This document shows positions 1-64,000 of a stretch of 64,000 bases of DNA, in pieces. Below the pieces are notes generated by a model. The model was not told the origin of the DNA. It did not search any database and saw only the letters and a list, made by a program, of their open reading frames with translations. Numbering within the stretch: position 1 is the stretch's first letter; every line of letters begins with the position of its first letter. The stretch is from an uncultured Planctomycetota bacterium. GTDB taxonomy: Bacteria; Planctomycetota; Planctomycetia; Gemmatales; Gemmataceae. The translations under genes and the position numbers were made by a program. The stretch covers positions 896,001 through 960,000 of the forward strand of contig CAWKHF010000005.1 in the NCBI GenBank assembly GCA_963849325.1. The letters run 5' to 3'.

Positions 1-495
1 CAGCAAAATGATTTCACGGTCGTCCTCGTCCAGCTCGGTGATGGCCGCATCGAGGCGGCGCTGCAGCTCGCGGCGGATGGCCTCCGTCGCCGGCGTCAGC
101 TCCGGGTCAACCAGCTGGCCGGCCAATTCGTAGGACGAATGGTCGGCCAGCACGGCGGGGACGATTGGTTGCTCGCGGTCCAGGCTGCGCCGCTGCGCCT
201 GGCGATGGCGGCGGTGGGCGTCGATGATGTGGTCCTTGGCGATGTGCCGCAGCCAGAGGGGGAAAGGCATGGCTGGGTTTTTCAGATAATCCGGCAGACG
301 CCGATGTGCCTCGATAAGGACGTCCTGAACGATGTCGCTGGCATCGACGCGGGCGGCCAGCGCCGGATCCAGGCGCACGCCGATCAGGCGGCGCAGCGGC
401 TCGCGGTGCGCCGTCAGCAGACGCTCGACGGCCGTCGCCTCTCCTCGGCGCGCCTCTTCGAGTAACCGATCGGTTTCCGGCTGTTGGGGCCACAT
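1..495 (-). CDS. ECF sigma-70 factor, planctomycete-type (runs off the window edge)
   Basis: Manual translation from ATG 495: MWPQQPETDRLLEEARRGEATAVERLL...RLDPALAARVDASDIVQDVLIEAHRRL...F.LWLRHIA...; not in the ORF track because it is open at the edge. Confidence 0.85.
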   Translation of the reverse strand, partial: MWPQQPETDRLLEEARRGEATAVERLLTAHREPLRRLIGVRLDPALAARVDASDIVQDVLIEAHRRLPDYLKNPAMPFPLWLRHIAKDHIIDAHRRHRQAQRRSLDREQPIVPAVLADHSSYELAGQLVDPELTPATEAIRRELQRRLDAAITELDEDDREIILL

Positions 496-530
496 GGGAT
501 CGTTCCGGTTATCGGGGTTGCAACCCATCG

Positions 531-585
531 GAGCCGCGACCGTAAGGGAGCGGTGCTTTCTCCCGCTCCCTTACGGTCGCGGCTC
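531..585. repeat. REP-like palindrome
   Basis: gagccgcgaccgtaagggagcgg / ccgctcccttacggtcgcggctc inverted repeat just downstream of aspS. Confidence 0.85.
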
Positions 586-591
586 GGTTTG

Positions 592-2398
592 CTAAAGCCC
601 CAGCTCTTTCAGCTGTTTGGCATCGACCGGGGCCGTGCGTCCGGTCATCAAATCGCGCGCCTTCTGGTTCTTGGGAAAGGCGATGACATCGCGGATGTTG
701 CTGGTGCCGGCCAGGATCATGCTCAGACGATCCAGGCCCAGGGCGATGCCGCCGTGCGGCGGTGCGCCGAACTTCAAGGCGTCGAGCAGGAAGCCGAAAC
801 GCTGCCGGGCCTGCTCCGGCGACATGCCGAGCCGGGCGAACATCCGCGACTGCACCTCCGGGCTGTGGATACGGATGCTGCCGCCACCCACCTCGTAACC
901 GTTGATGACCAGGTCGTAGGCCTTGGCGCGCACCTTCGCCGGTTCGCTCTCCAGCAGGGCCAGATCCTCGTTGCGCGGCGCGGTGAACGGATGGTGGTTG
1001 GCCGCCCAGCGCTTCTCCTCCTCGTCCCAGATGAAGGAAGGAAAATCAACGACCCAGGCGATCCGAAAATCGCGGCGGGTTGCATCCACCAGGCCGAGCG
1101 TCGTCGCCAGGTGGACCCGCAGGGCGCCCAGACACTGACAAACCACGTCCTCCTTGTCGGCGACGATCAGAAGCAGGTCGCCGGCTTCGGCGGACAGCCG
1201 CTGGCGCAGCGCCGGTTGCATCGCGGCTGGCAGAAACTTCTCAATGGGCGACGTCAGCTTCTCGGCCTCGACCTTGATCCAGGCCAGTCCCTTCGCCCCC
1301 AATCGGCCGACGTATTCGGCCAGCTGGTCCAGTCCCTTGCGCGAGAACTTCTCCGCTCCGCCGCGGACGTTCAGACCGCGCACCTTGCCGCCGGAAGCGA
1401 TGACGTCCTGAAACACCTTGAACTGCGTCTGCCCGGCCAGGTCGGTCAACTCGGCGATCTCCAGGCCGAAGCGCAGGTCCGGCTTGTCGCTGCCGTATTT
1501 GAGCATGACCTCTTCATAGCCCAGGCGCGGCACCGGCAGCTCGATCGTCACACCGAGGCACTTGTCGAAGACTTCCGCAATCAGCCCCTCCGTGACCTTC
1601 AGCACGTCGTCGATCTCGACGAACGCCATCTCCAGGTCGAGCTGCGTGAACTCGGGTTGACGGTCGGCGCGGAGGTCCTCGTCGCGCAGGCAGCGCGCGA
1701 TCTGAAAGTATTTGTCGTAGCCGGCCACCATGAGGAGCTGCTTGTACAGCTGCGGCGACTGCGGCAGGGCGTACCAATAGGGCCGGCCGGTCTTCTCGTC
1801 ACTCCAGACGCGGCTGGGCACGAGATAATCGCGGCGCCCCCTCCGGTGTACTGCGGCCCAGCAACGGCGTCTCCAATTCCAGGAAGCCGCGGGCGTCGAG
1901 GTAATCGCGGATGACCTTGTTGAGCCGATGGCGCAGGGCCAACGTGCGCTGCAAGCTCGGACGGCGCAGGTCGAGATAACGATACTCCAGGCGCAGGTCC
2001 TCGCCGGCCAGTTCCGGATCGCCCAGGCCGCTCTCCAGCGGCACGGACATGACCGTGAACTTCGGCGTCGGGCAGCGGTTGAGGACGTGCATCGACTGGG
2101 CCACCACCTCGATGTCTCCCGTCGCCAGCTTGGCGTTGTGCTTGCCCGGCAAGCGCTCGCGGACCAATCCTCGCACGGACAGCACCCACTCGTCGCGGAC
2201 CTCCTGGGCGACGGTGAACAATTCGGGATGATCGGACTCCAGGACAACCTGCGTCAAGCCATAGCGGTCGCGGAGATCGACGAAGACCTGGTCCGGATAG
2301 GCGCGATAGCTGTTCACCCAGCCGTTGAGGACGACGGTTTGCCCGACGTGCGTGGGCCGCAATTCGCCGCAGGTGTGTGTCCGCTGCCACTCCGCCAT
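592..2398 (-). CDS. aspS: Aspartate--tRNA ligase (one frameshift near 1840, likely an error)
   Basis: RTHTCGELR, FVDLRDRYG, STPEGA|RDYLVPSR, LPQSPQLYKQLLM, RQPEFTQLDLEM, GAPPHGGIALGLDRL, split over two frames. Confidence 0.97.
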
Positions 2399-2463
2399 GT
2401 GCTTTTCCCTTGGTTTCGTTTCGTTTCGAGCCGCTTGCGGCTTGGAAGCTCTCCCAAGAAGAA

Positions 2464-2567
2464 CCTCACGCAAAGGCGCAAAGAACGCAAAGGAATAGAG
2501 AATAAAGATCCAAGTCACTCACGCCTATTGTTGTCTTTCTTTGCGTTCTTTGCGCCTTTGCGTGAGG
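2464..2567. repeat. Palindromic repeat, copy 1 (cctcacgcaaaggcgcaaagaacgcaaag arms)
   Basis: About 29-bp inverted arms around an AT-rich spacer; second copy at 48565-48708. Confidence 0.85.
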
Positions 2568-2594
2568 ATTTTGGTTAGAGGCTCTTAACCGATG

Positions 2595-3446
2595 TTATTC
2601 GGCCGTTCGCCGCATCAGCGTGCCGCGCTCGGGGTCTTCGCTGTACGCGCCGCGTTCGAGGGCGGAGACGAAGTTCGCGACCCAGGCCGACAGCGACGGG
2701 GCGGCGACGGGATGATCGGATCGTCCGCGCCAGCACTCGCGCACGGGACAGCCGGGCGAAGCGAGGTCCAGGCACAGGTAATTGCCGTTGTCGTCGTCGA
2801 GGAAAGGAGTCCAGGACGATTGCCAGCCCTCGTGCGGCTGAGCGTCGAGTTCCTTCTTGGCATCGGCGATTTCTCGGGCGCCCATGAGGTTCCAGCTCTG
2901 CTCGAAGGCGCCGGGGACGTCGGCGTTCTGGCCGTTGTGCCAGCTCAGCCAGGTCCGCAACTCCTCCGGCAGCGGCCGACCCAGCGCCGCGGCCAGGGCG
3001 TCGAGCTTGGCCATGTCGGCGCCCGGCTGCAGCGCCTGCCGGAAACGCGCCCGGTGGGTGCTCAGCCACTCATCGAGGCGAGTCAGCAGGTCGTTCAGAT
3101 TGTGCCCCGACGGCGCCGGCGGGACGGTCGATGTCGCGGGGGCCGCGGCCGGAGGCGGCGCGGCCGCGGGGGCGGATTCAGCTGGCTCCGCGGGACTCTC
3201 CTTCGGTTTGGGTCCGCCGGCGTGGATCGCCTTAAGGGCTTGCTGAATCTGCTCCGTCGCCGGCCCTGGCTCCGCGGCGCCGGCCACGCAGGCACAGACC
3301 CAGGACTCCCAGCTCATGGTGTGCGGCGGCCGACGACCGCCCACCGGACGGACGGACAGTCCCTCCTTGCTCAGGGTGACGGCCAACCGTTCGCCGCCGA
3401 CTTCGATCTCGCGCGTCAAGCTCCGGGTGAACTGCTGCATGACCAA
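2595..3446 (-). CDS. SMI1/KNR4 (SUKH) domain protein with an extra N-terminal domain and Pro/Ala linker
   Basis: LQPGA..AKLDALAAALGRPLPEELRTWLSWHNGQ...W.PFLDDDNGNYLCLDL. Confidence 0.85.
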   Translation of the reverse strand: MVMQQFTRSLTREIEVGGERLAVTLSKEGLSVRPVGGRRPPHTMSWESWVCACVAGAAEPGPATEQIQQALKAIHAGGPKPKESPAEPAESAPAAAPPPAAAPATSTVPPAPSGHNLNDLLTRLDEWLSTHRARFRQALQPGADMAKLDALAAALGRPLPEELRTWLSWHNGQNADVPGAFEQSWNLMGAREIADAKKELDAQPHEGWQSSWTPFLDDDNGNYLCLDLASPGCPVRECWRGRSDHPVAAPSLSAWVANFVSALERGAYSEDPERGTLMRRTAE

Positions 3447-3621
3447 CGCTCCCCACTCGGATAGATGATGGAGGATTGAAGACAGGTTTGGAGAATCCTC
3501 AATCCTCCATCCTCAATCTCTTCCCTGGCATCCTACCGCCGGCGCCCCGGCGTGGACAGGCTTGCGCCGCCGCGGTACAACGATCCTCGGTCGTCGCCCG
3601 TGGTCGGGAGAGGAGGAACGG

Positions 3622-4356
3622 ATGCGAATCATCGTGGGGATCGCCTTGATGGCGCTGGGGCTGGGAATACACACCCCGGTACGGGCTGGCGAGCGCGACA
3701 AGGCGCTGGCCGTGATCGAACAGGCCATCAAGGCCCACGGCGGCGCCGAGGCGCTGACCAAGGCGCAAAAGCGTTCGCGCCGCGGACAAGGCGTTCTGAC
3801 GCTCACCGGCGAGGTGCCCTTCACGACCGAAGAAACGGTCCATCTGCCCGATCGTTGCCGGGTCGTCCTGGAGGTCGGTCGCAACCGTGTCGTCATCGTC
3901 CTCAACGGCGACAAGGGCTGGCTGCTGCCGCCCGGCGGCTCTGCCCAACCGATGAACAAGGAACAGCTCGCCGAGCGGCGAGAGGAGCCTTACGTCTGGT
4001 GGCTGATGACGTTAACCCCTCTACAGAAAGACGGCTTCGACCTGACGCCGCTGCCCGACGCCAAGGTCAACGGTCAGGACGCCGCCGTCGTCAAGGTGGC
4101 GAGCAAGGGCCATCCCGACAGCCGATTGTTCTTCGATAAGAAGACCGGCCTGCTCGTCAAGATCGCTCGCCGCGCCAGGGAAGCGGGCGTGCCGCTCGAT
4201 CGCGAGTATTTGTACAGCGATCACAAGGACTTCGACGGCGTCAAGCTGCCCGCCAAGGAGATCATCACCATCAACGGCAAGAAGCAGAGCGAGGTGAAGT
4301 TCGCCAGCTACAAGCTGCTGTCCGCCCTCGACGGCGCCACGTTCAACAAGCCGTGA
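3622..4356 (+). CDS. Exported hypothetical protein (LolA-like fold possible)
   Basis: Signal peptide MRIIVGIALMALGLG; AIKAHGG, VLNGDKGW, LFFDKKTGLLVK, YSDHKDFDGVKLP. Confidence 0.75.
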   Translation: MRIIVGIALMALGLGIHTPVRAGERDKALAVIEQAIKAHGGAEALTKAQKRSRRGQGVLTLTGEVPFTTEETVHLPDRCRVVLEVGRNRVVIVLNGDKGWLLPPGGSAQPMNKEQLAERREEPYVWWLMTLTPLQKDGFDLTPLPDAKVNGQDAAVVKVASKGHPDSRLFFDKKTGLLVKIARRAREAGVPLDREYLYSDHKDFDGVKLPAKEIITINGKKQSEVKFASYKLLSALDGATFNKP

Positions 4357-4364
4357 TCCACGAA

Positions 4365-4583
4365 TCACGAGGGCGGCGCCGTCTCGGCGGCCTGGAAGCC
4401 ACAGGTGCGATGGTTGCCGTCGCAGAAGGGACGGTTCTTCGATTGGCCGCAGCGGCACAGGGCCACCGACTCCTTGCCCGGCGGGATGGTGAACACGTTG
4501 CCCAGGTGATCGACGATGCGCACCGGGCCTTTGACCACGTAAGGGCCATTCTCACGGCAGCGGATTTCCACGGGTTCCGACAT
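4365..4583 (-). CDS. CDGSH-type iron-sulfur domain protein
   Basis: ENGPYVV and LCRCGQSKNRPFCDGNH. Confidence 0.93.
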   Translation of the reverse strand: MSEPVEIRCRENGPYVVKGPVRIVDHLGNVFTIPPGKESVALCRCGQSKNRPFCDGNHRTCGFQAAETAPPS

Positions 4584-4614
4584 CGGTTGTCCTTTCGTCC
4601 CTTGGGTGTTCTTC

Positions 4615-5292
4615 TCAGCCCTCCATCTCCAGCACGCGGTCGCGCTTGGGGTGGTTCACGAAATAATACGAGAGCCGACGAGCCACGTGTTCCAGGAACT
4701 GCTGGCGGAACTGCATGACGGGCATGTCGAAGCTGCTCAGCCGCGGCTCACTCGGATAAAGGTCCGTGAATTCGTCCGGCTGGAGCGTCTCGTCGGTTTT
4801 CTTGACGTCCTCCAGGGACACCAGGATGTGGGTCCGTCCGTGGTACAACTGCTGATTGGCGTTGGGTTCATAGAGACTCAGCTGGTCGATCTCCAGGACG
4901 ATCACGTAATCCGCCTTGAAATAGCGACCGACCTGGGCCGGATCGAGGCTCTTCCACTCGGGGTGGGTATTCTTGTACTCCTCGACCAGGCGCGGCTTGA
5001 CGATGGTGACTTTCTCCTGGTTCTCCTCGGACAATTGATGGATTTGCCGGGCGAGCATGTCGGTCAGCTGGCGATCGACCTGGGCGAACTCCGGCCGTAG
5101 GTCCAGCCCCATGTAGGTCCACAGGACGACCGTGATTTCCTTATTTTTGTCGTCGGAAGCGAGCCGTTTGTACTTGGCCGGCTCCTTCGCTTCGGGGAAG
5201 AGGAAGTACATGGCCGTGGGGAAACTGCAGCCGGCGACGAGGACGGCCCCGCACAGACTCAGCAGCAAAGCTCCCCGACGCAATCCGTTCAT
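4615..5292 (-). CDS. Hypothetical lipoprotein
   Basis: MNGLRRGALLLSLCGAVLVAGC lipobox; coding-like ORF. Confidence 0.75.
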   Translation of the reverse strand: MNGLRRGALLLSLCGAVLVAGCSFPTAMYFLFPEAKEPAKYKRLASDDKNKEITVVLWTYMGLDLRPEFAQVDRQLTDMLARQIHQLSEENQEKVTIVKPRLVEEYKNTHPEWKSLDPAQVGRYFKADYVIVLEIDQLSLYEPNANQQLYHGRTHILVSLEDVKKTDETLQPDEFTDLYPSEPRLSSFDMPVMQFRQQFLEHVARRLSYYFVNHPKRDRVLEMEG

Positions 5293-5303
5293 GGCTCTCT
5301 CCC

Positions 5304-5818
5304 TCATCCTTGAAATGTCGTGCCGGACCACCACGCCCAGCCGAGAACGATCGCCCAGCGCAGCATCATCAGGCCGAGGAAGGCCAGGACGACCCGAGTG
5401 AGGGCGCGCTCCACCGAGTAAAGGAAGAGCGTCCGTTTGCACACCACGCTGCCCAGGCACCAGGGGATGAGCGTCAGACAGAACAGGGCCAGCAGTGTAC
5501 CGACCCAGTTGGCGCGCAGCGAGTTCGCCAGGTCGCCGTGCATGAGCAAGGAAAAGCTCGTGGTCATGCCGCACGACGGGCACGGCAGGCCGGTTTTGTC
5601 GAAGAACGTGCAGGGCGGCAGGCCCATCTTCTGGTGCGTGGCCATGCGCAGGGGCGAACCGTCCTCGTGGTACGGATTGAGCAGGGCGGCCACGACGAAC
5701 ACGGCGACCAGGGCCAGCGCCACGCCGATCAGCGACCCGCGCACCCAGCGCGGAGGACGGGGATGGCGTCGTACACGTCTGGCTCTTCTTGGCTCGACAG
5801 CGTTGGAAGGGGAGTCAT
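5304..5818 (-). CDS. DUF2752-like membrane protein (probable frameshift near 5755)
   Basis: THQKMGLPPC.F...TGLPCPSCGMTTSF motif plus TM segments. Confidence 0.85.
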
Positions 5819-5856
5819 AGCGATCATCCGGGTGCGATGCAAGGGCAAAAGTTTCC

Positions 5857-5942
5857 AGTTCTGAGTTCTGAGTTCTGAGTTCTGAGTGAAAGAAAGAAGG
5901 AGATGTTTTTCACTCAGAACTCAGAACTCAGAACTCAGAACT
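5857..5942. repeat. Hairpin built from tandem heptamers (AGTTCTG)n / (CAGAACT)n
   Basis: 35-bp arms at 5857-5891 and 5908-5942, each with about four 7-mer units. Confidence 0.9.
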
Positions 5943-6590
5943 TTTTTTTCCGCCGCTTCGGTCGCCGCGTTCATGGCCTGTTCGACCTGAAGGCGGTAGT
6001 GTTCGAGCTGGTCCTTGCCGACGTTCTCGGGCACGCGGATCGGCTCGGCGGTGACGCACACGGCGGCGCTCCACGGATGCGGCACGGCGAAGCGGTCCCA
6101 GCTGCGCACTGCGCCAGGCGCGGGCGAAGGCGACGCCGAAGGGCACGATCGGCAGGCCGGTCAGCGCCGCCAGGTAGACCACGCCCGGCTGGACCTTCCG
6201 TCGCGGCCCGCGCGGTCCGTCCGGCGTGATGGCCAGGTGCGCCGACCGGCTCAGTCGCTGCATCTGCCGGATGGCGCGGGCGCCGCCGCGCGTGGCCGAG
6301 CCGCGCACCACGCGGAAGCCCAGGTGCCGGCACGCCTCGGCGATGAGCTGGCCGTCGGCGTGCTGGCTGATGAGAACGTGGATGTCGCGCCGCCCATAAT
6401 GGTAGGCTGGCACCAGGATGTTCTCATGCCAGAAAGCATACAGATAACGACCTCGCAAGTTCGGCTGATTCGGGTCGAGGTTGGCGCCCATCGGCCGATA
6501 GCGGTAACGCAAGGTGCCAATCCACAAGCGGACCAGCCAGCCGACCGCGAACCCCAGTGCCTTGATTAACATCGGATGGCGAATCTTCAT
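5921..6590 (-). CDS. DUF374 / lysophospholipid acyltransferase family protein (frameshift near 6110)
   Basis: YAFWHE, LISQHADG, VRGSATRGG, AITPDGPRGP, SWDRFAVP.P. Confidence 0.9.
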
Positions 6591-6623
6591 CGCGGGCCTC
6601 CCTGCCACACGGACCCCTTGCGG

Positions 6624-7460
6624 CTACTGGGGCCACTCCCCACGGAACACCTCGACGGCGGGGCCGGTCAGATATACGTGATTATCCGCCTCGGACCACT
6701 CCAGTTGCAAGTCGCCGCCGGGCAAATGCGCGGTGAGGCGTCGCTGCGTCCGTCCGGTGAGATGTCCGGCCACGACGACGGCGCAGGCGCCGGTGCCGCA
6801 AGCCAGCGTCTCCCCCGAGCCGCGCTCCCACACGCGCACGGTCACGTCGTCGGGTCGATTGACGCGGACGAACTCGGCGTTGACGCGGCGCGGAAACGCG
6901 GGATGGCGTTCGACCTGCGGTCCCACGCCGAGGATCAGGGCATCGGTGACATCGTCCACGAAGGTGACGCAGTGCGGATTGCCCATCGATACGCAGGTAA
7001 CGCGCAGCGTCTGCCCGGCCACGTCGAGCCCGGCGTTCAACGGCGGATCGCCGGGCAACGCGGTCGGGATGCGGTCGGCTTGCAGGATCGGCTCGCCCAT
7101 GTCCACGCGCACCTGCCGGACGGCGCCGCCGGCGATTTCCAGTTCTAGCGTCAACACGCCGCGGCCGGTCTCGATGGTCAACGGCGACTTGCGGATCAGG
7201 CCGTGATCGTGGACGAATTTGGCCACGCAACGGACGCCGTTGCCGCACATCTCCGCCTCGCTGCCGTCGGCGTTGTACATGCGCATGCGGGCATCGGCCT
7301 TGTCGGACGGACAGATGAGGATCAGCCCGTCGCTGCCAACGCCGAAGTGTCGGTCGCTGAGGACGCGACTGAGACCGGCTGGATCGTGCGGCATCGATTG
7401 GCGGAAGCAATCGACGTAGACATAATCGTTGCCGCAACCGTGCATTTTGACAAAGTGCAT
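6624..7460 (-). CDS. dapF: Diaminopimelate epimerase
   Basis: [51 protein letters not shown]. Confidence 0.98.
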
Positions 7461-7464
7461 GCCA

Positions 7465-8460
7465 TCAACTCTCTTCCGGCTCATCGGGGATTGGCGGTTG
7501 GTCGGGTGTTTCGATGGAGCGGGCCATAGTCAGGCACTCGCGTAGGAAACTCTCTAACCACCGTATCTGGCTCACCTTCGACCGCTCGAAGAAATGAATC
7601 GATTCGGAGGCCAATTCAGCACCTCGCCACCAGCGGCAGCGGCCAGGAATCCAATTTTCTTCCCCCAACTCACCTTCGCCGAGACGAGCGGCTGCTTCTG
7701 GGTCAATTCGGCAGCGTGTGCCGAACCAAAGTTCGTCTGGATTCTCGTAGGCCAAACCGAACCAATACTTTTGTCCATCGAGCCGGAGTCCAATGTAATC
7801 CCAACTCGCCGCCCTCTTGGCAGGCACTTTGCAAGCGATGGCGGTTTCGTGAAGCATGTTGAGCATGTTTGCCAATGCCCGAATCCCTTCAGGCATGTAT
7901 TTGCCCACTTGCGTCAGATTCATATTTCTCTCCCTCAAAAAGTCGAGAAACTGTCTTGCCAGAAAGCTGGCAATCTCATTGGCTGCCTCTACCGCAGGCA
8001 ACTCGCTTTCCAGCCAATCGGCAACCTCAAACCAGCGGACTTCGAGATCCGGGCGTGTTTCGTCCGCCTGGAATACCTCCGGGTACTGAGTCAAAAGAAC
8101 AAGCCGGGTCTGTTTCATGCCGGATTCAGCCAACAGCACTCGATATCCCTCTAATTGCCCGGCCCACAGCGGCGATTCCGCTTTCACCTCGATCCAAACC
8201 AAGCGATCTTTGGTGCTGATTTCCAGATCCGGCCGTCCCGAGCCGGTTTCAACTTGGGTGTGGATCTCTATGGCGCTGGCATCTCCCGGTGCCAAATCGA
8301 CAAAGCCACCCGTTAGCCGGCTCACCAATCGCATGCCGACCTCGGGAGCCAAAATCAGCAATTGTTCCAGCACAACCGCCAGCGATTCCGTCAGGAAGTT
8401 CTCATCCTGCCGGGCCGCCCATTTGTGTAATCGCGCGAACAGGTTTGGGCCGCTGGCCAA
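7465..8460 (-). CDS. PD-(D/E)XK nuclease family protein
   Basis: ENFLTE, GRPDLEI...WIEVK, QLEGY; visibly lower GC than neighbours. Confidence 0.8.
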
Positions 8461-8536
8461 GGCTCACTCCCATTCGATCATCTTGGTGAAACGCATGAAA
8501 TCAAGAATTCTCTGATTCCTCGGAGCGGTCGAATGA

Positions 8537-8854
8537 CTATGTTTTTTTACGTCCTGGTTCGCGCAGCAATCGCCGGGCTAATACTTTTTTTATTCTCTGC
8601 CAGCATTCTTCGGTAACAAAGTAGGTCTGAGTTGCGGCGTAACGTTTCCCGTCGGCGGTTTCAAAGATCACCAGCCACCCGTTGGGCCGATCCGACAAGC
8701 GCAGGTCTTGTCGGGAACCCAGATAGCGAAGACGTTCGCCGACACGAAAATGACGGCAGGTGTCCCAGGAAAAGCCCTCCCCATCCGGAGAGGCATGAAA
8801 CGCCTGAATACACACAAACTCCTCGCCGGCCTGGCACTCCAGGATCACGCTCAT
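8537..8854 (-). CDS. Hypothetical protein, candidate immunity partner of the upstream toxin-like ORF
   Basis: 105 aa ORF starting 12 nt after the 8867-9148 ORF ends; role inferred from position. Confidence 0.6.
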   Translation of the reverse strand: MSVILECQAGEEFVCIQAFHASPDGEGFSWDTCRHFRVGERLRYLGSRQDLRLSDRPNGWLVIFETADGKRYAATQTYFVTEECWQRIKKVLARRLLREPGRKKT

Positions 8855-8866
8855 CGTTCGCGCCTT

Positions 8867-9148
8867 TCAGGAAAAGTTGTCCTCGCCATGATGAACGTCG
8901 CCATCCGGCCGAACATTTGTATGAGAACCATTCGGATGCTGCACGTCCCAATGAAAATCCTCTTCGCGTCCGCTGGGATGAGGGTGCGGCACCCACTCAT
9001 TGCCGTTCGCATCCAGATAACCATCCTGCGGGCCACGCGGCGGGTTTCTCAACCAATCATCTCGCTTCGGCGGAACAAACGAGTGCCTGCCCCGCCGCGG
9101 AAGCAACCGCCAGGGGTACTTCGTCGGCCAATCCTCTGCCGAAGCCAT
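8867..9148 (-). CDS. Stand-alone polymorphic-toxin-like domain (Ntox17/Ntox37-like, predicted RNase)
   Basis: LP..GR..FVPP...PRGPQDGYLDANGNEWVP...HWDVQHPNGSHTNV.PDG resembles the remembered Ntox17/37 consensus. Confidence 0.7.
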   Translation of the reverse strand: MASAEDWPTKYPWRLLPRRGRHSFVPPKRDDWLRNPPRGPQDGYLDANGNEWVPHPHPSGREEDFHWDVQHPNGSHTNVRPDGDVHHGEDNFS

Positions 9149-9160
9149 TCGGATTTATCC

Positions 9161-10715
9161 TCATTCCCATTCAATCGTCGCCGGCGGCTTGCTGGTGACA
9201 TCGTAAACGACCCGGTTCACTCCCGCCACCGAGTTGACGATCCGCGCCGACACCTTGCCCAGCAATTCATACGGCAGCTTCGACCAGTCGGCGGTCATGA
9301 AATCGTCCGTCTGCACCACGCGCAGGGCGATGACATTTTCATAGGTCCGGCCGTCGCCCATGACGCCGACGGACTGGATCGGCAACAGCACCGCGAACGC
9401 CTGCGACGTTCTGGCGATACCACCCAGACTGCTTCAATTCGTCGAGCAAAATCGCATCGGCCTGGCGGAGAACGGCGAGACGCTCGGCGGTGACGGGACC
9501 GAGGCAGCGCACGGCCAGGCCGGGACCGGGGAACGGATGCCGATAGACCAGTGCCTCGGGCAGCCCCAGCTCGACGCCGAGGCGGCGCACCTCGTCCTTG
9601 AACAAGTCCTTGAGCGGTTCGATCAGCTCGAAGCCGAGTTCCTTGGGCAGTCCACCGACGTTGTGATGGGTCTTGATGTTGGCGGCGGGACCGTCGGCCG
9701 CGCCGCCGCTCTCGATCACGTCCGGGTAGAGCGTGCCCTGGGCGAGGAAGTGAGCGCCCTCGATGTGGCGCGCCTCGTCCTTGAACACGTCGATGAAAAC
9801 GTGACCGATGCGACGCCGCTTCTCCTGCGGATCGCTGATGCCTTCCAGCGCCTGCAGGAAGCGGGCGCCGGCATCGACGATGTGCAAATCGGCCTGGAAA
9901 TGTCCGGTGAACGTGCGCCGCACCGACTCGACCTCGCCCTGGCGCAGCAGGCCATTATCGACGAAGATGCACGACACCTGCCGGCCAACCGCCCGCAACA
10001 GCAGGGCGGCCGTCACCGACGAATCGACGCCGCCGGACAGGCCGCACAGGACGCGCCGATCGCCGACACGCTCGACCAGCGCCGCCACCGTCTGCGACAG
10101 GAATGAGTCGATCCGCCACAAGCCCTGGCAGCCGCACACGTCGTAGAGAAAATTGCGGAGGATGCGCGTGCCCTGCGGCGTGTGGCTGACCTCGGGATGG
10201 AACTGCAAGCCGTAGACGGGACGAGTGCGATGACGGGTCGCGGCCATCGGACAGGTATCGGTCGCGGCCAGGGACACGAAATCGCCCTGCACCAGCTGTA
10301 CCTGGTCGCCGTGGCTCATCCACACGGTCGTCTCGCTCGGCACACCGGCGAACAATCCGTCGGCGTCGGTGATGCGGCAGACGGCTGGGCCGAACTCGCG
10401 GCTGGGGGCCGACAGAACCTTGCCGCCGAGCAGGTGACAGGCCAGTTGCATGCCGTAGCAGATGCCGAGCACGGGGATGCCGAGGTCGAACAGGCGCGGA
10501 TCGCAGCGCGGCGCCTTGGCGGCGTAGACGCTGGCCGGGCCGCCGGAGAAGATCAGGCCGCGCGGCTTCAACTCGGCGATGCGCTCGGCCGCGAGGTCGT
10601 GGCGGACGATCTGGCAAAAGACGTTCAGCTCGCGGACACGGCGGGCGATGAGCTGGCCGTACTGCGAGCCGAAGTCGAGAATCAGGATCGTTTCATTCTC
10701 AGGCAAAGCAGTCAT
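9161..10715 (-). CDS. guaA: GMP synthase, glutamine-hydrolysing (frameshift near 9410)
   Basis: [58 protein letters not shown]. Confidence 0.98.
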
Positions 10716-10723
10716 GGGACTTC

Positions 10724-11023
10724 TTATTGAAAAAAAGACTCCTGATAGTGGCGAATTTCTTCCGGCGTCGGTTCCGGAGAATCGGCCGAAAATTTGGCGA
10801 ACAGCACGTCCAACAAGGAAGCATCGTCAATGCGTCCGTTACTGCGAAAGCGTTCCACTTCAATTTCGCCATTCTGAAGAAATTCGATCTCCCAATACTC
10901 GCCAGGAACACCGGCCACGACCATGATGGCATCGTCGCGCGAATGTTCCATCGTATAAGAGATCTTCGCTCGATCGAGGCGCTCGAGAAAAGCCAGCAGC
11001 TTGGTGAATTGATCGTCTTTCAT
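10724..11023 (-). CDS. Conserved hypothetical acidic protein, candidate immunity/antitoxin
   Basis: LLAFLERL...IMV...[10 protein letters not shown]...[14 protein letters not shown] overlap with the upstream ORF. Confidence 0.7.
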
Positions 11024-11226
11024 TTGTCAAACCTCTTTGTGTTGAGAAGCTTGTAAATCGTTCGGAATCCCGTCTCTCCTCGTTGCGCTTTTTCCACGAC
11101 CTCTTCCCACGTTAAGGACAGGATGTCACCCCAACTCGGAGAACCGGGACCCAAGGGAGCATATTTGATGCGCGCCTGTTTGCCCTTGAGGATCTCGGCG
11201 ACCGTTTTCCCGGCGTAATCCGCCAT
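11020..11226 (-). CDS. Small basic hypothetical protein, candidate toxin domain
   Basis: 68 aa ending [10 protein letters not shown]; starts 1 nt after the proC stop; coupled to 10724-11023. Confidence 0.65.
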   Translation of the reverse strand: MADYAGKTVAEILKGKQARIKYAPLGPGSPSWGDILSLTWEEVVEKAQRGETGFRTIYKLLNTKRFDK

Positions 11227-11227
11227 C

Positions 11228-12044
11228 TCAAGACTCTCCCAATTCTACCGCTCGCCGCGTGGCCGCCTCAACGGCATCCATCAGGGCTCCTCTCACGCCG
11301 CCGCGCTCCAGGGCGTGCAGACCGGCGATGGTGGTGCCGCCGGGACTGGCCACCATGTCCTTGAGCACGCCCGGATGTGTCCGTGTGTCCAGAACCATTT
11401 TCGCCGCGCCGAGCACCGTCTGCGCCGCCAGCGCCGTCGCCACGTCGCGCGGCAAGCCCACGCGCACGCCGCCGTCGGACAGCGCCTCGATCATCAGGTA
11501 CACGAAGGCCGGCCCACTGCCGGACAAGCCGGTGACGGCGTCGAGCAGGTGCTCGGGCAGCCGAAACGCCACGCCGACGGCGCCCAGCAGCCGATCGACC
11601 AGGGCGACGTCCTCGGCCGTGGCGTTCTCGCCGGGGCTGTAGCCGGACGGCGCTGGCGCCAACCAGGCACGGCGTATTCGGCATGACGCGCACCAGCCGG
11701 CAGTCCGGGCCGAGTCCGTCGGCGAGTTGTCGCAGCGTGATGCCGGCCGCGATGGAGACGACCAGCTGCCCCTTCAGCACCGGACGAATTTCCTCCAGGA
11801 GCGCGGCCATCGATTGCGGCTTGACGGCGAGGACGAGCAACTCGCTGGCGGCGACGACCGCGCGGTTGTCGGCGACGGCGGGGCAGCCGGTCTCGGCGGT
11901 GAATGCCTGGCGAGCCAGCGGCAACGGATCACTGGCGCGGCAGTCCTCGGCGCGCACCAACCCGGCCCGCAGCCAGCCCCGCGCCAGCGCCGTCGCCATG
12001 CGTCCGGCGCCCAGGAAACCAATCCGAGCCATCGCGTCCGCCAT
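11228..12044 (-). CDS. proC: Pyrroline-5-carboxylate reductase (frameshift near 11650)
   Basis: [41 protein letters not shown]. Confidence 0.97.
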
Positions 12045-12145
12045 GTCCCGCCGGTCCTCACCTCGGGAGAGAAGCCATCATCATACTGAAAGAGAGAGGT
12101 TGGCGTAAATCCGGATAGGATGTACCGGGGAGTCATTGGCGACGT

Positions 12146-12565
12146 TCAGGCGTCGGCCCAGTTCTCCAGTTGCAGCCCCGGCACCAGGCGAAAGTGGCGC
12201 AGATTGCGGGTGACGAGTGTTGCTCGGTGTGCCAAGGCGATGGCGGCGATGAGCAGGTCGGCGCGACCGATTTTCTTGAGTTTCTTGTCCTGCCGCAAGC
12301 GGTCGAATTCAGCGGCAGATGCGGCATCGATGGAGATGGTGTCGAACTCGTTCAGGTTTTGCTCGGCTTCTTGCAGCAACTGCTGGGCACGTTCCAGTTG
12401 TGCCCCGTCGGCGGCCTTGAGCAGGAAATCCCACCGCCCCCGAAGAACCTCGATTCGGGAAACAATGGTTATGGCGATCAGGTCCGTTGTTGCCAGGGCA
12501 CGCGCCGCCACTCGGGGATGAGCGTGGATAAGCAGCGTCACGGTATCGGTATCGAGGAGGATCAT
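12146..12565 (-). CDS. vapC: PIN-domain VapC-type toxin
   Basis: ILLDTD...E...DLLIAAIALAHRATLVTRNLRHF..VPGL.LENW. Confidence 0.93.
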   Translation of the reverse strand: MILLDTDTVTLLIHAHPRVAARALATTDLIAITIVSRIEVLRGRWDFLLKAADGAQLERAQQLLQEAEQNLNEFDTISIDAASAAEFDRLRQDKKLKKIGRADLLIAAIALAHRATLVTRNLRHFRLVPGLQLENWADA

Positions 12566-12933
12566 TCACCTTCCTCGGTCATCGGCCGACCGCGTTGCCG
12601 ATAAATCTCCTTGAGGAACTCATCAAGGTCCGGATGGTCCTTCCAGGCGCCGATCACGGACAGGATAGCTTCTTTGCTTGATTTCCGCGGCGGCGTGCGC
12701 AGCCAATCTTGCAACGCGGACTTCAAGAATCGCCATTCGCCGCCGATCCGTCGGCCCGGGATGCCGTCGCGGCCAATCATCCCCCGCAGATCGGCTTCCG
12801 CCACGCGCAGATACGCCGCCACCTCAGCCAGCGTCAACACTTCGCTGGACGTATCCGGAGGGGGAGGCGCCATCGGCGGAGACGGTGGCTGGGAAGGTTT
12901 CGTTGGACTCGGTTTCGCTTTCGTTCGCGGCAT
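12562..12933 (-). CDS. Putative antitoxin with excisionase-like HTH (HTH_17)
   Basis: EVLTLAEVAAYLRV...IPGRRIGGEWRF; own RBS (aaggaagg) and ATG at 12933; ATGA overlap with vapC. Confidence 0.85.
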   Translation of the reverse strand: MPRTKAKPSPTKPSQPPSPPMAPPPPDTSSEVLTLAEVAAYLRVAEADLRGMIGRDGIPGRRIGGEWRFLKSALQDWLRTPPRKSSKEAILSVIGAWKDHPDLDEFLKEIYRQRGRPMTEEGE

Positions 12934-12962
12934 GATCGTTCCTTCCTTTCCGGGAAATCTCT

Positions 12963-14540
12963 TTAACTCGCCGCGGCCGGCTCGCGCGGCGGCGCCTCGG
13001 TCGAGTGGATGCGCTGCTCGGCGGCCATCCGCAGGGCGATGCGGTTGATGACCTGCAAGAACGCCAGGGCGCTGGCCTCGATGATGTCGGTGCTCACGGC
13101 CCGGCCGTTGATGACGCTTGCCGTTGTACTCGGCCTCGATGTGGGCCTCGCCCTGGGCGTCCTCGCCGACCGTCACGCTGCGAATGCGGTAATCGCGCAG
13201 CTTCACCTCGATGCCGGTGATCTGCTCGATGGCCTTGAACACCGCATCGACCGGCCCGTCGCCGAGGCTGGCCTGGCGGACGATGGTGCCGTCCTGGTGC
13301 CACAGGCACACCGCCGCCGACGGGATCGTCGCCGAGCCGGCGTTGCACGTCACCGCCTCCAGCGTCCACAGCGTCGGGCCGCTGTGGATCTGCGCCTCGG
13401 CCAGCGCCTCAACGTCGGCGTCGTAAATCACCTTTTTGCGATCGGCCAACGCCTTGAAGCCGTCGAAGACCTTCTGCAACTGCTCTTCGTTGAGGTGATA
13501 GCCCAGGTCGAGGACGCGCTGGCGCAGGGCGTGCCGGCCGCTGTGCTTGCCCAGCACCAACTCCGTCTGCGCCACGCCGACGTCCTCGGGGTTCATGATC
13601 TCGTAGGTGGTCCGCTCCTTGAGCATGCCGTCCTGGTGGATGCCCGCTTCGTGGGCGAAGGCGTTCTGGCCGACGATGGCCTTGTTGCGCTGCACCTGGA
13701 TGCCGGTGACGTGCGACACCAGCCGGCTCGTCGGGTACAGCTTCTTGGTGTTGATGTGCGTCGTGACCTGGAAGTAATCCTGCCGCGTGCGCACGGCCAT
13801 GACGACCTCTTCGAGGGCGCAGTTGCCGGCGCGTTCGCCGAGGCCGTTGATGGTGCATTCGACCTGGCGGGCGCCCTCGGCGATGGCGGCGAGGCTGTTG
13901 GCCACGGCCATGCCGAGGTCGTTGTGGCAGTGGACGCTGATGATCGCCTTGTCGATGCCGCGGACGTGCTTCTTGAGGTGGGCGATGGCGGCGGCGTACT
14001 GGCTCGGGCACCGCGTAGCCGACCGTGTCGGGGATGTTCACCGTCGTCGCGCCGGCCTCGATGGCGCGCTCGACCACTTCGGTCGAGGAAATCCAGTTCG
14101 GTGCGGGCGGCGTCCTCCGGCGAGAACTCGACGTCGTCGCAGTAGCCGCGGCGCGCTGGACGCCCTCGACGGCGCGGCGGATGATCTCTTCCTTGGCCAT
14201 CTTGAGCTTGAATTCGCGGTGGATGGCGCTGGTGGCGAGGAAGACGTGGATGCGCGGCCGGGCGCAGTCGCGCAGGGCTTCGCCGGCGCGGTCGATGTCG
14301 GCGGCGTTGCAGCGGGCCAGGCCGCAGATGATCGGCCCCTCGACCTCGCGGGCGATGGCCTGCACCGCCTCGAAGTCGCCCGGCGAGGCGATGGGGAAGC
14401 CGGCCTCGATGACGTCCACGCCGAGATCCTTGAGGGCGTGCGCCACCTGGAGCTTCTCGGCCAGGTTCATGCTGGCGCCCGGGCGATTGCTCGCCGTCGC
14501 GCAGCGTCGTGTCGAAGATGATCAGGCGGTCGTCGGTCAT
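12963..14540 (-). CDS. leuA: 2-isopropylmalate synthase (several indels)
   Basis: IFDTTLRDGEQSPG, IEAGFP, NIPDTVG, GERAGN, NAFAHEAGIHQDG, LGKHSGR, GDGPVDA; true-frame stop TAA at 12965-12963. Confidence 0.96.
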
Positions 14541-14555
14541 GGTCGGACTCCGGCG

Positions 14556-14589
14556 AAGAAAAAAGCCCTGGGATTTCCGTCCCAGGGCT
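14556..14589 (-). terminator. Attenuator (intrinsic terminator) upstream of leuA
   Basis: Minus strand AGCCCTGGGA-cggaaa-TCCCAGGGCT followed by a T-run, ending about 15 nt before the leuA ATG. Confidence 0.9.
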
Positions 14590-14628
14590 GTGCTCAGCAA
14601 GCGCGAAGGAAACACCGGCTGGAGGCGC

Positions 14629-14691
14629 CTAGGACCCGTCTCCGCGAAGGAGAAGCGTGTCGAGCAGGCTGAAAAGTAGCTGAGTCGTCAT
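14629..14691 (-). CDS. Leu-rich leader peptide MTTQLLFSLLDTLLLRGDGS (leuL-like)
   Basis: 20 codons with 7 Leu (CTA CTT, CTG CTC, CTT CTC CTT), directly before the terminator and leuA. Confidence 0.85.
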   Translation of the reverse strand: MTTQLLFSLLDTLLLRGDGS

Positions 14692-14750
14692 GGCGGTGTC
14701 GGAAGGGCGAGGGCGTTCCGCTGTTGGTGCGCAAGAAAACCTTAGCAGAT

Positions 14751-14779
14751 AGTGTAGGGGTTCCAGGCGAGGAAGGCAA
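14751..14779 (-). promoter_or_regulatory. sigma70-type promoter for the leu leader and leuA
   Basis: TTGCCT (14779-14774), 17-nt spacer, TACACT (14756-14751). Confidence 0.6.
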
Positions 14780-14806
14780 CGGCTCTTTTGTCTTTACCCG
14801 CTTGCT

Positions 14807-16314
14807 GGGTGGGCAGCTGTTACTTGGGTGGGTTTTTGGCTTGTCGCGCGATAGGTTGACTCCCAGGTCCAAAACGCACACGCCTTCTTCACACTCAGGA
14901 GTTGCATCATGGCTTCCCAGCACGGTCCTTCCCCAGTGGCCCCATCCCGCCAAGAACGCATCGAAGCCATCCTGCAACAGCTGCGACCCCAGATCGAACA
15001 GACCGTTCGCCAGCTTGTCGAAAGGGCCGTCGATGTTCCCGAGGCGGAGGAATTCGGCGCCATCGACTTCGAGTTCCGCGATGCCGGGCAGAAGCTGGTC
15101 AACCACGTCCGGCAAGCCAGCGTGGCGAGCCGGAAAAAAAGGGCTACGTAGGCTCCAGCGTACGCTGCACCTTGTGCGGGCACACGGCCAAGTTTCATTC
15201 CTACCAGTCCCGGCGGCTGTTGACCGTGCATGGCGAGGTGCGTCTGGAGTGCGCCTATTACTACTGTGCCCGCTGCCACCACAGTTGCATCCCCTACGAC
15301 GAGGTACTGGGCTTGCACGATGCCATCAGCCCCGGCTTGCGGCCGCTGGTCTGTCTGGCCGGGACGATGGTGCCCTTCGGCGATGCGTCCGAAGACATCC
15401 TCCGGCGTTTCTCCGGAGTGCGTCTGTCGGCTTCCTCGGTATTGCGCTGTACCCAAGGGGAGGGCGAACGCTTGCGGGCGCAGCAGAAAGCGGGGCCGAT
15501 GGTCGAGCCGACGCAGCCCGAACTCCTCTGGACCGCACCGCGAAGGGAAGGGCAGCCCGCGGCCTATGTCGGCCTGGACGCCTTCAGCGTGCCGATGCAG
15601 GGGATCGGAGCAGGCAAGGCCGAGCATCGCATGCTCTACACCGCGTTGTTGTACACGCCGCAAAAGGAGCACAGCCGCTACCTGGTCGATTTCGACCTCG
15701 ATGTGCTGGCGGAGCAAGTGCGCGCGCAGGCCCGGGCGTTGGGCGTTACGCGGGTGAGTGACTTGATCGCCGTGACCGACGGCGGCAACGGCCTGGAAGA
15801 AGCCTTGCAGCGTCACCTGGCCGAGAACCTGACGACTATCCTGGATTGGTATCACGCCGCCGAACACCTCTGTGCCTTCGCCAACGTCTGGCATGCCGGC
15901 GAGGAAACGGCCCGCGTGCTGTGGCAGCAGCAGGCCAAAGGAATCCTCTATGAGCAAGGGGGCGAAGCCTTGCTCACCTTTTTGCGGGCGTTGGACTTGC
16001 CGCCGGAGACATCGGCAGAGGTTCACGAGGAACTGCGGAAGCTGATCGGCTACTTCGAGAACAACCGGCATCGCACCGATTATCCGCGCTATCGTCAGAA
16101 GGGCTGGGACATCGGCAGTGGGCCGACGGAGGCGGGCTGCAAGATCATCGGTGAAAGGCTCAAGGGTTCGGGCATGCGCTGGGTAGAAGACGGTGCGGCG
16201 ACCGTGGCGGCCCTACGGGCTTTATATGTCAGTGGCGGCAAGGTGTGGGACGGCTTCTGGTCGCAGCCTCACCGCGCCGCCGCGTAAAGTCACCCAAGTA
16301 AATGATTCACACCC
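14807..16314 (+). mobile_element. Insertion sequence, ISKra4-like, 1508 bp
   Basis: IRL GGGTGGGCAGCTGTTACTTGGGTG vs reverse-complemented IRR GGGTGTGAATCATTTACTTGGGTG (19/24); direct repeat CCGCTTGCT at 14798-14806 and 16315-16323. Confidence 0.92.
14909..16287 (+). CDS. ISKra4-family DDE transposase in two ORFs joined by a -1 shift at A7G (15134-15141)
   Basis: CxxC...YYYCxxC, DGGNG, ILDWYHAAEHL, YF.NN..R.DY..YR..GW.IGSG..EAGCK.I...RLK.SGMRW. Confidence 0.9.
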
Positions 16315-16425
16315 CCGCTTGCTTCCCGTGCCGTATGTCTACCTACGACGCCGGGACGGTCTTGCAATGGGCGACGGTTCGGGGAAAGATGGAAGACGAC
16401 TCTCCCTCTTGGCCGCGGCGCGGAG

Positions 16426-17662
16426 GTGAAGCGTGAACGTCTGCTGCCGGCAGAACGACGAGACAGCTGGGCGGAGGGGGGCGCGGGTGCCCTGTTGCGT
16501 CTGCTGCTGGCGCTGGGCCTTGTGCTGGCGGCAGCGATCGCCGCCCGTAGCGAAGTGCCCGACCAGCGCGGCGAACGGCCCGAGGAGGCCATCATCATCC
16601 GGCTGATCGGGCAACTGGGCATGCGCCAGCTACGCCGAGCGCGAGGAGGCCGGCCGGCGGCTGGACGAAATCGGCGAGGCCGCCCTGCCTCGACTGCGCA
16701 AGCGCTCCAAAGCGATGATCTGGAAGTGCGCTTCCGTGCCCGCGACCTGGTTCGCCTCATCCAGCACCGCCTGTACGGTCAACGGTTGGCGCTCCTGGGC
16801 CACCGCGACGTGGTCGTCAGCATCGCCGTGTCGGCCGACGGCACCCGAGTGCTGTCCGGCAGCAACGATGGCACCATCCGCCTGTGGGACTCGACAACGG
16901 GCAAGCCGATCCGCCCGATGCAGGGGCATCGCGGCCAGGCCTGGGCCGTGGCCCTGTCGTCCGACGGCAAGTTCGCCCTGGGCGGCGGACAGGACGGCAG
17001 CCTCGCCCTCTACGATGTGGCGGACGGCAAACAAGTGCGGTCGTTCGACCATCATCCGCAAGCGGTGCGGGCCGCCGTCTTCACGCCGGACGGACAAACG
17101 CGCCCTGTCGGCCTGCTACGACGGCGTCCTGCGTCTGTGGGACGTGCGCACCGGCAAGAAGCTGCGCTCCTTTACCGGACATTCCGACTCGATTATGTGC
17201 CTGGCGTGCTCGCCGGACGGCAAGCGGGCGCTGACCGGCGGCCTGGTCAACGACCGCACGGTGCGTCTGTGGGACCTGGAAAGCGGCCAAGCGATCCACA
17301 AGCTCACCGGCCACGGCGAGCGCGTCATGGGCGTGGCCTTCTCGCCCGACGGCCGGTTGGCGGCCTCCGCCAGCTGGGACGCTACCGTTCGGCTGTGGGA
17401 CCTGGACAGCGGCAAGGAGGTGCGCCGCCTCGACCACAAGTCCCACCTCTACGGCGTGGCCTTTTCGCCCGCCGGCCGGCACCTCGCCTCCGGCGACGAG
17501 GGCGGCGCGCTGTTGCTGTGGGACGTGGCCACGGGCAAACACCTGTTCACCTTCGAGGGCCACACCGGCTACATCAGCGACATTGCCTTCGCCGCGCGGG
17601 GGCGGCGCCTGGTGTCCTGCGGCGGCGACCATACCGTGCGCATCTGGCTGGCGCTGCGCTGA
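16426..17662 (+). CDS. WD40-repeat protein (frameshifts near 16650 and 17100)
   Basis: Repeated GH...V..VAFSPDG....S...D.TVRLWD units across frames. Confidence 0.9.
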
Positions 17663-17663
17663 G

Positions 17664-17806
17664 TGTCTGTCCCGTAAGCCCCTCTCCCCCGTACTCGGGG
17701 GAGAGGGGTTGGGGTGAGGGGGCGGCGAACCTGCGGAAACCGCACCCCCTCACCCCCAACCCCTCTCCCCCGAGTACGGGGGAGAGGGGGGCTTACGGGA
17801 CAGACA
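17664..17806. repeat. Long nested palindrome (MITE/REP-like, cccctctccccc-type)
   Basis: About 58-bp near-perfect arms tgtctgtcccgtaagcccctctccccc... / ...gcttacgggacagaca between convergent genes. Confidence 0.88.
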
Positions 17807-17813
17807 TCGGAGT

Positions 17814-18999
17814 TCATTCCTTGTGATATGGCTTGCCGGCCATGTACAGTTTGAGCCGTTTCTGCGCCTTTTCCAGCTCTTTTTTGGGGAATTCATCGGG
17901 CGATTTCAGGGCCGCCTTCTGCGTTTGCACGGCCTTGTCGAACTGGCCGGACTCGGCGTAGGCGGCGGCGAGCGTGTCGAGGAACGTCATCTCCTTGTTG
18001 TCGGTCAGCCGGCACGCCTTCTCGGCGTACCCCACCGCCTTCTTGCCGTCGCGCAGTTCCGCCTTGGGGCAGGTGGCCAGGATCCAGGCCAGACCCGACA
18101 GGGCGTCGGGGTTATCGCCGTGCAGCTTCAGCGCCTGCTCGAAGTCGGCGATGGCCTTCTCGTATTCGCCCTTCTCGCCGTACGCTTCGGCTCGGCTGAC
18201 GTGCGCCCGGATGTTGCGCGGGACGAGCTGGAGGATGTGGCTGAAGTCGGCGATGGCCTTGTCGTACTCTTCCTTCTCCATCCAGGCGTCGCCGCGCGCC
18301 TGGTACGCCTCGGGGTGCTTCGGATCGGTCTCGATGGCCCGGTTGAACTCGGCGAAGGCCTTGTCGTGCTCGCCTTTTTCCGCGTAGACGTCGCCGCGGC
18401 CGACGTAACCGCTGACGAATTTCGGGTCGATCTGGAGCACCTTGTTGAAGTCGGCCAGCGCCTTGTCGAGGTCGCGCTTGTACAGGTACGTCCGCCCCCG
18501 GCTGTAGAGGGCGGGCAGCGACTTGGGGTCCAGTTCGACGGCTTTGCTGAAGTCCGCCAGCGCCTTGTCGTATTCGCGCCGAGCGTTGTACACGCCGGCC
18601 CGGCTGGTGTAGGCGATGACGTTCTTGGGGTCCAACTCGATGGCCTTGCTGAAATCGGCCAGGGCCTTGTCGAACGTCGCCGCCCTCCAGGTACATGGCG
18701 CCGCGGTAGGTGTAGGCGAGCACGTTCTTGGCGTCCAGCTCCAGCACCTTGGCGAAGTCGGCCAGGGCCGCCTTGCGCTCGCCCTTGCGTCCCTGGGCCA
18801 CGGCCCGCAGCAGGTAGGCGCTCTGACTCTTGGGGTTGAGCTTCAGCACCTGAGTAAACAGGTTGATGGCCTGATCGTACTGCTGCCGGGCCAGCGCCTC
18901 GCTGCCCTTCTGAAAGATGTCGGCGGCGTCGTCCGTCCGCCCCGGAGCGGCCAGCAGCAGCACCAGCATCGCGCCGCCCGCCCAACGTGTCGCCGTCAT
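17814..18999 (-). CDS. Exported TPR-repeat protein (frameshift near 18680)
   Basis: Signal peptide; repeated AY..RG..Y...G.YDKA.ADF; LAWILATCP...RDG..A, LDTLAAAYAE.G.F. Confidence 0.92.
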
Positions 19000-19211
19000 G
19001 AATCTTCCTCCCTTCGACGGGGTTGTCTGCCCGTTTCTTCGATCCGACTCATTGTAAAGAAGCAGCGGAGGGGCACAACCCCGGCCTCCTTTCGCGGCGC
19101 ATGACGGATCGGCCAACTTTGTTTTTGCCGATCGGCTTGTGGTTTGCTATCATCCTTCCTCAAGGCCGAATTCCGGTCCCTCTCCGCTTTCCTCTCACGA
19201 TGAGGTGTCCG

Positions 19212-19661
19212 ATGGCGAGCACGCCGACCGTGCCGCCCGCGTCCCGGATGAGCCTGGACGCGGCGCGGGCCGACGATTTGATGACGCCCAACCCGATGTC
19301 GATTCGCGCCGAGGCGACGGTGCCGGAGGCCGTCGCCGTGCTGATCGAGCGCGGCTTCAGCGCCGCCCCGGTAATCGACGAGTCCGGCCGGCCCATCGGC
19401 GTCGTCAGCCGGGCCGACATTCTTGTCCACGAGCGCGAACGGCCGCGCGGCGGTGTCTCGGCGGACCTCGATTCCACGCTGGTGCGCGACATCATGACGC
19501 CCGCCGTGTTCTCGGTGACGCCGCAGACGTCCGTCGAGCAGGTGGTCGATCAACTGTTGACGCTAAACGTCCACCAACTCTATGTCGTGGATGCGGAGCA
19601 TTATCTCATCGGCGTCATCAGCGCCCATGACGTGCTGCGCCGCCTGCGTAGTGAGGATTGA
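19212..19661 (+). CDS. CBS-domain pair protein
   Basis: ADDLMTPNP...APVIDESGRPIGVVSRAD...VRDIMTP...LIGVISAHD. Confidence 0.9.
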   Translation: MASTPTVPPASRMSLDAARADDLMTPNPMSIRAEATVPEAVAVLIERGFSAAPVIDESGRPIGVVSRADILVHERERPRGGVSADLDSTLVRDIMTPAVFSVTPQTSVEQVVDQLLTLNVHQLYVVDAEHYLIGVISAHDVLRRLRSED

Positions 19662-19699
19662 GCCGTCGGAGGGAATGCGAAAGCGAGAGGAAGCGAGGA

Positions 19700-19772
19700 T
19701 GACCCCGAGGGGATTCGAACCCCTGTCGCGGCCGTGAAAGGGCCGTGTCCTGGGCCTCTAGACGACGGGGCC
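19700..19772 (-). tRNA. tRNA-Glu (TTC), CCA not encoded
   Basis: GGCCCCGTCGTCTAGAGGCCCAGGACACGGCCCTTTCACGGCCGCGACAGGGGTTCGAATCCCCTCGGGGTCA folds as a cloverleaf. Confidence 0.96.
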
Positions 19773-19904
19773 ACGTCGTCGGTCAACGACAACCGTATGC
19801 TAGGGAGCCTATCGCGCTCCGTCAAGTTGAGCGGCGGCGTCGCCGGCGCGGGAGTTTCTACAATAACCGTGGACAACAGCGGTGTATTCTCCCGCGAGGC
19901 AACC

Positions 19905-20699
19905 ATGACGGCCGACGAGGTACGGACGATTCTCGAACAGGTCCACGCCGGGCGGCTGAGCGTGGAGGCGGCGCTCGGCCAACTGCGGGAAGCGCCGTCC
20001 GTGGCGGATCTCGGTTTCGCCCAGGTCGATCTGCACCGCCGCCAGCGCTGCGGCTTTCCCGAAGTGATCTTTTGCGAGGGTAAAACTCCTCAATGGGTCG
20101 AGGGCGTCGTCCGCCAGTTGGCGGCGGCGAACCAGGACTGTCTGGCCACGCGCGTCAACGTCGAGCAGGCCGCCTATCTGGCGCAGCTCTTCCCGCAGGC
20201 CGAGCAGGACCGTGTGGCCCGCACCTTCTGGCTGCCGGCCCAAACGCCGGCCGCGCCCGCCGGCCGCGTCGTCGTCCTCACGGCCGGCACCAGCGACTTG
20301 CCGGTGGCGCAGGAAGCCGTCGTCACGTCCCGCGCTCTCGGCTGCGACGTCAAACTGCTGGCGGACGTCGGCGTGGCCGGCATTCACCGTCTGCTGCGCC
20401 ACCGCGAGCAGTTCGCCGGCGCCGACGCCATCGTTTGCGTGGCCGGCATGGACGGCGCCCTGCCCAGCGTGGTCGGCGGGTTGGTCGATTGTCCGGTCAT
20501 CGCCGTGCCGACCAGCATTGGCTACGGCGCCGCCTTTCAGGGGTTGGCCGCGATGTTGACGATGCTCAACGCCTGTTCCGCCAATGTCGTCGTCGTCAAC
20601 ATCGACAGCGGCTTCAAGGGCGGCTACGTGGCGGCCCTCATCGCTCGCCGGGCCACCAAGACGAATGAACCACAGATGAACACAGATAAACACGGATAA
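19905..20699 (+). CDS. larB: LarB / NCAIR mutase (PurE)-like protein
   Basis: DLHR..RCGFPEVIFCEGKT, AGTSDLPVA.EA, DVGVAGIHRL, AGMDGALPSVVGGL, VIAVPTSIGYG, VNIDSGF. Confidence 0.92.
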   Translation: MTADEVRTILEQVHAGRLSVEAALGQLREAPSVADLGFAQVDLHRRQRCGFPEVIFCEGKTPQWVEGVVRQLAAANQDCLATRVNVEQAAYLAQLFPQAEQDRVARTFWLPAQTPAAPAGRVVVLTAGTSDLPVAQEAVVTSRALGCDVKLLADVGVAGIHRLLRHREQFAGADAIVCVAGMDGALPSVVGGLVDCPVIAVPTSIGYGAAFQGLAAMLTMLNACSANVVVVNIDSGFKGGYVAALIARRATKTNEPQMNTDKHG

Positions 20700-20754
20700 A
20701 GAAGATTTATTGAATTCTTTATCCGTGTTTATCTGTGTTCATCTGTGGTTCATT
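20664..20754. repeat. 40-bp-arm palindrome (ccacagatgaacacagat type), copy 1
   Basis: Perfect arms at 20664-20703 and 20715-20754; related copy at 56000-56141. Confidence 0.92.
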
Positions 20755-21661
20755 TTTTTCTTCCATCTGTCGTTCGATGTTCAGGCCGACGCGCTGGCTC
20801 CACGCCGTCAGCAACCGGCGATACACCGGGCCGGGTTGGCCGTCGCCGAGGGGCGCGTCGTTGATCCTCGTCACCGGCATGAGACAATACGACGTGCTGG
20901 ACAGAAACGCTTCCTCGGCGTGCTCGGCCGCGGACACCGGGATGTCCCGTTCCTCGAACGGGATGCCCAACTCGCCAGCCAATTCGATCACCGTGGCCCG
21001 GCTGATGCCCGGCAGCGTGTTGTCCAGGGTCGGCGACACGAGGACGCCGCGGGCGACCAGGAAGAAGTTGCCGGTACTCGTCTCCGTCACATTGCCGGCC
21101 AGGTCGAGCAGCAGCGCCGACGCCTCGGGGTCGGCGCGATGGACCTCGCGCTCGGCGAGGTAGTAGTGCATCCGGCTGCGGCACTTCATGTTCGCGTCCC
21201 AGCACTGCGGCGGCACCTGGCGGATCGACGGCGTCAGCAGCCGCGTCCCCCTTTTCAGCTTGTCGGCCCACAGGGCGAAGGGCAGCGCGAAGGTGTGGAC
21301 GCAGACGGTCGGACCCGTCCGTGGCGGCCGGCCAACGGCATAGACGGCGTGCTCGCCTGCCGTGACGAAATGCACCAGACCCATCTCGGCCGCATCGTCG
21401 AGCAGTCGGCCATTGTGGGCGAGCAGTTCCAACGAGAACGTCCGTCAGCTCGGCCTTCGAGACGCCCACGTCCATGCCCGTGATGCGGAGGGCGCGGAAA
21501 AGACGGTCGAGATGGTCCTCGAGACGGAACGGCCGCTTGTGAAAGGTGCGCGTCATCTCCGCGACGGTGGCTCCCTGCACGACGCTGGCGTCCCAGAGAG
21601 CCAGATGCGCCTGCCCGGCAGGCACGAGGCGGCCGTTCAGATACACCAGTGGTTCCCTCAT
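20719..21661 (-). CDS. Class IV aminotransferase (IlvE/PabC-like; frameshift near 21435)
   Basis: VYLNG, FRLEDHLDRL, ALLLD..GNVTE....NFF, LPGISR, AEEAFLSST. Confidence 0.9.
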
Positions 21662-22017
21662 CGCATGAACCCCTTGGGTCGCTCGGAGACATTCCTTGTC
21701 TAGTTTGGAGGCTGGAGGGGCCGATTTCCAGTGCAGCCCGCGCATCCCGAGGTGGGAAGCAGCTTGCTCATCCTCTTCGCCGCGAAAAAAGCCGTCAGAT
21801 CGATCAATACTTGCCCAGTCGCGTAGCAGATTGCGGGAGAGAGAAGGGAGCACCCCGCCCGGACGGCCGATGGCGAGCGGCATCGGACCTTTCTTGCCCC
21901 GCTTCGACATCTTGAACTGCAAGTTGAAATGAATTAAATGCTTACGGCTGGTAAACCCCTCGCCGGACTGTTCGCGGACGGCGAGATGGTCGTCGAAGAG
22001 AACTCTGGCTGAACTTT

Positions 22018-22033
22018 TGGCATAACAATTGCA
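22018..22033 (+). promoter_or_regulatory. sigma54-type -24/-12 motif
   Basis: TGGCATAACAATTGCA, with correct GG-N10-GC spacing, in an AT-rich intergenic region. Confidence 0.65.
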
Positions 22034-22410
22034 CCCTCAATCGCTATGAAATGGAGGCGGTTTCGGCTAGTGAAAAAAAATAAATTTGATTACCATGCAA
22101 GTGTGGGCCGCGTTCGGCCGCTACAAACGGACTTTCCAGAGAGGAAATCGGCGGCGAAGGAGTCGCCGCCCGAGATACGAAAGGACTTCGTAAGCTACGG
22201 TTGACAGAGAGAGGTTGCTGCTCCGATTGACCCCCTGCTAGGGTCCACTTTCAAGGAAGCCTCTCGGCGCACGACCCCCGCAAGTTCCGTCTTTCGTCCG
22301 TGTACCCGACATTCGTTTTCGTCTCGTTCCAATGAGGGCTGCCGGTGCGTCGGCGCTGCCTCCGGGCAGCCACGCCGATGCTCCGCGCCGATAGGGCAGG
22401 AGTACGAGGC

Positions 22411-22968
22411 ATGTTCCCGTTGAACTACGCATTGGCCGTGGCCCTGCTGACCGCGGCGCCGGACCAGGTCGAGTTGCCGGCCGCCGCCGAGGAGTTCGCC
22501 ACCGTCCGGCCGACGTTGCAGCGCGTCGCCATTTCCTGGGAAATCCTCGACCCACGCGAGGTCCGCTACGTGCTCACCCGGACGGAGGACTTCGGCGCCG
22601 ACTTGAAGCTTCTGCGCCGCCGCTATCAGGATCTCCTCGATGCTCCACCGCTGTGCGACGGCATGCGTTTCCCCGACCGCAGCCTCATCAACGAGTTGCT
22701 GTCGTTCAATCGCGCCTACCGCCAGCACCTCGACAGCCGGCAGGCGCTGGACCCGACCGGCTGGTGGGAACTGCACGAGGCGATGCAAGAATCGGATCGG
22801 CTGTACCAGATTTGGGACACCGTCCGCGATGCGCGCTGCGATTACTACTATGTGACGGTTCGGCGGCAGGCGCTGAAGAAGCTGCGCGAGGCGATCGGAG
22901 AACAGGCCTACTATTCCGGCTGCCTGCCGCCGCACGTGCCCATCTGGCGCTTCGCCCGCATCGACTGA
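22411..22968 (+). CDS. Hypothetical protein with a hydrophobic N-terminus
   Basis: 185 aa, high GC3, WEILD.RE, WD.VRDAR...YY motifs; no family recognised. Confidence 0.75.
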   Translation: MFPLNYALAVALLTAAPDQVELPAAAEEFATVRPTLQRVAISWEILDPREVRYVLTRTEDFGADLKLLRRRYQDLLDAPPLCDGMRFPDRSLINELLSFNRAYRQHLDSRQALDPTGWWELHEAMQESDRLYQIWDTVRDARCDYYYVTVRRQALKKLREAIGEQAYYSGCLPPHVPIWRFARID

Positions 22969-22986
22969 TCGATCCAGCCGCATTCT

Positions 22987-23043
22987 CCGAGCCGCGAGCG
23001 TGAGCGAGCGGAACTGGTTCGCTCGCTAACGCTCGCGGCTCGG
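22987..23043. repeat. REP-like palindrome
   Basis: ccgagccgcgagcgtgagcgagc / gctcgctaacgctcgcggctcgg between convergent genes. Confidence 0.8.
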
Positions 23044-23055
23044 CTTCCGCGCGGG

Positions 23056-23361
23056 TCAGACATCGACCTGTACCTCGTCGCCGACGACCTGGACCTTGTA
23101 GCAAGCCACATCGCTGCGGGCCGGCGGCGACAGGTGGGCGCCGGTGGTGACGTCGAAGGTGGCGCCGTGCCACGGGCAAGTGACGTGATGTCCCTCGATT
23201 TCTCCCTCCCAGAGCGACGCGCCGCGGTGCGGACAGGTATCGTCAATGGCGTGGAAGGTGCCGTTGACGTTGAACAGCGCCAGTGTCTTGCCGGCCACCT
23301 TCACCTGCCGGGACTTGCCCGCGGGCACTTCGGACACCGTGACTACTTTCACGAACGCCAT
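23056..23361 (-). CDS. Rieske-type [2Fe-2S] ferredoxin
   Basis: CPH...L..G......CPWHG..FD. Confidence 0.93.
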   Translation of the reverse strand: MAFVKVVTVSEVPAGKSRQVKVAGKTLALFNVNGTFHAIDDTCPHRGASLWEGEIEGHHVTCPWHGATFDVTTGAHLSPPARSDVACYKVQVVGDEVQVDV

Positions 23362-23453
23362 CGCCGGCCCTCCCCACTCGAGCACTTGTCCACCGATCTT
23401 ATTGTGGCGAACGCCGGCAGGCCCGGCAACGCCGTTCAGACGACCGGCGGACC

Positions 23454-23978
23454 TCACTCGCTAGGACGGTCCCAACGGGGAGCCTGGACGACGCGCAGTC
23501 GCTCAGCGAGGGCACGGCCATTCACGCGGACGGCGATTTCTTCGTGGTAGCGGATGCCGCGCAGTCGCCATTCTTTTCGAGACCCCAGTTCTTTCCAATC
23601 CAGGATGAGACGACCGCTGTCTTGTAAGATGTTCTCACCGAGGGTTTGTCGCTGCCGGGACCAGGTGTTCGCATCGACGCGGGCGGCCAGCGCCTGGAGC
23701 AAGGCGGTACGCAGGGCGTCGCGGATGGCCTCCTCGGACGTCCAACCCGTCCCCTGAGCGATAACGCAGACAACCTCGCCGGGCGAGAGGGGAGCCGAGG
23801 ACGGCGAAGGGGACCGAGGCGTTTCTTCCTTGAGAGAGGAAGGTCGGGCCTCGGCAGCTGGTTTCGTTCCCTCGCCGTGAATGTCCCGCACGGCCATGTC
23901 CACCACCACGGGGGCGATGATGCTCGTGAAAACGACGGCGAGGAATTTCCCAAAACATCCCTGGATCTTGGCGATCAT
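23454..23978 (-). CDS. Hypothetical membrane-anchored protein
   Basis: RBS ggaggag; N-terminal hydrophobic segment; AQG.G.T.EEA..DALR.AL. Confidence 0.6.
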   Translation of the reverse strand: MIAKIQGCFGKFLAVVFTSIIAPVVVDMAVRDIHGEGTKPAAEARPSSLKEETPRSPSPSSAPLSPGEVVCVIAQGTGWTSEEAIRDALRTALLQALAARVDANTWSRQRQTLGENILQDSGRLILDWKELGSRKEWRLRGIRYHEEIAVRVNGRALAERLRVVQAPRWDRPSE

Positions 23979-24204
23979 GACTTCTCCTCCCTGAAACGGT
24001 CCCAATCGTTAGCGATTCGATGTGGATAAAACAGGCAAGTGCCATACCGGCTCGTGCCACGGCACTCCGGGCGCGGACATTCTCGGCCGCGAAGGCGCGG
24101 ATTGTAACGATTACGGCGAATCGAGAGAGGGAGAGGAGACGGGAAGAAGGCGTGACCTCGACCGGACGACATCACCCGCCAGCGCGGCGCGGCTGGCCCA
24201 GGAT

Positions 24205-24323
24205 GGCGAACGGCCGGCGTAAGCCGGCTGGTGGGATCCACACTAGCCGGCTTACGCCGGCCGTTCGCCCCGTAAGCCGGCTGGTGGGATCCACACTAGC
24301 CGGCTTACGCCGGCCGTTCGCCC
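24205..24323. repeat. REP-like palindrome with a perfect 53-bp tandem duplication
   Basis: 24218-24270 is identical to 24271-24323; the first copy is part of hairpin 24205-24269. Confidence 0.88.
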
Positions 24324-24327
24324 TGAA

Positions 24328-25209
24328 TTATCGCACCTCGATTTCCAGCGTCGGCAGATCGAGCTGGCCCTTCCAGGCAATTTTTTGGTACGTCTCGGTC
24401 TCTGGGGACGAGACGGCGAACCTCCCGTGCAGGATGTACCTGCCAGGCTTCAATTCCCAGCACTGCATGGTGGGCAGGAGCGCCAGGTGCGCTCCCGGCC
24501 CGGCCGAGATGCCAATACCGTAGTCGTACAGCGAGAATCCCAGGTAGCAGCCACGCGGCAAGACGCCCCACTGCGGACCTGGCACGGGGCCGCTCCGCGC
24601 CAGCGGCATCTGCTGGGGTATGGGAGTTCCATCGAGGTTGAGCAACCGCACGCGCACCGATGCCGGATCGTTCCGCACCGCCAGCGGTCCCGTGGAGACG
24701 TTCTTCAACTCGACGTACAGGTCGATGATCTCCCTGCCGTTGCTGCGCGGTCGTGCGCGCCGAACCAGCCGGCCGCGCAGTCCGGAGACCGCCTCCGACC
24801 AGCCAGCGTCGGCCTCCCGGTCTGCGTTCCTGGCGAGGAGATCGTCGAGATATTTCTTCAGCCCAGTCTTCGCTTGCCAGTCGCCGTTGCCGTGCCCTTC
24901 CGACCAGACCTTGCCATCGGGGTCCACGGAAACCAGGATCGGAGCGCCCTCGGCGGGGACGAATTTCAGGCGATACCCCGGCCTCCAGCCGCCCGCGATG
25001 TCGGACTTCTTGCCCTGTCCCACACCGGGGAAGAAGCCGGCAATCTGGGCAAGCGTCTCTCGATCAGTGACGACGATCGCCTTGTCGCGGCCGCCCCGAG
25101 GCGAGAGGCGCTCGACCTCGATCTTGTCGAAGCGCGGTCCGTCCTTGGCGGGACCACCGCAGCCGAACGAGAGCAGAACCGCTGCGGCCGTCAGAGCGAT
25201 TTTTTTCAT
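24328..25209 (-). CDS. Hypothetical lipoprotein
   Basis: MKKIALTAAAVLLSFGC lipobox; WSEAVSGLRGRL...LYVELKNVS. Confidence 0.7.
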   Translation of the reverse strand: MKKIALTAAAVLLSFGCGGPAKDGPRFDKIEVERLSPRGGRDKAIVVTDRETLAQIAGFFPGVGQGKKSDIAGGWRPGYRLKFVPAEGAPILVSVDPDGKVWSEGHGNGDWQAKTGLKKYLDDLLARNADREADAGWSEAVSGLRGRLVRRARPRSNGREIIDLYVELKNVSTGPLAVRNDPASVRVRLLNLDGTPIPQQMPLARSGPVPGPQWGVLPRGCYLGFSLYDYGIGISAGPGAHLALLPTMQCWELKPGRYILHGRFAVSSPETETYQKIAWKGQLDLPTLEIEVR

Positions 25210-25241
25210 CCTCTTTCTCCTTATTCCCTGAAAGGATCGAC

Positions 25242-28200
25242 TCAGACCGCCGGCGCGGCGGGGCTGGTCCGGCGGCGCATCCGCAGGAACAGCCGATAGA
25301 CCGCCCAGATCACCAGCACCCAGGGCAGGATAACGCAAACACCGACGATCAGGAACATCAGGCTCCAGGACAGGGCCGCGAAGCTGAACGACAGTCCGCC
25401 CGGATCTTCGGCCACAACCCTTCGTCGCCGGCCACGATCAGCTGCTTGTTCAACAGCGTCACGTCCAGGCGAGCGATGGCCAGGGCGCTATCGGGCACTT
25501 CCGGGTGCTTGGCCGACTGCTGCACGCGCACGGTGCCGGCCGACTTCAGCCGATCGAGCAGCTCGTGGACCTTCGCCAGCGGCACGTCGTAAACCAGTTT
25601 GCCGGTGACGCGGCCGTTGCGCTCGCGCGATACGTTCGACTCGACGGTTCGGCCCTGACGCTCGCCGACCAGCGCCGACAGCATGGCCGCGGTCTGGTCC
25701 ACGTCGGACACCTCGACGCCGAACACGAACGTCTCGCGCGGCGGAATGGCGGCCTGATTGATGAGCGTCGAGCTGCCAGTGGACCTTGCTGTCGAGGACG
25801 TTGTCGCCCTCCGGCGCCCGCGTCACGTGACGGGTGTAAATGTCGCCGGCGGCGGCGAGGGCGGCGCGGAGCACGGCCTCTTCCGAACGACGGACCTCGA
25901 AGTCGAGCGTCGCGGTGACGTTCTGCCGATTCTGCTCGTTGAGCTGAGCGTTCATCATGCGTCCCTTGACCTTGGCGACGGCTTCCTGCACGGCGCGATA
26001 GCCCGCCGCCACGTCCGCCGAGGCGATCTGAACCACGTCGGTTTCGCGGGCCGTCACCGCGCCCATCGGCCACAGCTGCACGCGGAAGCCGCGCTTCTTG
26101 CGCGTGGTGTTCGGGACGTCGGGGTTCTCGGTCACTTGCAGACGCATCACTTCGCCGGCCGCCTTGACGTCGTCCAGCACGGCGTCGGCCAGGCTGCTTT
26201 TGACCTCGAGCTGAACATCGCTCTGCGTCTGATTGGTGTGGTTGCTGTTGAAGTTGGAGGCGAGGACGCGGCCGGCCGCCTTGTCCACGCGGGCCAGCAA
26301 TGTTTTCAGCACGGCCTCCACGTCCACGCAAGCCAGGTTGACGATCACCGTCTCGCGCGGCGCCACGTTGACCAGGTTGTAGAACGACACGATAAAAACG
26401 CTGTCTTTGCGCTTGGTCTTGCCGTCGGCCGGCTTGCCGCTGCCGCCCTCGGTCTCCTCCAGCCGATCGATGTCGAGCCGGGCCACGGTGCCTAGCTGCT
26501 TGAGGTGATCGCGCAGCGGCCCCGCCGCGTCCGGCGATACCTCGAACTGCAAGACCGCGGCGAACTGTCCCGCCGAGTGCTGCTTCATCTCCGAGCGCGT
26601 GATGCGTCCCTTGGCCTCGCGCACCGCCTTCTGCGCCGCCTGGAACGCCTGGTCCACGTCGTCCGCCTCGATGCCCATCTGAATGCGCTCGCGCTCGATG
26701 ACGCCGGAAGGGGCCTGGATCTCCTTCTCGTACAGGGTAATCGTCAACGTGCTGAGGGCGACCTGGTTGGCGTAGTAGCGCAGCTCGCCCTCGATCTGCT
26801 CGATGCGTTCGCGCCAGTTGCCCAGCTCCTTCTCGACGGCGAGCAAGTCCTTGATCTCGCCCTTGCCGCTCTTGATGATTTGCAGCAGCCGCTCTTCCAT
26901 CGCACGGGCGGCCCGCAGGCGGCTCTCCAGGTCGGTGTACTGCTTGGTGATGTCCTGGCTGCCGATGCGCTGGTTCTTCAGTTCGCCGCCCTTGCCGAGG
27001 TCGGTGCGCAGGTCGAGCAAGAGGGCGTCGAGGCTCTCCGGCGGCACGCGGACGACGACGGTGCCGCGCACCTTGCCGTTGGCCAGCTTGTCGCTGTTGA
27101 CGGTGGCGAGGAAGCCGCCCTTGATGTTCTTGAGCAGGCGCGTGATGGTCGCCACGGCGGCGTCGAACGATTGGACTTCATACTCGACCTCGCCGGTGCG
27201 GATGACGATCTTGCGCGGGCCGGCCTGGGCGTCGGGCTTGTCGGGCGACTTGGGTGTACCCTTGCGTGCCTCCGCTTTGTCTCGGCCGCTCTGATCCGGG
27301 CTGCTCGTACTCGATGGTTTCTGGGCCGAGGCGACGGCCGACGGCTCGTCCTTCGGCGAGCTTCGCCAACTCCTTTACGTCCAGCAGCTGGCTCGGGGCG
27401 AAGTAGCCGCGTAGCAGTGGGTTCGCATTGACCTTGGCCGGTGCCGTGGTGGGCGTGGCGGTCGCGGCGAGAGAAGGAGTATAGGAGTAATAAGGTGTAT
27501 TTTGGGGTGGAATGCCCGCTGGGCCGGGCATACCGCCCATCATGCCCATACCACCGCCTGCCATGCCCATCATGCCGGCCGGCATACGGCCATCCCCCAT
27601 CATCACGCTGCCTCCCGGCGGCATTGGCCCGTTCATCACGCCGCCTCCCGGCGGCATCGGCCCGTTGACGTGCGTCTGGTCAACGGGTTTCTCAGCCGAT
27701 GTTATCGTGTTGGAGGTTCTGCTTTGTATCGTCGAGGTAGCTTTCTCGCTCAATGCTTGAACCGGAGGATGGTAGCCGAGGTTGTTGTTTACCTGGTCCA
27801 AATTTTTCACATCCCCTCCAGCATCAAGTCGCCCTATAGCAGACTCGCGTGAGGCTCGCGCCATCTCGTCCACGTCCTGGCCATCTCCCAGGGACACACC
27901 GCGCTGGAAAGCGCCTGCGGACCACGCCACGCCGGAAACGATAGGCCGCTGGATACGAGCAATTGACTCACTCCGGCACCGGTGAGGGCGAGCAGCACCA
28001 CGGCCGCCGCCGCAAAAACGAACCACCCCGGCACGGGCAGACGCCATGCGGACTCTTGCGTTCGTGTCCGCAGCGATTGAATGACGCGATCCTCCAGGGC
28101 CGGACCCGGTCGCGCCGCGGCGAACAACCCGGACAGCGCGGCGTCCACGTCGCTGGCGGCGACTAGGGCGGCGGCACAGGAGGCACACTCGGCCGTGTGC

Positions 28201-28289
28201 TGGTCGAGGCGCTCGCGCTCGGCCGGCTCCAGGCCGTCGGCCAGGTACGCAGCGAGGTTCTCCACAACCCAGGCATGATCGGACATCAC
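25242..28289 (-). CDS. Large putative anti-sigma factor: zf-HC2 + TM + low-complexity linker + tandem DUF4349-like repeats + C-terminal TM (several indels)
   Basis: LAAYLADGL...E..RLDQHTAECASC; VVRVPPE.LD, SQDITKQYTDLESRL, LLAVEKEL...RE.IEQIEGELRY...VALSTLTITL; hydrophobic tail before TGA at 25242. Confidence 0.75.
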
Positions 28290-28302
28290 GGTATCTCCTC
28301 AC

Positions 28303-28369
28303 CGTTTAGCCGCGACGCGCAGCGGAGCGCGGGCTTTTCCCGCGCTCCGCTGCGCGTCGCGGCTAAACG
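28303..28369. repeat. 67-bp REP-like palindrome, copy 1
   Basis: cgtttagccgcgacgcgcagcggagcgcggg / cccgcgctccgctgcgcgtcgcggctaaacg; same arms at 61104-61170. Confidence 0.92.
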
Positions 28370-28371
28370 AG

Positions 28372-28947
28372 TCATCGTGTCTTCTCGCGCAGTTCCGCGG
28401 GTAGCCTCTCCTGCAACAGTTTCAAACCACGGTGCAGCAGACCGCGCAGCGAACCGTTGGTGACACCCATTTGCAGTTGAATGGTTTCGTAGTCGGCGCC
28501 CGTCAGATAGCGTAGCGTCAACGGCAGACGATATTCCTCGGGCAGCGAGCGTAGCACGGCCAGGACTTGCGCCCGCGTCTCTCCGCGGACAGCCTGCTCC
28601 TCGGGGCGAGGCGAGCGGTCCTCGACGTGGGCCAGGGCCGCCATCCCACTCCGCACCGACCCGGCGCGTTTCTGTCGCAGTTCACGGCGGACGGCATCGG
28701 TGTGGACATTCTGGGCAATGGTCAGCAGCCAGCCGCGAAACGCCTTCGGTTCGCTCAGCTTGCCCAGCGAGCGGAAGGCGGTCAGCAGCGTCTCTTGCAG
28801 CAGATCCTCGGCGCGATGGGCGTCGCCTACCTCCAGGTACAGCCGAGCGAAGATCAGGCGCGAGGTACGGCGAACCAGTTCCTCGAACGCGGATCGATCG
28901 CCGCTCCGAGCACGCAGCACCAGGACTTCTTCGGAATCGATCATCAT
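28372..28947 (-). CDS. ECF sigma-70 factor
   Basis: GDRSAFEELVRR, AEDLLQETLL.AFRSL, FRGWLLTIA.N, LPEEYR..LTLRY..G..YE.I. Confidence 0.93.
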   Translation of the reverse strand: MMIDSEEVLVLRARSGDRSAFEELVRRTSRLIFARLYLEVGDAHRAEDLLQETLLTAFRSLGKLSEPKAFRGWLLTIAQNVHTDAVRRELRQKRAGSVRSGMAALAHVEDRSPRPEEQAVRGETRAQVLAVLRSLPEEYRLPLTLRYLTGADYETIQLQMGVTNGSLRGLLHRGLKLLQERLPAELREKTR

Positions 28948-29159
28948 GTCTCCACTGATGGTAGACGCGATTCCGCCGCCCAGCGCGCAAAAAGGGAAAC
29001 CACTCCGACGCCGCGCGAATTATCCGTCACGACCGTTTCCCTCGGCACAAGGCGAGGCCACGGAAGGACCGGAGCGGCTCGCCAGGGTGCAGGCGCGGCC
29101 GCGCGGCCGTCGATCCAGTGTTAGAACTTGGCGAGTGGAGGGGAAGTAAGGAGAGGGCG

Positions 29160-29444
29160 ATGTTGCGGCCGCTGGCGATCCTTGTACTACTCACCTCGGC
29201 GGTCGGTCCCTGCGCCGCGGAATGGTCTCCGGGACAGGGGCGCATCTGGATCGGGCCGCCGGCCAATCCCGAACGCTATTCCCGCTTCGCCACCGACAAC
29301 GGCATCCCCGGCACCGGGCATTACGCCTACTTCGATTACAACTGGCCGTCGCTGCGCCAGGCGCTGGACCAGTATGGCCTGTTCGGACGACGGGTGCGGG
29401 GACCAAAGAGGAGTAGTGTTAGCCGGCCTCTTCCGGCTCAATGA
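29160..29444 (+). CDS. Small exported hypothetical protein
   Basis: RBS aggag; signal-peptide-like start; Tyr/Gly-rich body. Confidence 0.5.
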   Translation: MLRPLAILVLLTSAVGPCAAEWSPGQGRIWIGPPANPERYSRFATDNGIPGTGHYAYFDYNWPSLRQALDQYGLFGRRVRGPKRSSVSRPLPAQ

Positions 29445-29931
29445 CGAGTACGAAGCCATCCCACCAGGAGAGGAAGCGCTTCAGCGGCATGGTGCGGATG
29501 CGGCCGTCCGCGTCGTTGGAGTCGATGACGCGCACTTCGTCGGGACCGTAATCGACCAGGGTGACGATGTGCCGTCCCGCTCCGGGTCGGCGTTCGCGGA
29601 AACCGACGAGGGCGCCCTGTTTCTCGCGCACCGCGTAGCGGAGAAGGTTCTTATCGCGGCAGCCGGGATCCTGGACCATGTAGTTGACATCGACTTCGTC
29701 CAGGGCCGCTTCCAGGTCTTCGGGACGAGCGGGGCTTGTGTGCTTGTCGGCCAGGTGGTAGAGGTCGGTGATGCCGTGATAGCGGGCCAGCGTCTCCAGG
29801 GCGCACCAGCCGCAACGCTGTCCGGGAAGGTCGCGGACCCGGCAAGCCAGCGGAATCGGCACCTCGGCATGTAGGGCAGCAGGGAGGAGAAGAGCGGCGA
29901 GGAAAAGTATCTCACGCAAACACAGGCACAT
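29419..29931 (-). CDS. Papain-like / C39-like cysteine peptidase, exported
   Basis: CGWCALETLARY...HIVTLV...VIDSN (Cys-His-Asp order). Confidence 0.7.
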   Translation of the reverse strand: MCLCLREILFLAALLLPAALHAEVPIPLACRVRDLPGQRCGWCALETLARYHGITDLYHLADKHTSPARPEDLEAALDEVDVNYMVQDPGCRDKNLLRYAVREKQGALVGFRERRPGAGRHIVTLVDYGPDEVRVIDSNDADGRIRTMPLKRFLSWWDGFVLVIEPEEAG

Positions 29932-30110
29932 AGACTCGCCCAGCAACCTGACTTATCACGACTTGTGCAGGTTATCGAGGAAATGTGAAGATTTGATTTG
30001 GAAAAGAAGTGAGCATTGCGTAAAGTAAAAGAGGAAATGGTGGGACGATCTACCTACCAGCCCGGAGCGCCAGCGACGGGTTAGTAGGTAGACAAAGCGA
30101 GGATGTCGTC

Positions 30111-30727
30111 ATGTGGCGAAACGGAACATCGCGGTGGTTCCGGTCCTTCGGGGCGGTGGGACTGTTGGTCCTCGCCGTTTCGCCGGCCCTGGCCCAGTCT
30201 CCGTCTCGTCCGCTTCTCTACTATTATTTCCTCCCCGGCGTCGGCTACGTGCCGGTGTACGCCCCGGCCCCGGCTGCCGCCGCTCCGAAGTCCAGCCCCA
30301 GTTACGGGGCGGAAGCTCCACGAGCCGGAGAGCCGGACTACTACGAGGAAGATTACCCCAACGCGCCGCCGGACAAGCCCGACGAGAAGATGCCGGCCCG
30401 CATCCGCGTCCGCTTGCCGGCCAACGCTGAGCTGCTCATCAACGGCCAGAAGACGACCTCGACCGGGCCGGTGCGCGAGTTCGAGACGCCGGAGTTGAAT
30501 CCCGATCGCGTCTATACGTATGTCATGCGGGCACGCTGGACGGAGGGCAGCCTCACGGTAGAGAAAAGCCTGAAGGTGCGTACCCTGTCCGGCAAGCGCG
30601 TGACGGTCAACTTCGTATCGCCGGCACGGGAACGCCCGCCGCGCAACCCGTTGTCCGCGTCTCCGCGACGGAGACACCGTCGAACCCAGCGCCGTCGCCC
30701 TCGCGGTGGTCGGCCCCTTATCCGTAG
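30111..30727 (+). CDS. TIGR03000-like planctomycete domain protein (probable frameshift near 30640)
   Basis: ARIRVRLPANAEL.I.G..T.STG.VREF.TP.L.P...Y.Y...ARW; alternative-frame stop TAG at 30727. Confidence 0.8.
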
Positions 30728-30737
30728 CCGCCAGCCC

Positions 30738-32783
30738 TCAAAACGCCAGCTGCATCTGCGTCCGCACCAGCCAGCCATCGACGCCGGCGATGTAACCGGC
30801 CGGCGAAGCGCCGCCGGCCGCCGGGTTGCCGCCCTGGTAGACACTGAAATCCGTGGACCACTTCACCAGCTGGCCATAGAAGAAGTAGTTGAAGCCGGCC
30901 GCGATCTCGGTGGCCTGGTGGTAGTTGCGGAAGGCCCCGTCGATGACGCGCACCGGCGCGGCGACGCCGGGTACGCTCACCGTGCGGAACTTGCCCGTGC
31001 CGTCGATGTCGCCGCTGTCGCCCTCGATCATGGAGTAACGGCCGACAATCTCCAACTTCTTGGGAATGACGAAGTAGCCGCCCTGCACCAGGGTGCCGAA
31101 GTCGGTCAGGTTGCCGCCGGGAAAGAGGGCGTTGGCCCCGGTGCCGTCCTGGTAGACGATCAGGTTGTTGCCGGCGGGGGTCGTCTGGAAGCCGGTTAGC
31201 CGCCGCGCCCACCACTCGTTGGTCAGGCTGAAGCCGCGCCAGTGGAACGACGCCCAGGCGTCGCCGGCGTAATAATCGAATTTATCGACGTCGTGCGCGC
31301 CGGCCGGCGTGCTGGCGACGCCGTCGAGCAGGTTGATCAGCCGCGTGCCGTTGGGTCCGCCGGGGCTGACGAGCACTCGGCTCTGCTCGTCGTCGCCGTA
31401 GATGCTGCGGCGACCCATCGGCACTAAATCGACGGCCCCTCCCACGCGCAGCGTCGGGTTGGGACTCCACTCCAGGTCCGATGTCGAGAAGCCGTACAGG
31501 TTGTAGCGCTTGGCCTGCGCGTCCCAGGTGCCGCCGAAGTCGTACCACAAGCCGCCGATGAAAGCAGGCATGTTGTCCATCTGCGTATTGGGAAACTGCG
31601 AATCGTTGCCGTTGGTGATCATGGCGGTGGCGAACAGGCGGTCGTCGAAATCGCGGTACTGGACGGCGGCCGCCGTCAGCATGTTGTTGTCGTCGGAATC
31701 GAAGAACCAGTCGGCCATGGCGAAATCGACGAACTGGGCGTTGGCGCTGCCGAGGATTTCCGTGAAGCCGAAGAACGGCTGCTGCTTGCCGGCGATGAAG
31801 GTCAGCACCGGATGGTAGGCGTAGGTGCCTTCGGGGCAGTCCGGTCCGCAGCCCTTGCCGCGCGGGCCGAAGATCACGTCGTAGGCCACCCAGGCGGTGA
31901 ACAGACGCACGCCGGCGTCCACGGCGGCGCCGCCGCCGATGGCCGAGGCCGCGCCGCCGATGCCCGGCGCGGCATAGGACGCTCCCGGAGGCGTGCCCGT
32001 CGTCTCGACGATGCGATTGTTCTGCATGACGCCCAGGCCGCGCGTGTTGCCGTCGAGTTGGAACTGGTAACGCAAGTTCGGGTCGAACGCCGAACCCTCC
32101 CAGAACAGACGCAGACGCTTGACCTCCAGCTGCGAGAAGTCGCCGGCCGCCGGCTCGTAGCGCTGGCCGGTCAGGTGGTTGAGATTATCGGTGACTTTGT
32201 AGAAGTAGTAATCGAGCTGGACGCGGCCGCGAATGCGCAGCTCGAAGGGGATGCGGCTCTGATCGTGCCAGTTGTCGTAGTTCGGATTGGGTGCGCTGCG
32301 GATGTAGAAACCCTGCCCGGCCGCGAAGCCGGTCTGCACGCCGGCCGGCATGCCGATGCCCGGTTTTTCCTTGAGATAGCTATCGATAATAGCCTGGAAA
32401 GCCGATTTGTCCTGTCCCTCGCCGCCCTCGGCGGTCTCCTTGCTCTCTTCGCCCTCTTTGCCGACGCCGCCCGGCGTCCCTTTGCCCTTTTTCCCTTTCG
32501 CCCCGCTGGCCGGTTCAATGCTCTTGGGCGCGGCGGTGGTGCTGGGCGGCTGGGTGTTGGCCGAGACCGGCAGAAGGTTCGGTCCAGTGCTCAGGGCGTC
32601 CACTCGCTGTCTCAAAACGTCCATCTGCTCCTGCTGCCGCTCCAGTTGCCGACTCTGGACATCGATGATTTGCCGCAAATCCTCCACGCTCTCCTGAGCC
32701 TGGATCCGTCCGGCGCCCAGCAGAAGCGTTGCCAGGACCAACGCCGTCCGCTGTCTCCACCCCTTTCTCCAGCTCGACCGCAT
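30738..32783 (-). CDS. Outer-membrane porin (OprO/P-like beta-barrel)
   Basis: Signal peptide, coiled coil, GRVQLDY, RLRLFWEG, terminal RTQMQLAF. Confidence 0.8.
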   Translation of the reverse strand: MRSSWRKGWRQRTALVLATLLLGAGRIQAQESVEDLRQIIDVQSRQLERQQEQMDVLRQRVDALSTGPNLLPVSANTQPPSTTAAPKSIEPASGAKGKKGKGTPGGVGKEGEESKETAEGGEGQDKSAFQAIIDSYLKEKPGIGMPAGVQTGFAAGQGFYIRSAPNPNYDNWHDQSRIPFELRIRGRVQLDYYFYKVTDNLNHLTGQRYEPAAGDFSQLEVKRLRLFWEGSAFDPNLRYQFQLDGNTRGLGVMQNNRIVETTGTPPGASYAAPGIGGAASAIGGGAAVDAGVRLFTAWVAYDVIFGPRGKGCGPDCPEGTYAYHPVLTFIAGKQQPFFGFTEILGSANAQFVDFAMADWFFDSDDNNMLTAAAVQYRDFDDRLFATAMITNGNDSQFPNTQMDNMPAFIGGLWYDFGGTWDAQAKRYNLYGFSTSDLEWSPNPTLRVGGAVDLVPMGRRSIYGDDEQSRVLVSPGGPNGTRLINLLDGVASTPAGAHDVDKFDYYAGDAWASFHWRGFSLTNEWWARRLTGFQTTPAGNNLIVYQDGTGANALFPGGNLTDFGTLVQGGYFVIPKKLEIVGRYSMIEGDSGDIDGTGKFRTVSVPGVAAPVRVIDGAFRNYHQATEIAAGFNYFFYGQLVKWSTDFSVYQGGNPAAGGASPAGYIAGVDGWLVRTQMQLAF

Positions 32784-32974
32784 GATTCCGCCTTCCGGCA
32801 CGGGAAGGAGACGTTGAGCGCCCCGGGACACCCCGAGATGGATCGACCAGATAGCGCAACCGGAATAAGAGGAAATACCCGCAAAGGCCGAAAAGTCGTT
32901 GGCCGCCAGGGGTTATTATCGTGTCTTGAAGAACTTTGTGTGAAGGAAGCGAGAAGGTCGAGAACGAACGGATT

Positions 32975-33014
32975 GTTTCGCCGCGACGCGCAGCGGAGCG
33001 CGTCGCGGCGAAAC
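32975..33014. repeat. Internally deleted copy of the 67-bp REP
   Basis: gtttcgccgcgacgcgcagcggagcgcgtcgcggcgaaac. Confidence 0.75.
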
Positions 33015-33018
33015 CGGA

Positions 33019-34110
33019 TCATGACGCATGCAGGTTTTGCAGCATCTCGCGGCGCGATACCAGGCGATGGCCGCGGCACTCGTCGATGCGCAGGGTCTTG
33101 AGCAAACGCCGGCGCAGCTCGCCCTGCATCTGCTCGACGGCGCTGGCGGACGTGCTCAACAGCGGCACCGTGCCGCCGGCGCGGCGGTCGTGACCGCCGG
33201 CCCGACCGAGCTTGCCCACCACCTGACGCAACATCTCGCCCGCCCGAGCATCCGCCGCGGCGCTGCGCACCGACAGGATCAACTTGTCGTCGTAGACGCC
33301 GCCGCAGACCGCCCAGTCGATCTCCTCGAAGCGGATGAGGAAATCGACCACCTCCGCCGCCAGCTCCGGCTGCGGCAGCTCGTTGACCCAGCTGATAATC
33401 AGCCGATCGTAAATGAACGAACTCTGCAAGGCGTGCAGGATGCACTCGAAATGGCTCTGCGGCAGACGAGCGTTGCGGATGCGGGCCAGCAGGTCCTTCT
33501 CGGCCAGGGGATAGAGGTAGAGCAAGGCACTGTCGTCGAGGGAGCTGGCCTCGCGCGGATAGCCGCTCAGCTCCGTCTCAATGCCGTACAGCAGGCCGGT
33601 CGCCAAGCGCGGCGGCAAATCGATGCTCTGCTCCATCAGGTAACTCGTCACCAGCGAACAGGTTGCGCCCAGGGTGCGGCGAACGTCCACGAACGGGACG
33701 CCGTCCAGGTCGCCGGGAGTGTCGTGGTGATCGATGACGGCATAGAGGGGAACGCAGGGATCGAGATTGTGCCGGCCGGTGTTGGGCTGGCTATCGACCA
33801 TGACGATGGCGTCGCCTTCGTGCCAGGTGGCCTTCTCGATCGGCACCAGGTCGATGTCGAGCAGCGACACCATGGCCCGGTTCTCGGCCCGGCTGATGAG
33901 ACCGTCGCGGGTCAAACGGGTCCGCTTGCCCAGGACGGTTTCGACCAGATGGGCCAGGCCCATCATGCTGCCGAGGCTGTCCGGGTCGGGGTGGACGTGC
34001 GAGACGAAGGTGACGGTGGCCGCCTCCTTCAATCCTTCCAGAAAGCGATCCGAACGACGGAGGGGCGATGTCTTGCCATTCAATCCACAATCGGCGCTGC
34101 GACGCGCCAT
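33019..34110 (-). CDS. DHH/DHHA1 phosphoesterase (NrnA-like)
   Basis: H.HPDPDSLGS, MVD, VIDHH, AGGH..RAGG. Confidence 0.92.
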   Translation of the reverse strand: MARRSADCGLNGKTSPLRRSDRFLEGLKEAATVTFVSHVHPDPDSLGSMMGLAHLVETVLGKRTRLTRDGLISRAENRAMVSLLDIDLVPIEKATWHEGDAIVMVDSQPNTGRHNLDPCVPLYAVIDHHDTPGDLDGVPFVDVRRTLGATCSLVTSYLMEQSIDLPPRLATGLLYGIETELSGYPREASSLDDSALLYLYPLAEKDLLARIRNARLPQSHFECILHALQSSFIYDRLIISWVNELPQPELAAEVVDFLIRFEEIDWAVCGGVYDDKLILSVRSAAADARAGEMLRQVVGKLGRAGGHDRRAGGTVPLLSTSASAVEQMQGELRRRLLKTLRIDECRGHRLVSRREMLQNLHAS

Positions 34111-34322
34111 AACGGGTTTTCCTCCTCAGGAGCAAGTCAGGGTAGGTCGCACGGGGACGACAGCTGGGCGGCTGCGAACCCGTTGGCACATCCAGGGCAA
34201 CTCCTCCGTCCTTCGCGTGGGCCGCAGCCAGAGACCGCGACCCGAGGGGGGAAGTGCGGAGGCACTCCCTGACTCTGAACAAAATTGTAGCTCTCGCCAA
34301 GGCTCCTGCCAAGACAACGCAC

Positions 34323-34736
34323 TCATCCCGGTTCGGCGGCCAACTCCTCGACCCGCCGCCATTGCGCCTCCGTGACCGGCACGACGGACAGCCGCGGCAG
34401 TCGAACCAGGTCCCAGCCGGCCAGCAGCGGATCGTTCTTGATCCGGGCTAGCGAGACCGGGTGGGGCAGCAACCGCACGGCCTCCACCTCCACAAGCACT
34501 TCCTTGGGATCGTCGGCGTCGGGGTCCGTCCGCGGATCGCTCAGCACCCGCATCTCGCCGACGACGGCCTTCTCCTTGCCCGTGTGATAATAGAACGCGC
34601 GGTCGTCCCGGCGTACTTGCCACAAGTTCTGTCTTGCCAAGGCGTTACGAACTCCATCCCACACGGTTCGTCCCTCGCGCTGGAGGGAGGCGAAGTTGTA
34701 GTGGGTCGGCTCCTCCTTGAACAGCCAGCACGCCAT
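34323..34736 (-). CDS. EVE domain protein
   Basis: WLFKEEP, WDGVRN.LAR, FYYHTG, L..IK, LVR.PRLSVVPV. Confidence 0.93.
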   Translation of the reverse strand: MACWLFKEEPTHYNFASLQREGRTVWDGVRNALARQNLWQVRRDDRAFYYHTGKEKAVVGEMRVLSDPRTDPDADDPKEVLVEVEAVRLLPHPVSLARIKNDPLLAGWDLVRLPRLSVVPVTEAQWRRVEELAAEPG

Positions 34737-35037
34737 GCACACGGTCCTCTCTGTCCGGTCTGCCCGACCGGATTCCCTTCTCAGGCTTCGATCCGAAATC
34801 CGCTCCAAGACCCCTTGTCTGGACAGCTGGGGTCGAGGCCGCTGCGTAGAATCCATTGCCCCACGCGGAAGGCAAACCCCTTCGGTCCCCGCGTCACGGG
34901 TCGATCCGGAGTTGGGATCGGTTTCGGCCTCTAACCCTCTTAGGGGCACGTCTCATGCCGGGGCCGATCCCTTCTCGTGGCCTCGACCGCGTGTACCTTT
35001 CGTCCGGCGCAACCAACCTCTCGGCAGGAGGAACCTC

Positions 35038-35247
35038 ATGTCCTACCTTACATTTCTGTTCGCGTCAAAAGTCCCTGGTATGTCGAAATCGTCCGGGGCG
35101 GTCGGGGAGAGAGAGTCGGCCATTCCGGCGGCATGGCCGAACGCGGCGGAGACGGCCTCGTCTGTTCCTTCCGCCCCTTGGCCGGCCGAGCACGGGCTGC
35201 CCTCGGGGATCGCTTCGATGGAACATTGGCTGGACCTCAACGCCTGA
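35038..35247 (+). CDS. Small hypothetical protein (69 aa, ends MEHWLDLNA)
   Basis: Strong SD AGGAGG before ATG 35038; T-run about 15 nt after the stop. Confidence 0.55.
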   Translation: MSYLTFLFASKVPGMSKSSGAVGERESAIPAAWPNAAETASSVPSAPWPAEHGLPSGIASMEHWLDLNA

Positions 35248-35339
35248 GGGCGTCGAGGCTCTCTTTTTTCGCCGGGCTGTCCCTTCTCCGTCACCGATTC
35301 GGAAACGATCATAACCGTAATCAACTCAGGGAGCAAGAG

Positions 35340-37817
35340 TCAGCTAGCCGAAGAGGAGTCGAGCCAGTCGCGGACCTGCTTGCGCTGCGGGTCAGTTAAT
35401 TTGCGCGTGGGGGCGGTGGCGATCTCATCGAGGCGGCGCGCCTCCTCGGCCTGTTCTCGACATCGGCGCCTGTCGCCGGCCTTGGCCCAGGCCAGGGCCA
35501 GCGAGTAGTGCAGCTTGGCCTCGGTTGGATCGTTGGGCAGAAAGCCCTCCAGCACCCGGCCGGCCAACTCGTACTGCTGCTTGGCGGTCTGCTCCTTCTC
35601 GTTGACGAAGAGCGGGTCGCGGTCGGGCAGCTTGGCCATCGCCTCGTTGAGTCCGCCGAACATCATGCGGAGCTGATACTGCACCATGTAGCCCTGTCCT
35701 CCCTCCGGGTCGAACCGGGTAGCCATTACGCCGTGCTCGACGGCTTGGCGGGCGATCTTGAGGTCGGAGACTTGCGTCTTTTGCAGGTTCAGCCGCCACA
35801 CGGTGCCGTACCAGAACGCCGCCTGGACGTGCAGCCGCGCATCGTCCGGCGTCAAGTGGATGGCCTGCTCCAACCGAGCGAGGACGAGCTTTCGTAGATA
35901 GCCGTCCGGGTCGTTGCGGATGGCCGCGACGCGCTCGGCCGGCGGCTTGGCTCCTTCGCTGTGGAAAAAGGCGACGGCCCGCACCGCATCGCGCAGCAGG
36001 CTATCGCTGCCGAGTACTGGATAGAGGATGGAGGTGACGTAGCCGAGGACGACCGCGACGAGGATGGGCAGAGGCAGGATCATGGCGACGCCGGGACGGC
36101 TGAGCCAGCGCGACGGCTGGAGCGAATGAGCATTGAGGGCCAGGGCGACGGCGACCCACAGCGGCCCGGCCACGGACGGAAAGGCGATGCCGCCGGAGAC
36201 GCACAGGTTGAGCAACAAGGCGGCGACGCCGGCCGTCAGGGCCAGGGCGCGGCCGCGATCGGACCACGGCACCCGTTCGAGCAGGCCATAGGCCGCGAAC
36301 CAGACGACGGAGCGCAGCGCCGCCGCCCACGTCTCCGGCAGGATTCTTCGGGGGCCGCGTCCCAGACGCGCAGCAGGAACGCCAGCAGCAGGCCAAACAT
36401 GCCGCCGAGGTAGAAGTGCCAGCGAACCTCCGGCGAGCGGGGGGCGTCAGCCCCCTGTTCCGGCGTCAACAGGGGGCCGACGCCCCCCGCTCGCCCTAAC
36501 CACCCAACCACCCGCAAGAAGAAAGACGCGAGCACTCCCAGCAGGGCGAGCAGGGCGAACAGACCGCACGTCGCCCACATCTCCAGGGCGAAGTTGTGCG
36601 GATCCTTGATCTTCTCGCCGGCGGTCTCGTCCATGACGCGCGTGTAGTTTTCGCCGAAATTGCCGGGACCGACGCCCAGCCACGGCCGCTCGCGGATCAT
36701 CCGGCAAGTGGCACTCCAGTATTGCAGACGCAGGGCCACCGTGTTGTTCTGCTTGCCCACGGCGGTCGTCAGCAGGCCGCTCCTCCAGGCGCCGTAGCCC
36801 AGTCCGACGAGCACGAGCACGGCGGCCAGCGTGACAAGCAAGTGGGTGCGCAGCGTGCGCCGCCAGAGCAGGACGACGACGCCCAGGCCAGCCAGGACCA
36901 GGCCCAGCATCGCGCCGCGGCTGTGAGTCAGCCACAAGGCCGCGCCGCCAAGCACGGCGCAGCCGGCCGCCAGGATGGTTTGCCAGGTCGGAGCGCGCGT
37001 TCGCCAACAGACCACGGCCGCCCCGATCAGGCCCGGCAGCCACAGGACGAGATAGCCGGCGTAACTGTTGGGATGAGCGTATGTCCCGAAGATGTTGTTC
37101 TCGTGCAGGCGGCGGAGATACTGCCGCAGGTGGGCCTCGTCGCGGTCTTGCAAGTCGCCCTGACGAGCGAGCATCTCGCGCAACTTGTCGATGTCGTCGC
37201 CGACCTGGCGGCGTGTCTCCGGTATCTCGACCCGGTATTGATAGATGCCGTGCGCCGCCAACGACACGGCGCCGGCCAGCACGCGGTGAACAATCCGCGC
37301 TGCTCGGCTGTCGTGACGGCCAACTGGCGGACCACGAAGAACGCGAGGAACAGGCCGAACCACTCCCAGGCGATGAGCCGGGCCGGGAACTTGTAGTGGG
37401 CGGCCATCTCGGCACTGAGGAAGATCAGCGCCACCGTGGCCAGCAAGGCCGTCTGCACCACGCCGCCATACCAATTCCGCGCCGGCGGCCCCTCGCCCTC
37501 CGTTTCGCCGGTCGATTCTTCGACGGTCCCATCCGGGCGCGTTGCGGGCCGCAGCCAGAAGCGCCAGACGGCCCAGCCGAGGGCGGCCACCAGCCACAAC
37601 AGCGTCAGGACCATGCCCAGCGGATCGGTCATGCCCTCCATCAGGCCGGGGTCTTCGCCGAGGACCAACGGCCGGGCCACCAGCAGCGCCGTCGCCAGCA
37701 CCAGCAGGGCGCGGCGCAGCAGGGCCGGCCCGGAAAGGGTCGGAACGTCCTCGGCTTCGGGGTCCGGCGGTTTCGGGGTTTCGGCCGGCGCGGTCTTGTG
37801 TTTGCGGGTCGTGGCAT
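35340..37817 (-). CDS. O-antigen ligase (Wzy_C)-like membrane protein with TPR-like C-terminus (several indels)
   Basis: GTYAHPNSYAGYL, LTHSRGA, R..YW......I.E.PWLGVGPGNF, DPHNF.LE. Confidence 0.85.
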
Positions 37818-37942
37818 GACTCCTGAGAGCACCGGGGCGAACGGCCGGCGACCCGTTCCACCGCCGGCCATGTCGTCACCGCATAGAGTAGCAGACCACT
37901 CGCCCCGTTGACCAGCGCCAACAGGTAAAGGACGCGCACCGC

Positions 37943-38503
37943 TCAGGAATGCTCGTCTGCCGGTCTTTCTTCGCGCAGACGCTGGCGGTAGTAATCGCGG
38001 GCCTGTTGCAAGAAGTCGTGGACGCAGGGCAGACGATAATCGGCGTAGGTCCACGGCCACGGCTCGAAAGCGCCGGCGTGATAGCGCAATGTCACCTCGG
38101 CGAAGATGCCGTCGCGCAGGTAGACGCGATGGGATTGGTCCTTGGTGGTGGCCAGCAAGAACTTGCCGAGCACGAGGAGACCCGGATCGAGGTTGAGCGG
38201 CCGCAGTTCGGGATAAATGCCCGCGACGGCCAACTCGCGTTCGAGGGCGTTGGTTCGCAGCTTGATGTCGGCGAGGCGGTCGGGTGCGACGAGATCACGG
38301 AAGGCGAGGAGTTGTTTGAGCAGATCCGGCCCCATGCTCGCCTCGTAGTAGGCCGTCTGATCGAAGACGAATGGCGGGCTGGCCAGCTGCACGGGACCGA
38401 AGAAGTGTTCCAGCCGGCCCCGCGCCCGGGTCAGCACCTCGGGATGACGGCTGAAGGCGGCTATCACTAACAGCACCGGCACGTGAGGACTCGGCTGAGC
38501 CAT
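37943..38503 (-). CDS. DUF4416-like protein
   Basis: F.QT.YYE.SMG..L, LADIKL.TN.LE, R.LNLDPG, LATTK..SHRVYL..GI, PWTY.DY. Confidence 0.85.
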   Translation of the reverse strand: MAQPSPHVPVLLVIAAFSRHPEVLTRARGRLEHFFGPVQLASPPFVFDQTAYYEASMGPDLLKQLLAFRDLVAPDRLADIKLRTNALERELAVAGIYPELRPLNLDPGLLVLGKFLLATTKDQSHRVYLRDGIFAEVTLRYHAGAFEPWPWTYADYRLPCVHDFLQQARDYYRQRLREERPADEHS

Positions 38504-38545
38504 CGGCGCTAATCTCGGCCGCTTGCTTGCGGCTGCGAGTGTTTA

Positions 38546-38602
38546 TCCGAGCCTGAAGCGTTAGCGAAGATTTCCTTTCTTCACTAACGCTTCAAGCTCG
38601 GA
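38546..38602. repeat. REP-like imperfect palindrome
   Basis: tccgagcctgaagcgttagcgaaga / tcttcactaacgcttcaagctcgga. Confidence 0.75.
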
Positions 38603-38619
38603 AGAGTTTGGCCATTATT

Positions 38620-39303
38620 CTACCGCAATTTCTGCTGCTTGAGCACTTCCTGCAACCACTGACGGTCCTCGGCGCCTAGCGGCGTGCTGGGGTCTTTGCC
38701 ATAGTCGATCTTGGACGCGAAGCCGCCCTGGTCGTAGCAGCGCGTGAAGGCCGTGTGCAGGTCGAGCACCGTATCGCGGTCGTCGGAGGCCAACGGCAGA
38801 CGAAAACGCGGCAGACGCTTTTGCAGCGTGGCCGTGTAAATCTCATAGCGCTCCGGCTGTGTCGAGCGCGTCACGGTGACGGCGTAGTCCCAGTCGGGCA
38901 GACCGTCGCGCGAATACTCCAGCGTCGGCTGTCCTTGCAGCACCAGGTCCAGCTCGACGAGGTTGGCGCTGACGTTGCGGCCCTCACGGCGCTTGTCGAG
39001 ATAGGCGTCGCGGCCGGCCGACGTCACCTTATTGGCCGGACTGACCACATCGACCATCGTGATCAGCCGGCCGTCGGAGCGCTGGCGGACCTCGATGTAG
39101 TCTTCGTGGTGTTCCTCGCGCACGACCGAGGTGAACAGGGCTTGCTCGGTGACGTAGTGGCGCTGGTTGACGCGGGCCCGGTAGCGATCGACGAGGCCGG
39201 GCAGCAGGATTTGATACAGACACATGACGAGCTGGTGATGGAACACCGGCCACAGAGCGTCATCTTCGAGGTAAGGGTCCATACCTGGAAAGGGGCTCGG
39301 CAT
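38620..39303 (-). CDS. DUF4058-like protein
   Basis: MPSPFPGMDPYLE...W..FH, SP.NK, LVELDL, LP.F.LPL. Confidence 0.9.
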   Translation of the reverse strand: MPSPFPGMDPYLEDDALWPVFHHQLVMCLYQILLPGLVDRYRARVNQRHYVTEQALFTSVVREEHHEDYIEVRQRSDGRLITMVDVVSPANKVTSAGRDAYLDKRREGRNVSANLVELDLVLQGQPTLEYSRDGLPDWDYAVTVTRSTQPERYEIYTATLQKRLPRFRLPLASDDRDTVLDLHTAFTRCYDQGGFASKIDYGKDPSTPLGAEDRQWLQEVLKQQKLR

Positions 39304-39645
39304 CGGCGATCATCTCCCTGGTTCCTGGAGAACGGCACGGGACAGACAAGGTTTCGGGTCGCGGAGCGGTCCCGAACTCAAGAGCCGGTTTCGCGGTCGG
39401 CCGGCACGCTCTCCGCTTCGTCCCAAGGGCGCACTCCCCCTAGACTACCGTTCGCCCTTGGCCTGTCCAAATGAATTTTCCACTACCGCTCCGAGGCTCT
39501 CGCGGGGTCCATTATAGGGGGCGTTCCGGGGAAGTGCCAGCATCCCCGAAGGAGCCGCGATTGACGCGGACTTCCTCGTTTCCGTACACTCCTTCCGCCG
39601 CCCTCTCGCTCCTCGTTCGCATGATGAGAAACAGGAGGTTCGATC

Positions 39646-42393
39646 ATGAACGCACGGATTGCCCTGGCCGTTCTCCTTCTTCTGACCGGCCGTGTTGGGG
39701 CCGGCGAGATCGACAAAGCCAAGCTGCGCAAGCTCGCCGAACTGCCGACCGTCACCGTCGTCGCCGGCGTCGGCTTCTCGACCACCTCTGGCTTCACCTT
39801 CAACGACGAGAAGCCCGATCCAGCGGCGGAGATTGTTCGCTTGCGCAAGCAACTCCAGGGCGATGCCACGGATGCGGAGCGCTATCAGCGTCTGGGACTG
39901 CTCTATCACAAGATCGATCAAAAGAAGGCGTCGGAGGAAGCCTACGCCAAGGCCGTCGCCCTGTGTCGGCGGCAAGTGCGCGAACATCCGGAGGACAAGC
40001 GCTGGCTGGCTCGCCTGGGCGATGCCCTTGTCGCTACCGACCAGGCGGACGAAGGCGAGAAACTCCTGCGCCGTGCGATCCGGGAGGCGCCGGAGGATTG
40101 GCGGGCGTGGCTGGCGCTGGCCCAGTGCCTGGACGGCCGAGCCGTTCACGCGGTTACGGGGGACGAAGGGTTCACTCTCCGGTTCGCCAGTGAGAAGTTG
40201 ATCGTCTCCACACTGCTCAAGAAGAAGCCGACGGCGCAGCAGATCGCCCAGATGCGCCGGCTGCACAAGGAAGCGCGAGCCTGTTACGACCGGGCCGTCA
40301 CCTTGGCGCCGCGAGAGACGAAACCTTATTTCTGGCGTGCCGCTTCGAGCTGGGGTCATGGGGCCATCGAAGCGGGTCTCCGCATGGCCAAGGTCGAGAA
40401 AGCCGATCTCGTCGCCGCCCTGCTGACGCCCGATGTCGCCGCCGACATGAGCCGGGTCGCCCGGCTCTCCCCCGACGATCCGCGCCTATCGGGATGGCGA
40501 TGTTCCTGGAGATCCTAACCTGCGTCCTGCATGGCAAGATCGACGTAAAGGACGACGCTTTCTCGAGCATTATGGGGAACAATCGTCCCCTGCTGGAGCT
40601 GCTGCCCAAAAAGAGCCGAGACTTCGTTCGCTGGTCACAGGATCGCCTGGAACATCTGACGAAGAGCAAGGACAAGGATGCGTCCGCCGTGGCCTGCGAA
40701 ATGCTGGCCGTCACGCTGCTATTCCTGCAATCGTGGGATGAAGATCACGGTGGCGGCTCGCACTCGCCCTTCCGCAAGGACAAGGACATAGGGGAAAAAA
40801 CGATCTCGAAAATCCTGGACTATCTGCGCCGCGCCGTCGAGTTGGATCCGTCGCGCGAGCGCGCCTGGGAGATGTTGACGCCGCTGCTCGTGGAACAGGC
40901 GAAGTACGAGGAAGCGGCTGTCGTGGCCCGCAAGCGGATCGCGCGGAAGGACAACGCCCACAATCGCTTCTTTCTGGCGAAGGTGTACGCCGAACAGAAG
41001 CAATTCGACAAGGCGGCCGAACAGTTGCGTATCGGGCTGAAGCAGGAGCCGGAGGACCTTGATTGCCGGCTCGGCTTGATTGCCATGCTGCTGAAGCGCG
41101 ACGATTCGGCAGCGCGGAAGGAAGCGGGCGAACAACTCGGCGAAGTCAAAGTGCGAAAGAGCGACGACAAGAGCAAATCGCGCCAGGTGAGTTATTCCTT
41201 GCTGCGCGGCATTCACGCCGCCCTGAGCGGATCGGCCCGACCGAGCGAAAGAGTTGTTCTGGGAAGTCCTGCAACACGACCAGGGCAACACGAAGGCGAT
41301 GCGTGCCTTGGCGGCCCTCGGACAACCGTTGACGCCGGCCGACGAGCAGAGGGCGATGGATTACCTCCGCGAACGAGGCGGGGAGATCAACGGCGGCAAG
41401 AAGCATCCCGCCTTGCCGGTGGTCCAAGTCCGACTCTCCGAATTGAAGAACAAGTTCACGGATGACGATCTGTTCGCCCTCACTGCGTTCTCCTACCTCC
41501 ACGGCCTCCATTTGTACAGCTACACGATCACCGATGACGGGCTCGTTCCCTTCAACGGCCTCACCGGCCTTCGTAAGCTGGAGTTGTCTTGTTCCAGGAT
41601 CACCGATAAGGGATTGAGGCGCCTCCAAGCATTGACCAATCTTCGCCATCTTTCCCTTGACGGTCGGAACGTCAGCGATGTCGGCCTGAGCTACCTGGAA
41701 GCGTTTCCGAAACTGGAGAGTTTGTCGATCGATAACTTGCACCTTAACACGTCTATCACGGACAAGGGACTGGCTCATCTTCGCAAGCTCACTCAGCTCC
41801 GGGAGGTTTCGTTGAGTGAGTGCGTGACAGACAAAGGGCTGGCTCACCTCGCTGCTCTGCCCCGGCTGCAAAAGCTGTACATCGTCTACACCCCAATCAC
41901 GGATGAAGGAATGAAGCAACTGGAGCGGTGTACGGAGCTACGCGAGCTGTGGCTTAGCGGCACGGAGATCTCCGACGCCGGTCTGGTCCACCTCAAGGGA
42001 CTTCGCCATCTCCAAAAAATAGACCTGTCCAACACGAAAATCACCGATGCCGGTTTGGCCCACCTGCGGGGGCTGAACAACTTACGTGAGTTAAGCCTGA
42101 AAGACTTCAACCCATTTGAGGGGGCGATACAACAGATGAAGTTCTTCCCCGGCCAGGAGCCGGAGAAGAAGCCGGAGAAACGCCGAATCACGGACACGGG
42201 CCTGAAACATCTCGAGGGACTGACCAAGCTGGAGAAACTGAATTTGTCCGGGCACCCCGTCACGGATGCGGGGCTGGTTCATCTGCACGGGCTGAAGCGA
42301 CTGAAGTACGTCCGTCTCGACGGAACGAAAGTCACGGCCAAGGGCGTCGCCGAGCTGCGGAAGGCCATTCCCGAGTTGGAGGTTTCGCGCTGA
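39646..42393 (+). CDS. Exported TPR + leucine-rich repeat protein (frameshifts near 40490 and 41235)
   Basis: Signal peptide, TPR-like helices, about 10 ITD.GL.HL..L..L..L.L repeats. Confidence 0.82.
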
Positions 42394-42413
42394 GTATCGC
42401 TCGCCCCGGTGTC

Positions 42414-43634
42414 TCAACTCCACGCCGGACGTTCACGGACGGGATCCAGCGTCCACACCTGACGGCAGCGCGGCCCGTGACGTTGGAACACCAGTTCGCC
42501 ATCGGCCGCGCCGTCTTCCGCGCACGTCGTCTCCAGCGGTACGGCACGCAAGCGGAACTCAGTCGGCCAGGGACCGCCGGCATCGAGGAAGGCGTGCCAT
42601 AGCCGATGGCCGAGATCGCGTCCGGCCGGGCCGGTCACGCGCCATTCGCGCAGACCCAGCCAGCAGGCGTGACCGTGGACGAGGTCGCCCAGCCCGTACA
42701 GCGTTCGGCCGTCCGACAGCGACTGATAGCCGACCGCGTAGCCGTGCAGCCAGCCGAAAAAGGCCAGCGACGGCAGCAATCCCGGCCCGGAGCAGGGCGC
42801 CTTGCGCTCGGCCCAGTCGGCCCACGGAGCCGTCATCGACGGCAGCGGCTCGGGAGCGGGCAGCAGGCCGGCGGGGACCGGCACATTGTCGCGGCCTTCA
42901 TCCTCCTCGGCCCGCAGCGGCATGAAGTAGGCCGGCCGGGTCAGCCGGCCCTCGAAGACGCCATCGCGGCAGCTGCCGCGCACCAGGAACGCCAGGCCGG
43001 GCGCCAGATCCAACGGCACCAGCAGCAGGCCATCGACCGCCAACTGTTCCAGCCACGCCGGTTCCAGGTCCAGCGACGCCGCCGTCACCAGGATGCGATC
43101 GAACGGCGCCTCCGCTGGCCAACCGAGCCGGCCATCGCCGTGGTACAATTCCACCGGACGATCCGGGAACGTCCGCAAATGGGACTCCGCCTCGGCCAGC
43201 ACGCGGCGATCGACCTCCAGCGACACGACCCGGCCGACCACGCGCGCCAGCAGGGCGGCGTTGTAGCCGGTGCCGGCGCCGATCTCCAGCGTCCGCAACC
43301 CCGGAGACAGACGCAGGTCTTCGAGCATCTCGGCCATGAGCGACGGCTGACTGGAGGAGCTGATCGGCACCGGGACGAAGCCCGGTCCCGGCTCGCTCAA
43401 CCGCGTGGTCAGGGCGCGGTCGGCATAGAGCAGACGCAGTTCGTGCCGGCCGGGCGACTGCGTACGCACTTCGCGCCAGCCGGGCGGCTGGCGCTGGTAG
43501 TGGTAGACGCGATCGAGGAAGCGATGCCGCGGCGTCGCGCGGAACGCCTCGATCAACGGCCGCGACCACAAGGCGCCGCGAGCGATCAACTGATCGACCA
43601 GGTGCTGGTTGGCTGCGTCGGCGGCCGTGCTCAT
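42414..43634 (-). CDS. Protein-L-isoaspartate O-methyltransferase-like protein with C-terminal extension
   Basis: [43 protein letters not shown]...APFDRI. Confidence 0.88.
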
Positions 43635-43991
43635 GTTGACTTCCTCGCATCGTCCCCCGGACCAACGCGGCGAGTGCGAAAGCAACGGTTTCGCGGGACG
43701 CGCGGGCCGGCGCGGACGCCTTCGGAGGTTTGGCCGGGAAATGTCCTTGACGTCAAGGAGACGAGCCTATACATGATGGATGATAGGATTGAACCCACTG
43801 CGGCACAAGGAGTTTCTCGGCATCGGGACGCCGTACTCCGGAATACGGAACTCCAGGCAGGGGAAACCGAAGCGCCCTCATCATCGATCCGATTAACCCG
43901 TACCCTCATCCGCGGCAGACCGCGTGCATTCTCACCGTTGGCGTCTCTGTACGGATCGTCCACTCCTCTCCAACCTCGGGGGACCCCATCG

Positions 43992-45928
43992 ATGCCGAAA
44001 GGCGCTGAGCCGGAATTGATGGACAAATGGAAGATCGCAGGACGCCGTCGAGACCTACGGCGTCCGCAACTGGGGCAAGGGCTACTTCGGCATCAACAAG
44101 GCCGGCCACGTCACCGTCCAGCCGAACAAACGCCCCGACGAGTCGATCGACCTCAAGGAGCTGGTCGATCAGCTCCAGGCACGCGGCATCCAGCTGCCGA
44201 TCCTGCTCCGCTTCACCGACATCCTCCGCCACCGCGTCGGCGAGATCCACGACGCCTTCCAGCAGCGCCATCGACGAGTACGAGCTACCAGGGCAGCTAC
44301 TGCTGCGTCTACCCCATCAAGGTCAACCAGCAGCGGCACGTCGTCGAGGAGATCCTCGACTTCGGCAAGCCCTACCACTTCGGCCTGGAGGCCGGCTCCA
44401 AGCCCGAACTGCTGGCCGTGCTGGCCCTGACCAACGGCCTGGACACGCCGATCATCTGCAACGGCTTCAAGGACGACGAGTTCATCAAGCATGACCATGC
44501 TCGCCCGCAAGATCGGCAAGAACATCATCCCGGTCGTCGAGAAGTTCACCGAGCTGGAAGCTGATCGTCCGTCACGCCGAGGAGCTGCAACGTCCGGCCG
44601 GCCATCGGCGTGCGCGTCAAGCTGGCCGCCGCGCGGCGCCGGCCGCTGGCAGTCCAGCGCCGGCTACCGCTCCAAGTTCGGCCTGACCCTGACCGAGGTG
44701 CTCGAGGCCGTCGAGTACCTCAAGCAGCGCGACATGGCCGACTGCCTGCAACTGGTCCACTTCCACCTCGGCAGCCAGATCACCAACATCCGCAGCATCA
44801 AGAACGCCCTGACCGAGGCGGCGCGCGTCTACGTCGAGCTGCACCGCGTCGGCGCCGGCGTCAAGTACATCGACGTCGGCGGCGGCCTCGGCATCGACTA
44901 CGACGGCTCGCAGACCGACTTCGAGTCGTCGGTCAACTACACGCTGCAGGAGTACGCCAACGACGTCGTCTTCCGCGTCAAGAGCGTCTGCGACGAGGCC
45001 GGCGTGCCGCACCCGACGATCATCTCCGAGTCGGGCCGGGCCGTGGTCGCCTACCACAGCGTGCTGGTCTTCGACGTGCTGGGCGTGTCGCAACTTCGAC
45101 CGCTTCGAGGCGCCGCCGGAGGTGCCCGCCGACGCGCCGCAGCAGATCGCCGACCTGTTCGCCATCCACCGCGACCTGAAGAAGAAGAACCTGCTGGAGA
45201 GCTACCACGACGCCGTGCAGGCGGTGGACGAGGCGCTCAACCTGTTCAACCTCGGCTACTGCACGCTCGAGCATGCGCGCCCTGGCCGAGCGGCTGTTCT
45301 GGGCGATGTGCGGCAAGCTGCTGAAGATCGTCCGCGAGATGGACTACGTCCCGGAGGAGTTGCAGGGCCTGGAGGCGATGCTGTCGGACACCTACTTCTG
45401 CAACTTCTCGATCTTCCAGTCGATGCCCGACAGCTGGGCGATCAAGCAGCTCTTCCCGATCATGCCGATCCACCGGCTCAACGAGGCGCCGACGCCGCCG
45501 GGCCGTGCTGGGCGACATCACCTGCGACTCGGACGGCAAGATCGACCAGTTCATCGACCTGCGCGACGTGCGCAACACGCTGGAGCTGCACCCGTTCAAC
45601 GGCGAGCCGTACTACCTCGGCGCGTTCCTGCTCGGGGCGTACCAGGAAATCCTCGGCGACCTGCACAACCTGTTCGGCGACACCAACGCCGTCCACGTCA
45701 GCCTCGACGAGGACGGCGAGATCGACCTCGACGACGGTCATCAAGGGCGACACGGTGCGCGAGGTGCTGGCCTACGTGCAGTACTCCGCCGACGAGCTGA
45801 CGGCGCAGTCTGCGCAAGGACGTGGAGCGGGCCGTGCGACGGGGCAAGATCTCGCTGACGGAATCGCGGCAGCTGCTGCGCTTCTACGAGTCGGGCTGGA
45901 AGGGTATACTTACCTGGAAGAACCGTAA
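43992..45928 (+). CDS. speA: Biosynthetic arginine decarboxylase (many indels)
   Basis: [85 protein letters not shown]. Confidence 0.95.
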
Positions 45929-45975
45929 CAGCGAACCAACCGACGAGGGCGAGTCATGGCGATCGGAGGTCGGCC

Positions 45976-46621
45976 ATGCCTGTGAAAGTGCGTGATATCC
46001 ACGCCCAAAGCCTGGAGACTTCCACGGCCCTGTCGGCATACTACATAACCAATTTCATTCCGCCGCTGGAAGTGTTTCGCGTCCTCAACGCGGCACAAAT
46101 GCGTTTCATGCTCCTGGGAACCCACGCCCTGGGCGGTTGGATGCGCGAGCCACGCACCACCACGGACGTTGATATCCTCGTTGGAAATCGCGGCCACAAG
46201 AAGGCCGTGCGGCGTTTTGCTGGCGGCGTTTCCGCAGTTACAAGCGGAAGAAGAGGAGGACGTGACTCGTCTCCGGGATGGGGAGACGGGGCAAGTTCTC
46301 ATCGACGTGATGAAGACGAATCAACCGCTCTACCGGGCCGCCTTCCGGCACCGTCATGGCGTGAAATGGGAGGGACAGGTCTATTCAATTCCTTCGTTGG
46401 AATTGGCCCTGGTGATGAAGTTCACGGCCATGGTCAGCGTCACTCGCGACTATGCGGACAAATACATTGACGCCCACGACTTCCTTTGCATGGCCCAATC
46501 CAACGCCGACATGGATTCGAGAAAACTGCACGCCCTCGGCCAGCTGGTCTACAACGGCGGAGGCGATGAGATCGTGGAAAAAGTTCGCAAGGTGCGGGCC
46601 GGCGAGAAGTTGACCCTGTAG
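45976..46621 (+). CDS. Stand-alone nucleotidyltransferase (MNT/AbiEii-like; frameshift near 46215)
   Basis: LLGTHAL.....[11 protein letters not shown]; ...IDV..., LALVMKF, R...K..D..D. Confidence 0.7.
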
Positions 46622-46632
46622 AATGCGCAACC

Positions 46633-47541
46633 ATGATCGATCTCTCCGTCCGCCTGGGCCGTCTGCACCTGAAGAACCCGATCCTCGTCGCCTCGGGCAC
46701 GTTCGGCTACGCGCGGGAGATGGCCGGCGTCGTGGACTTCGCCCGCCTGGGCGGCATCATCCCCAAGACGGTCACGCGCCATCCGCGCGCCGGCAACGCG
46801 CCGCCGCGCACCGTCGAGACGCCGTGCGGCATGCTCAACGCCATCGGACTGGATAACGACGGCATCGAGCACTTCCGGCATCATCATCTGCCGTATCTAC
46901 GCGCTTTACCGACCGCTGTTCTCGCCAACATTGCCGGCGAAAACGAGGACGATTTCGTGGACATGGCGGCCCAGCTCGGCGGTGAGGAGGGCTTGGCGGG
47001 AGTCGAACTGAACCTGTCTTGTCCGAACGTGGCCGGCGGCATCGACTTCGCCATCGATCCCGAGGTGACGCGCCGCGTCGTTGCGCGCGTGCGGGCCGTC
47101 TGTCCGCTGCCGATCGTGGCCAAGCTGACGCCGAACGTGACGAACCTCGTGCCGATTGCTCGCGCCGCCGCCGAGGCGGGCGCCGACGCTCTGTCGCTGA
47201 CCAACACGTTCGTCGGCATGGTCATCGACTGGCGGCGGCGTCGGCCGGTCCTCGGCAACGTCACCGGCGGTCTGAGTGGGCCGGCCATCAAGCCGTTGGT
47301 GCTGCGGCTGGTGTGGCAGGTGGCGAGGCAAGTGGGGGTGCCGATCCTCGGTGTCGGCGGCATCGCCACAATTGACGATGTGATGGAATTCCTCGTCGCC
47401 GGGGCCAGCGCCGTGCAGCTAGGCACCGTGAATTTCTACGATCCGACGGCGTCTATGCGTATGGCCGGACAATTGCCGGAAGCGCTGGCCCAACTCGGCG
47501 CCGGTAGCGTTCGTGAAGTGATCGGCACGCTGCGCGCCTGA
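46633..47541 (+). CDS. pyrD: Dihydroorotate dehydrogenase family 1
   Basis: [47 protein letters not shown]. Confidence 0.96.
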
Positions 47542-47666
47542 AGGGGTCGAGCGACGGTTCCGGCCGCCTTCCCGCCGGATGGATGTTTTTTCGGAGACAA
47601 CCGCCTTTAGTAGCGGATATACTCGCGGTAGAATGACGAACCTCGCCCGCACCGGAGCCTCGATCC

Positions 47667-48554
47667 ATGCGATTGACACCGATTGGTTTGACGTTGCTTG
47701 GTCTGGTCTGCCTGGCGGAGATGGGCCGCGCGGCGGACAACGCACGGATCCTCGATGTCTGGCCCGGCAAGCCGCCCGGCGAGACGGCAGAAGTCGGTGA
47801 GGAGAAAATCACCGGCGCCAAGGGCGGACGAAGTCTCACCAACGTCAGCAAACCGACGATTACCGTCTATCGGCCGGCCAAGGAGAAGGATACCGGCGTG
47901 GCGATCGTCATCGCTCCCGGCGGCGGCTATCGCGTGCTGGCCTGGGACCACGAGGGCGAGGACGTGGCGGCCTGGCTAAACTCGATCGGCGTGACCGGCG
48001 TTCTGCTCAAGTACCGCGTGCCGCGCCGGAGCGATCATCCCAAGGGTCCGCTGGCGGACGCGCAGCGTGCGCTGAGCCTGGTGCGCGGCAAGGCCAGGGA
48101 GTGGAAAATCGATCCGAAAAAGATCGGCATGCTGGGTTTCTCCGCCGGCGGCCATCTGACTGCCCTGGCCGCCACGAATTTCGACAAACGAGCTTACGAG
48201 CCGGTCGATGAGGCGGACAAGGAGAGCTGCCGGCCGGACTTCGCCGTCATCGTCTATCCCGGCGGCGTCGTCAAGCGCGACAGTGCCGAGATGGACCCAG
48301 CCATCCGCGTGTCGAAGGAGACGCCGCCGGCGTTTCTCACGCAGGCCAGCGACGACCGTGTTGGCGTCGAGAATAGCGTGATGCTGTATCTGGCGCTGAA
48401 GAAAGCCGGCGTTCCCGCCGAGATGCACCTTTACGCCGCTGGCGGCCACGGCTACGGTCTGCGTCCCAATAAACGTCCGGCGTCGGAGTGGACCAAGCGA
48501 TGCGAAGAATGGCTGCGGGCGCGGGACGTTCTGCCGGCGAACGCGGCGCGTTGA
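47667..48554 (+). CDS. Exported alpha/beta hydrolase (esterase-like)
   Basis: PGGGY, LKYRVP, GFSAGGHL, GGHGYG. Confidence 0.92.
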   Translation: MRLTPIGLTLLGLVCLAEMGRAADNARILDVWPGKPPGETAEVGEEKITGAKGGRSLTNVSKPTITVYRPAKEKDTGVAIVIAPGGGYRVLAWDHEGEDVAAWLNSIGVTGVLLKYRVPRRSDHPKGPLADAQRALSLVRGKAREWKIDPKKIGMLGFSAGGHLTALAATNFDKRAYEPVDEADKESCRPDFAVIVYPGGVVKRDSAEMDPAIRVSKETPPAFLTQASDDRVGVENSVMLYLALKKAGVPAEMHLYAAGGHGYGLRPNKRPASEWTKRCEEWLRARDVLPANAAR

Positions 48555-48564
48555 GAGCAACTAA

Positions 48565-48708
48565 CCAAAAGAGCCTCACGCAAAGGCGCAAAGAACGCAA
48601 AGGAAAGACAAAAAGAAGAAAAGAAGAAAAAGGCCAGTCTTTCCTTGTTGTTCGTCTGCATTTTCTTTTTCTTTGCGTTCTTTGCGCCTTTGCGTGAAGC
48701 TCTTTTGG
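48565..48708. repeat. Palindromic repeat, copy 2 (tcacgcaaaggcgcaaag arms)
   Basis: Same arms as 2464-2567 with a different spacer. Confidence 0.85.
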
Positions 48709-48755
48709 AGAGAGCTACTGAGGAAAAATCGGTACTCCCGAGGATGAAGATACGG

Positions 48756-51057
48756 ATGAGGAAGTTGCGCTATCTGCTGCTTGGCGCCTTTGCCCTGACG
48801 GTCTCTGCCGCCCTTCGAGGGGCCGTTTCGGCGCCCGCGACGGAGCAGTCCCCGGCCAGCTTTAGGCGCGACGTCGTTCCCTTCCTGAAGCAGCATTGTT
48901 ATCGCTGCCACGGCAACGGCAAGGACCGCGGCGATCTCGCCCTCGATAAATACACCGACGACGAGAGCATCCTGAAGGACCGCAAGGTGTGGGAAAACGT
49001 CCTGCACGTGGTCCGCACCGGCGAGATGCCGCCGAAAAAACGACCACGGCCGTCCGCCGCGGAAATCGAGACCGTCTTGCGGGCCATCGATGGCGTGTTC
49101 GCTTCGGCGGATTGCGCGCAGACGCGCAACCCCGGCCGCGTCACCCTGCGCCGCCTCAACAAGACCGAGTACAACAACACCATCCGCGACCTGGTCGGCA
49201 TCGACTTCCAACCCGCCGCCGATTTCCCCGCCGACGATGTCGGCTACGGCTTCGACAACATCGGCGACGTGCTGTCGCTGTCGCCGCTGCTGCTGGAGCG
49301 CTATCTCCTCGCCGCCGACGCCATCCTCGACCGCGCGCTGGTCGTCGTCGATCCGCCGAAGCCGGCCAAGACTCGCCTGGGAAGTTTGCGCGTCTTCCCT
49401 CCGGATGCCGGCGAGATCCGCCGTCGCGGCGGCGCGGTGCTGCGCTCCAGTGGCCGGGTCGGCGGGCAGAGCTTCTTCGAGGAGGGCGAGTACACCATCC
49501 GCATCGAAGCGTATGGCGAACAGGCCGGCGACGAGCCGGTGCGCGGCGGCGCTGCGAATCAACCGCGACGACATCCAGGAATTCACGGTCAAGGCCGAGG
49601 CGGCGAAACCGGAGACGTTCGAGTTCAAGGTCCGCCTGCCGACGAAGACGGCCCGCATTTCCGTCGCCTTCGTCAATCCTTCCGGCGAGAAGGACAAGCC
49701 GAAACGACAGCTCGTTCTCCGCGGCATCGTGCTGGATGGGCCGTACAACGCGCCGCCGCCCCAACTGCCGGAAAGTCATCGACGCATCATGGCCCACGAT
49801 AAGGGACAGTCGCCGCGCGCGGCGGCGCGGGAAATCCTCGCCCTCTTTGCCACACGCGCCTTTCGTCGTCCGGCGACGGAAGGCGAGGTCGAGCGCCTCC
49901 TGAAACTGTACGATCAGGCCGAGAAGGAGGGCGAGCGCTTCGAGCATCGCGTTCGCCTGGCCCTGTCCGCCGTGCTGGTTTCGCCGCACTTTCTCTTCCG
50001 CGTCGAGCGCGATCCGCCAAAGGCGAAGCCGGGAACGGCGTATCCCATCGGCGAGTACGAGCTGGCGAGCCGGCTGTCGTACTTCCTGTGGAGCACCATG
50101 CCCGACGAGGAGTTGTTCGCCCTCGCGGCGAAGAACGAGCTGCGCAAAAACCTGGCGGCGCAGCTCCAGCGCATGCTCAAGGACCCGAAGTCGGCCGCGT
50201 TCGTGCGCAATTTCGCCGGCCAATGGCTGACACTCCGCAAGCTCGACACCGTTACGCCCGATGCCAAGACGTTCCCGACTTTCGACGCCGAGCTGCGCGC
50301 CGCCATGCGGATGGAGACGGAGCTGTTCTTCGAGGCGATCCTCAAAGAGGACCGTAGCATCCTCGATTTGCTCGACGCCGATTTCAGTTTCGTCAACGAA
50401 CGGCTGGCGAAGCACTATGGTATCGAAGGCGTTACGGGCAAGGAATTTCGCCGCGTGAAGTTGCCGGCCCATCGCGGCGGTATTCTGACGCAGGCCAGCA
50501 TCCTGACGCTGACCTCGAACCCAACGCGCACCTCGCCGGTCAAGCGCGGCAAATGGGTGCTCGATCAGATTTTCAACACGCCGCCGCCGCCGCCGCCTCC
50601 GGACGTGCCGGAATTGAAGGAAGAGAAACGACTGACCGGCTCGCTGCGTCAGGTCATGGAGATGCACCGCGCCAACGCCCTGTGCGCCTCCTGCCATCAG
50701 AAGATGGACCCGATCGGCTTCGCCTTCGAGAACTACGATGCCATCGGCGCCTGGCGCGACCGCGACGGCCAGGCCGCCATCGATCCGTCCGGGACGCTGC
50801 CGGGCGGTCCCTCCTTCCAGGGACCGGCCGAGCTGAAAACCATCCTCAAGAGCAAAAAAGAGTTGTTCGCCCGCTGCCTGGCGGAGAAAATGTTGACGTA
50901 CGCCCTCGGTCGCGGTTTGGAATACTACGATCGCTGCGCCGTGGATAAAATCCTCGACGCCCTGGGCCACAATGACTATCGATCCTCGACCATCCTGGTC
51001 GAAGTGGTGAAGAGCGAACCGTTCCAGCTGCGGACGGCGACGGGAGGAAAGCGATGA
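48756..51057 (+). CDS. Planctomycete cytochrome c / DUF1592-family protein (frameshift near 49545)
   Basis: CYRCH, MPP, LRRLNKTEYNNTIRDL, RAFRRP, LASRLSYFLW.TMPD, TSPVKRGKW, CASCH, YALGR. Confidence 0.93.
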
Positions 51058-52385
51058 TACTTGGCCGGCGGATTTCGAGACGGACGGTGCTGCGCGGCGT
51101 CGGCACGGCAGTGGCCCTGCCGTTACTGGAGGCGATGTTGCCGTTGTCGCGGGCGGGCGCTGTGGCGCGTCCGCCGCGGCGCATGGCCTGCATCTATGTA
51201 CCCAACGGCGTCGTCCCGTCCGATTGGACGCCCAAGACGGAGGGGGCCGGCTACGAGCTGACGCCGATCCTGCAACCGCTGGCCGCCCTCCGGGACGACG
51301 TGCTGGTCTTGAGCGGCCTGACGTGCGATAAGTCACGGCCCAACGGCGACGGCGCCGGCGATCACGCTCGCGCCTCGGCCGCTTTCCTGACCGGCGCCCA
51401 GGCCCGCAAGACCGCCGGCGCCAATTTTCACGCCGGCATCTCCGCCGATCAGGCCGCCGCCGCCCGCCTCGGCGACCGCACCCGTCTGCCGTCGCTGGAA
51501 ATCGGCATCGAGCGCTTTCGCGGCAGCGGCAACTGCGACAGCGGTTACTCGTGCGTCTACGAACATACGCTCGCCTGGCGCAACGCCACCTCGCCGCTGC
51601 CGACCGAAACCGATCCCAAGCTGGTGTTCGACCGTCTCTTCTCCGACAAGGCCAACGATCCCGAGCGCGGCAAGCGTGGCCGGCTCCGCAGCAGCGTCCT
51701 GGACGCCGTGCTGGCGGACGCGCGCGACCTGGACAAGCAGCTCGGCGGCGCCGACCGGCAGAAGCTGGATCAGTATTTGACCTGCGTGCGCGAGATGGAG
51801 CAGCGCATCGCCCGCGCCGAGAAGCTACCGCCGGCCCCGCCGCCCAAGGGGAGCGCTCGGCCCACGGAACCGGCGGACCTGGGCGAGCACTTTCGCCTGA
51901 TGTGCGATCTGCTGGTGCTGGCGTTTCAGGCCGACGTGACGCGCATCGCCACCTTCATGTTCGCTCGGGAAGGCAGCAATCTTTCGTATCGCATGGTCGG
52001 CGTCTCCGAGGGGCATCACGAATTGACGCACCATCGCGGCGATCCCAAGATGATTGCCAAGGTGCGTGCGATCAACACGTATCACGTCCAGCAATTCGCC
52101 TACCTGCTCGGCAAACTGAAGTCGGTGCCGGAGGGCGACGGCACGCTGTTGGACCATTGCATGATCGCCTACGGCAGCGCCATCGCCGACGGCAACCGGC
52201 ACACGCATCACGATCTGCCGGTGCTGCTCGGCGGCAAGGGCGGCGGCAGCATCAAGTCCGGTCGCCACCTGCGCTCGCCGAGGGAGACGCCGCTGAACAA
52301 CCTGTGGTTGGCAATGCTCGACCGCATGGGCGCGCATACCGCGAAGCTGGGCGATAGCACGGGTCTGCTCGAAGGGTTGTCGTGA
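51054..52385 (+). CDS. DUF1552-family protein
   Basis: ISRRTVLRG.G..VALP.LEAM, YVPNG, CDSGYSC.Y, AFQAD.TR, GTLLDH. Confidence 0.93.
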   Translation: MILGRRISRRTVLRGVGTAVALPLLEAMLPLSRAGAVARPPRRMACIYVPNGVVPSDWTPKTEGAGYELTPILQPLAALRDDVLVLSGLTCDKSRPNGDGAGDHARASAAFLTGAQARKTAGANFHAGISADQAAAARLGDRTRLPSLEIGIERFRGSGNCDSGYSCVYEHTLAWRNATSPLPTETDPKLVFDRLFSDKANDPERGKRGRLRSSVLDAVLADARDLDKQLGGADRQKLDQYLTCVREMEQRIARAEKLPPAPPPKGSARPTEPADLGEHFRLMCDLLVLAFQADVTRIATFMFAREGSNLSYRMVGVSEGHHELTHHRGDPKMIAKVRAINTYHVQQFAYLLGKLKSVPEGDGTLLDHCMIAYGSAIADGNRHTHHDLPVLLGGKGGGSIKSGRHLRSPRETPLNNLWLAMLDRMGAHTAKLGDSTGLLEGLS

Positions 52386-52647
52386 CATGACTCCAATAGG
52401 AGCGAAGCGCACCCGGACGACAACGCAATGCCGAATTGGCCGCCGGGGAGCGCGAATCGTTGCCGATTTTTCGATTTCTCCAGATCTCGAACGAAAACAG
52501 GAGCTTGCGAGAAGCGTCCCTGTTTTTCCCCTGGGTCGGCCGAGTTTGGTCTTCATTCAACTCCCGACCCTTTTTCTCGTTTTTTTCTCGTTCCGGCAGC
52601 CAGGAAGGACAGTGCGCCTCGGAAAGCCAGCATGGCTGCACGGCGTG

Positions 52648-53415
52648 CTAGCCGCCCCGCCGCAGACACTTCGGCTTGTATGACGAATCGCCTGTCGCCA
52701 ACAAATAGCGGAGGCCCTGCTTGAGGTTGGCTCGCGCCCGAAAGTTCAAGTGCCGCGCCCACTCGGGATGCTCCTCACCGCGGAACCAAGCCAAGTGGGC
52801 CAGCGCCCAGCCGAACATCGGCGGAGTCATGTACTCGGGCTTGAGTAGGTCCGTCTCGGGCCATTTGCTGTACTGGCTGTCCCAGTTGCGTGGTGTATTG
52901 GCCAGGAAGATGCCCAAACCGAAGTGGACCACCGTCAGGTCGGTTAGCACCTCATTGTCGAACACCTCTCGCAGGATCCGGCTCTCTCCGAGTAGGCGGA
53001 CGTGGGCCAACTCATGGGCGATCGTGCCAACCAGCCCCATCGCGTCGTCCAGCCCAGACTTGTCGATGCGGAGGATGAACCTCCGCTTGCCCTCTTCGTA
53101 GGTGCCGGCCGCCCCAGGGAGGTAGTGCCCGGCATCGTTGACTAACCAAATCTTGCCAGCGTCGGCCACGAACTTGAGAGCGACGAGGTCAGGCACTACG
53201 TCCATGTACTGGCATACTCGGTCGAGCAGCTTGCGGACGGCCTTCTTGGAACCGTCATAGGGGTCGGGAAAGAACTCGGTAGTCGGGAGAACGACCCGCC
53301 GCCCGGAGAAGGCGTTGTCGTCAAACTCCTCGGCCAGCCACTCCAGCCGCTCCTCGACCCACGCTTTCGCGGCAGGATCACATGGGCACGATGGTCGGAA
53401 CAGCCAGTCGAGCAT
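52648..53415 (-). CDS. Hypothetical protein with HExxH (zinc-peptidase-like)
   Basis: GAAGTY...TIAHELAHVRLLGE...E.LTDL..V.FGLG.F. Confidence 0.8.
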   Translation of the reverse strand: MLDWLFRPSCPCDPAAKAWVEERLEWLAEEFDDNAFSGRRVVLPTTEFFPDPYDGSKKAVRKLLDRVCQYMDVVPDLVALKFVADAGKIWLVNDAGHYLPGAAGTYEEGKRRFILRIDKSGLDDAMGLVGTIAHELAHVRLLGESRILREVFDNEVLTDLTVVHFGLGIFLANTPRNWDSQYSKWPETDLLKPEYMTPPMFGWALAHLAWFRGEEHPEWARHLNFRARANLKQGLRYLLATGDSSYKPKCLRRGG

Positions 53416-53430
53416 CGATTCACTCTCTTC

Positions 53431-53520
53431 GCCGAACGAAGAGCGATCTATCCGCCGTGCCGTCCGGCAGAAACCGTTCCCGTGCCAGCGACCGGCACGG
53501 CGGATAGATCGCTGTTGGAC
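53431..53520 (-). repeat. attC-like inverted repeat
   Basis: Minus strand: GTCCAAC, 21-bp arm, loop, 21-bp arm, CTTC, GTTCGGC, just upstream of 52648-53415. Confidence 0.5.
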
Positions 53521-53632
53521 GGAACCGCGGCACTTGTGTGTTTGTCCCGTCGAAATGGCGTTTTCCTGCAAGTCGCCAAGTTCCATTGCCAAAAGACGTT
53601 TTCTTGCCAAGCCGGTTGAGGGCGATACGCAC

Positions 53633-53989
53633 TCAGGGAAGTTCCAGCGCCACTTTGAGGCAGGCGTTGACCTTCTGCATCAGCCCGGCCGATAGTTTGC
53701 CGATCACCCGGTCGATACGGTCTCCGAACACGGTTGCCAGGAAGAGGCCGCTCACCAGCGCGTTTTGATCCAGCCCGGTCGCCTTCCCCTCGGGTGTCGT
53801 TGTGTCGATGAAAACGAAGGCGGGATCGTTGGCGGGCGCCAAATTCGTCGTGATCTCCGCGACGATAACGTGCCCGACCGTGGAGTTGTAGCCATCCGCT
53901 TGCACTACCAGCGCCGGCCGTTTCTTCCCCCGCAGCCCGCCTGCATGGGGGAAACGTGTCAGGACTACGTCGCCACGAGTTACCTTCAT
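53633..53989 (-). CDS. PemK/MazF-family toxin
   Basis: RGDVV..RFP......KKRPALVVQ.D..N....VIVAEITTN. Confidence 0.93.
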   Translation of the reverse strand: MKVTRGDVVLTRFPHAGGLRGKKRPALVVQADGYNSTVGHVIVAEITTNLAPANDPAFVFIDTTTPEGKATGLDQNALVSGLFLATVFGDRIDRVIGKLSAGLMQKVNACLKVALELP

Positions 53990-54201
53990 TCGTCCTTACC
54001 GTAACGGTCGAGTAGCGCCACCGACTCCTCCCGCAACCAATCCATCTCCGCCGCGTCCCACGGACTGTCATCATAGCCCCCCTCGGCGAGGCGGTCGTAC
54101 ACGTCGGGCCGCAGCAGCACGTATTCTCGATCGTCCTCCTGAATCCGCACGGCCTTCCCCTGGTCGATGGATTGACGCTGTTCTTCGGTGAGTTCGATCA
54201 T
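53986..54201 (-). CDS. Putative antitoxin
   Basis: Acidic 71 aa (EYVLLRPDVYDRL); RBS aaggag; ATGA overlap with the toxin. Confidence 0.75.
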   Translation of the reverse strand: MIELTEEQRQSIDQGKAVRIQEDDREYVLLRPDVYDRLAEGGYDDSPWDAAEMDWLREESVALLDRYGKDE

Positions 54202-54279
54202 GGCTGTCTCCTTTGCGGGCATCTTACCAAGGGGACACCGCTGCGGACAAGTAGGTGCTAGCGCCTTTTCGAGCGCGTC

Positions 54280-55980
54280 TCACCAGCACCGCCGGGCCGC
54301 CTCCAGCATGGCGGCGGCTTCTTGCCGCGTCGTCTCGCCGCGTGCCTCGCCGCGCAACATGCTGGCCAATTCTTCCAGCCGCTCCGGCTCCGGCAGCAGC
54401 TGAATCTGCGTGACGCGTGCGTTTGCCGCGGCGCGACTTGCGGATGGTCCAGTGATGGCGGGCGTAGCTGGCCACCTGCGGCAGATGCGTCACGCAAATG
54501 ACCTGATGCGTCTGGCCCAGAGCGGCTAGCTTTTGTCCGAGCACGTCGCCGAGCCGGCCGCCGACGTTGGCGTCGATCTCGTCGAAGACCAGCGTGCCGC
54601 GGCGATCGTGTCCGGCCAGCACCGTCTTGAGGGCGAGCATGGTGCGCGATAGCTCGCCGCCGGACGCCACCTTGCGCAGCGGCAGGGCCGGCTCGCCGGG
54701 GTTGGCCGCCAGCGTCAGCTCCAACTGATCGGCGCCCCAGGCGGGAACGTCGGATTGAGCCGGATCGTCGCCCAGCGGGATCGTCTCCAGCACGGCCTCC
54801 AGCTTGGCCCCGACCATGCCGAGGTCGGCGAACTGCTTCTGCGTCTCCTTCGCCAGACGGTCGGCGACGCGCTGTCGCTGCTTGCTCAGCTCGGCGGCGG
54901 CTTCGCGGAGCTGTCGATATGCCTCCGCCAGCTCGGCGTCGATGCTCTCCAGGTCGTCTTCCTGTTGCCGTAGCCGCGTTTCCTGCTCGTCCAGGCTGAT
55001 GCGGTAGACGATCAGGTCATCCACGGAGCGGCGATACTTGCTCTCCAGCCGGCGGAGGAACTGCAAGCGGCGCTCGACCTCCTCGAGCCGTTCCGGGTCG
55101 GCCTCCCAGCGCTGACCGAGCTGGCGCAGCACCTGGGCCAGATCCTGCACCTCGGACGTGCAGCGCCTCCAGCCGCCGCACCACTTCTTCCAGACTCGGA
55201 TCGAGCGCCGCCCACGACTGCGCCTCGCGCTGCAGCTTGCCGAGCCGTTCGACGACCGAACCGTCCTCGTCGTACAGCTCGCCACAGCCCAGCGTGGCGA
55301 AGGTTTGCAAGTTCTGGGCGTGGGCCAGCCGTTCGCGCTCGCGCGTCAGCTCGGCGACCTCGCCCGGCTCAAGGCTGGCCTGATCCAGCTCCTCGCGCTC
55401 GAAGCGCAGCAGGGCCAGCTCGCGCTGGCGCTGCTGGCGCTCGGCCGACAGCGTGTGGTGACGGCGGCGCAGCTCGCGCACGCGCTCCGCCAGGGTCAGG
55501 TACTTGCGCCGCGGCCCTTCGAGATGGCCATAAGCGTCGAGCAATTGCAGTTGGTAGGCGGGCTGCAACAGCGATTCCGTTTCGCGCTGGCCGTGGATAT
55601 CGACCAGCAGGTTGCCGATCTGCTTGAGGGTGGCGAGGACGACCGGCTGATCGTTGGCGTAGGCGTGGCTGCGGCCATTGCCGTGCAGCCGCCGCGCCAG
55701 GATGATCTCGTCCTCGTCGAGCGCTGCCTCCGAGGATGCCCTCGATCTCGCGGCGCGTCTCGGCGGAAGTCAGCTCGAACCGCCCGGTGACGCGCAACTC
55801 GTCGGCGCCGGCGCGGAGCAGGTCGGCCGAGCCGCGTTCGCCGAGCAGCAGGCCGAGAGCGCCGAGCAAGAGCGATTTGCCGGCCCCGGTCTCGCCGGTC
55901 CAGGCGCAGAAGCCCGGCTGCAGCTCGACGCGCACGTCCTCGATCAGCGCCAGGTTCTGCACGGATAATTCGCGCAGCAT
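54280..55980 (-). CDS. recN: DNA repair protein RecN (several indels)
   Basis: TGETGAGKS, ASGGELSR.MLALK, VFDEIDANVGG, QVICVTHLPQVA, R.EELASML.G. Confidence 0.96.
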
Positions 55981-55999
55981 CGTCGCTCATCTTATCGAG

Positions 56000-56141
56000 A
56001 AATAAACCACAGATGAACACAGATGAACACGGATCAATTCAAGAGAGGGAGAAAGCGCCGGCAAACGTGCCCCTCGACGGCCTTCCGCCTGCCTTTTTTT
56101 GCTTTTATCCGTGTTTATCTGTGTTCATCTGTGGTTTATTT
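56000..56141. repeat. ccacagatgaacacagat-type palindrome, copy 2
   Basis: About 35-bp arms with a longer spacer, between the divergent recN and hemL-like genes. Confidence 0.88.
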
Positions 56142-56159
56142 TGTTTTATGATGGTCCCG

Positions 56160-57480
56160 ATGAGTCGCGTAGACGAACAGTATCGGCAAGCCTGCGAATA
56201 CCTGGCGGGAGGCGTCACCGCCTCGACGCGGCTCAACCGCGCTCTCGGCCACGCCATGCTCTTCGACCGGGCCGAGGGCTGCCGCATCTGGGACCTGGAC
56301 GGCCGCGAATACATCGACCTGTGTTGCAGCCACGGCGCGACGCTGCTGGGCCACGGCGACATGCGCGTGCGCCATGCCGTCGAGCGCGTGCTGGCGCGCG
56401 GCGCGGCCTGCTCCTACGAGAACGAGCTGCACACGCGAGCTTGGCCCGGCTGCTGTGCGAGACGATCCCCTGCTGCGAGCGCGTCCGCTTCACCGGCTCG
56501 GGCACCGAGGCGACGATGCACTGCCTGCGGCTGGCCCGCGCCTTCACGCGGCCGCACGCAAGCTGCTCAAGTTCGAGGGCAACTTCCACGGCTACCACGA
56601 TCAGGTGATGTACGCCATCGGCACGCCCGCCGACCGCCTCGGGCCCGAGGAGGCGCCGCCGCTCTACCCCGGCTCGACCGGCCTGCCCGCCGGGCTCGAC
56701 CAGAACCTCGTCGTCGTCCCGTACAACCGCCCGGACCTGCTGGAAGCGGCCTTCCGCCGGCACGGCCCGAGCTGGCCGCCGTCATCTGCGAGCCGATCTA
56801 CTACAACGCCGGCTGCATCGTGCCGACGCCGGAGTTCCTCGACGCGCTGCGCCGCCTGACGCGGGACCACGGCGTGCTGCTGATCTTCGACGAGGTGCTC
56901 AGCGCCTTCCGCATGGCGCCCGGCGGAGCGCAGGAATACCTCGGCGTCACGCCCGACCTGTGTACGCTGGGCAAGGCGGTCGGCGGCGGCTTTCCGCTGA
57001 GCGTCTTCGGCGGCCGCAAGGACATCATGGACCGGCTCATGCCGACGGGCGACTGCCAGCACAGCGGCACCTACAACGGCCATCCCGTCGCGGTCGCCGC
57101 CGGCCCTGGCCGCCGTGACCGCCTACCGTCAGCCGGGCTTCTACGACCACATCCACGCCGTCGCCGACCGGCTCTACGAGGGTCTCAACGAGCTCTTCGC
57201 GCGGCACGGCGTCGCCGGCCGTGTGCAGGGACTCGGGGCGCGCTTCGGCATCTACTTCGGCGTCGCCGAGCCGATACGGAACTACCGCGACGCCGTGCGC
57301 CATCAGCGCGAGCAGATGCTGCGTTTCATCGCCGCCGCGATCCAGCATGGCGTCTACTTCCACGACTACGGCGGCGCCGCTTGCCATCACGGCTTCTGCG
57401 CGGCGATGACGTTGGCGGATACCGAAGAGGTGCTGAACCGCCTTGACGACGCCGTGCGCGAAGTCCGCGATCCGTTGTGA
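56160..57480 (+). CDS. Class III aminotransferase (glutamate-1-semialdehyde aminomutase-like; several indels)
   Basis: G..IWDLDG.EYID, SGTEATM, KFEG.FHG, LIFDEV..FR, PDL.TLGKAVGGGFP, SGTYNG. Confidence 0.9.
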
Positions 57481-57542
57481 GGAATCCCAAGTGGGGGCGG
57501 GTGCGCGAATCGTTTCTGGTAGTTTTGGTGTCGGGCGGTAGC

Positions 57543-57667
57543 CCCTCGTTCCCAAGCTCTGCTTGGGAACGCCCGGTTGCGAAGCTCTGCTTCGCGGCCA
57601 GACCCCTACGCGGACGGGAAGCAGAGCTTCCCGACGTGCGTTCCCAAGCAGAGCTTGGGAACGAGGG
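57543..57667. repeat. Nested palindrome (ctcgttcccaagctctgcttgggaacg type)
   Basis: Arms ccctcgttcccaagctctgcttgggaacg / cgttcccaagcagagcttgggaacgaggg. Confidence 0.85.
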
Positions 57668-58054
57668 CGACGAGGGCGACTACCAGAATCCTGCACGCAC
57701 CCGTGGGGGCGGACGAGGCGGTTTTGTGCTTGTGCCGGGACATGGTAGCCTTCAGAATAGAGGCGTTCGTGGGACAACCGTGGGAGGCCGGCGAAGGCGC
57801 ATCGTGGCGTGAGGAAGGGCAAACTTCCGAACGGGGTCCGCGCGGGACCGCCACGAAGGAGGCCGCGAGACGCCCCGCCTCCGACGAATCAGCGGGGGGA
57901 CCGTGAAGGTCCAGCCACCACGAATGCGGCGAGGGCCACGACCGACCGCCCAAGCAAATGTAGGGAGGACGGCCTTGTCCCGCTCCTCGCCTAATGGCGA
58001 TCTACCAAGTGGTTTAACCAGCTAATCAGTTGTTCGGCGCGAAAGGAGGGGCGG

Positions 58055-58504
58055 ATGGGTCGTGCTACGCAGCTCGGGCCGATCATCTTCCTCTTGGTTG
58101 GAGCCGGGGTCGGCCTCAGCGTGGGCATGCTGACACACAACGAGCCCCCGTACCGAGTCCACCTTGACGACAGTGTGACGTGGATGTTCCTGGGCGGCTT
58201 CGCTGGGGTGCTAGTGGGGTGCGGGATCCCGGGGGCATGTGCTCGCTGGCCCCGGCTGGTCCGCCCCTTGGGGTTGGCCTCGACCGTCCTGCTCGGCGCG
58301 GCATTCGCAGCCCCGCTCGGCTGGATTGTCGGGACCGGAGTGGCGAGTGAGCGCCTACCGCGTGCGGAAGTGGAGGAGGACGTGCAGCACCTACCGCCGC
58401 TCGGGCTGGCCGTCGGAGCGGGTGTCGGAGCCACTATGGGCCTTGCGTTGGGCGTGATGCAACTGCTCTGGGACCAGAGGAAGCTGAACGCCGAACCCTT
58501 CTAA
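58055..58504 (+). CDS. Gly-rich membrane protein with about 4 TM segments
   Basis: SD aaggagg; four hydrophobic segments. Confidence 0.65.
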   Translation: MGRATQLGPIIFLLVGAGVGLSVGMLTHNEPPYRVHLDDSVTWMFLGGFAGVLVGCGIPGACARWPRLVRPLGLASTVLLGAAFAAPLGWIVGTGVASERLPRAEVEEDVQHLPPLGLAVGAGVGATMGLALGVMQLLWDQRKLNAEPF

Positions 58505-58757
58505 GGCTCTTGGTGTCAAGAGAAAATATTTTCCACGGGAACGGCAATCGGCGGCGTTTTTCTGGCCGGATTTCCGAACAGGGTAGCTGCGGCGGCGGAC
58601 ACAAGTCCTCGGCGATCCGGCTTGGATATCCACGGCGGACGCGGCACATGCACGTTCAACGGTCGAGGCGAACCCAACACTCCTGCGGACTCCGGCGGCC
58701 CAGACCCGAAGGACCAGGCGGCTGTGCCAGGGAACCTGCCCTGGCCGGTCCCGATAT

Positions 58758-58958
58758 TCATGCGTTCCCAGCGTCGCCGCCATTCAAAAGCGCCGGTGTA
58801 AGCGGGTGAAGGAGATAGCGGCTGAGTGCTGTCTCCTTCAAGTGTGCTTCAAGAGCCTTCATGAGTATCCATTCGCTGCAGTAGACCGGGACGTCATTCT
58901 GGTCTTTCGAGGTATTGCGGCTCTCCGGCCAGCTCGGCAGGTGAGTTCGTTCGGCCAT
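58758..58958 (-). CDS. Possible small hypothetical protein
   Basis: 66 aa ORF with a purine-rich SD-like leader; no family recognised. Confidence 0.25.
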   Translation of the reverse strand: MAERTHLPSWPESRNTSKDQNDVPVYCSEWILMKALEAHLKETALSRYLLHPLTPALLNGGDAGNA

Positions 58959-59023
58959 CCTTTCCTCTTTCCGCCGGCTATGGTATCCTCTCAGGAGAAA
59001 CGGATCATCCAGGAGGAACGGCC

Positions 59024-59246
59024 ATACCTGTCAGCATCGAGGCGTTGGGGATCGACCGGCTCAGTGTCCGGGAGCGGCTGGAATTGATCGAGCAGATCTG
59101 GGATAGTTTGCCCGAAGACGTGAATCCCGATGAGGTGCCGCCGTGGCACCTGGCAGAACTCGCCAAGCGGCGCAGAGGCCGACGCCTCTCCGGGAGTAGG
59201 CAAGCCGTGGCGCGAGTCCCTGGCGCGGTTCGGGAACGGATCATGA
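59024..59246 (+). pseudogene. Addiction-module antitoxin (TIGR02574-like); start reads ATA, frameshift near 59175
   Basis: SD aggagg then ATA CCT GTC...; LSVRERLELIEQIWDSL...W...EL.KR...PW. Confidence 0.75.
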
Positions 59247-59464
59247 ATTTACCTGTGATCCTTCGGCCTTCGGCCGACGCTGACATCCAGGCGACCCACG
59301 ACGAACTGGAACAGTTGCAAGCCGGCCTGGGTATTCGTTTCGTAGCCCGCGTGCGGGAGGTGCTGGATCGCATCGAAGGGATGCCCATGCTGTACGGTCT
59401 GGTATGGCAGGATGTACGGGCGGCGCGGCTGCGGAGGCAACCGGCACTCGGTCGGTTGGGATGA
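59243..59464 (+). pseudogene. RelE/ParE-family toxin, C-terminally truncated
   Basis: VILRPSADADI......E....GLG.RF...V...L.RI..MP......DVR.A.LRR; the usual FPY...Y...V..V.H tail is missing. Confidence 0.75.
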
Positions 59465-59592
59465 GTTGATTCAACCGCTCAAACCCTCATCAATTATGCA
59501 CGGAGGCTTGATGATTCGGTGTAGAAGCCGATCATCGACGAGGTGCCGCGCCTTGAGAGGGGATGAGCGGACCCGTGGGACAGGTGGGCTTT

Positions 59593-61110
59593 ATGCGCAT
59601 CGCCATCGGCCAGCTGTGGCAGGAAACGAACACGTTCAACCCCATTCCCACGACGCGCGGCGATTTCGAGCACTTCGGCATCGTTCGCGGGCCGGAGTTG
59701 GTCGAACGGATGGCGGAGACGAACGAGCTGGGCGGCTTCATCCAGTCGCTGCGGCGCTGGCCGGAACAGCCGGAGATCGTCGGACTGGTGCGCCTGCCGG
59801 CCTGGCCGGCGGGCGCCGCCACTGCGGACACCTTCACCTGGCTGCGCCGGGAAATGGTCGATGCACTCCAGGAACAGGGGCCGGTGGACGCGGTCCTGCT
59901 CGCCCTGCACGGCGCCCTGGTGGCCGACGAGGCTCCCGATGTCGAGGGCGAAATATTGCATGCGGTGCGCCAGCGGATCGGCCCCAACGTGCCTCTGGTG
60001 GCGACTCTCGACCTGCACGCCAACGTCACCGAGCGCATGGTCGCCGCCGCCGACGCCCTCGTGCTGTATCACACGGCCCCGCACATTGATGTCTTCGAGA
60101 CCGGCCAGCGCGGTGCCGCCGTGCTGCGGCGTCTGCTCGTAGAGGGCGCTCGACCGATCGCGGCATTCCAGAAGTTGCCGCTCGTCGTCCCGGCCGAGCG
60201 CGCCAACACGCAGGAGCCGGCGAGTGTCAGTTATGGCTTGCGCGAACGGTTGCAAGAGCTGGAGCGCGATCCGCACATCCTCAGTGCCGGCCTGGCGACG
60301 GTGCAGTCCTGGCTCGACATTCCCGAGTTAGGATCTTCCGTCGTCGTTGTCACCGATGGCGACGGCGAGCGGGCGCGGAAGGCGTGTGCCGAAATCGCCG
60401 CGGAAGTTTGGCGGCGACGGCGCGAGTACCTGCCGGAACTGGTCTCCGTCGCCGACGCCGTCCGCACGGCCCACGAGAACGCGGACGGATTGGTGGTGCT
60501 CAGCGATAGCGCCGACGCCACCACCTCGGGCGCGCCGGGAGACAGCAATTGGTTGTTGCGCGAACTGCTCCAGTACGATTGGCCGCGTCCGGCCCTGGTG
60601 ACGTTCGTCGCTCCCGACGTCGTCGAAGCCGCCCGGCAGCACGGCGTCGGCAATGAATTGACCACCGCGCTGGGAGGCCGGCGCGATCGACGCTTCGCGC
60701 AGCCGATGACCGTCACGGCGCAAGTCCACCATCTCTTCGATGCGCGCTTTCTTCTGCACGGTCATCTCGCCCGCAACATGCCGATTGACATGGGGCCGTC
60801 TGTCGTCCTGCGCCACGGTCAGATCCACGTTGTCGTCACGACGCGCTCCGGGCCGCATTTCGCTCCGCAGTTGTTCCAGGCGGCGGGCATCGATCCCTTC
60901 GCGGCCGCCGTCCTCGTGGCGAAAAGCCCGTGCGGCTTTCGGGCCGCGTACCAGCAGCACGCGAAAAAGATCCTCGTGGTCCGCGCCCCCGGCTGCGCTC
61001 CGTCCGATTTCTGGAACTACGAGTATCGCCGCATCCCGCGCCCGCTATGGCCGTGGGACGAAATCGAGACGTGGGAGCCGGCGCCGCGGATCGTCTCTCG
61101 TAACGTTTAG
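59593..61110 (+). CDS. M81 family metallopeptidase (MlrC-like)
   Basis: MRIAIG.L.QETNTF.P, LALHGA, TLDLHANVT, Y.T.PH.D, D.AD...SGA.GD, V.KS. Confidence 0.92.
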   Translation: MRIAIGQLWQETNTFNPIPTTRGDFEHFGIVRGPELVERMAETNELGGFIQSLRRWPEQPEIVGLVRLPAWPAGAATADTFTWLRREMVDALQEQGPVDAVLLALHGALVADEAPDVEGEILHAVRQRIGPNVPLVATLDLHANVTERMVAAADALVLYHTAPHIDVFETGQRGAAVLRRLLVEGARPIAAFQKLPLVVPAERANTQEPASVSYGLRERLQELERDPHILSAGLATVQSWLDIPELGSSVVVVTDGDGERARKACAEIAAEVWRRRREYLPELVSVADAVRTAHENADGLVVLSDSADATTSGAPGDSNWLLRELLQYDWPRPALVTFVAPDVVEAARQHGVGNELTTALGGRRDRRFAQPMTVTAQVHHLFDARFLLHGHLARNMPIDMGPSVVLRHGQIHVVVTTRSGPHFAPQLFQAAGIDPFAAAVLVAKSPCGFRAAYQQHAKKILVVRAPGCAPSDFWNYEYRRIPRPLWPWDEIETWEPAPRIVSRNV

Positions 61111-61170
61111 CCGCGACGCGCAGCGGAGCGCGGGATACTCCCGCGCTCCGCTGCGCGTCGCGGCTAAACG
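61104..61170. repeat. 67-bp REP-like palindrome, copy 2
   Basis: Arms identical to 28303-28369; contains the TAG stop of the M81 gene. Confidence 0.92.
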
Positions 61171-61192
61171 ACAACGCCAAGGAGCGTGAAGT

Positions 61193-61789
61193 TTACTTCA
61201 GGCGCGAAACCAGTCCCTTCTTGATCCCCTCGCCGACGTTGTTCTTTCCCAAATAAATGTCCCACACCGCCCGCGAGAACTCCGGTTTATCGAGGAGGAT
61301 TTCGCCCTTGTTGACCACGTTGCAGCGCAAACCGACGCCGGGCAGGTGCGTCAAATAAATGTGGTCGCCCTTGGTCAAATCGAGATTGCGCATCAGTGCA
61401 CACAGACGCTCCACTTCTTCGGCGAAGGCTGGCTCCGGATAATTCTGGCGGATGGCGATGCGGAACGCCTCGGCCATGTCCTTGCCGTCCACGTCGCGCT
61501 CCAGGACCAGGTGTAACTGCTTGGGCTGATCGACCGCCGCCAACTCCTCGGCCGTGTGTACGCTGACGCCTTCGAGGAGATAGCTACCGATGGCGTAGAC
61601 GTTGAGAAACAGCTTCTCCCGCAGACCCACGCCGGTGAGCACGAGCTTGACCGGCCGATCGCCGATGGTGATGCCCATGGTCGTGGTGAAATGCGTGCTG
61701 CTGCCGCGCACGCCCACCAACTCCGTGGCCCCGACGCCCACCCCGACCAGCAACAGCATCGTCGCCGACATCCATCCAACTCGTCTCAT
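61193..61789 (-). CDS. Chalcone-isomerase-like exported protein
   Basis: L.G.GLREKLFLNVYAIG.Y...F.RAVWDIYLG......KKGL. Confidence 0.85.
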   Translation of the reverse strand: MRRVGWMSATMLLLVGVGVGATELVGVRGSSTHFTTTMGITIGDRPVKLVLTGVGLREKLFLNVYAIGSYLLEGVSVHTAEELAAVDQPKQLHLVLERDVDGKDMAEAFRIAIRQNYPEPAFAEEVERLCALMRNLDLTKGDHIYLTHLPGVGLRCNVVNKGEILLDKPEFSRAVWDIYLGKNNVGEGIKKGLVSRLK

Positions 61790-61892
61790 GGCTTCTCCTC
61801 CGCGCCGCGGTCCCGAGCGAATCGAGACCGTCCGGGGCGAAGGGGATGCCTGAAACCTCCGTTTTTGTCAAGAGGTATCCATCCACGACGAG

Positions 61893-62408
61893 TCAGGGGA
61901 GCTGGACGCCGAACGTTTCGTTGAAGCGATTGGTCCAGTTGGCCAAGCCAACGGTGGCGGCGAGGACGACGAGCTGCGCGGGAGAAAGGCTTTTGGCGAG
62001 GGCGGCCACTACCTCGGTATCGACCTTGCCCTGCTGCGACCACTGCTCGGCGAAGCGAATGACTCGTTTCTCCAGGTCGCTGTAGGCGCTGCTCTGCTCG
62101 TAATCTTCGAGCGTTTGCACCTGCACGTCGGATACGCCGATCTTGCGGGCGGCGCTGGTATGATAGTGCAGGCAATACTTGCAATGATTGACCTGAGACG
62201 CCTTCAAATAGGCCAGCTCGCGCAGCTTGGGGTCGAGTTCGCCCTGGATCGCATGGTTCATGGCGAGCGTCGCTTGCAGCACCTCGGGAACGTGGGCCAG
62301 GGTGCGGAAGATGTTCGGCACCGTCTTGAACGCCGACAGGATCTTGTCGAAAACGGCCTGAACTTGTCGACTGGCTTGCTCGTCCTTGAGCGGCTGGATG
62401 CGTGGCAT
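61893..62408 (-). CDS. Carboxymuconolactone decarboxylase / AhpD-like protein
   Basis: VPNIFR.LAH.P, LREL..L..S.VN.C.YC..H. Confidence 0.9.
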   Translation of the reverse strand: MPRIQPLKDEQASRQVQAVFDKILSAFKTVPNIFRTLAHVPEVLQATLAMNHAIQGELDPKLRELAYLKASQVNHCKYCLHYHTSAARKIGVSDVQVQTLEDYEQSSAYSDLEKRVIRFAEQWSQQGKVDTEVVAALAKSLSPAQLVVLAATVGLANWTNRFNETFGVQLP

Positions 62409-62614
62409 GGCGGACTTCTCCGGACTGGGGGAATGGATCGATCGACCCTTCCGCAAACGTCGTTGCGGAGGATGGAGCTATCTTATGGTTTTGGCGGAGA
62501 CATGGTTGCGGCCGAGCCGCCCATGAAGGATAATCCGGACAGACTCGACCGTCCCGATTTTTCCCGAATCGCCGGGCCGATTGTATTCTTTTTCGCTCTG
62601 ATTGGTCTGTTATT

Positions 62615-64000
62615 ATGACAGAGCTTCCGCGATCGAATGGACCGGACGCCGTGACGCTGGACCCGGAAGCGGCGGCGGCGCTGGACGCCGCCCTCGACGC
62701 CCTTCAGTCGGGCCGGCCCGTGGACCGTCAGGAACTGCTCGCCCGGCATCCGCAGCTCGGCGTCGCCCTGGCGGCCGTCGATCATCTCTTCGGCGACCCG
62801 ACCACCCTGCCCGACGGGCCACCGGCTCGGACGTGTACCGCGCCGGCGCAGCTCGGGCCGTATCGCGTCGAGCGCGAGCTGGGACAGGGCGGGTTCGGCA
62901 TCGTCTACCTGGGCTATGATCCCGATTTGAAACGACGGGTGGCGCTGAAGGTGCTGCACCCCGGCCGGCTCGATCAGCCCGAAGCCGTCCGTCGCTTCCA
63001 GCGCGAAGCGTGCGCCATCGCCCGCCTGGCCCATTCAGGGATCGTTCAACTCTTCGATTACAGCCGTCAAGGACCGCCGTACTACCTGGTCACGGAGTTC
63101 GTCGAGGGCGACGAGCCGCGCCTGTGGTGCCGGCGGCACGGCGCTGGAATCCGCGAGGCGGTCGATCTGGTCGCCCGCATCGCCGAGGCGGTCGAACACG
63201 CTCACGCCCAGGGAGTTTGTCACCGCGACCTCAAGCCGGGCAACATCCTGATCGACGCGGAAGGTCGGCCGCACGTCCTCGATTTCGGCCTGGCGCGCCT
63301 GGATTTCCTCACCGATTCCGGCAGCGCTCCCGACGTCGGACGGCCACATCCTCGGTTCGCTGGCGTACATGGCCCCCGAGCAGGCCGCCGGCCACAGCCA
63401 CGCCGCCGACGCTCGCAGCGACATCTACTCGCTCGGCGTCATCCTCTACGAGCTGCTGACCGGCCGACTGCCGTTCGACGGGCCGCCGCACGCTCTGCCG
63501 GCGCAGGTGGTCGAGGACAGTCCGCCCTCGCCGCGTCACCTGAACGCCGCCATCGCGCGCGACCTGGAAGCGATCTGCCTCAAGGCGCTGGCCAAGCGGC
63601 CCGAGGAGCGCTACGCCAGTGCCGCCGCTCTCGCCGCTGACTTGCACGCCTTCCTGGGTGGCGGGGCGGTCACGGCCAAACGGCTTACCTGGTTCCAACG
63701 CCTCAAGCACGGCCTGGGCGCTCGTCACCGCGACATTCTTTCCGAAGGTTGGCCGCGTCTGCTGCTGGCCGTCGGTCTGACCATTCTCGCCGGTTGCGCC
63801 CTGGCCAACTACTGGGAGCTTCACCTGGGGCCGGACGTCCGCTGGATGGCGATGCTGGCGACGAAAATCGCGCAGGTCGGCGTCATGCTCTACCTGGCCG
63901 TTCGCCTGCGCCCGGTGAAAGAGCGCGGCCTGACGGCGGTGGAACGGCAGATCTGGAACCTGGTGCCGGCGTATTACGGCGGCTTTCTCGCCCTGGTGAT
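62615..64000 (+). CDS. Membrane Ser/Thr protein kinase (frameshift near 63330; runs off the window edge)
   Basis: LGQGGFG.VY, VALK, HRDLKPGNIL, DFGLA, GSLAYMAPEQ, DIYSLG..LYELLTG, followed by TM segments. Confidence 0.95.

Follow-up and report, generated by a model that had tools for sequence, protein, structure and literature searches.

The proC-guaA and guaA-dapF junctions of Gemmatales are probably hot spots for small accessory modules, with stacking at guaA-dapF occurring by recombination through the core genes. We base this on a 64,000-nucleotide stretch of DNA from a Gemmata-like planctomycete of the Gemmatales (the window) and a comparison of its synteny with 80 related loci. The genes proC-guaA-dapF-DUF374-DUF2752-...-CDGSH form a conserved colinear block in Gemmatales; proC lies directly upstream of guaA in 21 of the 80 loci, and dapF lies downstream of guaA in 11. 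In the window, the minus-strand order is leuA, an HTH_17 and PIN (VapC) gene pair, proC, genes for 68-aa and 99-aa proteins, guaA, an Ntox17/37 gene and a 105-aa gene, a gene for a 331-aa PD-(D/E)XK-like protein, and dapF, and every gene from leuA to dapF has the same orientation. The coordinates and domain calls bear out the gene order and shared strand given in a preliminary description of this DNA. The features are as follows.

~14550-12963 (start approximate), minus strand: leuA (2-isopropylmalate synthase), with HMGL-like, HCS_D2, and LeuA_dimer matches split over two open reading frames (ORFs)
12933-12562, minus strand: HTH_17/excisionase-type DNA-binding protein, 123 aa, putative antitoxin (Pfam HTH_17, 6.6e-11)
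12565-12146, minus strand: PIN-domain VapC-type toxin (predicted), 139 aa (Pfam PIN, 3.2e-9; 37.9 bits versus a cut-off of 23.6)
12145-12045, minus strand: spacer of 101 nt on the upstream side of proC; contains a promoter-like site and marks the start of synteny with locus L001
12044-11228, minus strand: proC (F420_oxidored, 2.2e-17), with a one-base insertion near 11650
11226-11020, minus strand: p68, 68 aa, basic, from a rare family; opens a two-gene module
11023-10724, minus strand: p99, 99 aa, acidic, from a widespread family; overlaps the p68 stop by 4 nt
10715-9161, minus strand: guaA, split between an ORF with GATase and ATP-PPase and a second with GMP_synt_C, and with a one-base insertion near 9406
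9148-8867, minus strand: free-standing Ntox17/Ntox37-type toxin domain, 93 aa, starting at an ATG of its own 12 nt past the guaA stop
8854-8537, minus strand: p105, 105 aa, a candidate immunity protein by position alone, beginning 12 nt past the toxin stop
8496-8464, minus strand: recombination scar, 33 nt, with dapF codons 1 to 6 (8496-8479) in frame with the last four guaA codons and stop (8478-8464)
8460-7465, minus strand: p331, 331 aa, with an N-terminal PD-(D/E)XK-like domain, a C-terminal alpha/beta domain, and a TTG start
7460-6624, minus strand: dapF (DAP_epimerase, 2e-69), with its real start (MHFVKM) placed at 7460 from the starts of relatives
6623-5931, minus strand: DUF374 gene, from Pfam and synteny; the block continues with DUF2752 and a CDGSH gene

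The genes are closely packed, with spacers of 29 nt (leuA to HTH_17), 101 nt (VapC to proC), 1 nt (proC to p68), 8 nt (p99 to guaA), 12 nt (guaA to Ntox), 12 nt (Ntox to p105), 76 nt (p105 to p331), and 4 nt (p331 to dapF), and with 4-nt overlaps within both the HTH_17/VapC and the p68/p99 pairs. The tight junctions reported earlier are thus present (five of 1 to 12 nt plus the two 4-nt overlaps), as is the lower GC content of the inserts, which falls below that of the core genes both overall (0.50 to 0.62 versus 0.61 to 0.72) and at third codon positions (GC3; 0.56 to 0.72 versus 0.77 to 0.88). The reported absence of an integrase also holds, as none of the 16 plus 120 window ORFs compared with Pfam belongs to an integrase, transposase, or recombinase family; the cassettes also have no attC-like sites or other repeats in common. 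PADLOC recognizes no defense system, returning one match to an HTH domain (mad1, 3.3e-8) and a weak one at E = 0.039. We infer that the cargo is expressed from core gene promoters, and dependence on core gene transcription fits the observation that all of the homology-supported cargo is co-oriented and tightly packed. We note that promoter-like sites, recognized by consensus only, are at 12109-12080 (TTTACG-18-TATGAT) and 11271-11242, which may mean that the cargo has its own promoters. Elsewhere in the window, a 78-aa ORF behind recN overlaps a PemK/MazF gene by 4 nt, in agreement with the MazEF-like insert described there; the "nucleotidyltransferase" assigned behind speA has no match among Pfam or NCBIfam models. 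Outside the leuA-to-dapF run, toxin-type modules adjoin recN and aspS.

Three core genes are frameshifted in this single assembly, which the preliminary description had not noticed: leuA has four frame changes (frames 0>2>0>1>2 by three-frame translation, with the stop at 12965-12963), and proC and guaA have one each. Because leuA is frameshifted, ORF calling joins its tail to HTH_17. TIGR00112 covers only model positions 1 to 133 of 263 in the proC ORF, and the C-terminal half is in another frame.

Comparison with relatives shows that the slots between these core genes are variably occupied. L001 groups as sister to the window in the GuaA tree (SH-aLRT 98). It is colinear at about 80% nucleotide identity (71 to 83% from proC to CDGSH), with colinearity starting at 12020, and is cargo-free (proC-45 nt-guaA-131 nt-dapF). 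The slots are thus empty in the closest relative, which supports the earlier view of the inserts as accessory DNA between core genes, and elsewhere among the relatives they hold either the same cargo or different cargo. L009 has p68 (66% identity) and p99 (54%) in the same slot with the same tight junctions, together with PIN/DUF1308 and DUF3349-like genes between guaA and dapF, and p331 has same-slot orthologues in L003 (65%) and L002 (42%, frameshifted). Unknown ORFs are present between proC and guaA in L004 and L010, and L002 and L020 have a secreted protein of ~140 aa in common; this protein, a GNAT protein, and a conserved small protein paired with a membrane protein represent non-conflict cargo among the relatives. 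On the GuaA tree, p68 plus p99 are in the window and L009 only, and p331, within an 11-row clade, is in the window, L002, and L003 only. Ntox and p105 have no tblastn matches in the 80 loci. The leuA-proC slot, at the left border of the block, is occupied in this genome only, and the dapF-DUF374 junction is occupied in none of seven loci (the window and six relatives), with spacers of 0 to ~140 nt.

The HTH_17 and PIN genes are, from their domains and arrangement, a VapBC-type toxin-antitoxin pair, and toxicity is predicted. A small DNA-binding gene (TIGR01764, 30.6 bits versus a cut-off of 28.8) is upstream of the PIN-domain gene and overlaps it by 4 nt at the stop/start; the PIN protein matches NCBIfam VapC models at up to 1.2e-13, yet below their cut-offs (51.5 versus 140). 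The p68 and p99 genes are more obscure. The p68 family has six clusters, its own included, among 5.8 billion proteins, and p68 has no Pfam, NCBIfam, or PADLOC match. The p99 family has 622 representative clusters at E<=1e-3 and lies outside every family library consulted; Pfam covers the domain in none of the 57 members scanned, with Mrr_N in one of the 57 as the sole match; the predicted p99 structure (pLDDT 87.9) has no PDB fold match at E<=1e-3.

The 93-aa protein behind guaA matches Pfam Ntox17 at 46.6 bits (cut-off 25) and Ntox37 at 30.7 bits (cut-off 27.8), and E51, H66-W-D68, H76, and H87 are invariant in 17 sequences, in keeping with the motif descriptors for Ntox17/Ntox37, an E and an Hx[DH] (PMC3482391). 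Its stand-alone relatives fall into 56 clusters, mostly of ~93 aa (60 to 115 aa), with Gemmataceae and Tepidisphaerales as the named sources, and it is 34 to 46% identical to the C-terminal tips of VENN/DUF637 toxins. It is not a full polymorphic toxin system, as it has no N-terminal trafficking or repeat region. Its neighbor p105 has no match in Pfam (E<=10), NCBIfam, PADLOC, or PDB, and is unlike the Imm31 protein beside a Pantoea Ntox17 cassette, giving no support to an Imm31/Imm32-type assignment.

By its sequence conservation, p331 does not look like a sporadic cassette and is a strongly conserved Gemmataceae gene: it has 309 homologues, and the best 120 of the 309 are at least 65% identical. 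Across 21 sequences, no variation is seen at E25, D78, or E91, and K93 is kept in at least 90%, within GRPD78LEI...WIE91VK93AE, giving a D...(D/E)xK motif. PDDEXK_4 scores 14.9 bits against p331 (cut-off 22.3) and matches weakly in 14 of the 21 members (best E, 0.0011), and it is present in 12 to 28% of the members of p331's Atlas neighbors. The structural model (pLDDT 78) has no PDB match at E<=0.001, with Hjc, MspJI, BspD6I, and Bax1 as the top folds (E, 0.008 to 0.05). GC3 of p331 is 0.62 in the window and 0.61 in L003, and its low GC3 is thus no mark of recent arrival.

The strongest evidence on how modules were stacked comes from the spacer between p105 and p331. The scar within it encodes MRFTKMIEWE*, which ends 3 nt upstream of the p331 TTG start. 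It matches 17 of 18 nt of the L023 dapF start and 17 of 18 nt of the L003 guaA end, and either value is reached by 0 of 5,000 shuffles of the 76-nt spacer; the blastn-short matches land exactly on the guaA stops and dapF starts of relatives, and the peptide MRFTKM is found at E=0.001. The guaA 3' end therefore occurs twice (9178-9161 and the relic at 8478-8464), bracketing Ntox and p105, and the statement that flanking repeats are absent is wrong. The two relics share A-G at most at their join (1 to 2 nt of microhomology). Relative to the window's own copies they have 3 and 5 mismatches over 18 positions each, and the dapF-start relic, which differs from the window's dapF at 5/18 and from that of L023 at 1/18, suggests by this divergence a diverged source. 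Past the scar, the junction of guaA stop and p331 start is the same as in L003. A second, independent dapF 5' relic is in the empty L001 spacer (peptide KVHG*GNDYI); it is identical to L001's own dapF at 25 of 32 positions, a value reached by 0 of 500 shuffles. The window scar thus has non-homologous ends with little microhomology, beside a homologous anchor and with recipient sequence duplicated, as is characteristic of homology-facilitated illegitimate recombination (HFIR). The acquisition route had been called unknown; the scar contradicts this and indicates that recombination through the flanking core genes is the likely route.

It is probable that guaA-Ntox-p105-dapF and guaA-p331-dapF were once alternative alleles of one slot. 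DNA with the Ntox-p105 allele would have paired with the p331 allele through guaA, and the other end of the donor would have joined illegitimately, with no more than 1 to 2 nt of microhomology, 15 nt before the recipient guaA stop. Such a process would be HFIR; unequal exchange would lead to an identical product, as would integration of a circle. Cargo would then be exchanged in the form of alleles, using the flanking core genes and no integrase, and p331, with its TTG 3 nt past a stop, would be translated by coupling to the upstream ORF, here the in-frame scar mini-ORF. We note, however, that an intrachromosomal tandem duplication of guaA3'-p331-dapF5' in which the first copy is later replaced would leave the same scar, and that for p68, p99, and p331 old vertical residence with repeated loss fits equally well. 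The predicted donor allele, guaA-Ntox-p105-dapF without p331, is not seen among the 80 loci, and a sliding-window comparison of guaA shows no clear mosaic tract. Genes unrelated to conflict among the cargo of relatives, and the origin of the sequence in a single assembly containing indel errors, also weigh against this reading.

The alternative that survives best, although we consider it rather unlikely, is that the small genes are old vertical residents, that patchiness arose by deletion only, and that the scar is an internal tandem duplication. In its favor, p68, p99, and p331 are more diverged (54 to 66% identity to relatives) than the flanking core proteins (73 to 83%) and have identical junctions in the distant L009 and L003. 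These observations undermine the claim of repeated capture, which for p68 plus p99 and for p331 is indistinguishable from old residence and repeated loss. Long residence is also consistent with retention of p331 in hundreds of Gemmataceae sequences at a stable low GC3, and with the dapF 5' relic in the empty L001 spacer, as deletions might leave. Many independent losses are needed, however, including in the sister L001, and the 45-nt proC-guaA spacer of L001 has no relic of p68 or p99, with the observed scores reached by 642 of 1,000 and 462 of 1,000 shuffles. Unrelated cargo in the same slots also argues against vertical residence, as does the closer match of the dapF-start relic to other lineages than to the dapF of the window.

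A dedicated mechanism capturing modules behind core gene stop codons, giving a dispersed defense array, was the interpretation in the preliminary description, and we regard it as improbable. The five 1- to 12-nt junctions and two 4-nt overlaps, the uniform orientation of the homology-supported cargo, the toxin-like or nuclease-like character of three or four modules, and the additional toxin-type modules beside recN and aspS are as this predicts. But we found no recombinase and no attC-like or other shared repeats, ordinary illegitimate recombination explains the scar, and dapF-DUF374 is never occupied (0/7). The term defense array is itself hard to sustain, as PADLOC is nearly empty, no known defense system was found, and the cargo of relatives includes ordinary, partly non-conflict genes. 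An assembly artefact, in which the stacking or scar is a chimera of two strain haplotypes, is very improbable: core genes do have single-base frameshifts, the 1.16-Mb contig is as in long-read assemblies, and strain mixtures are frequent in metagenomes, but graph chimeras join at shared sequence rather than joining 18 nt of dapF to 15 nt of guaA with 1 to 2 nt of microhomology, the relics are diverged from the window's own copies, the guaA-stop/p331-start junction matches that of L003, and the independently assembled L001 has its own relic in the same slot.

Returning to allelic exchange through core genes, a broader form of it is that, in Gemmatales, stop-proximal spacers of a housekeeping block are true exchange sites, with small toxin, immunity, and nuclease modules circulating as alleles between lineages via the guaA, dapF, and proC termini. 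We consider this general form doubtful. If it is true, the modules would depend on core genes for both transcription and translation (by termination-reinitiation), stacking joins would be kept when in frame, as in the MRFTKMIEWE* leader, and there would be an integrase-free, integron-like route to arrays of conflict genes.

Escherichia coli relA-mazEF is a chromosomal type II toxin-antitoxin module by a housekeeping gene, and the HTH_17-VapC and 78-aa-MazF pairs are similar in their 4-nt overlaps and co-orientation with an upstream core gene. Here, in contrast, several unrelated modules are in consecutive slots of one block, and synteny shows which of the slots are variable. As with integron cassettes, the cargo is small, co-oriented, and of variable occupancy, with promoterless, upstream-driven expression presumed here; this is not an integron, as there is no intI integrase in 136 ORFs and no attI, attC, or shared repeat, and the junctions are core gene ends.

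The closest mechanistic parallel is in type VI secretion system (T6SS), Rhs, and CDI loci, where HFIR displaces and stacks toxin-immunity modules, as it does effector-immunity modules in Vibrio T6SS clusters (PMC5361080); polymorphic toxin cassettes are described in PMC3482391. Both there and here, homology anchors one side while the other side is joined illegitimately, the older module ends up farther downstream, and pieces of the upstream gene 3' end stay behind. The cargo, too, resembles that of T6SS/Rhs/CDI loci in including an Ntox17/37-type tip like those of CdiA/VENN toxins. In contrast to the stacking in that account, a housekeeping gene, guaA, rather than a toxin gene serves as the anchor here, and the module shifted downstream is nuclease-like and not an orphan immunity gene (PMC5361080); the toxin domain, unlike T6SS/Rhs/CDI toxins, stands alone, starts at an ATG of its own, and lacks a trafficking domain.

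Core defense hotspots of Pseudomonas aeruginosa, for which exchange by homologous recombination through the flanks is proposed, share with the slots here conserved flanks, variable lower-GC cargo, and no obvious mobile element hallmarks (PMC10250203). They differ in size (0.3 to 1.7 kb here versus medians of 6 to 26 kb there) and in that the slots here are inside one tight co-directional housekeeping run, hold no recognized defense system, and have a junction scar that records one stacking event (PMC10250203). With conserved core gene flanks and cargo that varies among relatives, the guaA-dapF and proC-guaA slots clearly exemplify a hot spot of a known kind.

The order of genes from leuA to dapF reported in the preliminary description is matched by Pfam/NCBIfam annotation and by the coordinates. 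The run (14.5 to 6.6 kb) lies entirely on the minus strand and is listed here in order of transcription, with insert-encoded proteins named by their length in amino acids.

12963-14550, minus, leuA (Pfam/NCBIfam)
12933-12562, minus, HTH_17/excisionase-type protein (Pfam/NCBIfam)
12565-12146, minus, PIN/VapC protein (Pfam/NCBIfam)
Between VapC and p68, minus, proC (Pfam/NCBIfam)
11226-11020, minus, p68, small ORF without a family in Pfam or NCBIfam
11023-10724, minus, p99, small ORF without a family in Pfam or NCBIfam
Between p99 and Ntox, 3' end at 9178-9161, minus, guaA (Pfam/NCBIfam)
9148-8867, minus, Ntox, 93 aa, exceeding the curated cut-off of Ntox17 and that of Ntox37
8854-8537, minus, p105, 105-aa ORF as called
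8460-7465, minus, p331, 331-aa ORF with a TTG start
After p331, last of the run, minus, dapF (Pfam/NCBIfam)

The successive spacers from leuA to dapF are 29, -4, 101, 1, -4, 8, 12, 12, 76, and 4 nt, and third-position GC is 0.56 to 0.72 in the inserts versus 0.77 to 0.88 in the core genes (GC of the window, 64.8%). A strong terminator-like hairpin (10 pairs plus a T-run; 14564-14589, minus) lies just upstream of leuA, and a new transcription unit therefore probably starts there. Pfam scanning of 136 window ORFs gave no match to an integrase, transposase, or recombinase, and Rfam had no matches of any kind over 5000-16000. The window also encodes PSCyt, PSD, and DUF1552 proteins (Pfam), families typical of planctomycetes.

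Several core genes are broken in the assembly: leuA has four frame changes, proC (near 11650) and guaA (near 9406) have one extra base apiece when compared with their intact counterparts in the closest relative, and aspS (595-2518), recN (54227-55345), and speA (44431-45900) are likewise split. Six frameshifts fall within ∼4.7 kb of leuA, proC, guaA, and dapF, versus none visible in ∼2.9 kb of the lower-GC inserts. With so many breaks in essential genes, these are most likely residual indel errors, concentrated where a long-read contig (1.16 Mb, the source of the window proteins) is rich in GC, and not pseudogenes. The p68, p99, Ntox, and p331 genes are considered intact because full-length homologues of equal size match them.

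A GuaA query returned 80 loci (numbered with an L prefix), to which the window proteins were compared by tblastn. The closest, L001, has 89% GuaA identity, followed by Gemmatales/Gemmataceae MAGs at 68 to 78%, with the remainder from other planctomycetes; in a GuaA tree of 39 rows built by a quick method, L001 is sister to the window (SH-aLRT 98). proC is directly upstream of guaA in 21 of the 80 loci and dapF is downstream in 11, and as DUF374 and DUF2752 often come next, these genes constitute a conserved block. By tblastn, none of the 80 loci matched leuA, HTH17, VapC, Ntox, or p105. Colinearity between L001 and the window extends from the start of proC as far as a CDGSH gene (71 to 83% nucleotide identity), and the proC-guaA spacer of L001 is only 45 nt long and its guaA-dapF spacer 131 nt; its synteny stops at the proC start, and the leuA-proC adjacency and the enclosed VapBC pair are thus specific to the window genome. 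PIN-type toxin-antitoxin pairs are present upstream of proC on the opposite strand in L016 (8369-8979, minus) and L009 (6479-7116, minus). We also note that L018 (CAYRFQ010000001.1), in which proC and guaA are adjacent, is titled 'uncultured Alcaligenaceae bacterium' and has a GuaA that groups with Gemmatales; the taxonomic label looks wrong.

The spaces between these core genes are variably filled. The proC-guaA spacer (21 loci) is shorter than 100 nt in 11, 101 to 184 nt in six, and 328 to 805 nt in four; in L009 this slot contains p68 (66%) and p99 (54%) orthologues whose junctions match those of the window, L004 and L010 have unrelated ORFs without a family, and L022 has no clear ORF. Between guaA and dapF, L003 carries p331 (65%), its TTG start joined to the guaA stop just as in the window, L002 a p331 (42%) with frameshifts together with a secreted protein of ∼140 aa that in L020 lies directly behind guaA, L009 a PIN/DUF1308 protein and a DUF3349-like protein, and L052 a single 62-aa ORF, the other loci of the 11 being empty. 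The L002 p331 homologue (4560-5502) is split over two frames and runs through six stop codons, through either decay of the gene or an error in sequencing. Members of the Gemmata/Fimbriiglobus group (L021, L022, L028, and L030) have a conserved small protein after guaA instead of dapF, with a membrane protein next in L021, L028, and L030; the L022 contig ends before that point. The junction between dapF and DUF374 was never occupied among the loci compared. These comparisons answer the synteny check suggested in the preliminary description: in other genomes the core genes are neighbours, and a given slot may contain the window's cargo, other cargo, or nothing. The slot observation is real and beyond chance. 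The view of the cargo as conflict modules holds in part: the slots vary and several contain conflict-type modules, but the cargo in relatives includes other kinds of genes. Judged from gene arrangement, the left border of the block appears to draw PIN-type toxin-antitoxin modules in several lineages.

The inserts had been described as lacking flanking repeats, and this does not stand, as the 3' end of guaA is duplicated around Ntox and p105, with a scar at 8496-8464 (minus). The scar lies within the 76-nt spacer between p105 and p331 and consists of a dapF start (ATG CGT TTC ACC AAG ATG) followed directly by a guaA end (ATC GAA TGG GAG TGA), then GCC and the p331 TTG. The dapF part is identical at 17 of 18 positions to the dapF start of L023, as is the guaA part (with a 3-nt overlap) to the guaA end of L003, and none of 5,000 shuffled spacers reached either value. 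Matches of the spacer by blastn-short land exactly on relatives' guaA stops and dapF starts, and the L003 guaA-stop/p331-start junction is present whole (18/18). Because the true guaA end is at 9178-9161, the guaA 3' end forms a direct repeat around Ntox and p105. The two parts have at most A-G in common at the join. The dapF part has 5 mismatches in 18 positions to the dapF start of the window itself and one in 18 to that of L023, and this closeness to L023 speaks for a diverged source. The two parts are fused in frame as a 10-codon ORF (MRFTKMIEWE*), whose end lies 3 nt ahead of the p331 TTG, the same spacing as between the guaA stop and p331 start in L003. This mini-ORF may be a coupling leader for p331 translation, and the scar would preserve such coupling if p331 depends on it.

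Tandem duplication followed by replacement would also give such a scar and is a possible origin. Most simply, the two arrangements guaA-Ntox-p105-dapF and guaA-p331-dapF would once have been alternative alleles of one slot, which would later have been joined by one illegitimate event beside a homologous anchor in guaA. Such stacking of alleles could have proceeded by homology-facilitated illegitimate recombination, unequal exchange, or circle integration, routes that the sequence alone does not separate.

The empty guaA-dapF spacer of L001 contains a relic of the dapF 5' end (5963-5994; codons 5 to 14, peptide KVHG*GNDYI), identical to L001's own dapF at 25 of 32 positions, a score reached by none of 500 shuffles; this relic cannot derive from the window scar, and the slot has thus been rearranged at least twice. 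No p68 or p99 relic is present in the L001 proC-guaA spacer (642/1,000 and 462/1,000 shuffles reach the observed score). A candidate relic of the p331 3' end upstream of the scar was rejected: its match to L003 is weak (44/2,000 shuffles) and comes mainly from the 8 nt TTGATTTC, and its matches to the p331 genes of the window and L002 lack significance. Apart from the two relics reported, searches for core-gene termini in the relatives' other slots gave three chance-level matches only, all on the reverse strand, and an L009 nucleotide match was borderline (5/500 shuffles). A generic repeat search over 7300-13100 gave GC-rich chance matches only, and sliding-window identity along guaA, which is of low information for mosaics, showed no clear mosaic tract.

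The HTH17 and VapC genes have what is predicted to be a standard two-gene toxin-antitoxin architecture. Ntox belongs to 56 clusters of free-standing proteins, mostly ∼93 aa (60 to 115 aa), whose sources, where the organism is named, are Gemmataceae or Tepidisphaerales. Its invariant residues (E51, H66-W-D68, H76, N78, and H87) fit descriptors presented by Zhang et al. 2012 (PMC3482391), and it shares 34 to 46% identity with the C-terminal tips of VENN/DUF637 toxins encoded by proteobacterial plasmids, with an Imm31 gene following one of these toxins. p105 has no likeness to Imm31 and no match in Pfam or, by sequence, in PDB, and is an immunity candidate by position only. The basic p68 and, behind it, the acidic p99, whose genes overlap by 4 nt, are by their arrangement a candidate toxin-immunity or toxin-antitoxin pair. 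p68 is rare (six clusters), and a PDB profile match to ribosomal protein L11 (E ∼0.3) was taken as noise; the p99 family has 622 representative clusters and no Pfam model, and its structural model is confident yet has no PDB fold match at an E value of ≤0.001. Sequence searches of PDB gave nothing meaningful for Ntox, p99, or p331, and neither p99 nor p331 had a match on plasmids and phages.

p331 looks like a conserved lineage gene and not a sporadic cassette. It has 309 homologues; the best 120 have identities of 65% or more and, with one exception, lengths of 316 to 342 aa. The PD...ExK motif is invariant, its lysine nearly so. PDDEXK_4 matches 14 of 21 family members weakly and is carried by Atlas neighbours, which were looked up through stored p331 homologues and not the window p331 itself. 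The p331 model (pLDDT 78) has no PDB fold match at an E value of ≤0.001, its best matches being Hjc resolvases and restriction enzymes (E values of 0.008 to 0.05), and its C-terminal half matches YbjN-like and chaperone-like folds.

Elsewhere in the window, a 78-aa ORF and a PemK/MazF toxin gene (53633-54222, minus; 4-nt overlap) directly follow recN, with a 320-aa ORF next that has an HExxH-like motif and no family match, and a SUKH-1 (SMI1/KNR4) immunity-type protein (2598-3512, minus) is encoded just upstream of the frameshifted aspS. An ORF at 58865-59461 (plus) matches the Unstab_antitox addiction-module component (1.2e-9), indicating a further toxin-antitoxin-type locus. The ORF pair following speA (45976-46621, plus; two frames), previously named as a nucleotidyltransferase, matched no Pfam/NCBIfam model. 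To call these loci a dispersed defence array overreaches, as PADLOC found no defence system and the relatives' cargo is not confined to conflict genes.

The window run is no new kind of system, and the literature search found nothing on such slot cargo, or on toxin-antitoxin systems, in Gemmataceae. Core-gene-flanked hot spots are widely described, but a legible scar of how they were filled is seldom left. The window provides a base-resolution example of toxin-type modules arriving between essential genes without mobile-element machinery, and under the best reading the scar would record two alternative occupants of a slot stacked by a single core-gene-anchored illegitimate join. It also flags families covered by none of the family libraries tried, namely the widespread p99, its rare partner p68, and the conserved, PD-(D/E)XK-like p331 of Gemmataceae, with the free-standing Ntox17/37 toxin tips as a fourth candidate group. 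For defence islands, published work describes hot spots that lie between core genes and exchange their content by way of the flanks (PMC10250203); for T6SS, Rhs, and CDI loci, it describes toxin-immunity modules being stacked through homology-facilitated illegitimate recombination (PMC5361080). In contrast to these, the window case is on a smaller scale and is anchored in a housekeeping gene, its slots are consecutive in one co-directional core run, and its scar is readable and in frame.

Follow-up and report, generated by a model that had tools for sequence, protein, structure and literature searches.

A stand-alone Ntox17/Ntox37-type domain and its downstream partner as a candidate toxin-immunity cassette behind planctomycete metabolic genes

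The stretch of planctomycete DNA analysed here (64 kb, hereafter the window) carries, directly behind the GMP synthase gene guaA, a 93-residue stand-alone domain of the Ntox17/Ntox37 superfamily, followed by a gene for a 105-residue protein that matches no family library and accompanies the domain in every locus found; for brevity the two are called the toxin and the partner. Very probably they are a toxin-immunity pair of some kind, and we lean towards reading them as a cytoplasmic, toxin-antitoxin (TA)-like cassette acting inside the producer cell, with the partner most likely the toxin's antidote.

Layout of the locus

The first-pass annotation had placed two open reading frames at 8537..9148 and given no strand; both are present, but the placement needed correcting to the minus strand for both ORFs (Table 1). 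The sequence leaves exactly the 12 nt that had been reported between guaA and the toxin, from the guaA stop codon (TGA, 9161-9163) to the toxin ATG (9146-9148), and a GAGGA Shine-Dalgarno-like run straddles the guaA stop; the toxin ends with TGA at 8867-8869, and the ATG of the partner (8852-8854) follows after another gap of 12 nt. Pfam GATase, NAD_synthase and GMP_synt_C domains were recognised on the window guaA and on its orthologues at three of the loci described below (L001, L006 and L020). The window guaA is split between two frames, with one extra base near 9414, and DNA alignment with L001 and L020 places a 1-nt insertion in the window copy.

Table 1. Features of the cassette in the window, and genes identified upstream of the toxin in the window and at other loci (L numbers)
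Feature	Locus	Position	Strand	Spacing, remarks and evidence
guaA (GMP synthase)	window	9161..10715	minus	directly upstream of toxin, same strand; Pfam and tblastn synteny
guaA-toxin spacer	window	9149..9160	minus	12 nt; minus-strand reading TGA-GGATAAATCCGA-ATG
Toxin, 93 aa, stand-alone Ntox17/Ntox37 superfamily domain	window	8867..9148	minus	Pfam, alignments, AF2, dN/dS
Toxin-partner spacer	window	8855..8866	minus	12 nt; AAGG Shine-Dalgarno-like run
Partner, 105 aa, candidate immunity protein	window	8537..8854	minus	position after toxin, AF2, Foldseek
Upstream guaA	window, L001, L006, L020		same as toxin	8 to 13 nt to toxin start
Upstream class-II amidotransferase subunit, split glutamate synthase	L002, L004, L005, L013		same as toxin	-4 to -16 nt (overlap)
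Upstream class-II amidotransferase subunit, split glutamate synthase	L012		same as toxin	
Upstream DUF1501	L011		same as toxin	-1 nt (overlap)
Upstream DUF1501	L007		same as toxin	96 nt
Upstream NAD kinase	L010		same as toxin	3 nt
Upstream DAHP synthase	L016		same as toxin	86 nt
Upstream NIR_SIR	L018		same as toxin	82 nt

The residues on which the toxin had first been recognised were all found in the translation, namely G43-Y-L-D46, G49-N-E-W52-V-P54 and H66-W-D-V-Q-H71, followed by G74, H76, N78-V79 and D82-G83. Two long ORFs on the plus strand (8632..9198 and 8708..9493) cover the same DNA and are antisense ORFs, which are common in DNA of 65% G+C. The toxin and partner ORFs are real genes, not chance ORFs, since their relatives are numerous and their dN/dS values low (see below). 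Rfam and tRNA scans revealed nothing close to the pair.

Family, conservation and model of the toxin

An HMM search bore out the Ntox17/Ntox37 assignment, with the curated cut-offs of both families passed: Pfam Ntox17 (PF15524) was matched at E=4e-12 and 46.6 bits (gathering cut-off 25), with toxin residues 16-72 aligned to profile positions 12-70 of 98, and Ntox37 (PF15535) at E=4.7e-7 and 30.7 bits (cut-off 27.8). The toxin had no NCBIfam match, and neither toxin nor partner matched PADLOC-DB 2.0 at E≤1. A word-indexed protein search gave 56 candidate relatives, all 56 of which were upheld at E≤1e-3; nearly all are of 87-102 aa and 59-88% identical to the query, and NCBI names some of them (in Gemmataceae/Tepidisphaerales MAGs) 'polymorphic toxin type 17 (or 37) domain-containing protein'.

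Conservation was assessed in an alignment of 51 sequences, consisting of the window protein and 50 of the 56 relatives (six fragments of 60-69 aa were omitted). W52, H66, W67, D68, V69 and H76 are invariant in this clade and E51 is nearly so, and the N-terminal arm (WPxKYPWRLLPR..G.HPFVPP) is also conserved. When compared with classical Ntox17 tips from plasmids, the toxin keeps all of the superfamily-wide residues (P17, G43, D46, N50, W52, W67, D68, H76 and G83). At the position of the Ntox17 ExD motif, where the classical tips have E-W-D, the toxin has H66-W-D68, which corresponds to the Hx[DH] motif of Ntox37. From its sequence the toxin appears to lie nearer to the Ntox37 type, because it has HWD for EWD and because the insert of about 14 residues that follows WDVQ in classical Ntox17 is absent.

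The confident AF2 model of the toxin (pLDDT 87.6) comprises a three-stranded sheet and an N-terminal arm that is ordered but for the most part non-regular. Foldseek comparison of this model with the PDB gave nothing at E≤0.001 (best E about 1), the CdiA-CT chains 4ntq_A and 6d7y_A being returned with a probability of only 0.2, and a PDB sequence search with the toxin profile gave no match at E≤10. The toxin is mildly acidic, with a median pI of 6.0 over 18 sequences. An acidic pI is unusual for an RNA-binding toxin.

In the literature, Ntox17 is entered as 'mostly beta; ExD, H' with immunity protein Imm31, and Ntox37 as 'all-beta; E, [KR], Hx[DH]' with Imm32, in the section 5 table of PMC3482391, which describes Imm31 as all-beta; the available part of the text of that paper does not discuss either toxin family. 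The earlier description of these domains as predicted RNases holds in so far as PF15524 is called a predicted RNase in the introduction of PMC9970974 and in PMC4436062, but a competing entry exists, since a 2025 review (PMC12288458) has NTox_17 among predicted pore-forming effectors; in the accessible portion of PMC11745345, Ntox17 is merely named as a candidate factor. A measured activity of Ntox17 or Ntox37 was not found in the literature and, supplementary files aside, no paper describing the toxin-partner pair was found.

Carrier-borne relatives and the bare domain

A search with the clade profile of 1.84 billion representative sequences yielded 588 clusters at E≤1e-3; of these, 75 passed E≤1e-10 and one E≤1e-30. 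Of the best 150 of the 588 clusters, 88 are longer proteins (median 282 aa, maximum 1766 aa) in which the domain lies no more than 25 residues from the C-terminus, 41 have a length of 125 aa or less (some surely fragments) and 21 show other arrangements. A Pfam scan of 70 of the 109 longer proteins identified RHS/YD repeats in 10, PT-HINT in 12 and eCIS_core in three. By its sequence relatives, the domain is a classical polymorphic-toxin tip, and the window protein is essentially the bare tip, because the carriers match the clade profile from position 9-16 onward. One representative, P0178 (897 aa, nine matched stretches), was rejected as a relative and taken as an unrelated repeat protein with an FHWNVENA motif.

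Ten plasmid records matched the toxin, at 33-46% identity. Three of the four inspected (Pantoea, Arsenophonus and Serratia plasmids) carry an Ntox17 tip on or beside VENN or DUF637 CdiA-type genes, with an annotated Imm31 gene (71-77 aa) after the tip, and on the fourth, a Variovorax plasmid, an 86-aa Ntox17 gene stands alone, without annotated neighbours.

The first-pass annotation had described the toxin as carrier-less, with no secretion or Rhs part, and both statements stand: in 17 intact loci the toxin is about 87-102 aa, which is approximately the bare domain, and neither toxin nor partner has a hydrophobic or signal-like segment, no 15-residue stretch in any of 18 pairs (18/18) reaching the hydrophobicity that a signal peptide or membrane helix requires. 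Polymorphic toxin systems in the sense of Zhang et al. 2012 (PMC3482391, as defined in the part of the paper available) have an N-terminal trafficking or presentation domain (signal, Rhs, filamentous haemagglutinin, LXG/WXG, PT-HINT and others) before a variable C-terminal tip, and an immunity gene directly downstream of the toxin; the toxin has no such N-terminal domain, and a gene with a putative immunity role lies directly downstream in 21 of 21 loci.

The partner: no catalogued family, a predicted SH3-like fold

The partner had been left unassigned in the first-pass annotation and remains so, with no Pfam family at E≤1 and no NCBIfam or PADLOC match. Its relatives (193 of 194 candidates upheld at E≤1e-3) are without a name of their own: in the 120 that were listed, no precomputed Pfam domain was recorded and the sole name given was 'hypothetical protein'. 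The partner clusters outnumber those of the toxin (193 vs 56). Just one of 170 candidates is longer than usual, a 390-aa read-through from partner into DapF, and among the representatives P0201 is a 231-aa toxin-partner read-through in which the middle of the toxin is scrambled; both were rejected as true fusions and taken as gene-calling or frameshift products. DUF3601 was likewise rejected, being a label on 18% of one ESM Atlas cluster that Pfam assigned to 0 of 61 partner members; the best ESM Atlas score for the partner was 0.90, with a recognition value of 1868 (below 2300).

When 61 partner members were compared with the immunity families in Pfam and NCBIfam at E≤10, none was matched, although the same libraries also missed annotated Imm31 proteins (0 of 3 recognised by the Pfam copy and 0 of 4 by the NCBIfam copy), and the library scan is consequently not a valid test for Imm31 or Imm32. 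Imm32 was matched by 0 of the 61 members in Pfam at E≤10, in a scan that had no Imm32 positive control. Profile-profile alignment with hhalign of the partner (61 sequences) against four RefSeq-annotated Imm31 proteins gave a probability of 0.07%, the Imm31 profile being shallow.

In the AF2 model of the partner (pLDDT 89), residues ~10-81 form an SH3-like beta-barrel of acidic character and residues 82-98 a C-terminal helix; the tail is basic and poorly ordered. In Foldseek searches SH3 domains were the best PDB matches (best E 0.096, TM to target 0.6-0.7), and unnamed phage proteins of the same fold class were the best in BFVD (best E 0.0077), while a PDB sequence search with the partner profile gave two chance matches at E=1.1. 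The earlier suggestion of a possibly new immunity family fits these data in that the partner is in no family library and appears unrelated to Imm31 by profile; in our reading, which leans on the predicted model, it would be a new immunity family with an SH3-like fold.

Pairing and inheritance

A scan of 185,579 species genomes with the toxin profile matched 39 stretches, of which 21 were confirmed as toxin loci, in 20 MAGs. Almost all of these MAGs are labelled Gemmataceae, Isosphaerales, Isosphaeraceae, Tepidisphaerales or Planctomycetota; two loci carry the labels Alcaligenaceae and Alphaproteobacteria, which may be binning errors. An HMM search of six-frame ORFs bore out the co-occurrence expected of the two: at all 21 loci the partner directly follows the toxin, in the same orientation, and each gene is present once, as it is in the window. 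One MAG holds two diverged copies of the cassette (L007 and L014).

The 17 intact loci are uniform in their arrangement: the toxin-partner gap is 0-28 nt, mostly 12; an AGG/GGAG run precedes the partner; and the toxin starts with ATG (15 loci) or GTG (two) within eight codons of the expected position. The remaining loci are damaged or partial, the toxin of L020 being in two frames, the partner of L019 being split and its toxin cut at the C-terminus, and the toxins of L018 and L021 being short at the N-terminus. If the breaks in L019 and L020 are real and not read errors, loss of the cassette is tolerated.

Co-divergence was assessed over 18 pairs, namely the 17 loci and the window (L018, L019, L020 and L021 were dropped). 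Pairwise identities of toxin and partner were correlated (Mantel r=0.63; 0 of 2000 permutations reached this value), which indicates co-inheritance, not co-evolution, because shared ancestry alone can produce such a correlation. Mean identity over these pairs was 68% for the toxin vs 49% for the partner; a toxin more conserved than its immunity protein is the usual pattern in toxin-immunity pairs. Purifying selection acts on both genes: among 11 closely related pairs, with dS near or beyond saturation throughout, dN/dS was 0.04-0.11 for the toxin (six comparisons with estimable dS) and 0.05-0.29 for the partner (nine comparisons with estimable dS).

Genomic neighbourhood

At 10 of the 22 loci, counting the window, the start codon of the toxin overlaps the stop of a gene identified by Pfam (guaA, the glutamate-synthase amidotransferase subunit, DUF1501 or NAD kinase) or follows it by no more than 13 nt (Table 1). 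At the glutamate-synthase loci the genes for the GXGXG and FMN subunits follow the pair, which is therefore embedded inside the operon. A promoter scan of 7300-11300 showed no minus-strand site between guaA and the toxin, and the window has no convincing terminator after the pair; these two results and the tight gaps make co-transcription of guaA and the cassette likely. Downstream of the partner, no cassette end or hairpin was common across contexts. A specific link with glutamine amidotransferases, which are upstream in nine of 22 loci, was considered and rejected, since the other upstream genes are DUF1501, NAD kinase, DAHP synthase and NIR_SIR and the two amidotransferase contexts represent only two clades.

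A tree of the concatenated toxin and partner sequences groups the loci by context, with support of 0.95 for the guaA-dapF group, 1.0 for loci with a beta-propeller neighbour and 0.97 for the DUF1501 group, the glutamate-synthase context being paraphyletic. That context tracks the tree points to a few relocations followed by vertical descent. In L001 the toxin is 85% identical to that of the window and guaA 86%, so that the toxin diverges at roughly the pace of its housekeeping neighbour. In both respects the cassette resembles a long-established gene more closely than a selfish, mobile module. An IS110 transposase lies about 1.4 kb from the cassette in L009. At 16 of the 17 loci the pair has a lower G+C content than the DNA beside it, the window values being 58.9% for the toxin and 54.7% for the partner, with guaA and dapF at 66%; lower G+C is frequent in accessory genes. 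Neither toxin nor partner had a match in the phage collection, and the partner had none in the plasmid collection.

The first-pass annotation had also offered an abortive-infection module as a role for the cassette, and this found no support: there was no PADLOC or phage-collection match, only the toxin matches plasmids, and the surroundings are metabolic genes, not a defence island.

Pfam detected no RHS, HINT, eCIS or VgrG-type domain, either in 128 ORFs flanking the 21 pairs (up to ±3 kb) or in 68 ORFs of the 64-kb window. This bears on the best of the competing explanations, in which the toxin would be an exported antibacterial effector leaving the cell by a carrier-free route, for example as contractile injection cargo or along another planctomycete export path, and the partner would protect kin. 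The C-terminal position of the domain in longer proteins (88 of the best 150 representatives), with RHS/YD, PT-HINT and eCIS_core carriers among them and CdiA-type carriers on plasmids, is what export would lead one to expect, as are the polymorphic-toxin layout of toxin then immunity gene with a tight gap and the faster divergence of the partner. However, toxin and partner have no signal-like segment, the window and the ±3 kb around each of the 21 loci contain no secretion, VgrG/PAAR, Rhs or eCIS gene, and the pair sits inside metabolic operons with overlapping stop and start codons, which are not the usual place for genes of cargo effectors. Export is considered unlikely.

The same surroundings could suggest a domesticated enzyme and its regulator, in which the former toxin domain would serve housekeeping or the stress response, for instance by processing or turning over RNA in connection with its operon, and the partner would tune this activity instead of guarding against a lethal one. 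Stable position within clades, strong purifying selection on the toxin (dN/dS 0.04-0.11), translational coupling with genes of central metabolism (10 of 22 loci), the acidic pI of the toxin and the absence of the pair from the phage collection and of the partner from the plasmid collection all agree with such a role. Nevertheless, the residues conserved across the superfamily are all retained, without any hint of an altered active site; the genes found upstream (guaA, the gltS amidotransferase, DUF1501, NAD kinase, DAHP synthase, NIR_SIR) point to no single pathway; 21 loci of 20 MAGs in 185,579 species genomes are a patchy distribution for a housekeeping function; and the G+C content is below that of the flanks. 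Domestication appears a shade less likely again than export.

Comparison with known systems

The nearest relatives of the cassette are the Ntox17 tips of CdiA, MafB and Rhs proteins with Imm31, with which the toxin shares a homologous domain and the motifs LP..G..VPP, GY.D..GNEW, WDVQ and G.H.N, and in which the immunity gene directly follows the toxin, as does the candidate partner here. The cassette differs from these systems in having no carrier, in having HWD where classical Ntox17 has EWD, in the absence from the window toxin of the insert described above, in a partner that is not Imm31 by profile comparison and in its context, which is a chromosomal metabolic operon here and a CDI or Maf island there. 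Ntox37 with Imm32 resembles it in that the Ntox37 cut-off is passed, in H66-W-D68 and in a compact HWDVQHPDGSHTNV core like that of Ntox37-scoring carriers, but the toxin stands alone here and its partner has no match to Imm32 (in the scan without positive control).

Domains of polymorphic toxins are also found in type II TA systems: according to section 29 of PMC3482391, Ntox24 and RES domains are shared by polymorphic toxins and apparent type II TA pairs, the latter with new antitoxins. Like these pairs (Ntox24; RES with DUF2384), the cassette has a small free toxin domain that has counterparts among secreted tips and an adjoining small putative neutraliser of a previously unnamed family. 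Unlike them, it lies behind housekeeping genes and is largely inherited vertically. The TA designation of the first-pass annotation does not extend to type II traits: the 12-nt gap contains no promoter, no DNA-binding domain is recognisable in the partner, the toxin gene precedes that of the partner with no promoter of its own evident, and an autoregulated operon with a DNA-binding antitoxin is not what the cassette presents. These features, like the acidic toxin and the largely vertical inheritance, speak against a classical TA system.

Orphan CdiA-CT/CdiI and Rhs-CT/RhsI cassettes likewise consist of a tip and an immunity gene without an N-terminal carrier, whereas the loci described here have no parent carrier within ±3 kb, have their own start codon and ribosome-binding-site-like run, and show purifying selection across saturated synonymous divergence. 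It is very improbable that the pair is such a silent orphan, a spare tip and immunity gene kept for recombination into a carrier elsewhere with only the immunity gene expressed, for although stand-alone toxin-coding cassettes are given as a defining feature of polymorphic toxin loci in the available part of PMC3482391 and the Pantoea and Serratia plasmids bear fragments that resemble orphans, together with Imm31, no carrier gene lies within ±3 kb at any of the 21 loci, start codons are present in the 17 intact loci with a Shine-Dalgarno-like run before the partner, the first ~15 toxin residues, which lie outside the region matched by carriers, are conserved in the clade, and constraint is stronger on the toxin than on the partner, whereas an unexpressed cassette should show the reverse.

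A proposed cytoplasmic toxin-immunity cassette

In the reading that we prefer, that of a cytoplasmic cassette, the toxin would be a bare Ntox17/37-type enzyme with a conserved face rich in His, Asp and His, for which cleavage of RNA is predicted in print only. The partner would be made from the same mRNA, 12 nt downstream, and by analogy with the immunity proteins of polymorphic toxins would bind and block the toxin one-to-one. Having no promoter of its own, the cassette may ride on the guaA transcript here and on those of other metabolic operons in other genomes. Its toxin would act on its own cell only, because it has neither export signal nor carrier, and would do so when the balance between toxin and partner is lost, so that the cassette would behave like a TA or addiction module, descended from or sister to the secreted polymorphic toxin tips. 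The first-pass proposal of a cytoplasmic module is retained in this form, and reuse of a carrier-borne tip would be one possible direction of evolution between the two forms.

Several observations sit less easily with the cassette reading, among them the acidic toxin, the conflicting activity predictions in print, a toxin model without a significant structural neighbour in the PDB, a genomic position that tracks phylogeny, divergence at about the pace of the housekeeping neighbours, the missing canonical TA traits, the excess of partner over toxin clusters (193 vs 56), the lack of a PADLOC match and the two broken loci (L019, L020). A prediction of the toxin-partner complex, with both proteins supplied as alignments, gave a score of 0.01 vs a mark of 0.32 and, having no controls, is uninformative either way.

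A bolder and improbable version of the cassette reading may be sketched, in which a promoter-less cassette has specialised in the 3' ends of planctomycete central-metabolism genes, its output of toxin and SH3-like antidote being slaved to the host operon. The hosts would be guaA, the glutamate-synthase amidotransferase subunit, NAD kinase and, at 86 nt, DAHP synthase, and frequent translational coupling through overlapping stop and start codons would tie the cassette to them. Such an operon could turn 'addictive', or growth could be braked when translation of the operon falters. The SH3-like partner may then grip the conserved proline-rich N-terminal arm of the toxin (L-P..G..VPP).

Implications

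To our knowledge, neither a secreted Ntox17/37 tip nor an intracellular two-gene module of this kind has been studied in Planctomycetota. If the partner is confirmed as the antidote, it would constitute a new immunity family, probably of a new fold class, for Ntox17/37 toxins, and the soluble 93-aa toxin with its 105-aa blocker would be a convenient pair for determining the structure and target of a widespread domain. If the cassette reading is true, a single domain would be common to the tip of a secreted toxin and to an intracellular two-gene module in Planctomycetota, the latter hitch-hiking behind housekeeping genes, unlike classical TA operons.

Accessory gene and repeat of the guaA end in the guaA-dapF interval

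In the window and in L020, a related MAG locus with the same guaA context, the interval between the partner (the 105-aa candidate immunity protein) and dapF holds a 331-aa PD-(D/E)XK nuclease-like gene, which is absent from that interval in L001 and L006, the other two loci with this context. This gene, with a G+C content of 56%, is an accessory insertion. Its Pfam match to PDDEXK_4 reached only E=0.027, under the cut-off, and the ESM Atlas gave 0.96-0.97 to PDDEXK_4 clusters.

The final ~20 nt of guaA, coding for ..IEWE-stop, recur directly upstream of the nuclease-like gene (17/20 identical in the window), and therefore the toxin-partner pair is bracketed by the repeat, which is also present in L020. 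Adjoining the guaA-end repeat, at window ~8479-8496, 18 nt duplicate the start of dapF (5' end, MRFTKM). The arrangement looks like a scar left in the guaA-dapF slot when one cassette was exchanged for another or when DNA entered by Campbell-type insertion.

Positions of the repeat copies and of further features (window coordinates unless stated)
Feature	Position	Strand	Basis
SMI1_KNR4 (SUKH-1) domain protein	2598-3512	(-)	Pfam
PD-(D/E)XK nuclease-like gene, 331 aa	7465-8460	(-)	Pfam, ESM Atlas
guaA-end repeat copies	9160-9179; 8463-8482		
guaA-end repeat copies, L020	about 9969-9990; about 10616-10637 (L020)		
ORF, 99 aa, between proC and guaA	10724-11023	(-)	
ORF, 68 aa, between proC and guaA	11020-11226	(-)	
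PIN-domain (VapC-like) gene	12146-12565	(-)	Pfam
HTH_17 (excisionase-type) segment	3' part of 12562-13911	(-)	Pfam
ORF with Unstab_antitox (putative addiction module component) domain	58865-59461	(+)	Pfam

Reading frames of guaA and proC

The minus-strand guaA of the window is divided into two ORFs of 458 aa and 76 aa by one extra base at ~9414 (window 9300-9460), where CGCC stands against CG-C in L001 and L020; proC (window 11228-12044) is likewise spread over two frames. The split genes reflect either indel errors of the assembly or broken housekeeping genes.

Other settings of the toxin domain

In five MAGs (L002, L004, L005, L012 and L013) the toxin-partner pair lies within a split glutamate synthase operon, in the order amidotransferase subunit, toxin-partner pair, GXGXG, FMN subunit, and in four of them the start of the toxin gene overlaps the stop of the amidotransferase gene. 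The profile search also gave the 256-aa protein P0185, in which a relative of the toxin domain is flanked by a proline-rich linker and by two hydrophobic segments, one C-terminal and one N-terminal; the N-terminal one resembles a Flp/Tad-pilin leader. The passages of PMC3482391 consulted list no carrier of this type.

Other possible small modules and immunity-type genes in the window

The SMI1_KNR4 (SUKH-1) family is known to serve as immunity proteins in polymorphic toxin systems; next to the window's member of this family, no toxin gene was noticed. An ORF with an antitoxin-type domain was also found (table). The 99-aa and 68-aa ORFs, joined by an ATGA overlap, have a G+C content of ~51-53% and no Pfam match, are kept in L006 and L020, and may be another small two-gene module. 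The HTH_17 segment lies ahead of the PIN-domain gene and shares one reading frame with the end of leuA, and this segment and the PIN-domain gene probably form a VapBC-like pair which, in the same manner as the toxin-partner pair, is placed behind a housekeeping gene, here leuA.

Follow-up and report, generated by a model that had tools for sequence, protein, structure and literature searches.

Two small genes lie between the housekeeping genes proC and guaA in a member of the Gemmataceae, and the locus raises the question of what such a pair encodes. It was analysed within a 64,000-nucleotide stretch of DNA (hereafter the window). The initial annotation had interpreted the pair, which codes for a basic 68-aa and an acidic 99-aa protein, as a previously uncharacterised minimal toxin-immunity system. 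This interpretation largely stands: the C-terminal position of the 68-aa domain in larger proteins, its pairing with the 99-aa family and the absence of a described family from the searched libraries and papers support it, while we infer toxicity, binding, target and physiological role of the pair from sequence. With a probability of about 0.7, the two genes form a cognate toxin-immunity module whose family is undescribed in the searched libraries, here in a stand-alone, toxin-first and toxin-antitoxin-like form.

Two overlapping genes of opposite charge between proC and guaA

Both genes are located on the minus strand and begin with ATG in the list of open reading frames. The first (11020..11226) encodes the 68-aa protein, the putative toxin, and the second (10724..11023) the 99-aa protein, the putative immunity protein or antitoxin. 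They share the four nucleotides ATGA (11020..11023, minus strand), in which the TGA stop codon of the toxin gene (11022-11020) overlaps with the ATG of the immunity gene (11023-11021), and translational coupling is implied by this overlap. Upstream the pair is flanked by proC (11228..12044, minus strand; Pfam F420_oxidored and P5CR_dimer), which is split in the window into two overlapping frames (11268..12044 and 11228..11662). The downstream flank is guaA (9161..10715, minus strand; Pfam GATase and GMP_synt_C), likewise split into two frames (9339..10715 and 9161..9391). A single nucleotide separates the proC stop codon (11230-11228) from the toxin ATG (11226-11224), and 8 nt lie between the stop codon of the immunity gene (10726-10724) and the guaA ATG (10715-10713). 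The 68-aa protein is basic (pI 9.57, net charge +3.5) and the 99-aa protein acidic (pI 4.50, net charge -10.3). Overlap, opposite charges and narrow gaps, all features on which the initial annotation had relied, were thus confirmed from the coordinates of the reading frames and the computed pI, and the motifs it had named are present at the end of the 68-aa protein (KLL...RF.K) and in the 99-aa protein (VPGE.WE.EF).

Shine-Dalgarno-like runs on the minus strand could be read from the sequence in front of both start codons. GGGAGAG (11234..11240) is located 7 nt 5' of the toxin ATG and falls within the last proC codons, while AAGAGG (11032..11037) is located 8 nt 5' of the immunity ATG, within the conserved K-R-F codons of the toxin gene; both may have a role in translation initiation. 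Sigma-70-like sites near the pair showed no excess over chance (two found, 1.0 expected), one of them lying just 5' of the toxin gene (11271..11242, minus strand). Rfam gave no match between positions 8000 and 15000 of the window, and no flanking direct or inverted repeats that would hint at a mobile cassette were found around the pair. Given the fact that the profiles of their own families matched the two genes with E-values of 4e-33 and 3.5e-46 and nothing else in the window, and that dN was far below dS, both reading frames are regarded as real genes and not as chance products. Overlapping antisense and alternative-frame reading frames (e.g. 10727..11056, plus strand) had no comparable profile or dN/dS support.

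The 68-aa protein resembles a detachable C-terminal toxin domain

A profile search with the 68-aa protein yielded 294 protein clusters (50% identity), 213 of them at E<=1e-10. In 142 of the 150 best matches the complete domain ended at most five residues from the C-terminus, and the other eight were truncated matches. Among the 85 matches of at least 140 aa, Pfam detected RHS_repeat/TEN_YD-shell in 15, PT-HINT in eight, eCIS_core in one and WXG100 in one, while 59 were devoid of any recognised N-terminal domain. The initial annotation had proposed to check whether the domain occurs at the C-termini of Rhs, LXG or CDI proteins. This proved to be the case for RHS/YD proteins; Pfam LXG or CDI (filamentous haemagglutinin) domains were not found among the 85 longer matches. 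An independent word-based search returned 43 long domain-bearing proteins, ten of which carry the JGI label 'RHS repeat-associated protein'; in the same set, PF07591 was present in 13 and PF05593 or PF25023 in eight. The domain begins a few residues past the C-terminal VHN.C motif of HINT in the HINT proteins, and 27-98 aa past the last DPxGL motif in the Rhs proteins.

The domain comprises roughly 62-66 residues and is all-helical in the AF2 model of the 68-aa protein (pLDDT 84, five short helices). Near-invariant positions of the family are occupied by Lys/Arg, one Trp and structural Gly/Pro, and a conserved His or acidic catalytic set is not present. The window toxin consists of the bare domain: the ATG of its gene falls on the domain boundary, which leaves no room for N-terminal delivery or repeat sequences. 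Three positions that are usually conserved in the family are changed in it (G18->A, S19->R, D63->T), and it does not contain the HK[YF] motif found ahead of the domain in many copies, both fused and cyanobacterial; because of these departures and the missing motif it could be attenuated. The dN/dS ratio of the window copy against six usable orthologues was 0.07-0.35, with a median for the toxin of 0.16 in 20 usable of 36 pairs, values that are rough because dS was saturated in most pairs. With its ATG, its Shine-Dalgarno-like site and signs of purifying selection, the window copy looks functional.

The 99-aa family accompanies the toxin domain across phyla

The profile search with the 99-aa protein gave 64 protein clusters, and a genome scan seeded with the family alignment resulted in 323 confirmed loci, which span Planctomycetota, Cyanobacteria, Chloroflexota, Acidobacteriota, Proteobacteria, Actinomycetes and other groups. 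Since Pfam, NCBIfam and PADLOC contained no match, the earlier suggestion of a conserved but nameless family holds. The AF2 model (pLDDT 81) predicts an alpha-beta4-alpha-alpha fold, and the polar residues H27, S28, R29, E45, E57, R58, R60 and S61 are conserved in the family. The protein is presumably cytoplasmic, as it has no hydrophobic N-terminus. A DNA-binding domain (HTH, RHH or AbrB) was not detected with Pfam or NCBIfam in the 99-aa protein and 63 relatives, even at E<=1.

The best 80 of the 323 loci, those closest to the window, were analysed for the presence of the toxin. In these loci, which are not independent events because many belong to closely related organisms, among them more than a dozen Microcoleus species, every one of the 66 toxin-profile matches immediately precedes a 99-aa gene and has the same orientation. 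Toxin presence was scored in the 78 copies for which 210 nt or more of upstream sequence was available: the toxin gene was whole in 49, in two pieces in five, truncated in six and absent in 18, so that the domain, whole or broken/truncated, directly precedes the 99-aa gene in 60 of 78 copies. The 4-nt ATGA overlap was found in 47 of the 49 whole pairs. The co-occurrence that the initial annotation had put forward as a check is therefore tight, with the same order and the same overlap, where the loci measure how often the toxin precedes the immunity gene and not how often the immunity gene follows the toxin. At one locus (L051) a reading frame of 1223 codons ends in the toxin domain and overlaps the 99-aa gene behind it by the usual ATGA. 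This was the only long fused toxin in front of the 99-aa gene among the 80 loci; fused toxins are nearly absent from this sample because the scan was seeded by the 99-aa family and kept the matches closest to the window.

Many of the toxin copies outside the Planctomycetota have no canonical start codon, and translation of most cyanobacterial copies appears to start at ATC, ATT or ATA. In all copies without a canonical start (35/35), a conserved ATH codon was found behind a Shine-Dalgarno-like run, which points to translation and not to silence of these copies.

Probable retention of the pair between proC and guaA

The arrangement proC-toxin-immunity-guaA or proC-immunity-guaA was found in 11 Planctomycetota loci, and guaA is located directly downstream of the pair in 13 of 14 loci of this phylum. 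Two Gemmataceae-type loci (L014 and L022) show the order proC-immunity-guaA without the toxin. The G+C content of the pair is 51%, compared with 65% for the window, and the GC3 values of its genes are 0.62 and 0.56, compared with 0.84-0.86 for guaA and proC. Across loci the G+C content of the pair follows that of the host (r = 0.93), yet it remains a few points lower. A recent insertion of the pair was rejected on the basis of this correlation together with the synteny in Planctomycetota. The best reading of the sequence data is that the pair has been retained vertically between proC and guaA in the Gemmataceae.

Searches for described relatives

Pfam, NCBIfam and PADLOC contained no match for either protein, including toxin-antitoxin, Ntox and Imm families, and for the 68-aa protein no Pfam family was obtained even at E<=10; the view that the pair belongs to no described toxin-antitoxin family was thus borne out in these libraries. 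When 35 members of the toxin family were compared with Pfam at E<=1, 13 unrelated families were hit by one or two members each, none of them a toxin (best E 0.00098). A likeness of the 99-aa family to Topoisom_bac, seen in 10 of 64 members (best E 0.0031; 17 bits, cut-off 35.1), was rejected as a probable chance match; in the best alignment residues 30-91 were aligned to profile positions 54-117.

Fold searches at E<=0.001 gave nothing for the toxin model in PDB and BFVD, nor for the immunity model in PDB. Sequence-profile searches of PDB stayed at chance level for the toxin (best match ribosomal protein L11, E about 0.6) and returned only designed repeat proteins for the 99-aa family, at chance level or due to low complexity. 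In the ESM Atlas nothing usable was obtained for the toxin, and the 99-aa protein fell only with clusters of 'hypothetical protein'. A tblastn search of plasmid and phage collections with both proteins gave no match, and a text search of the literature for short motifs of the toxin domain found no relevant paper. Co-folding of the 68-aa and 99-aa proteins, run without controls, gave scores of 0.09 and 0.23, where the mark is 0.32, and was counted neither for nor against binding.

Comparison with known systems

Toxin-first type II modules such as higBA, hicAB and mqsRA consist of small, overlapping, co-oriented genes for a basic toxin and an acidic partner. The window pair shares their toxin-first order, overlap, co-orientation and charge pattern, but no sequence or fold match to them was found in Pfam, NCBIfam, PADLOC or PDB. 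Measured against type II toxin-antitoxin modules in general, the genes are small, adjacent, co-oriented and overlapping, whereas a DNA-binding domain could not be recognised in the 99-aa partner and the pair matches no described family.

The family also resembles polymorphic toxin systems, as far as the available part of their description goes (PMC3482391): the domain is found at the extreme C-terminus behind RHS, PT-HINT, eCIS_core or WXG100, and it is immediately followed, in the same orientation, by a small conserved gene. In contrast to these systems, the window copy has no delivery or repeat part, and a domain of 62-66 residues without a conserved His/acidic set is unusually small. No comparable motif is listed for the all-alpha toxin families in 12 of the 17 places of the table in this source (PMC3482391). 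The accessible part of a study on Salmonella Typhimurium describes an orphan Rhs toxin/immunity pair that acts as a type II toxin-antitoxin module (PMC7043789); like the window pair, it comprises an Rhs-type toxin without a delivery part and an immunity gene. Short C-terminal polymorphic-toxin domains outside Pfam have been reported as PT1-PT9 with their PIM immunity proteins, and according to the portion of the report available they can also be encoded alone, as single-domain genes in synteny with an immunity gene, with PT6 fused to the eCIS marker and PT5 coming from Microcoleaceae (10.1101/2021.10.19.465003). The comparison of the 68-aa and 99-aa families with PT1-PT9/PIM is one of descriptions and not of sequences; structures of PT1 and PT7 are reported as solved in the same portion (10.1101/2021.10.19.465003), whereas the sequence and fold searches of PDB with the 68-aa toxin were empty.

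A comparable pair is located in the immediate neighbourhood. A gene for a 93-aa Ntox17/Ntox37-like protein (Pfam Ntox17, E 4e-12) and a 105-aa partner lie at 8537-9148 on the same strand as guaA, 12 nt past its end. As in the window pair, a polymorphic-toxin domain stands alone here and a small partner gene follows it; unlike the 68-aa toxin, the 93-aa protein belongs to a described Pfam family, and the two toxins are unrelated in sequence.

Alternative interpretations

The decay of the pair is asymmetric: 79 of 81 copies of the 99-aa gene are intact, whereas 29 of the 78 scored copies have a broken or truncated toxin or none at all, and by eye seven of the 18 loci scored as devoid of the toxin retain its final codons just 5' of the 99-aa gene. 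Loss of the toxin next to an intact 99-aa gene is as expected of a poison and its antidote, and since the antidote is kept without a whole toxin in these 29 copies, an immunity role fits at least as well as pure addiction. The same decay would also be in line with a module kept mainly because the 99-aa protein protects against Rhs/HINT toxins of neighbours, with the toxin gene as a tolerated or decaying passenger. The two proC-immunity-guaA loci without toxin and the wide distribution of the domain on delivery proteins agree with this idea, and orphan immunity proteins may protect from incoming effectors, as stated in the available part of a previous report (PMC10539506). Nevertheless, we consider it unlikely, because a passenger would not hold a whole toxin (49 of 78) and ATGA coupling (47 of 49) across phyla; moreover, the intact toxin gene of the window has an ATG and a Shine-Dalgarno-like site of its own and evolves under purifying selection (dN/dS 0.07-0.35).

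That the pair is a silent, displaced C-terminal toxin with its immunity gene, of the kind located downstream of rhs or cdiA genes and kept in reserve so that it can recombine into a full-length toxin gene, appears very improbable. Many non-planctomycete copies resemble such orphan fragments in having no canonical start, but all 35 of these carry the ATH codon behind a Shine-Dalgarno-like run. In contrast to an orphan rhs/cdi cassette, the window pair is flanked by proC and guaA at a syntenic position in 11 Planctomycetota loci, its toxin gene has its own ATG exactly at the domain boundary (11226-11224), preceded by GGGAGAG and not by a stretch of conserved Rhs core, and no full-length rhs or cdiA was found in 64 kb, where Pfam detected no Rhs, YD, CdiA/haemagglutinin, T6SS or eCIS families in 64 other reading frames. 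An exchange of roles, in which the 99-aa protein is a toxin or enzyme and the 68-aa protein a small helical regulator, antitoxin or adaptor, is hardly credible. In type II modules the antitoxin-first order is usual and the antitoxin typically carries a DNA-binding domain (HTH, RHH, AbrB) for autoregulation. A small basic helical protein in first position would correspond to this canonical order, and the strikingly conserved polar residues of the 99-aa family would suit a toxin or enzyme. However, the 68-aa protein has no match to a DNA-binding family, and it is the 68-aa and not the 99-aa domain that holds the payload position behind the RHS core and PT-HINT. In addition, the 68-aa gene decays while the 99-aa gene stays intact, and the marked acidity of the 99-aa protein is frequent among inhibitors of basic toxins.

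Proposed function and implications

The cognate toxin-immunity module is thus preferred. The 68-aa protein would be the toxin, a free-standing copy of the detachable C-terminal payload of RHS/YD, pretoxin-HINT, eCIS and WXG100-type toxins, and the acidic 99-aa protein would be its dedicated antidote. Because the toxin has no delivery part but has its own ATG and a Shine-Dalgarno-like site, the pair is read as a chromosomal, toxin-first, type-II-like module. It may be transcribed together with proC and guaA, and due to the proposed coupling of translation through the ATGA overlap the antidote would be made whenever the toxin is. The antidote might also guard against the same toxin arriving from neighbours. 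Neutralisation probably occurs through direct 1:1 binding in the cytoplasm. More tentatively, the toxin could act non-catalytically by binding a conserved polyanionic target in the cytoplasm (nucleic acid, translation or DNA machinery), a doubtful assignment proposed because Lys/Arg, Trp and Gly/Pro are near-invariant and a conserved His/acidic catalytic set is lacking.

A wider picture can be drawn, which as a whole we regard as rather unlikely: a structurally novel toxin of ~62 residues would occur across phyla and kill without catalysis via a universally conserved polyanionic target in the cytoplasm, it would be used in two settings, carried by Rhs, HINT, eCIS and type VII weapons as their payload and embedded in housekeeping operons as a chromosomal toxin-antitoxin module, and its dose would be lowered in cyanobacteria and several other phyla by a conserved AUC/AUU/AUA start behind a strong Shine-Dalgarno site. 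The non-AUG starts, if true, would explain why these toxin genes are missed or misplaced by gene callers and would be a natural example of toxin-dose control via the choice of the start codon.

Confirmation of this reading would bring a widespread toxin-immunity family, with 294 toxin clusters and 323 immunity loci, into the catalogue of such systems. As the toxin is small, has no relative of solved structure and shows no obvious catalytic residues, its target could reveal a new way to stop bacterial growth. One and the same domain would then be put to two uses, as the payload of contact weapons and as a long-kept, toxin-antitoxin-like module inside a housekeeping operon.

Results

Pfam assigned the genes flanking the pair to proC and guaA. 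Between them, a 68 aa ORF encoding the putative toxin (11020..11226, minus strand) is joined by a four-base ATGA overlap to a 99 aa ORF encoding the putative immunity protein (10724..11023, minus strand), with 1 nt between the proC stop and the start of the 68 aa ORF and 8 nt between the end of the 99 aa ORF and the guaA start. The 68 aa protein is basic (pI 9.57, net charge +3.5) and its partner acidic (pI 4.50, net charge -10.3), and the overlap, the opposite charges and both gaps were correct in every detail in the initial annotation. A GGGAGAG run precedes the toxin ATG by 7 nt and AAGAGG precedes the immunity ATG by 8 nt. A sigma-70-like sequence, TTGAGG-18-TAGAAT (window 11242-11271, minus strand), lies within the proC 3' end, a short distance before the toxin start; sites of this type are as many in this region as expected by chance. 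The G+C content of the pair is 51% compared to 65% for the window, and its GC3 is 0.56-0.62 compared to 0.84-0.86 for the flanking genes. With the family profiles, one copy of each gene was found in the window, and Pfam detected no Rhs, T6SS or eCIS families among the 64 other window ORFs.

A word-based search with the 68 aa protein returned six hits, namely the protein itself and five relatives of similar length. A profile built from these six sequences was searched against 1.84 billion cluster representatives and matched 294 proteins at E<=0.001 (213 at E<=1e-10). Among the best 150 of the 294, 142 have a complete domain whose end lies no more than 5 residues from the C-terminus; the remaining 8 are truncated hits and an internal position was found in none. 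Of the 85 proteins of at least 140 aa in this set, 15 carry RHS_repeat or YD-shell domains, eight PT-HINT, one eCIS_core and one WXG100; one is a read-through from proC, and the other 59, many of them probably derived from short contigs, lack any Pfam domain. When long proteins alone were searched separately, 43 matches were obtained, 10 of which are named 'RHS repeat-associated protein' by JGI; PF07591 is present in 13 and PF05593 or PF25023 in 8. In the HINT proteins the toxin domain begins a few residues past the 'VHN.C' motif that closes the HINT module, and in the Rhs proteins 27-98 residues past the last DPxGL motif. The Rhs-toxin linkers vary, many being hydrophobic or rich in Gly/Ala (proteins P0132, P0222, P0127, P0217, P0187, P0107, P0207, P0147), and may serve as a membrane-entry segment. 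Judged by these architectures, the domain occupies the payload position of polymorphic toxins, as its resemblance to the C-terminal tips of Rhs-like proteins had suggested.

The partner, expected to be a conserved family without known function, was found in 64 clusters by word-based search. A genome scan seeded with the alignment of this family gave 323 confirmed matches, of which the best 80, those closest to the window, were kept as loci (L001-L080) and searched in all six frames with the profiles of both families. By record title these comprise 14 Planctomycetota, 41 Cyanobacteria, 10 Chloroflexota and 15 others, including Blastocatellia, Desulfobulbaceae, Competibacteraceae, Binatia, Elusimicrobia and Actinomycetes. 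All 66 toxin-profile matches in these 80 loci lie directly upstream of the immunity gene on the same strand, in line with the co-occurrence that had been predicted. Because its seed was the immunity family, the scan measures the presence of a toxin before the immunity gene and not the converse, and under-samples fused toxins; many loci moreover come from close relatives (Microcoleus alone contributes over a dozen species), and the counts therefore do not represent independent events. The only fused toxin in this set is in L051 (Elusimicrobia MAG), where a 1223-codon ORF with a sub-threshold Trypsin_2 match as the sole feature of its N-terminal part ends in the toxin domain and is followed, with the same ATGA overlap, by the immunity gene.

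Upstream DNA of at least 210 nt is available for 78 of the 81 copies of the immunity gene. In these the toxin domain is whole in 49, in two pieces in five, truncated in six and absent in 18, and 47 of the 49 whole pairs share the ATGA overlap. By eye, the last toxin codons (e.g. ...RRFDK-stop) persist upstream of the immunity gene in 7 of the 18 loci scored as absent, and only in L054 do they not immediately precede its start. In 79 of the 81 copies of the immunity gene, a single ORF without interruption spans the conserved core. A toxin that decays beside an intact partner is the pattern that would be expected of a poison and its antidote.

The start codons of the 49 whole toxin copies fall into distinct groups. 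In 11 (Planctomycetota and Chloroflexota) an ATG lies eight codons before the conserved Val, as in the window, and one copy is fused (L051). In 35 copies, mostly cyanobacterial, ATC (27), ATT (5) or ATA (3) is found two codons before the His, or its substitute, of a ..HKF.. motif, about 200 nt upstream of the 99 aa match (L009, L016-L018, L020, L021, L023, L025, L027, L031-L033, L035, L039-L043, L045, L047, L052, L055-L058, L060, L062-L065, L070, L071, L074, L078, L080). One further copy has GTC at this position and one start was not classifiable. A GGAGG-like run was found 4-18 nt upstream of the codon in 35/35 of these ATH (ATC, ATT or ATA) copies, using a permissive regular expression with no shuffled control; an upstream stop often immediately precedes this run, and 28 of the 35 have no ATG, GTG or TTG in the ORF upstream of the motif. 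The residue at the ATH position varies across the toxin family as a whole, which points to a constraint on the start codon and not on the amino acid. This suggests that these toxins initiate at a weak non-AUG codon, with the consequence that gene callers would miss them or place the start elsewhere.

Among the 14 Planctomycetota loci, guaA lies directly downstream of the pair in 13 and proC directly upstream in 11. A recent insertion between the two genes was therefore rejected, as the recurring flanks show the position to be inherited. As all these loci were picked for having the immunity gene, the counts say nothing on the share of Gemmataceae without the module. The order proC-immunity-guaA occurs without a toxin in L014 and L022, and in the Gemmataceae locus L006 (5438-6195) the antidote is duplicated around a single toxin, giving proC-immunity-toxin-immunity-guaA. 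Across all loci, the G+C content of the pair tracks that of the host (r = 0.93) and lies a few points lower. With dS mostly saturated and the estimates accordingly rough, dN/dS was 0.07-0.35 for the window toxin against six usable orthologues, with medians of 0.16 for the toxin (20 usable of 36 pairs) and 0.25 for the immunity gene (51 usable of 78); by this sequence-based measure both genes are shown to be under purifying selection.

Pfam, NCBIfam and PADLOC assigned no family to either protein, the sole row being DUF6055 (E 0.17). Relaxed scans of all members of both families gave scattered chance-level rows, and profile searches of PDB sequences no credible match. The AlphaFold2 models, which are reasonably confident, predict five short helices for the toxin (pLDDT 84) and a helix, four strands and two helices for its partner (pLDDT 81). 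Neither model matched the PDB in Foldseek at E<=0.001, nor did the toxin model match BFVD at this threshold. Residues ~30-91 of 10 of the 64 members of the 99 aa family (P0060, P0063 and eight others) weakly match Pfam Topoisom_bac (profile positions 54-117; best E 0.0031, 17 bits against a cut-off of 35.1), probably by chance; if real, the resemblance would hint that the immunity protein mimics the target of the toxin.

Further observations were made in the window. The genes guaA (9161-10715), proC (11228-12044) and leuA (12562-14470) each consist of two overlapping ORFs in different frames, while in L001 both proC parts share one frame, as do both guaA parts. With three such breaks of the reading frame, each by a single base, within ~5 kb of core genes, indel errors in the assembly are a better explanation than real pseudogenes, and small ORFs of the window are thus to be read with caution. 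A 93 aa ORF (8867..9148, minus strand), 12 nt after guaA, matches Pfam Ntox17 (E 4e-12) and Ntox37, and is followed after 12 nt by a 105 aa ORF (8537..8854, minus strand) without a family; the two (8537-9148) appear to form another case of a bare polymorphic-toxin domain next to its likely immunity gene. In L002 the two genes are again found after guaA, and in L004 the 105 aa gene only. Between leuA and proC, the start of a PIN-domain ORF (12146..12565, minus strand) overlaps by ATGA an HTH_17 segment (residues 358-405 of ORF 12562..13911) in frame with the broken leuA end, and the two (12146-12940, minus strand) look like a VapBC-like pair, which was not seen in related Planctomycetota loci. 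On one strand, leuA, proC and guaA are hence interspersed with three toxin-type pairs. A 139 aa ORF (59045-59461, plus strand) matches Pfam Unstab_antitox, 'putative addiction module component' (E 6e-10), and is by this match a further toxin-antitoxin-type gene.

Discussion

The payload position of the 68 aa domain, its pairing with the 99 aa family, the asymmetric decay and the lack of a family match support the minimal toxin-immunity module predicted in the initial annotation, and we consider the two proteins a cognate toxin/antidote pair with a probability of about 0.72. Reversed roles, with the 99 aa protein as the poison, are argued against by the breakage of the 68 aa gene next to a partner that stays whole. 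Confidence in any detailed mechanism is much lower. Near-invariant over 151 aligned toxin domains are V9, L13, K14, K16, K/R17, G18, S19, I20, A23, L25, G28, P30, W32 (98%), A47, G53, K59, L60, L61, R65 and F66, which would form a basic surface on a scaffold defined by Gly and Pro; no conserved His or acidic set is among them. On this basis it is tentatively proposed, at odds well below even, that the toxin acts by target binding and not by catalysis, on a polyanionic target such as nucleic acid or the machinery of translation or of DNA. In the window toxin G18, S19 and D63 are replaced by A, R and T, respectively, and the HK[YF] motif found ahead of the domain in numerous other copies is missing; this toxin may be a milder variant.

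Since the bare toxin lacks a delivery part and begins at a start codon of its own, it would be made inside the cell, where weak non-AUG initiation, in the copies that use it, would keep its output low and the coupled acidic protein would restrain it by direct binding. The module would thus be toxin-first and toxin-antitoxin-like, and the antidote would also guard the cell when neighbours deliver the same toxin. As the 99 aa protein has neither a signal peptide nor a hydrophobic N-terminus, the cytoplasm is the expected site of toxin action.

Systems of this kind are well known. Standalone toxin cassettes were described by Zhang et al., 2012 (PMC3482391), where, in 12 of the 17 places dealing with all-alpha toxin families, none has a motif like that of the 68 aa domain. 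An orphan Rhs toxin/immunity pair reported to work as a type II toxin-antitoxin module (PMC7043789) provides a functional precedent. Nine short non-Pfam C-terminal toxin domains (PT1-9) were validated, also as single-domain genes, PT5 being reported from Microcoleaceae and PT6 fused to the eCIS marker (Nachmias et al., preprint 10.1101/2021.10.19.465003); compared by description only, the 68 aa domain may be one of them. A text search of the literature for four short motifs of the domain gave nothing relevant. The sequence comparisons support a toxin-immunity family that is new in the sense of being absent from Pfam, NCBIfam and PADLOC. This family is broad, and its very small toxin, unlike anything with a solved structure, would lead a dual life as weapon payload and as operon-embedded chromosomal module, with many copies appearing to use non-AUG starts.

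Follow-up and report, generated by a model that had tools for sequence, protein, structure and literature searches.

The region upstream of leuA, the gene for 2-isopropylmalate synthase, in an uncultured planctomycete of the family Gemmataceae very probably contains a classical leucine-sensing, ribosome-mediated transcription attenuator, and the evidence for this reading is computational throughout. The DNA analysed, referred to below as the window, is a stretch of 64,000 nucleotides, on the minus strand of which a promoter, a short leucine-rich open reading frame (ORF), a switchable terminator hairpin and leuA itself follow one another in this order. The same reading had been proposed in an earlier note made from the letters of the window, and it is now supported by conservation, by covariation, by the synonymous leucine codons of related leaders and by a ribosome-footprint model. 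The leuA leader is a real and well-conserved case of a familiar mechanism, of which no description was found for this phylum.

Organization of the leuA Leader

The promoter TTGCCT-N17-TACACT is present as the earlier note had given it, with the -35 hexamer TTGCCT at 14774–14779 and the -10 hexamer TACACT at 14751–14756 (minus strand, as for all leader features below) separated by a 17-nt spacer. At the same place the congeners possess the arrangement TTGCAT-N17-TA(C/A)ACT, that is, TTGCAT at the position of the -35 hexamer and either TACACT or TAAACT, at equal spacing, at the position of the -10 hexamer. Judged by its hexamers and spacing this is a putative sigma-70-like promoter; a generic promoter scan listed 0 sites in the region, the pair TTGCCT/TACACT being below its threshold because only 8 of 12 consensus positions match. 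Transcription would start near 14744, about 7 nt past the -10 hexamer, and the untranslated stretch ahead of the leader ATG comprises about 55 nt.

The leader ORF, MTTQLLFSLLDTLLLRGDGS (14629–14691), consists of 20 codons and a TAG stop codon and begins with the ATG at 14691, before which no Shine-Dalgarno motif is found in the sequence. The stop codon (14629–14631) is located inside region 2, the 5' strand of the antiterminator (GUCCUAGG, 14628–14635). A small hairpin UCUCC-UUCGC-GGAGA (14639–14653), which overlaps Leu codons 14 and 15, is present in the minimum free energy (MFE) folds, and its CUCC...GGAG is discernible in most congeners. The spacer between the leader ORF and the terminator hairpin is 39 nt long. 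A box, GCTTGCTGA (14594–14602), located 3' of strand 2 of the antiterminator and ahead of the terminator, is near-invariant in the genus (alignment A1). None of the helices tried accounts for the conservation of this box, and a mini-hairpin GCUG/CAGC considered as its cause was rejected, as it has no covariation support.

The intrinsic terminator hairpin (14564–14589) is characterized by a 10-bp stem and a 6-nt loop. Its letters are AGCCCTGGGA-CGGAAA-TCCCAGGGCT and then TTTTTCTT, with 7 G-C among the 10 pairs, and as read along the minus strand the hairpin runs AGCCCUGGGA-CGGAAA-UCCCAGGGCU, followed by UUUUUCUU. Region 3 (CCUGGGAC, 14579–14586) comprises most of the terminator 5' arm and at the same time the 3' strand of the antiterminator. 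The U-run UUUUUUCUU (14556–14564), whose first U is the last base of the stem, corresponds to T columns that are invariant or nearly so in alignment A1. Terminator and U-run (14589–14559) end 19 nt ahead of the leuA ATG (14538–14540), and the Shine-Dalgarno-like GGAG of leuA (14548–14551), kept as CGGAG in the congeners, is situated outside the hairpin.

Leader Peptide and Its Leucine Codons

The sequence confirms the seven leucines previously ascribed to the 14691–14629 leader. They occupy codons 5, 6, 9, 10, 13, 14, and 15 (14647–14679) and are encoded, in order, by CTA, CTT, CTG, CTC, CTT, CTC, and CTT, four of the seven (CTA and three CTT) being rare. The impression that these four are uncommon was right, since CTT, CTA, and TTA represent 4.7%, 2.1%, and 1.0%, respectively (7.8% together), of the leucine codons of the genome, as determined from a reference set of 924 long ORFs with high GC3 of the same genome, in which leucine makes up 10.9% of the residues. 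In the 21 related leaders, with peptides of 16–28 residues, 67 of 160 leucine codons are CTT, CTA, or TTA, and rare leucine codons are over-represented in the leaders relative to the long ORFs of the genome.

Among congeners the start, frame, length, and stop of the leader ORF are all kept, its length being 19–20 codons in 10 out of 10. In a positional comparison restricted to the nine congeners having 20-codon leaders, position 5 is leucine in all nine by means of six different codons, and position 10 is leucine, again in all nine, by means of five. Leucine maintained at fixed positions through five or six synonymous codons points to selection on decoding and not on RNA sequence. When the 266-nt intergenic stretch was subjected to dinucleotide shuffling, an ATG ORF of 10–40 codons with at least 7 leucines was obtained in 2 of 5000 shuffles.

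Beside the leucines, an aspartate (GAC or GAT) at leader codon 11 (14659–14661, minus strand) is kept within the leucine run LLDxLLL in several families. This codon is able to pair with GUC of segment 2, in a helix without clear covariation.

Covariation of the Competing Helices

Pairing was evaluated in alignment A1, which contains 21 leader sequences. The 10-bp terminator stem with its T-run, reported in the earlier note, has compensatory changes in relatives: 99% of the cells of the helix are paired and 7 of the 10 pairs are changed on both sides, where slid control positions reach at most 70% pairing. The antiterminator, formed by 14635–14628 with 14586–14579, competes for the 5' arm of the terminator, and the pairing of the segment over the leader stop with this arm, suggested in the same note, was confirmed by compensatory changes as well. 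In this helix 92.9% of cells are paired and 3 of 8 pairs (12 cells) are changed on both sides. None of 500 shuffles equals the helix in pairing or in covariation score, the best slid control attains 64%, and RNAalifold recovers the antiterminator unaided after removal of the terminator 3' arm.

An extended 1:2 hairpin appears in the MFE fold of this window. As a conserved anti-antiterminator or pause hairpin that includes the regulatory codons it is not supported, its pairing and covariation across A1 being not above controls (71.1% of cells paired versus 68.9% in shuffles, with 32 of 500 shuffles attaining at least its value). Conserved unpaired positions are few, and the whole element is about 150 nt long.

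Folding and the Proposed Mechanism

The terminator hairpin has a calculated energy of -19.5 kcal/mol versus -14.9 kcal/mol for the flanked 2:3 (antiterminator) duplex, and in folds of the full-length leader the terminator always wins at equilibrium, so the switch must be kinetic, as in known attenuators. Modelled with a ribosome footprint of 29 nt and the RNA cut ahead of the terminator 3' arm, this leader has the antiterminator in its MFE structure both without a ribosome and with the footprint on any Leu codon, while a footprint on the stop codon abolishes it. The folding of the alternative structures, proposed earlier as a check, is in agreement with the attenuator: the antiterminator is free as long as the ribosome stands on a Leu codon and blocked once it stands on the stop.

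The same behavior is observed in most relatives. When the ribosome is placed on a middle Leu codon, 20 of the 21 leaders have the antiterminator in their MFE structure; the number is 17 for the last Leu codon, 16 when no ribosome is present, and 1 for the stop codon. The full-length MFE structure contains the terminator in 20 of the 21. The stop codon is inside segment 2 or a few nt from it in 19 of the 21 leaders, and in the other two the ORF crosses segment 2.

In the proposed mechanism the leader ORF is presumably translated, the hairpin would terminate transcription, and a response to leucine would follow, the target being a monocistronic leuA. A ribosome would translate the 20-codon leader behind RNA polymerase. 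With charged tRNA-Leu plentiful it would reach the TAG within segment 2 and cover this segment, and because segment 2 is then covered, segments 3 and 4 would fold as the terminator and RNA polymerase would halt at the U-run. With tRNA-Leu scarce the ribosome would stall at a Leu codon of the leader; of these codons, seven in number, four are rare, and all precede segment 2 by 14 nt or more. Segment 2 would then pair with segment 3 once the latter is transcribed, the terminator would fail to form, and leuA would be transcribed.

Distribution among Relatives and within the Phylum

A search with the LeuA fragment gave a match in 28 of 30 relatives' genomes. The orthologous set comprises 21 leuA loci from the same order with LeuA 64–97% identical to the query fragment, the weak or truncated loci L027–L029 having been left out of the relatives' count. 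Alignment of the leuA upstream regions, recommended in the earlier note, revealed a Leu-rich upstream ORF (uORF) at 20 of the 21 loci and stems that covary; these 20 loci and this window share a hairpin of 10–12 bp with a T-run, at overall lengths of 144–159 nt. The exception, L019, has the hairpin with T-run and a uORF with only 3 leucines. The device is absent at five loci with more distant LeuA, four of them belonging to genus g12 and one being a second copy in genome G010.

The closest named records come from Limnoglobus sp. and from metagenome-assembled genomes (MAGs) of Gemmataceae, with 68–72% identity over the LeuA fragment; the assignment to the family was based on these matches and on kinship labels. 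Among 80 named loci, 75 of which were assessable, 13 passed an automatic rule that combines an ATG uORF of at least 25% leucine with a perfect-stem terminator. Twelve of the 13 belong to Planctomycetota (Planctomycetaceae, Fuerstiella, Schlesneria, Pirellulaceae, and Tepidisphaerales) and one is a Verrucomicrobia MAG; no proteobacterial or other non-PVC label is found among these 13 flagged loci. Further named cases were recognized by eye in Limnoglobus, Gemmataceae, Thermoguttaceae, Phycisphaeraceae, and Isosphaeraceae records. In an even sample of the phylum an N-terminal LeuA match (E of at most 1e-20) was found in 45 of 150 other genomes, and of the 42 assessable loci 8 passed the automatic rule, some of them weakly, with 4 more recognized by eye.

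The covariance model R1 matched 69 of 151 genomes at E of at most 0.001 in an even sample of the class. The match is full-length, defined as spanning model positions 1–155, in 51 of the 151, and the remaining matches are partial ones to the terminator only. Among the best 29 R1 loci, 27 are situated directly before leuA with a Leu-rich uORF, and the other two are partial matches. Many leaders of the class end in GRS or RGS before the stop, with GGUCUUAGG opposite the terminator arm CCCUGAGAC, which is the same design with the stop codon in the antiterminator.

Several observations were made on individual loci. At L062, a Verrucomicrobia MAG, the uORF MIRSGLLRRLLLLLLLEG and a short terminator are located upstream of leuA, and this candidate leader suggests that the device reaches beyond Planctomycetota. 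In L037, L045, and L063 (Pirellulales/Thermoguttaceae MAGs) the stretch from the leader terminator to leuA includes another conserved element, approximately GUGUUGCC..GGCCGACCAAGGGUCGGC, for which Rfam gave no match at E of at most 0.01. In three planctomycete MAGs, L037 (3558–3642), L043 (3526–3613), and L045 (3498–3582), leuA is immediately followed by a tRNA-Leu(UAA) gene of the same orientation, which the leader could co-regulate.

A broader proposal, which is possible but somewhat less than an even bet, treats these leaders as one undescribed, phylum-wide leuA-leader family of Planctomycetia, Phycisphaerae, and possibly Verrucomicrobiota, which would work as a minimal two-state device with the stop codon in the antiterminator strand (often within the palindrome CCUAGG) and with no anti-antiterminator. 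If it has no anti-antiterminator, an untranslated transcript would read through by default, and the terminating ribosome would be the sole OFF signal.

Genomic Context

In the 8.16-Mb genome (G000) a strict scan, requiring a perfect stem of at least 7 bp and at least 5 T in 8, detected 296 terminator-like hairpins on both strands. Of these, 26 (8.8%) are located at most 120 nt after the end of a long ORF on the same strand, compared with 494 of 14800 random positions (3.3%), an enrichment of 2.7-fold; terminators being sparse and modestly enriched, their routine use by the organism is only weakly shown. When combinations of uORF, terminator, and gene were ranked genome-wide, the leuA leader came first, and no other candidate found preceded a gene of amino-acid biosynthesis. 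The next-best candidates were set aside, as they precede genes without amino-acid biosynthesis assignment, one with no NCBIfam match and one for an ArnT-like glycosyltransferase. Model R1 matches this genome once. The genes ilvB, leuC, and leuB are found on other contigs with neither leader nor terminator in their upstream regions, and for this reason leuA would be the only gene controlled. In public sequencing runs a fraction of at most 0.24 of the sampled words of the window was found, in all cases as soil-metagenome contigs.

The leuA gene (12963–14540, minus strand) is read through five single-base indels and was identified by NCBIfam 2-isopropylmalate synthase models, with best fragment E-values of 6e-56 and 2e-116. 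The frameshifting indels, located by comparison with three congeners at approximately 14483, 14151, 14084, 14008, and 13119, are mostly in G/C runs. As leuB and leuC, on other contigs, are likewise split into frames, and the genome is 84.7% complete in 14 contigs, the five indels are probably assembly errors of long-read type and not signs of a pseudogene.

An insertion sequence of the ISKra4 family (14807–16315, 1509 bp) is located 28 bp upstream of the leuA -35 hexamer and is flanked by an 8-bp target duplication, CGCTTGCT, at 14799–14806 and 16316–16323. Three more copies with at least 99.7% identity are present on contigs C1, C2, and C6. The element is transcribed away from leuA, and the N-terminus of its transposase (14909–15151) is in a frame other than that of the main ORF (14902–16287). 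The insertion has left both the core promoter and the A-rich stretch immediately before it undamaged. On the other side, directly 3' of leuA (within 12146–12900), there is a VapC toxin ORF (12146–12565, minus strand) preceded by an excisionase/MAD1-type helix-turn-helix segment, which a frameshift fuses to the leuA 3' end in the ORF list.

Comparison with Known Systems

The enterobacterial leuL leader uses rare CUA codons. With leuL (RF00512), trpL, hisL, pheL, thrL, and ilvL the planctomycete leader shares a short ORF rich in codons for the end product, rare Leu codons included, and with classical leader-peptide attenuators it shares an intrinsic terminator just before the first biosynthetic gene and an exclusive antiterminator whose 5' strand would be occluded by a ribosome at the leader stop. 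In contrast to these systems, the Leu codons are spread over codons 5–15 with no single run, the stop codon sits within the antiterminator strand, and leuA alone would be controlled; the 1:2 anti-antiterminator of the classical model is unsupported here. An Rfam cmscan of 14300–15000 at E of at most 10 gave four weak unrelated matches and no leader family, with no match of the leuA leader to RF00512 (Leu_leader) or to the T-box model.

Outside Proteobacteria two systems are the closest for comparison. The actinobacterial LEU element, as outlined in the relevant portion of Seliverstov et al. (2005, PMC1262725), likewise has a leader ORF containing Leu codons ahead of leuA, in a phylum of high GC that is not proteobacterial; as outlined there, it is a pseudoknot without a terminator, in whose base stem Leu codons are paired to the Shine-Dalgarno box of leuA, whereas the planctomycete leader has a hairpin with a U-run, and its GGAG (14551–14548) is 3' of the hairpin and unpaired in folds. 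According to the same portion of that paper, mutations of the Leu codons in the predicted leuA leader of Streptomyces coelicolor did not behave as in classical attenuation, an example that, as far as that account goes, the prediction of attenuators from sequence can fail. In the ilv-leu operon of Staphylococcus aureus, as summarized in an excerpt of PMC5794164, a Leu-rich attenuator peptide is described; the likeness to this excerpt consists in a Leu-rich leader peptide that attenuates branched-chain amino acid genes outside Proteobacteria, and the difference in another phylum and another operon.

In the literature searched, leader-peptide attenuation was found documented only for Proteobacteria, Actinobacteria, and Firmicutes, and a planctomycete leuA leader or attenuator is undescribed as far as found, the cross-phyla attenuator survey of Lopatovskaya et al. 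(2010) being outside that search. In the accessible portion of PMC4833913 Planctomycetes are mentioned only for the spacing between leader gene and structural gene. These searches and the absence of an Rfam match agree with the view of the earlier note that such a device had not been described in planctomycetes.

Alternative Explanations

The conserved leader might instead switch between terminator and antiterminator on binding of a protein, tRNA, or small molecule, the Leu-rich ORF being incidental or serving some other function, an argument that has been made for the actinobacterial LEU element. This is compatible with the leader ATG that has no Shine-Dalgarno motif, with the genus-conserved box between the helices that no helix matches, and with the S. 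coelicolor mutants, which in the portion of PMC1262725 mentioned above are at odds with classical attenuation. It is nevertheless unlikely: leucine is kept at fixed positions via up to six synonymous codons, pointing to decoding, the stop codon is in segment 2 or a few nt from it in nearly all leaders, no T-box or riboswitch of Rfam is matched, and the element is short, with few conserved unpaired positions. The peptide pattern LLDxLLL...GDGS recurs and the terminator would yield a discrete transcript of about 185 nt, as might be expected if the ORF were a separate gene encoding a small hydrophobic peptide, or the transcript a small RNA, with a terminator of its own and located before leuA by chance. 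The linkage to leuA across many families (27 of the best 29 R1 loci) speaks against this, as do the conserved C-terminal codons, which coincide with segment 2, itself co-varying with the terminator arm, and the remaining peptide positions, which vary freely except for leucine and aspartate, making this explanation very improbable.

That the ORF, the hairpin, and their complementarity are products of chance in GC-rich intergenic DNA is hardly credible. Individual measures on this leader do look like chance, since a generic terminator scan found 1 minimal hairpin against a mean of 1.3 in shuffled sequence, and the equilibrium fold of the whole leader, with a z-score of just -0.67, is uninformative; however, the Leu-rich ORF arises in very few shuffles, and conservation together with covariation over 21 genomes and across the class contradicts a chance origin.

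Significance

Leader-peptide attenuation is a textbook mechanism, and to specialists the mechanism itself would be unsurprising. With an example that is conserved and co-varies across Planctomycetota, attenuation would reach the PVC group and Rfam would gain an RNA family now missing from it, and the leuA leader would serve as a ready regulatory part for organisms that are poor in genetic tools.

[quoted passage not shown] (2014), as cited in PMC6212462, reported the two processes to be separate in Gemmata obscuriglobus, and this has been disputed (PMC6554331 and PMC5394234). The leuA leader would provide a simple genetic read-out of how closely ribosomes follow RNA polymerase in Gemmataceae. 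Under the broader family proposal given above, the device would need the first ribosome less than about 70 nt behind RNA polymerase, and its conservation in Gemmataceae would be genetic evidence for coupling in a family that has been claimed to keep transcription and translation apart.
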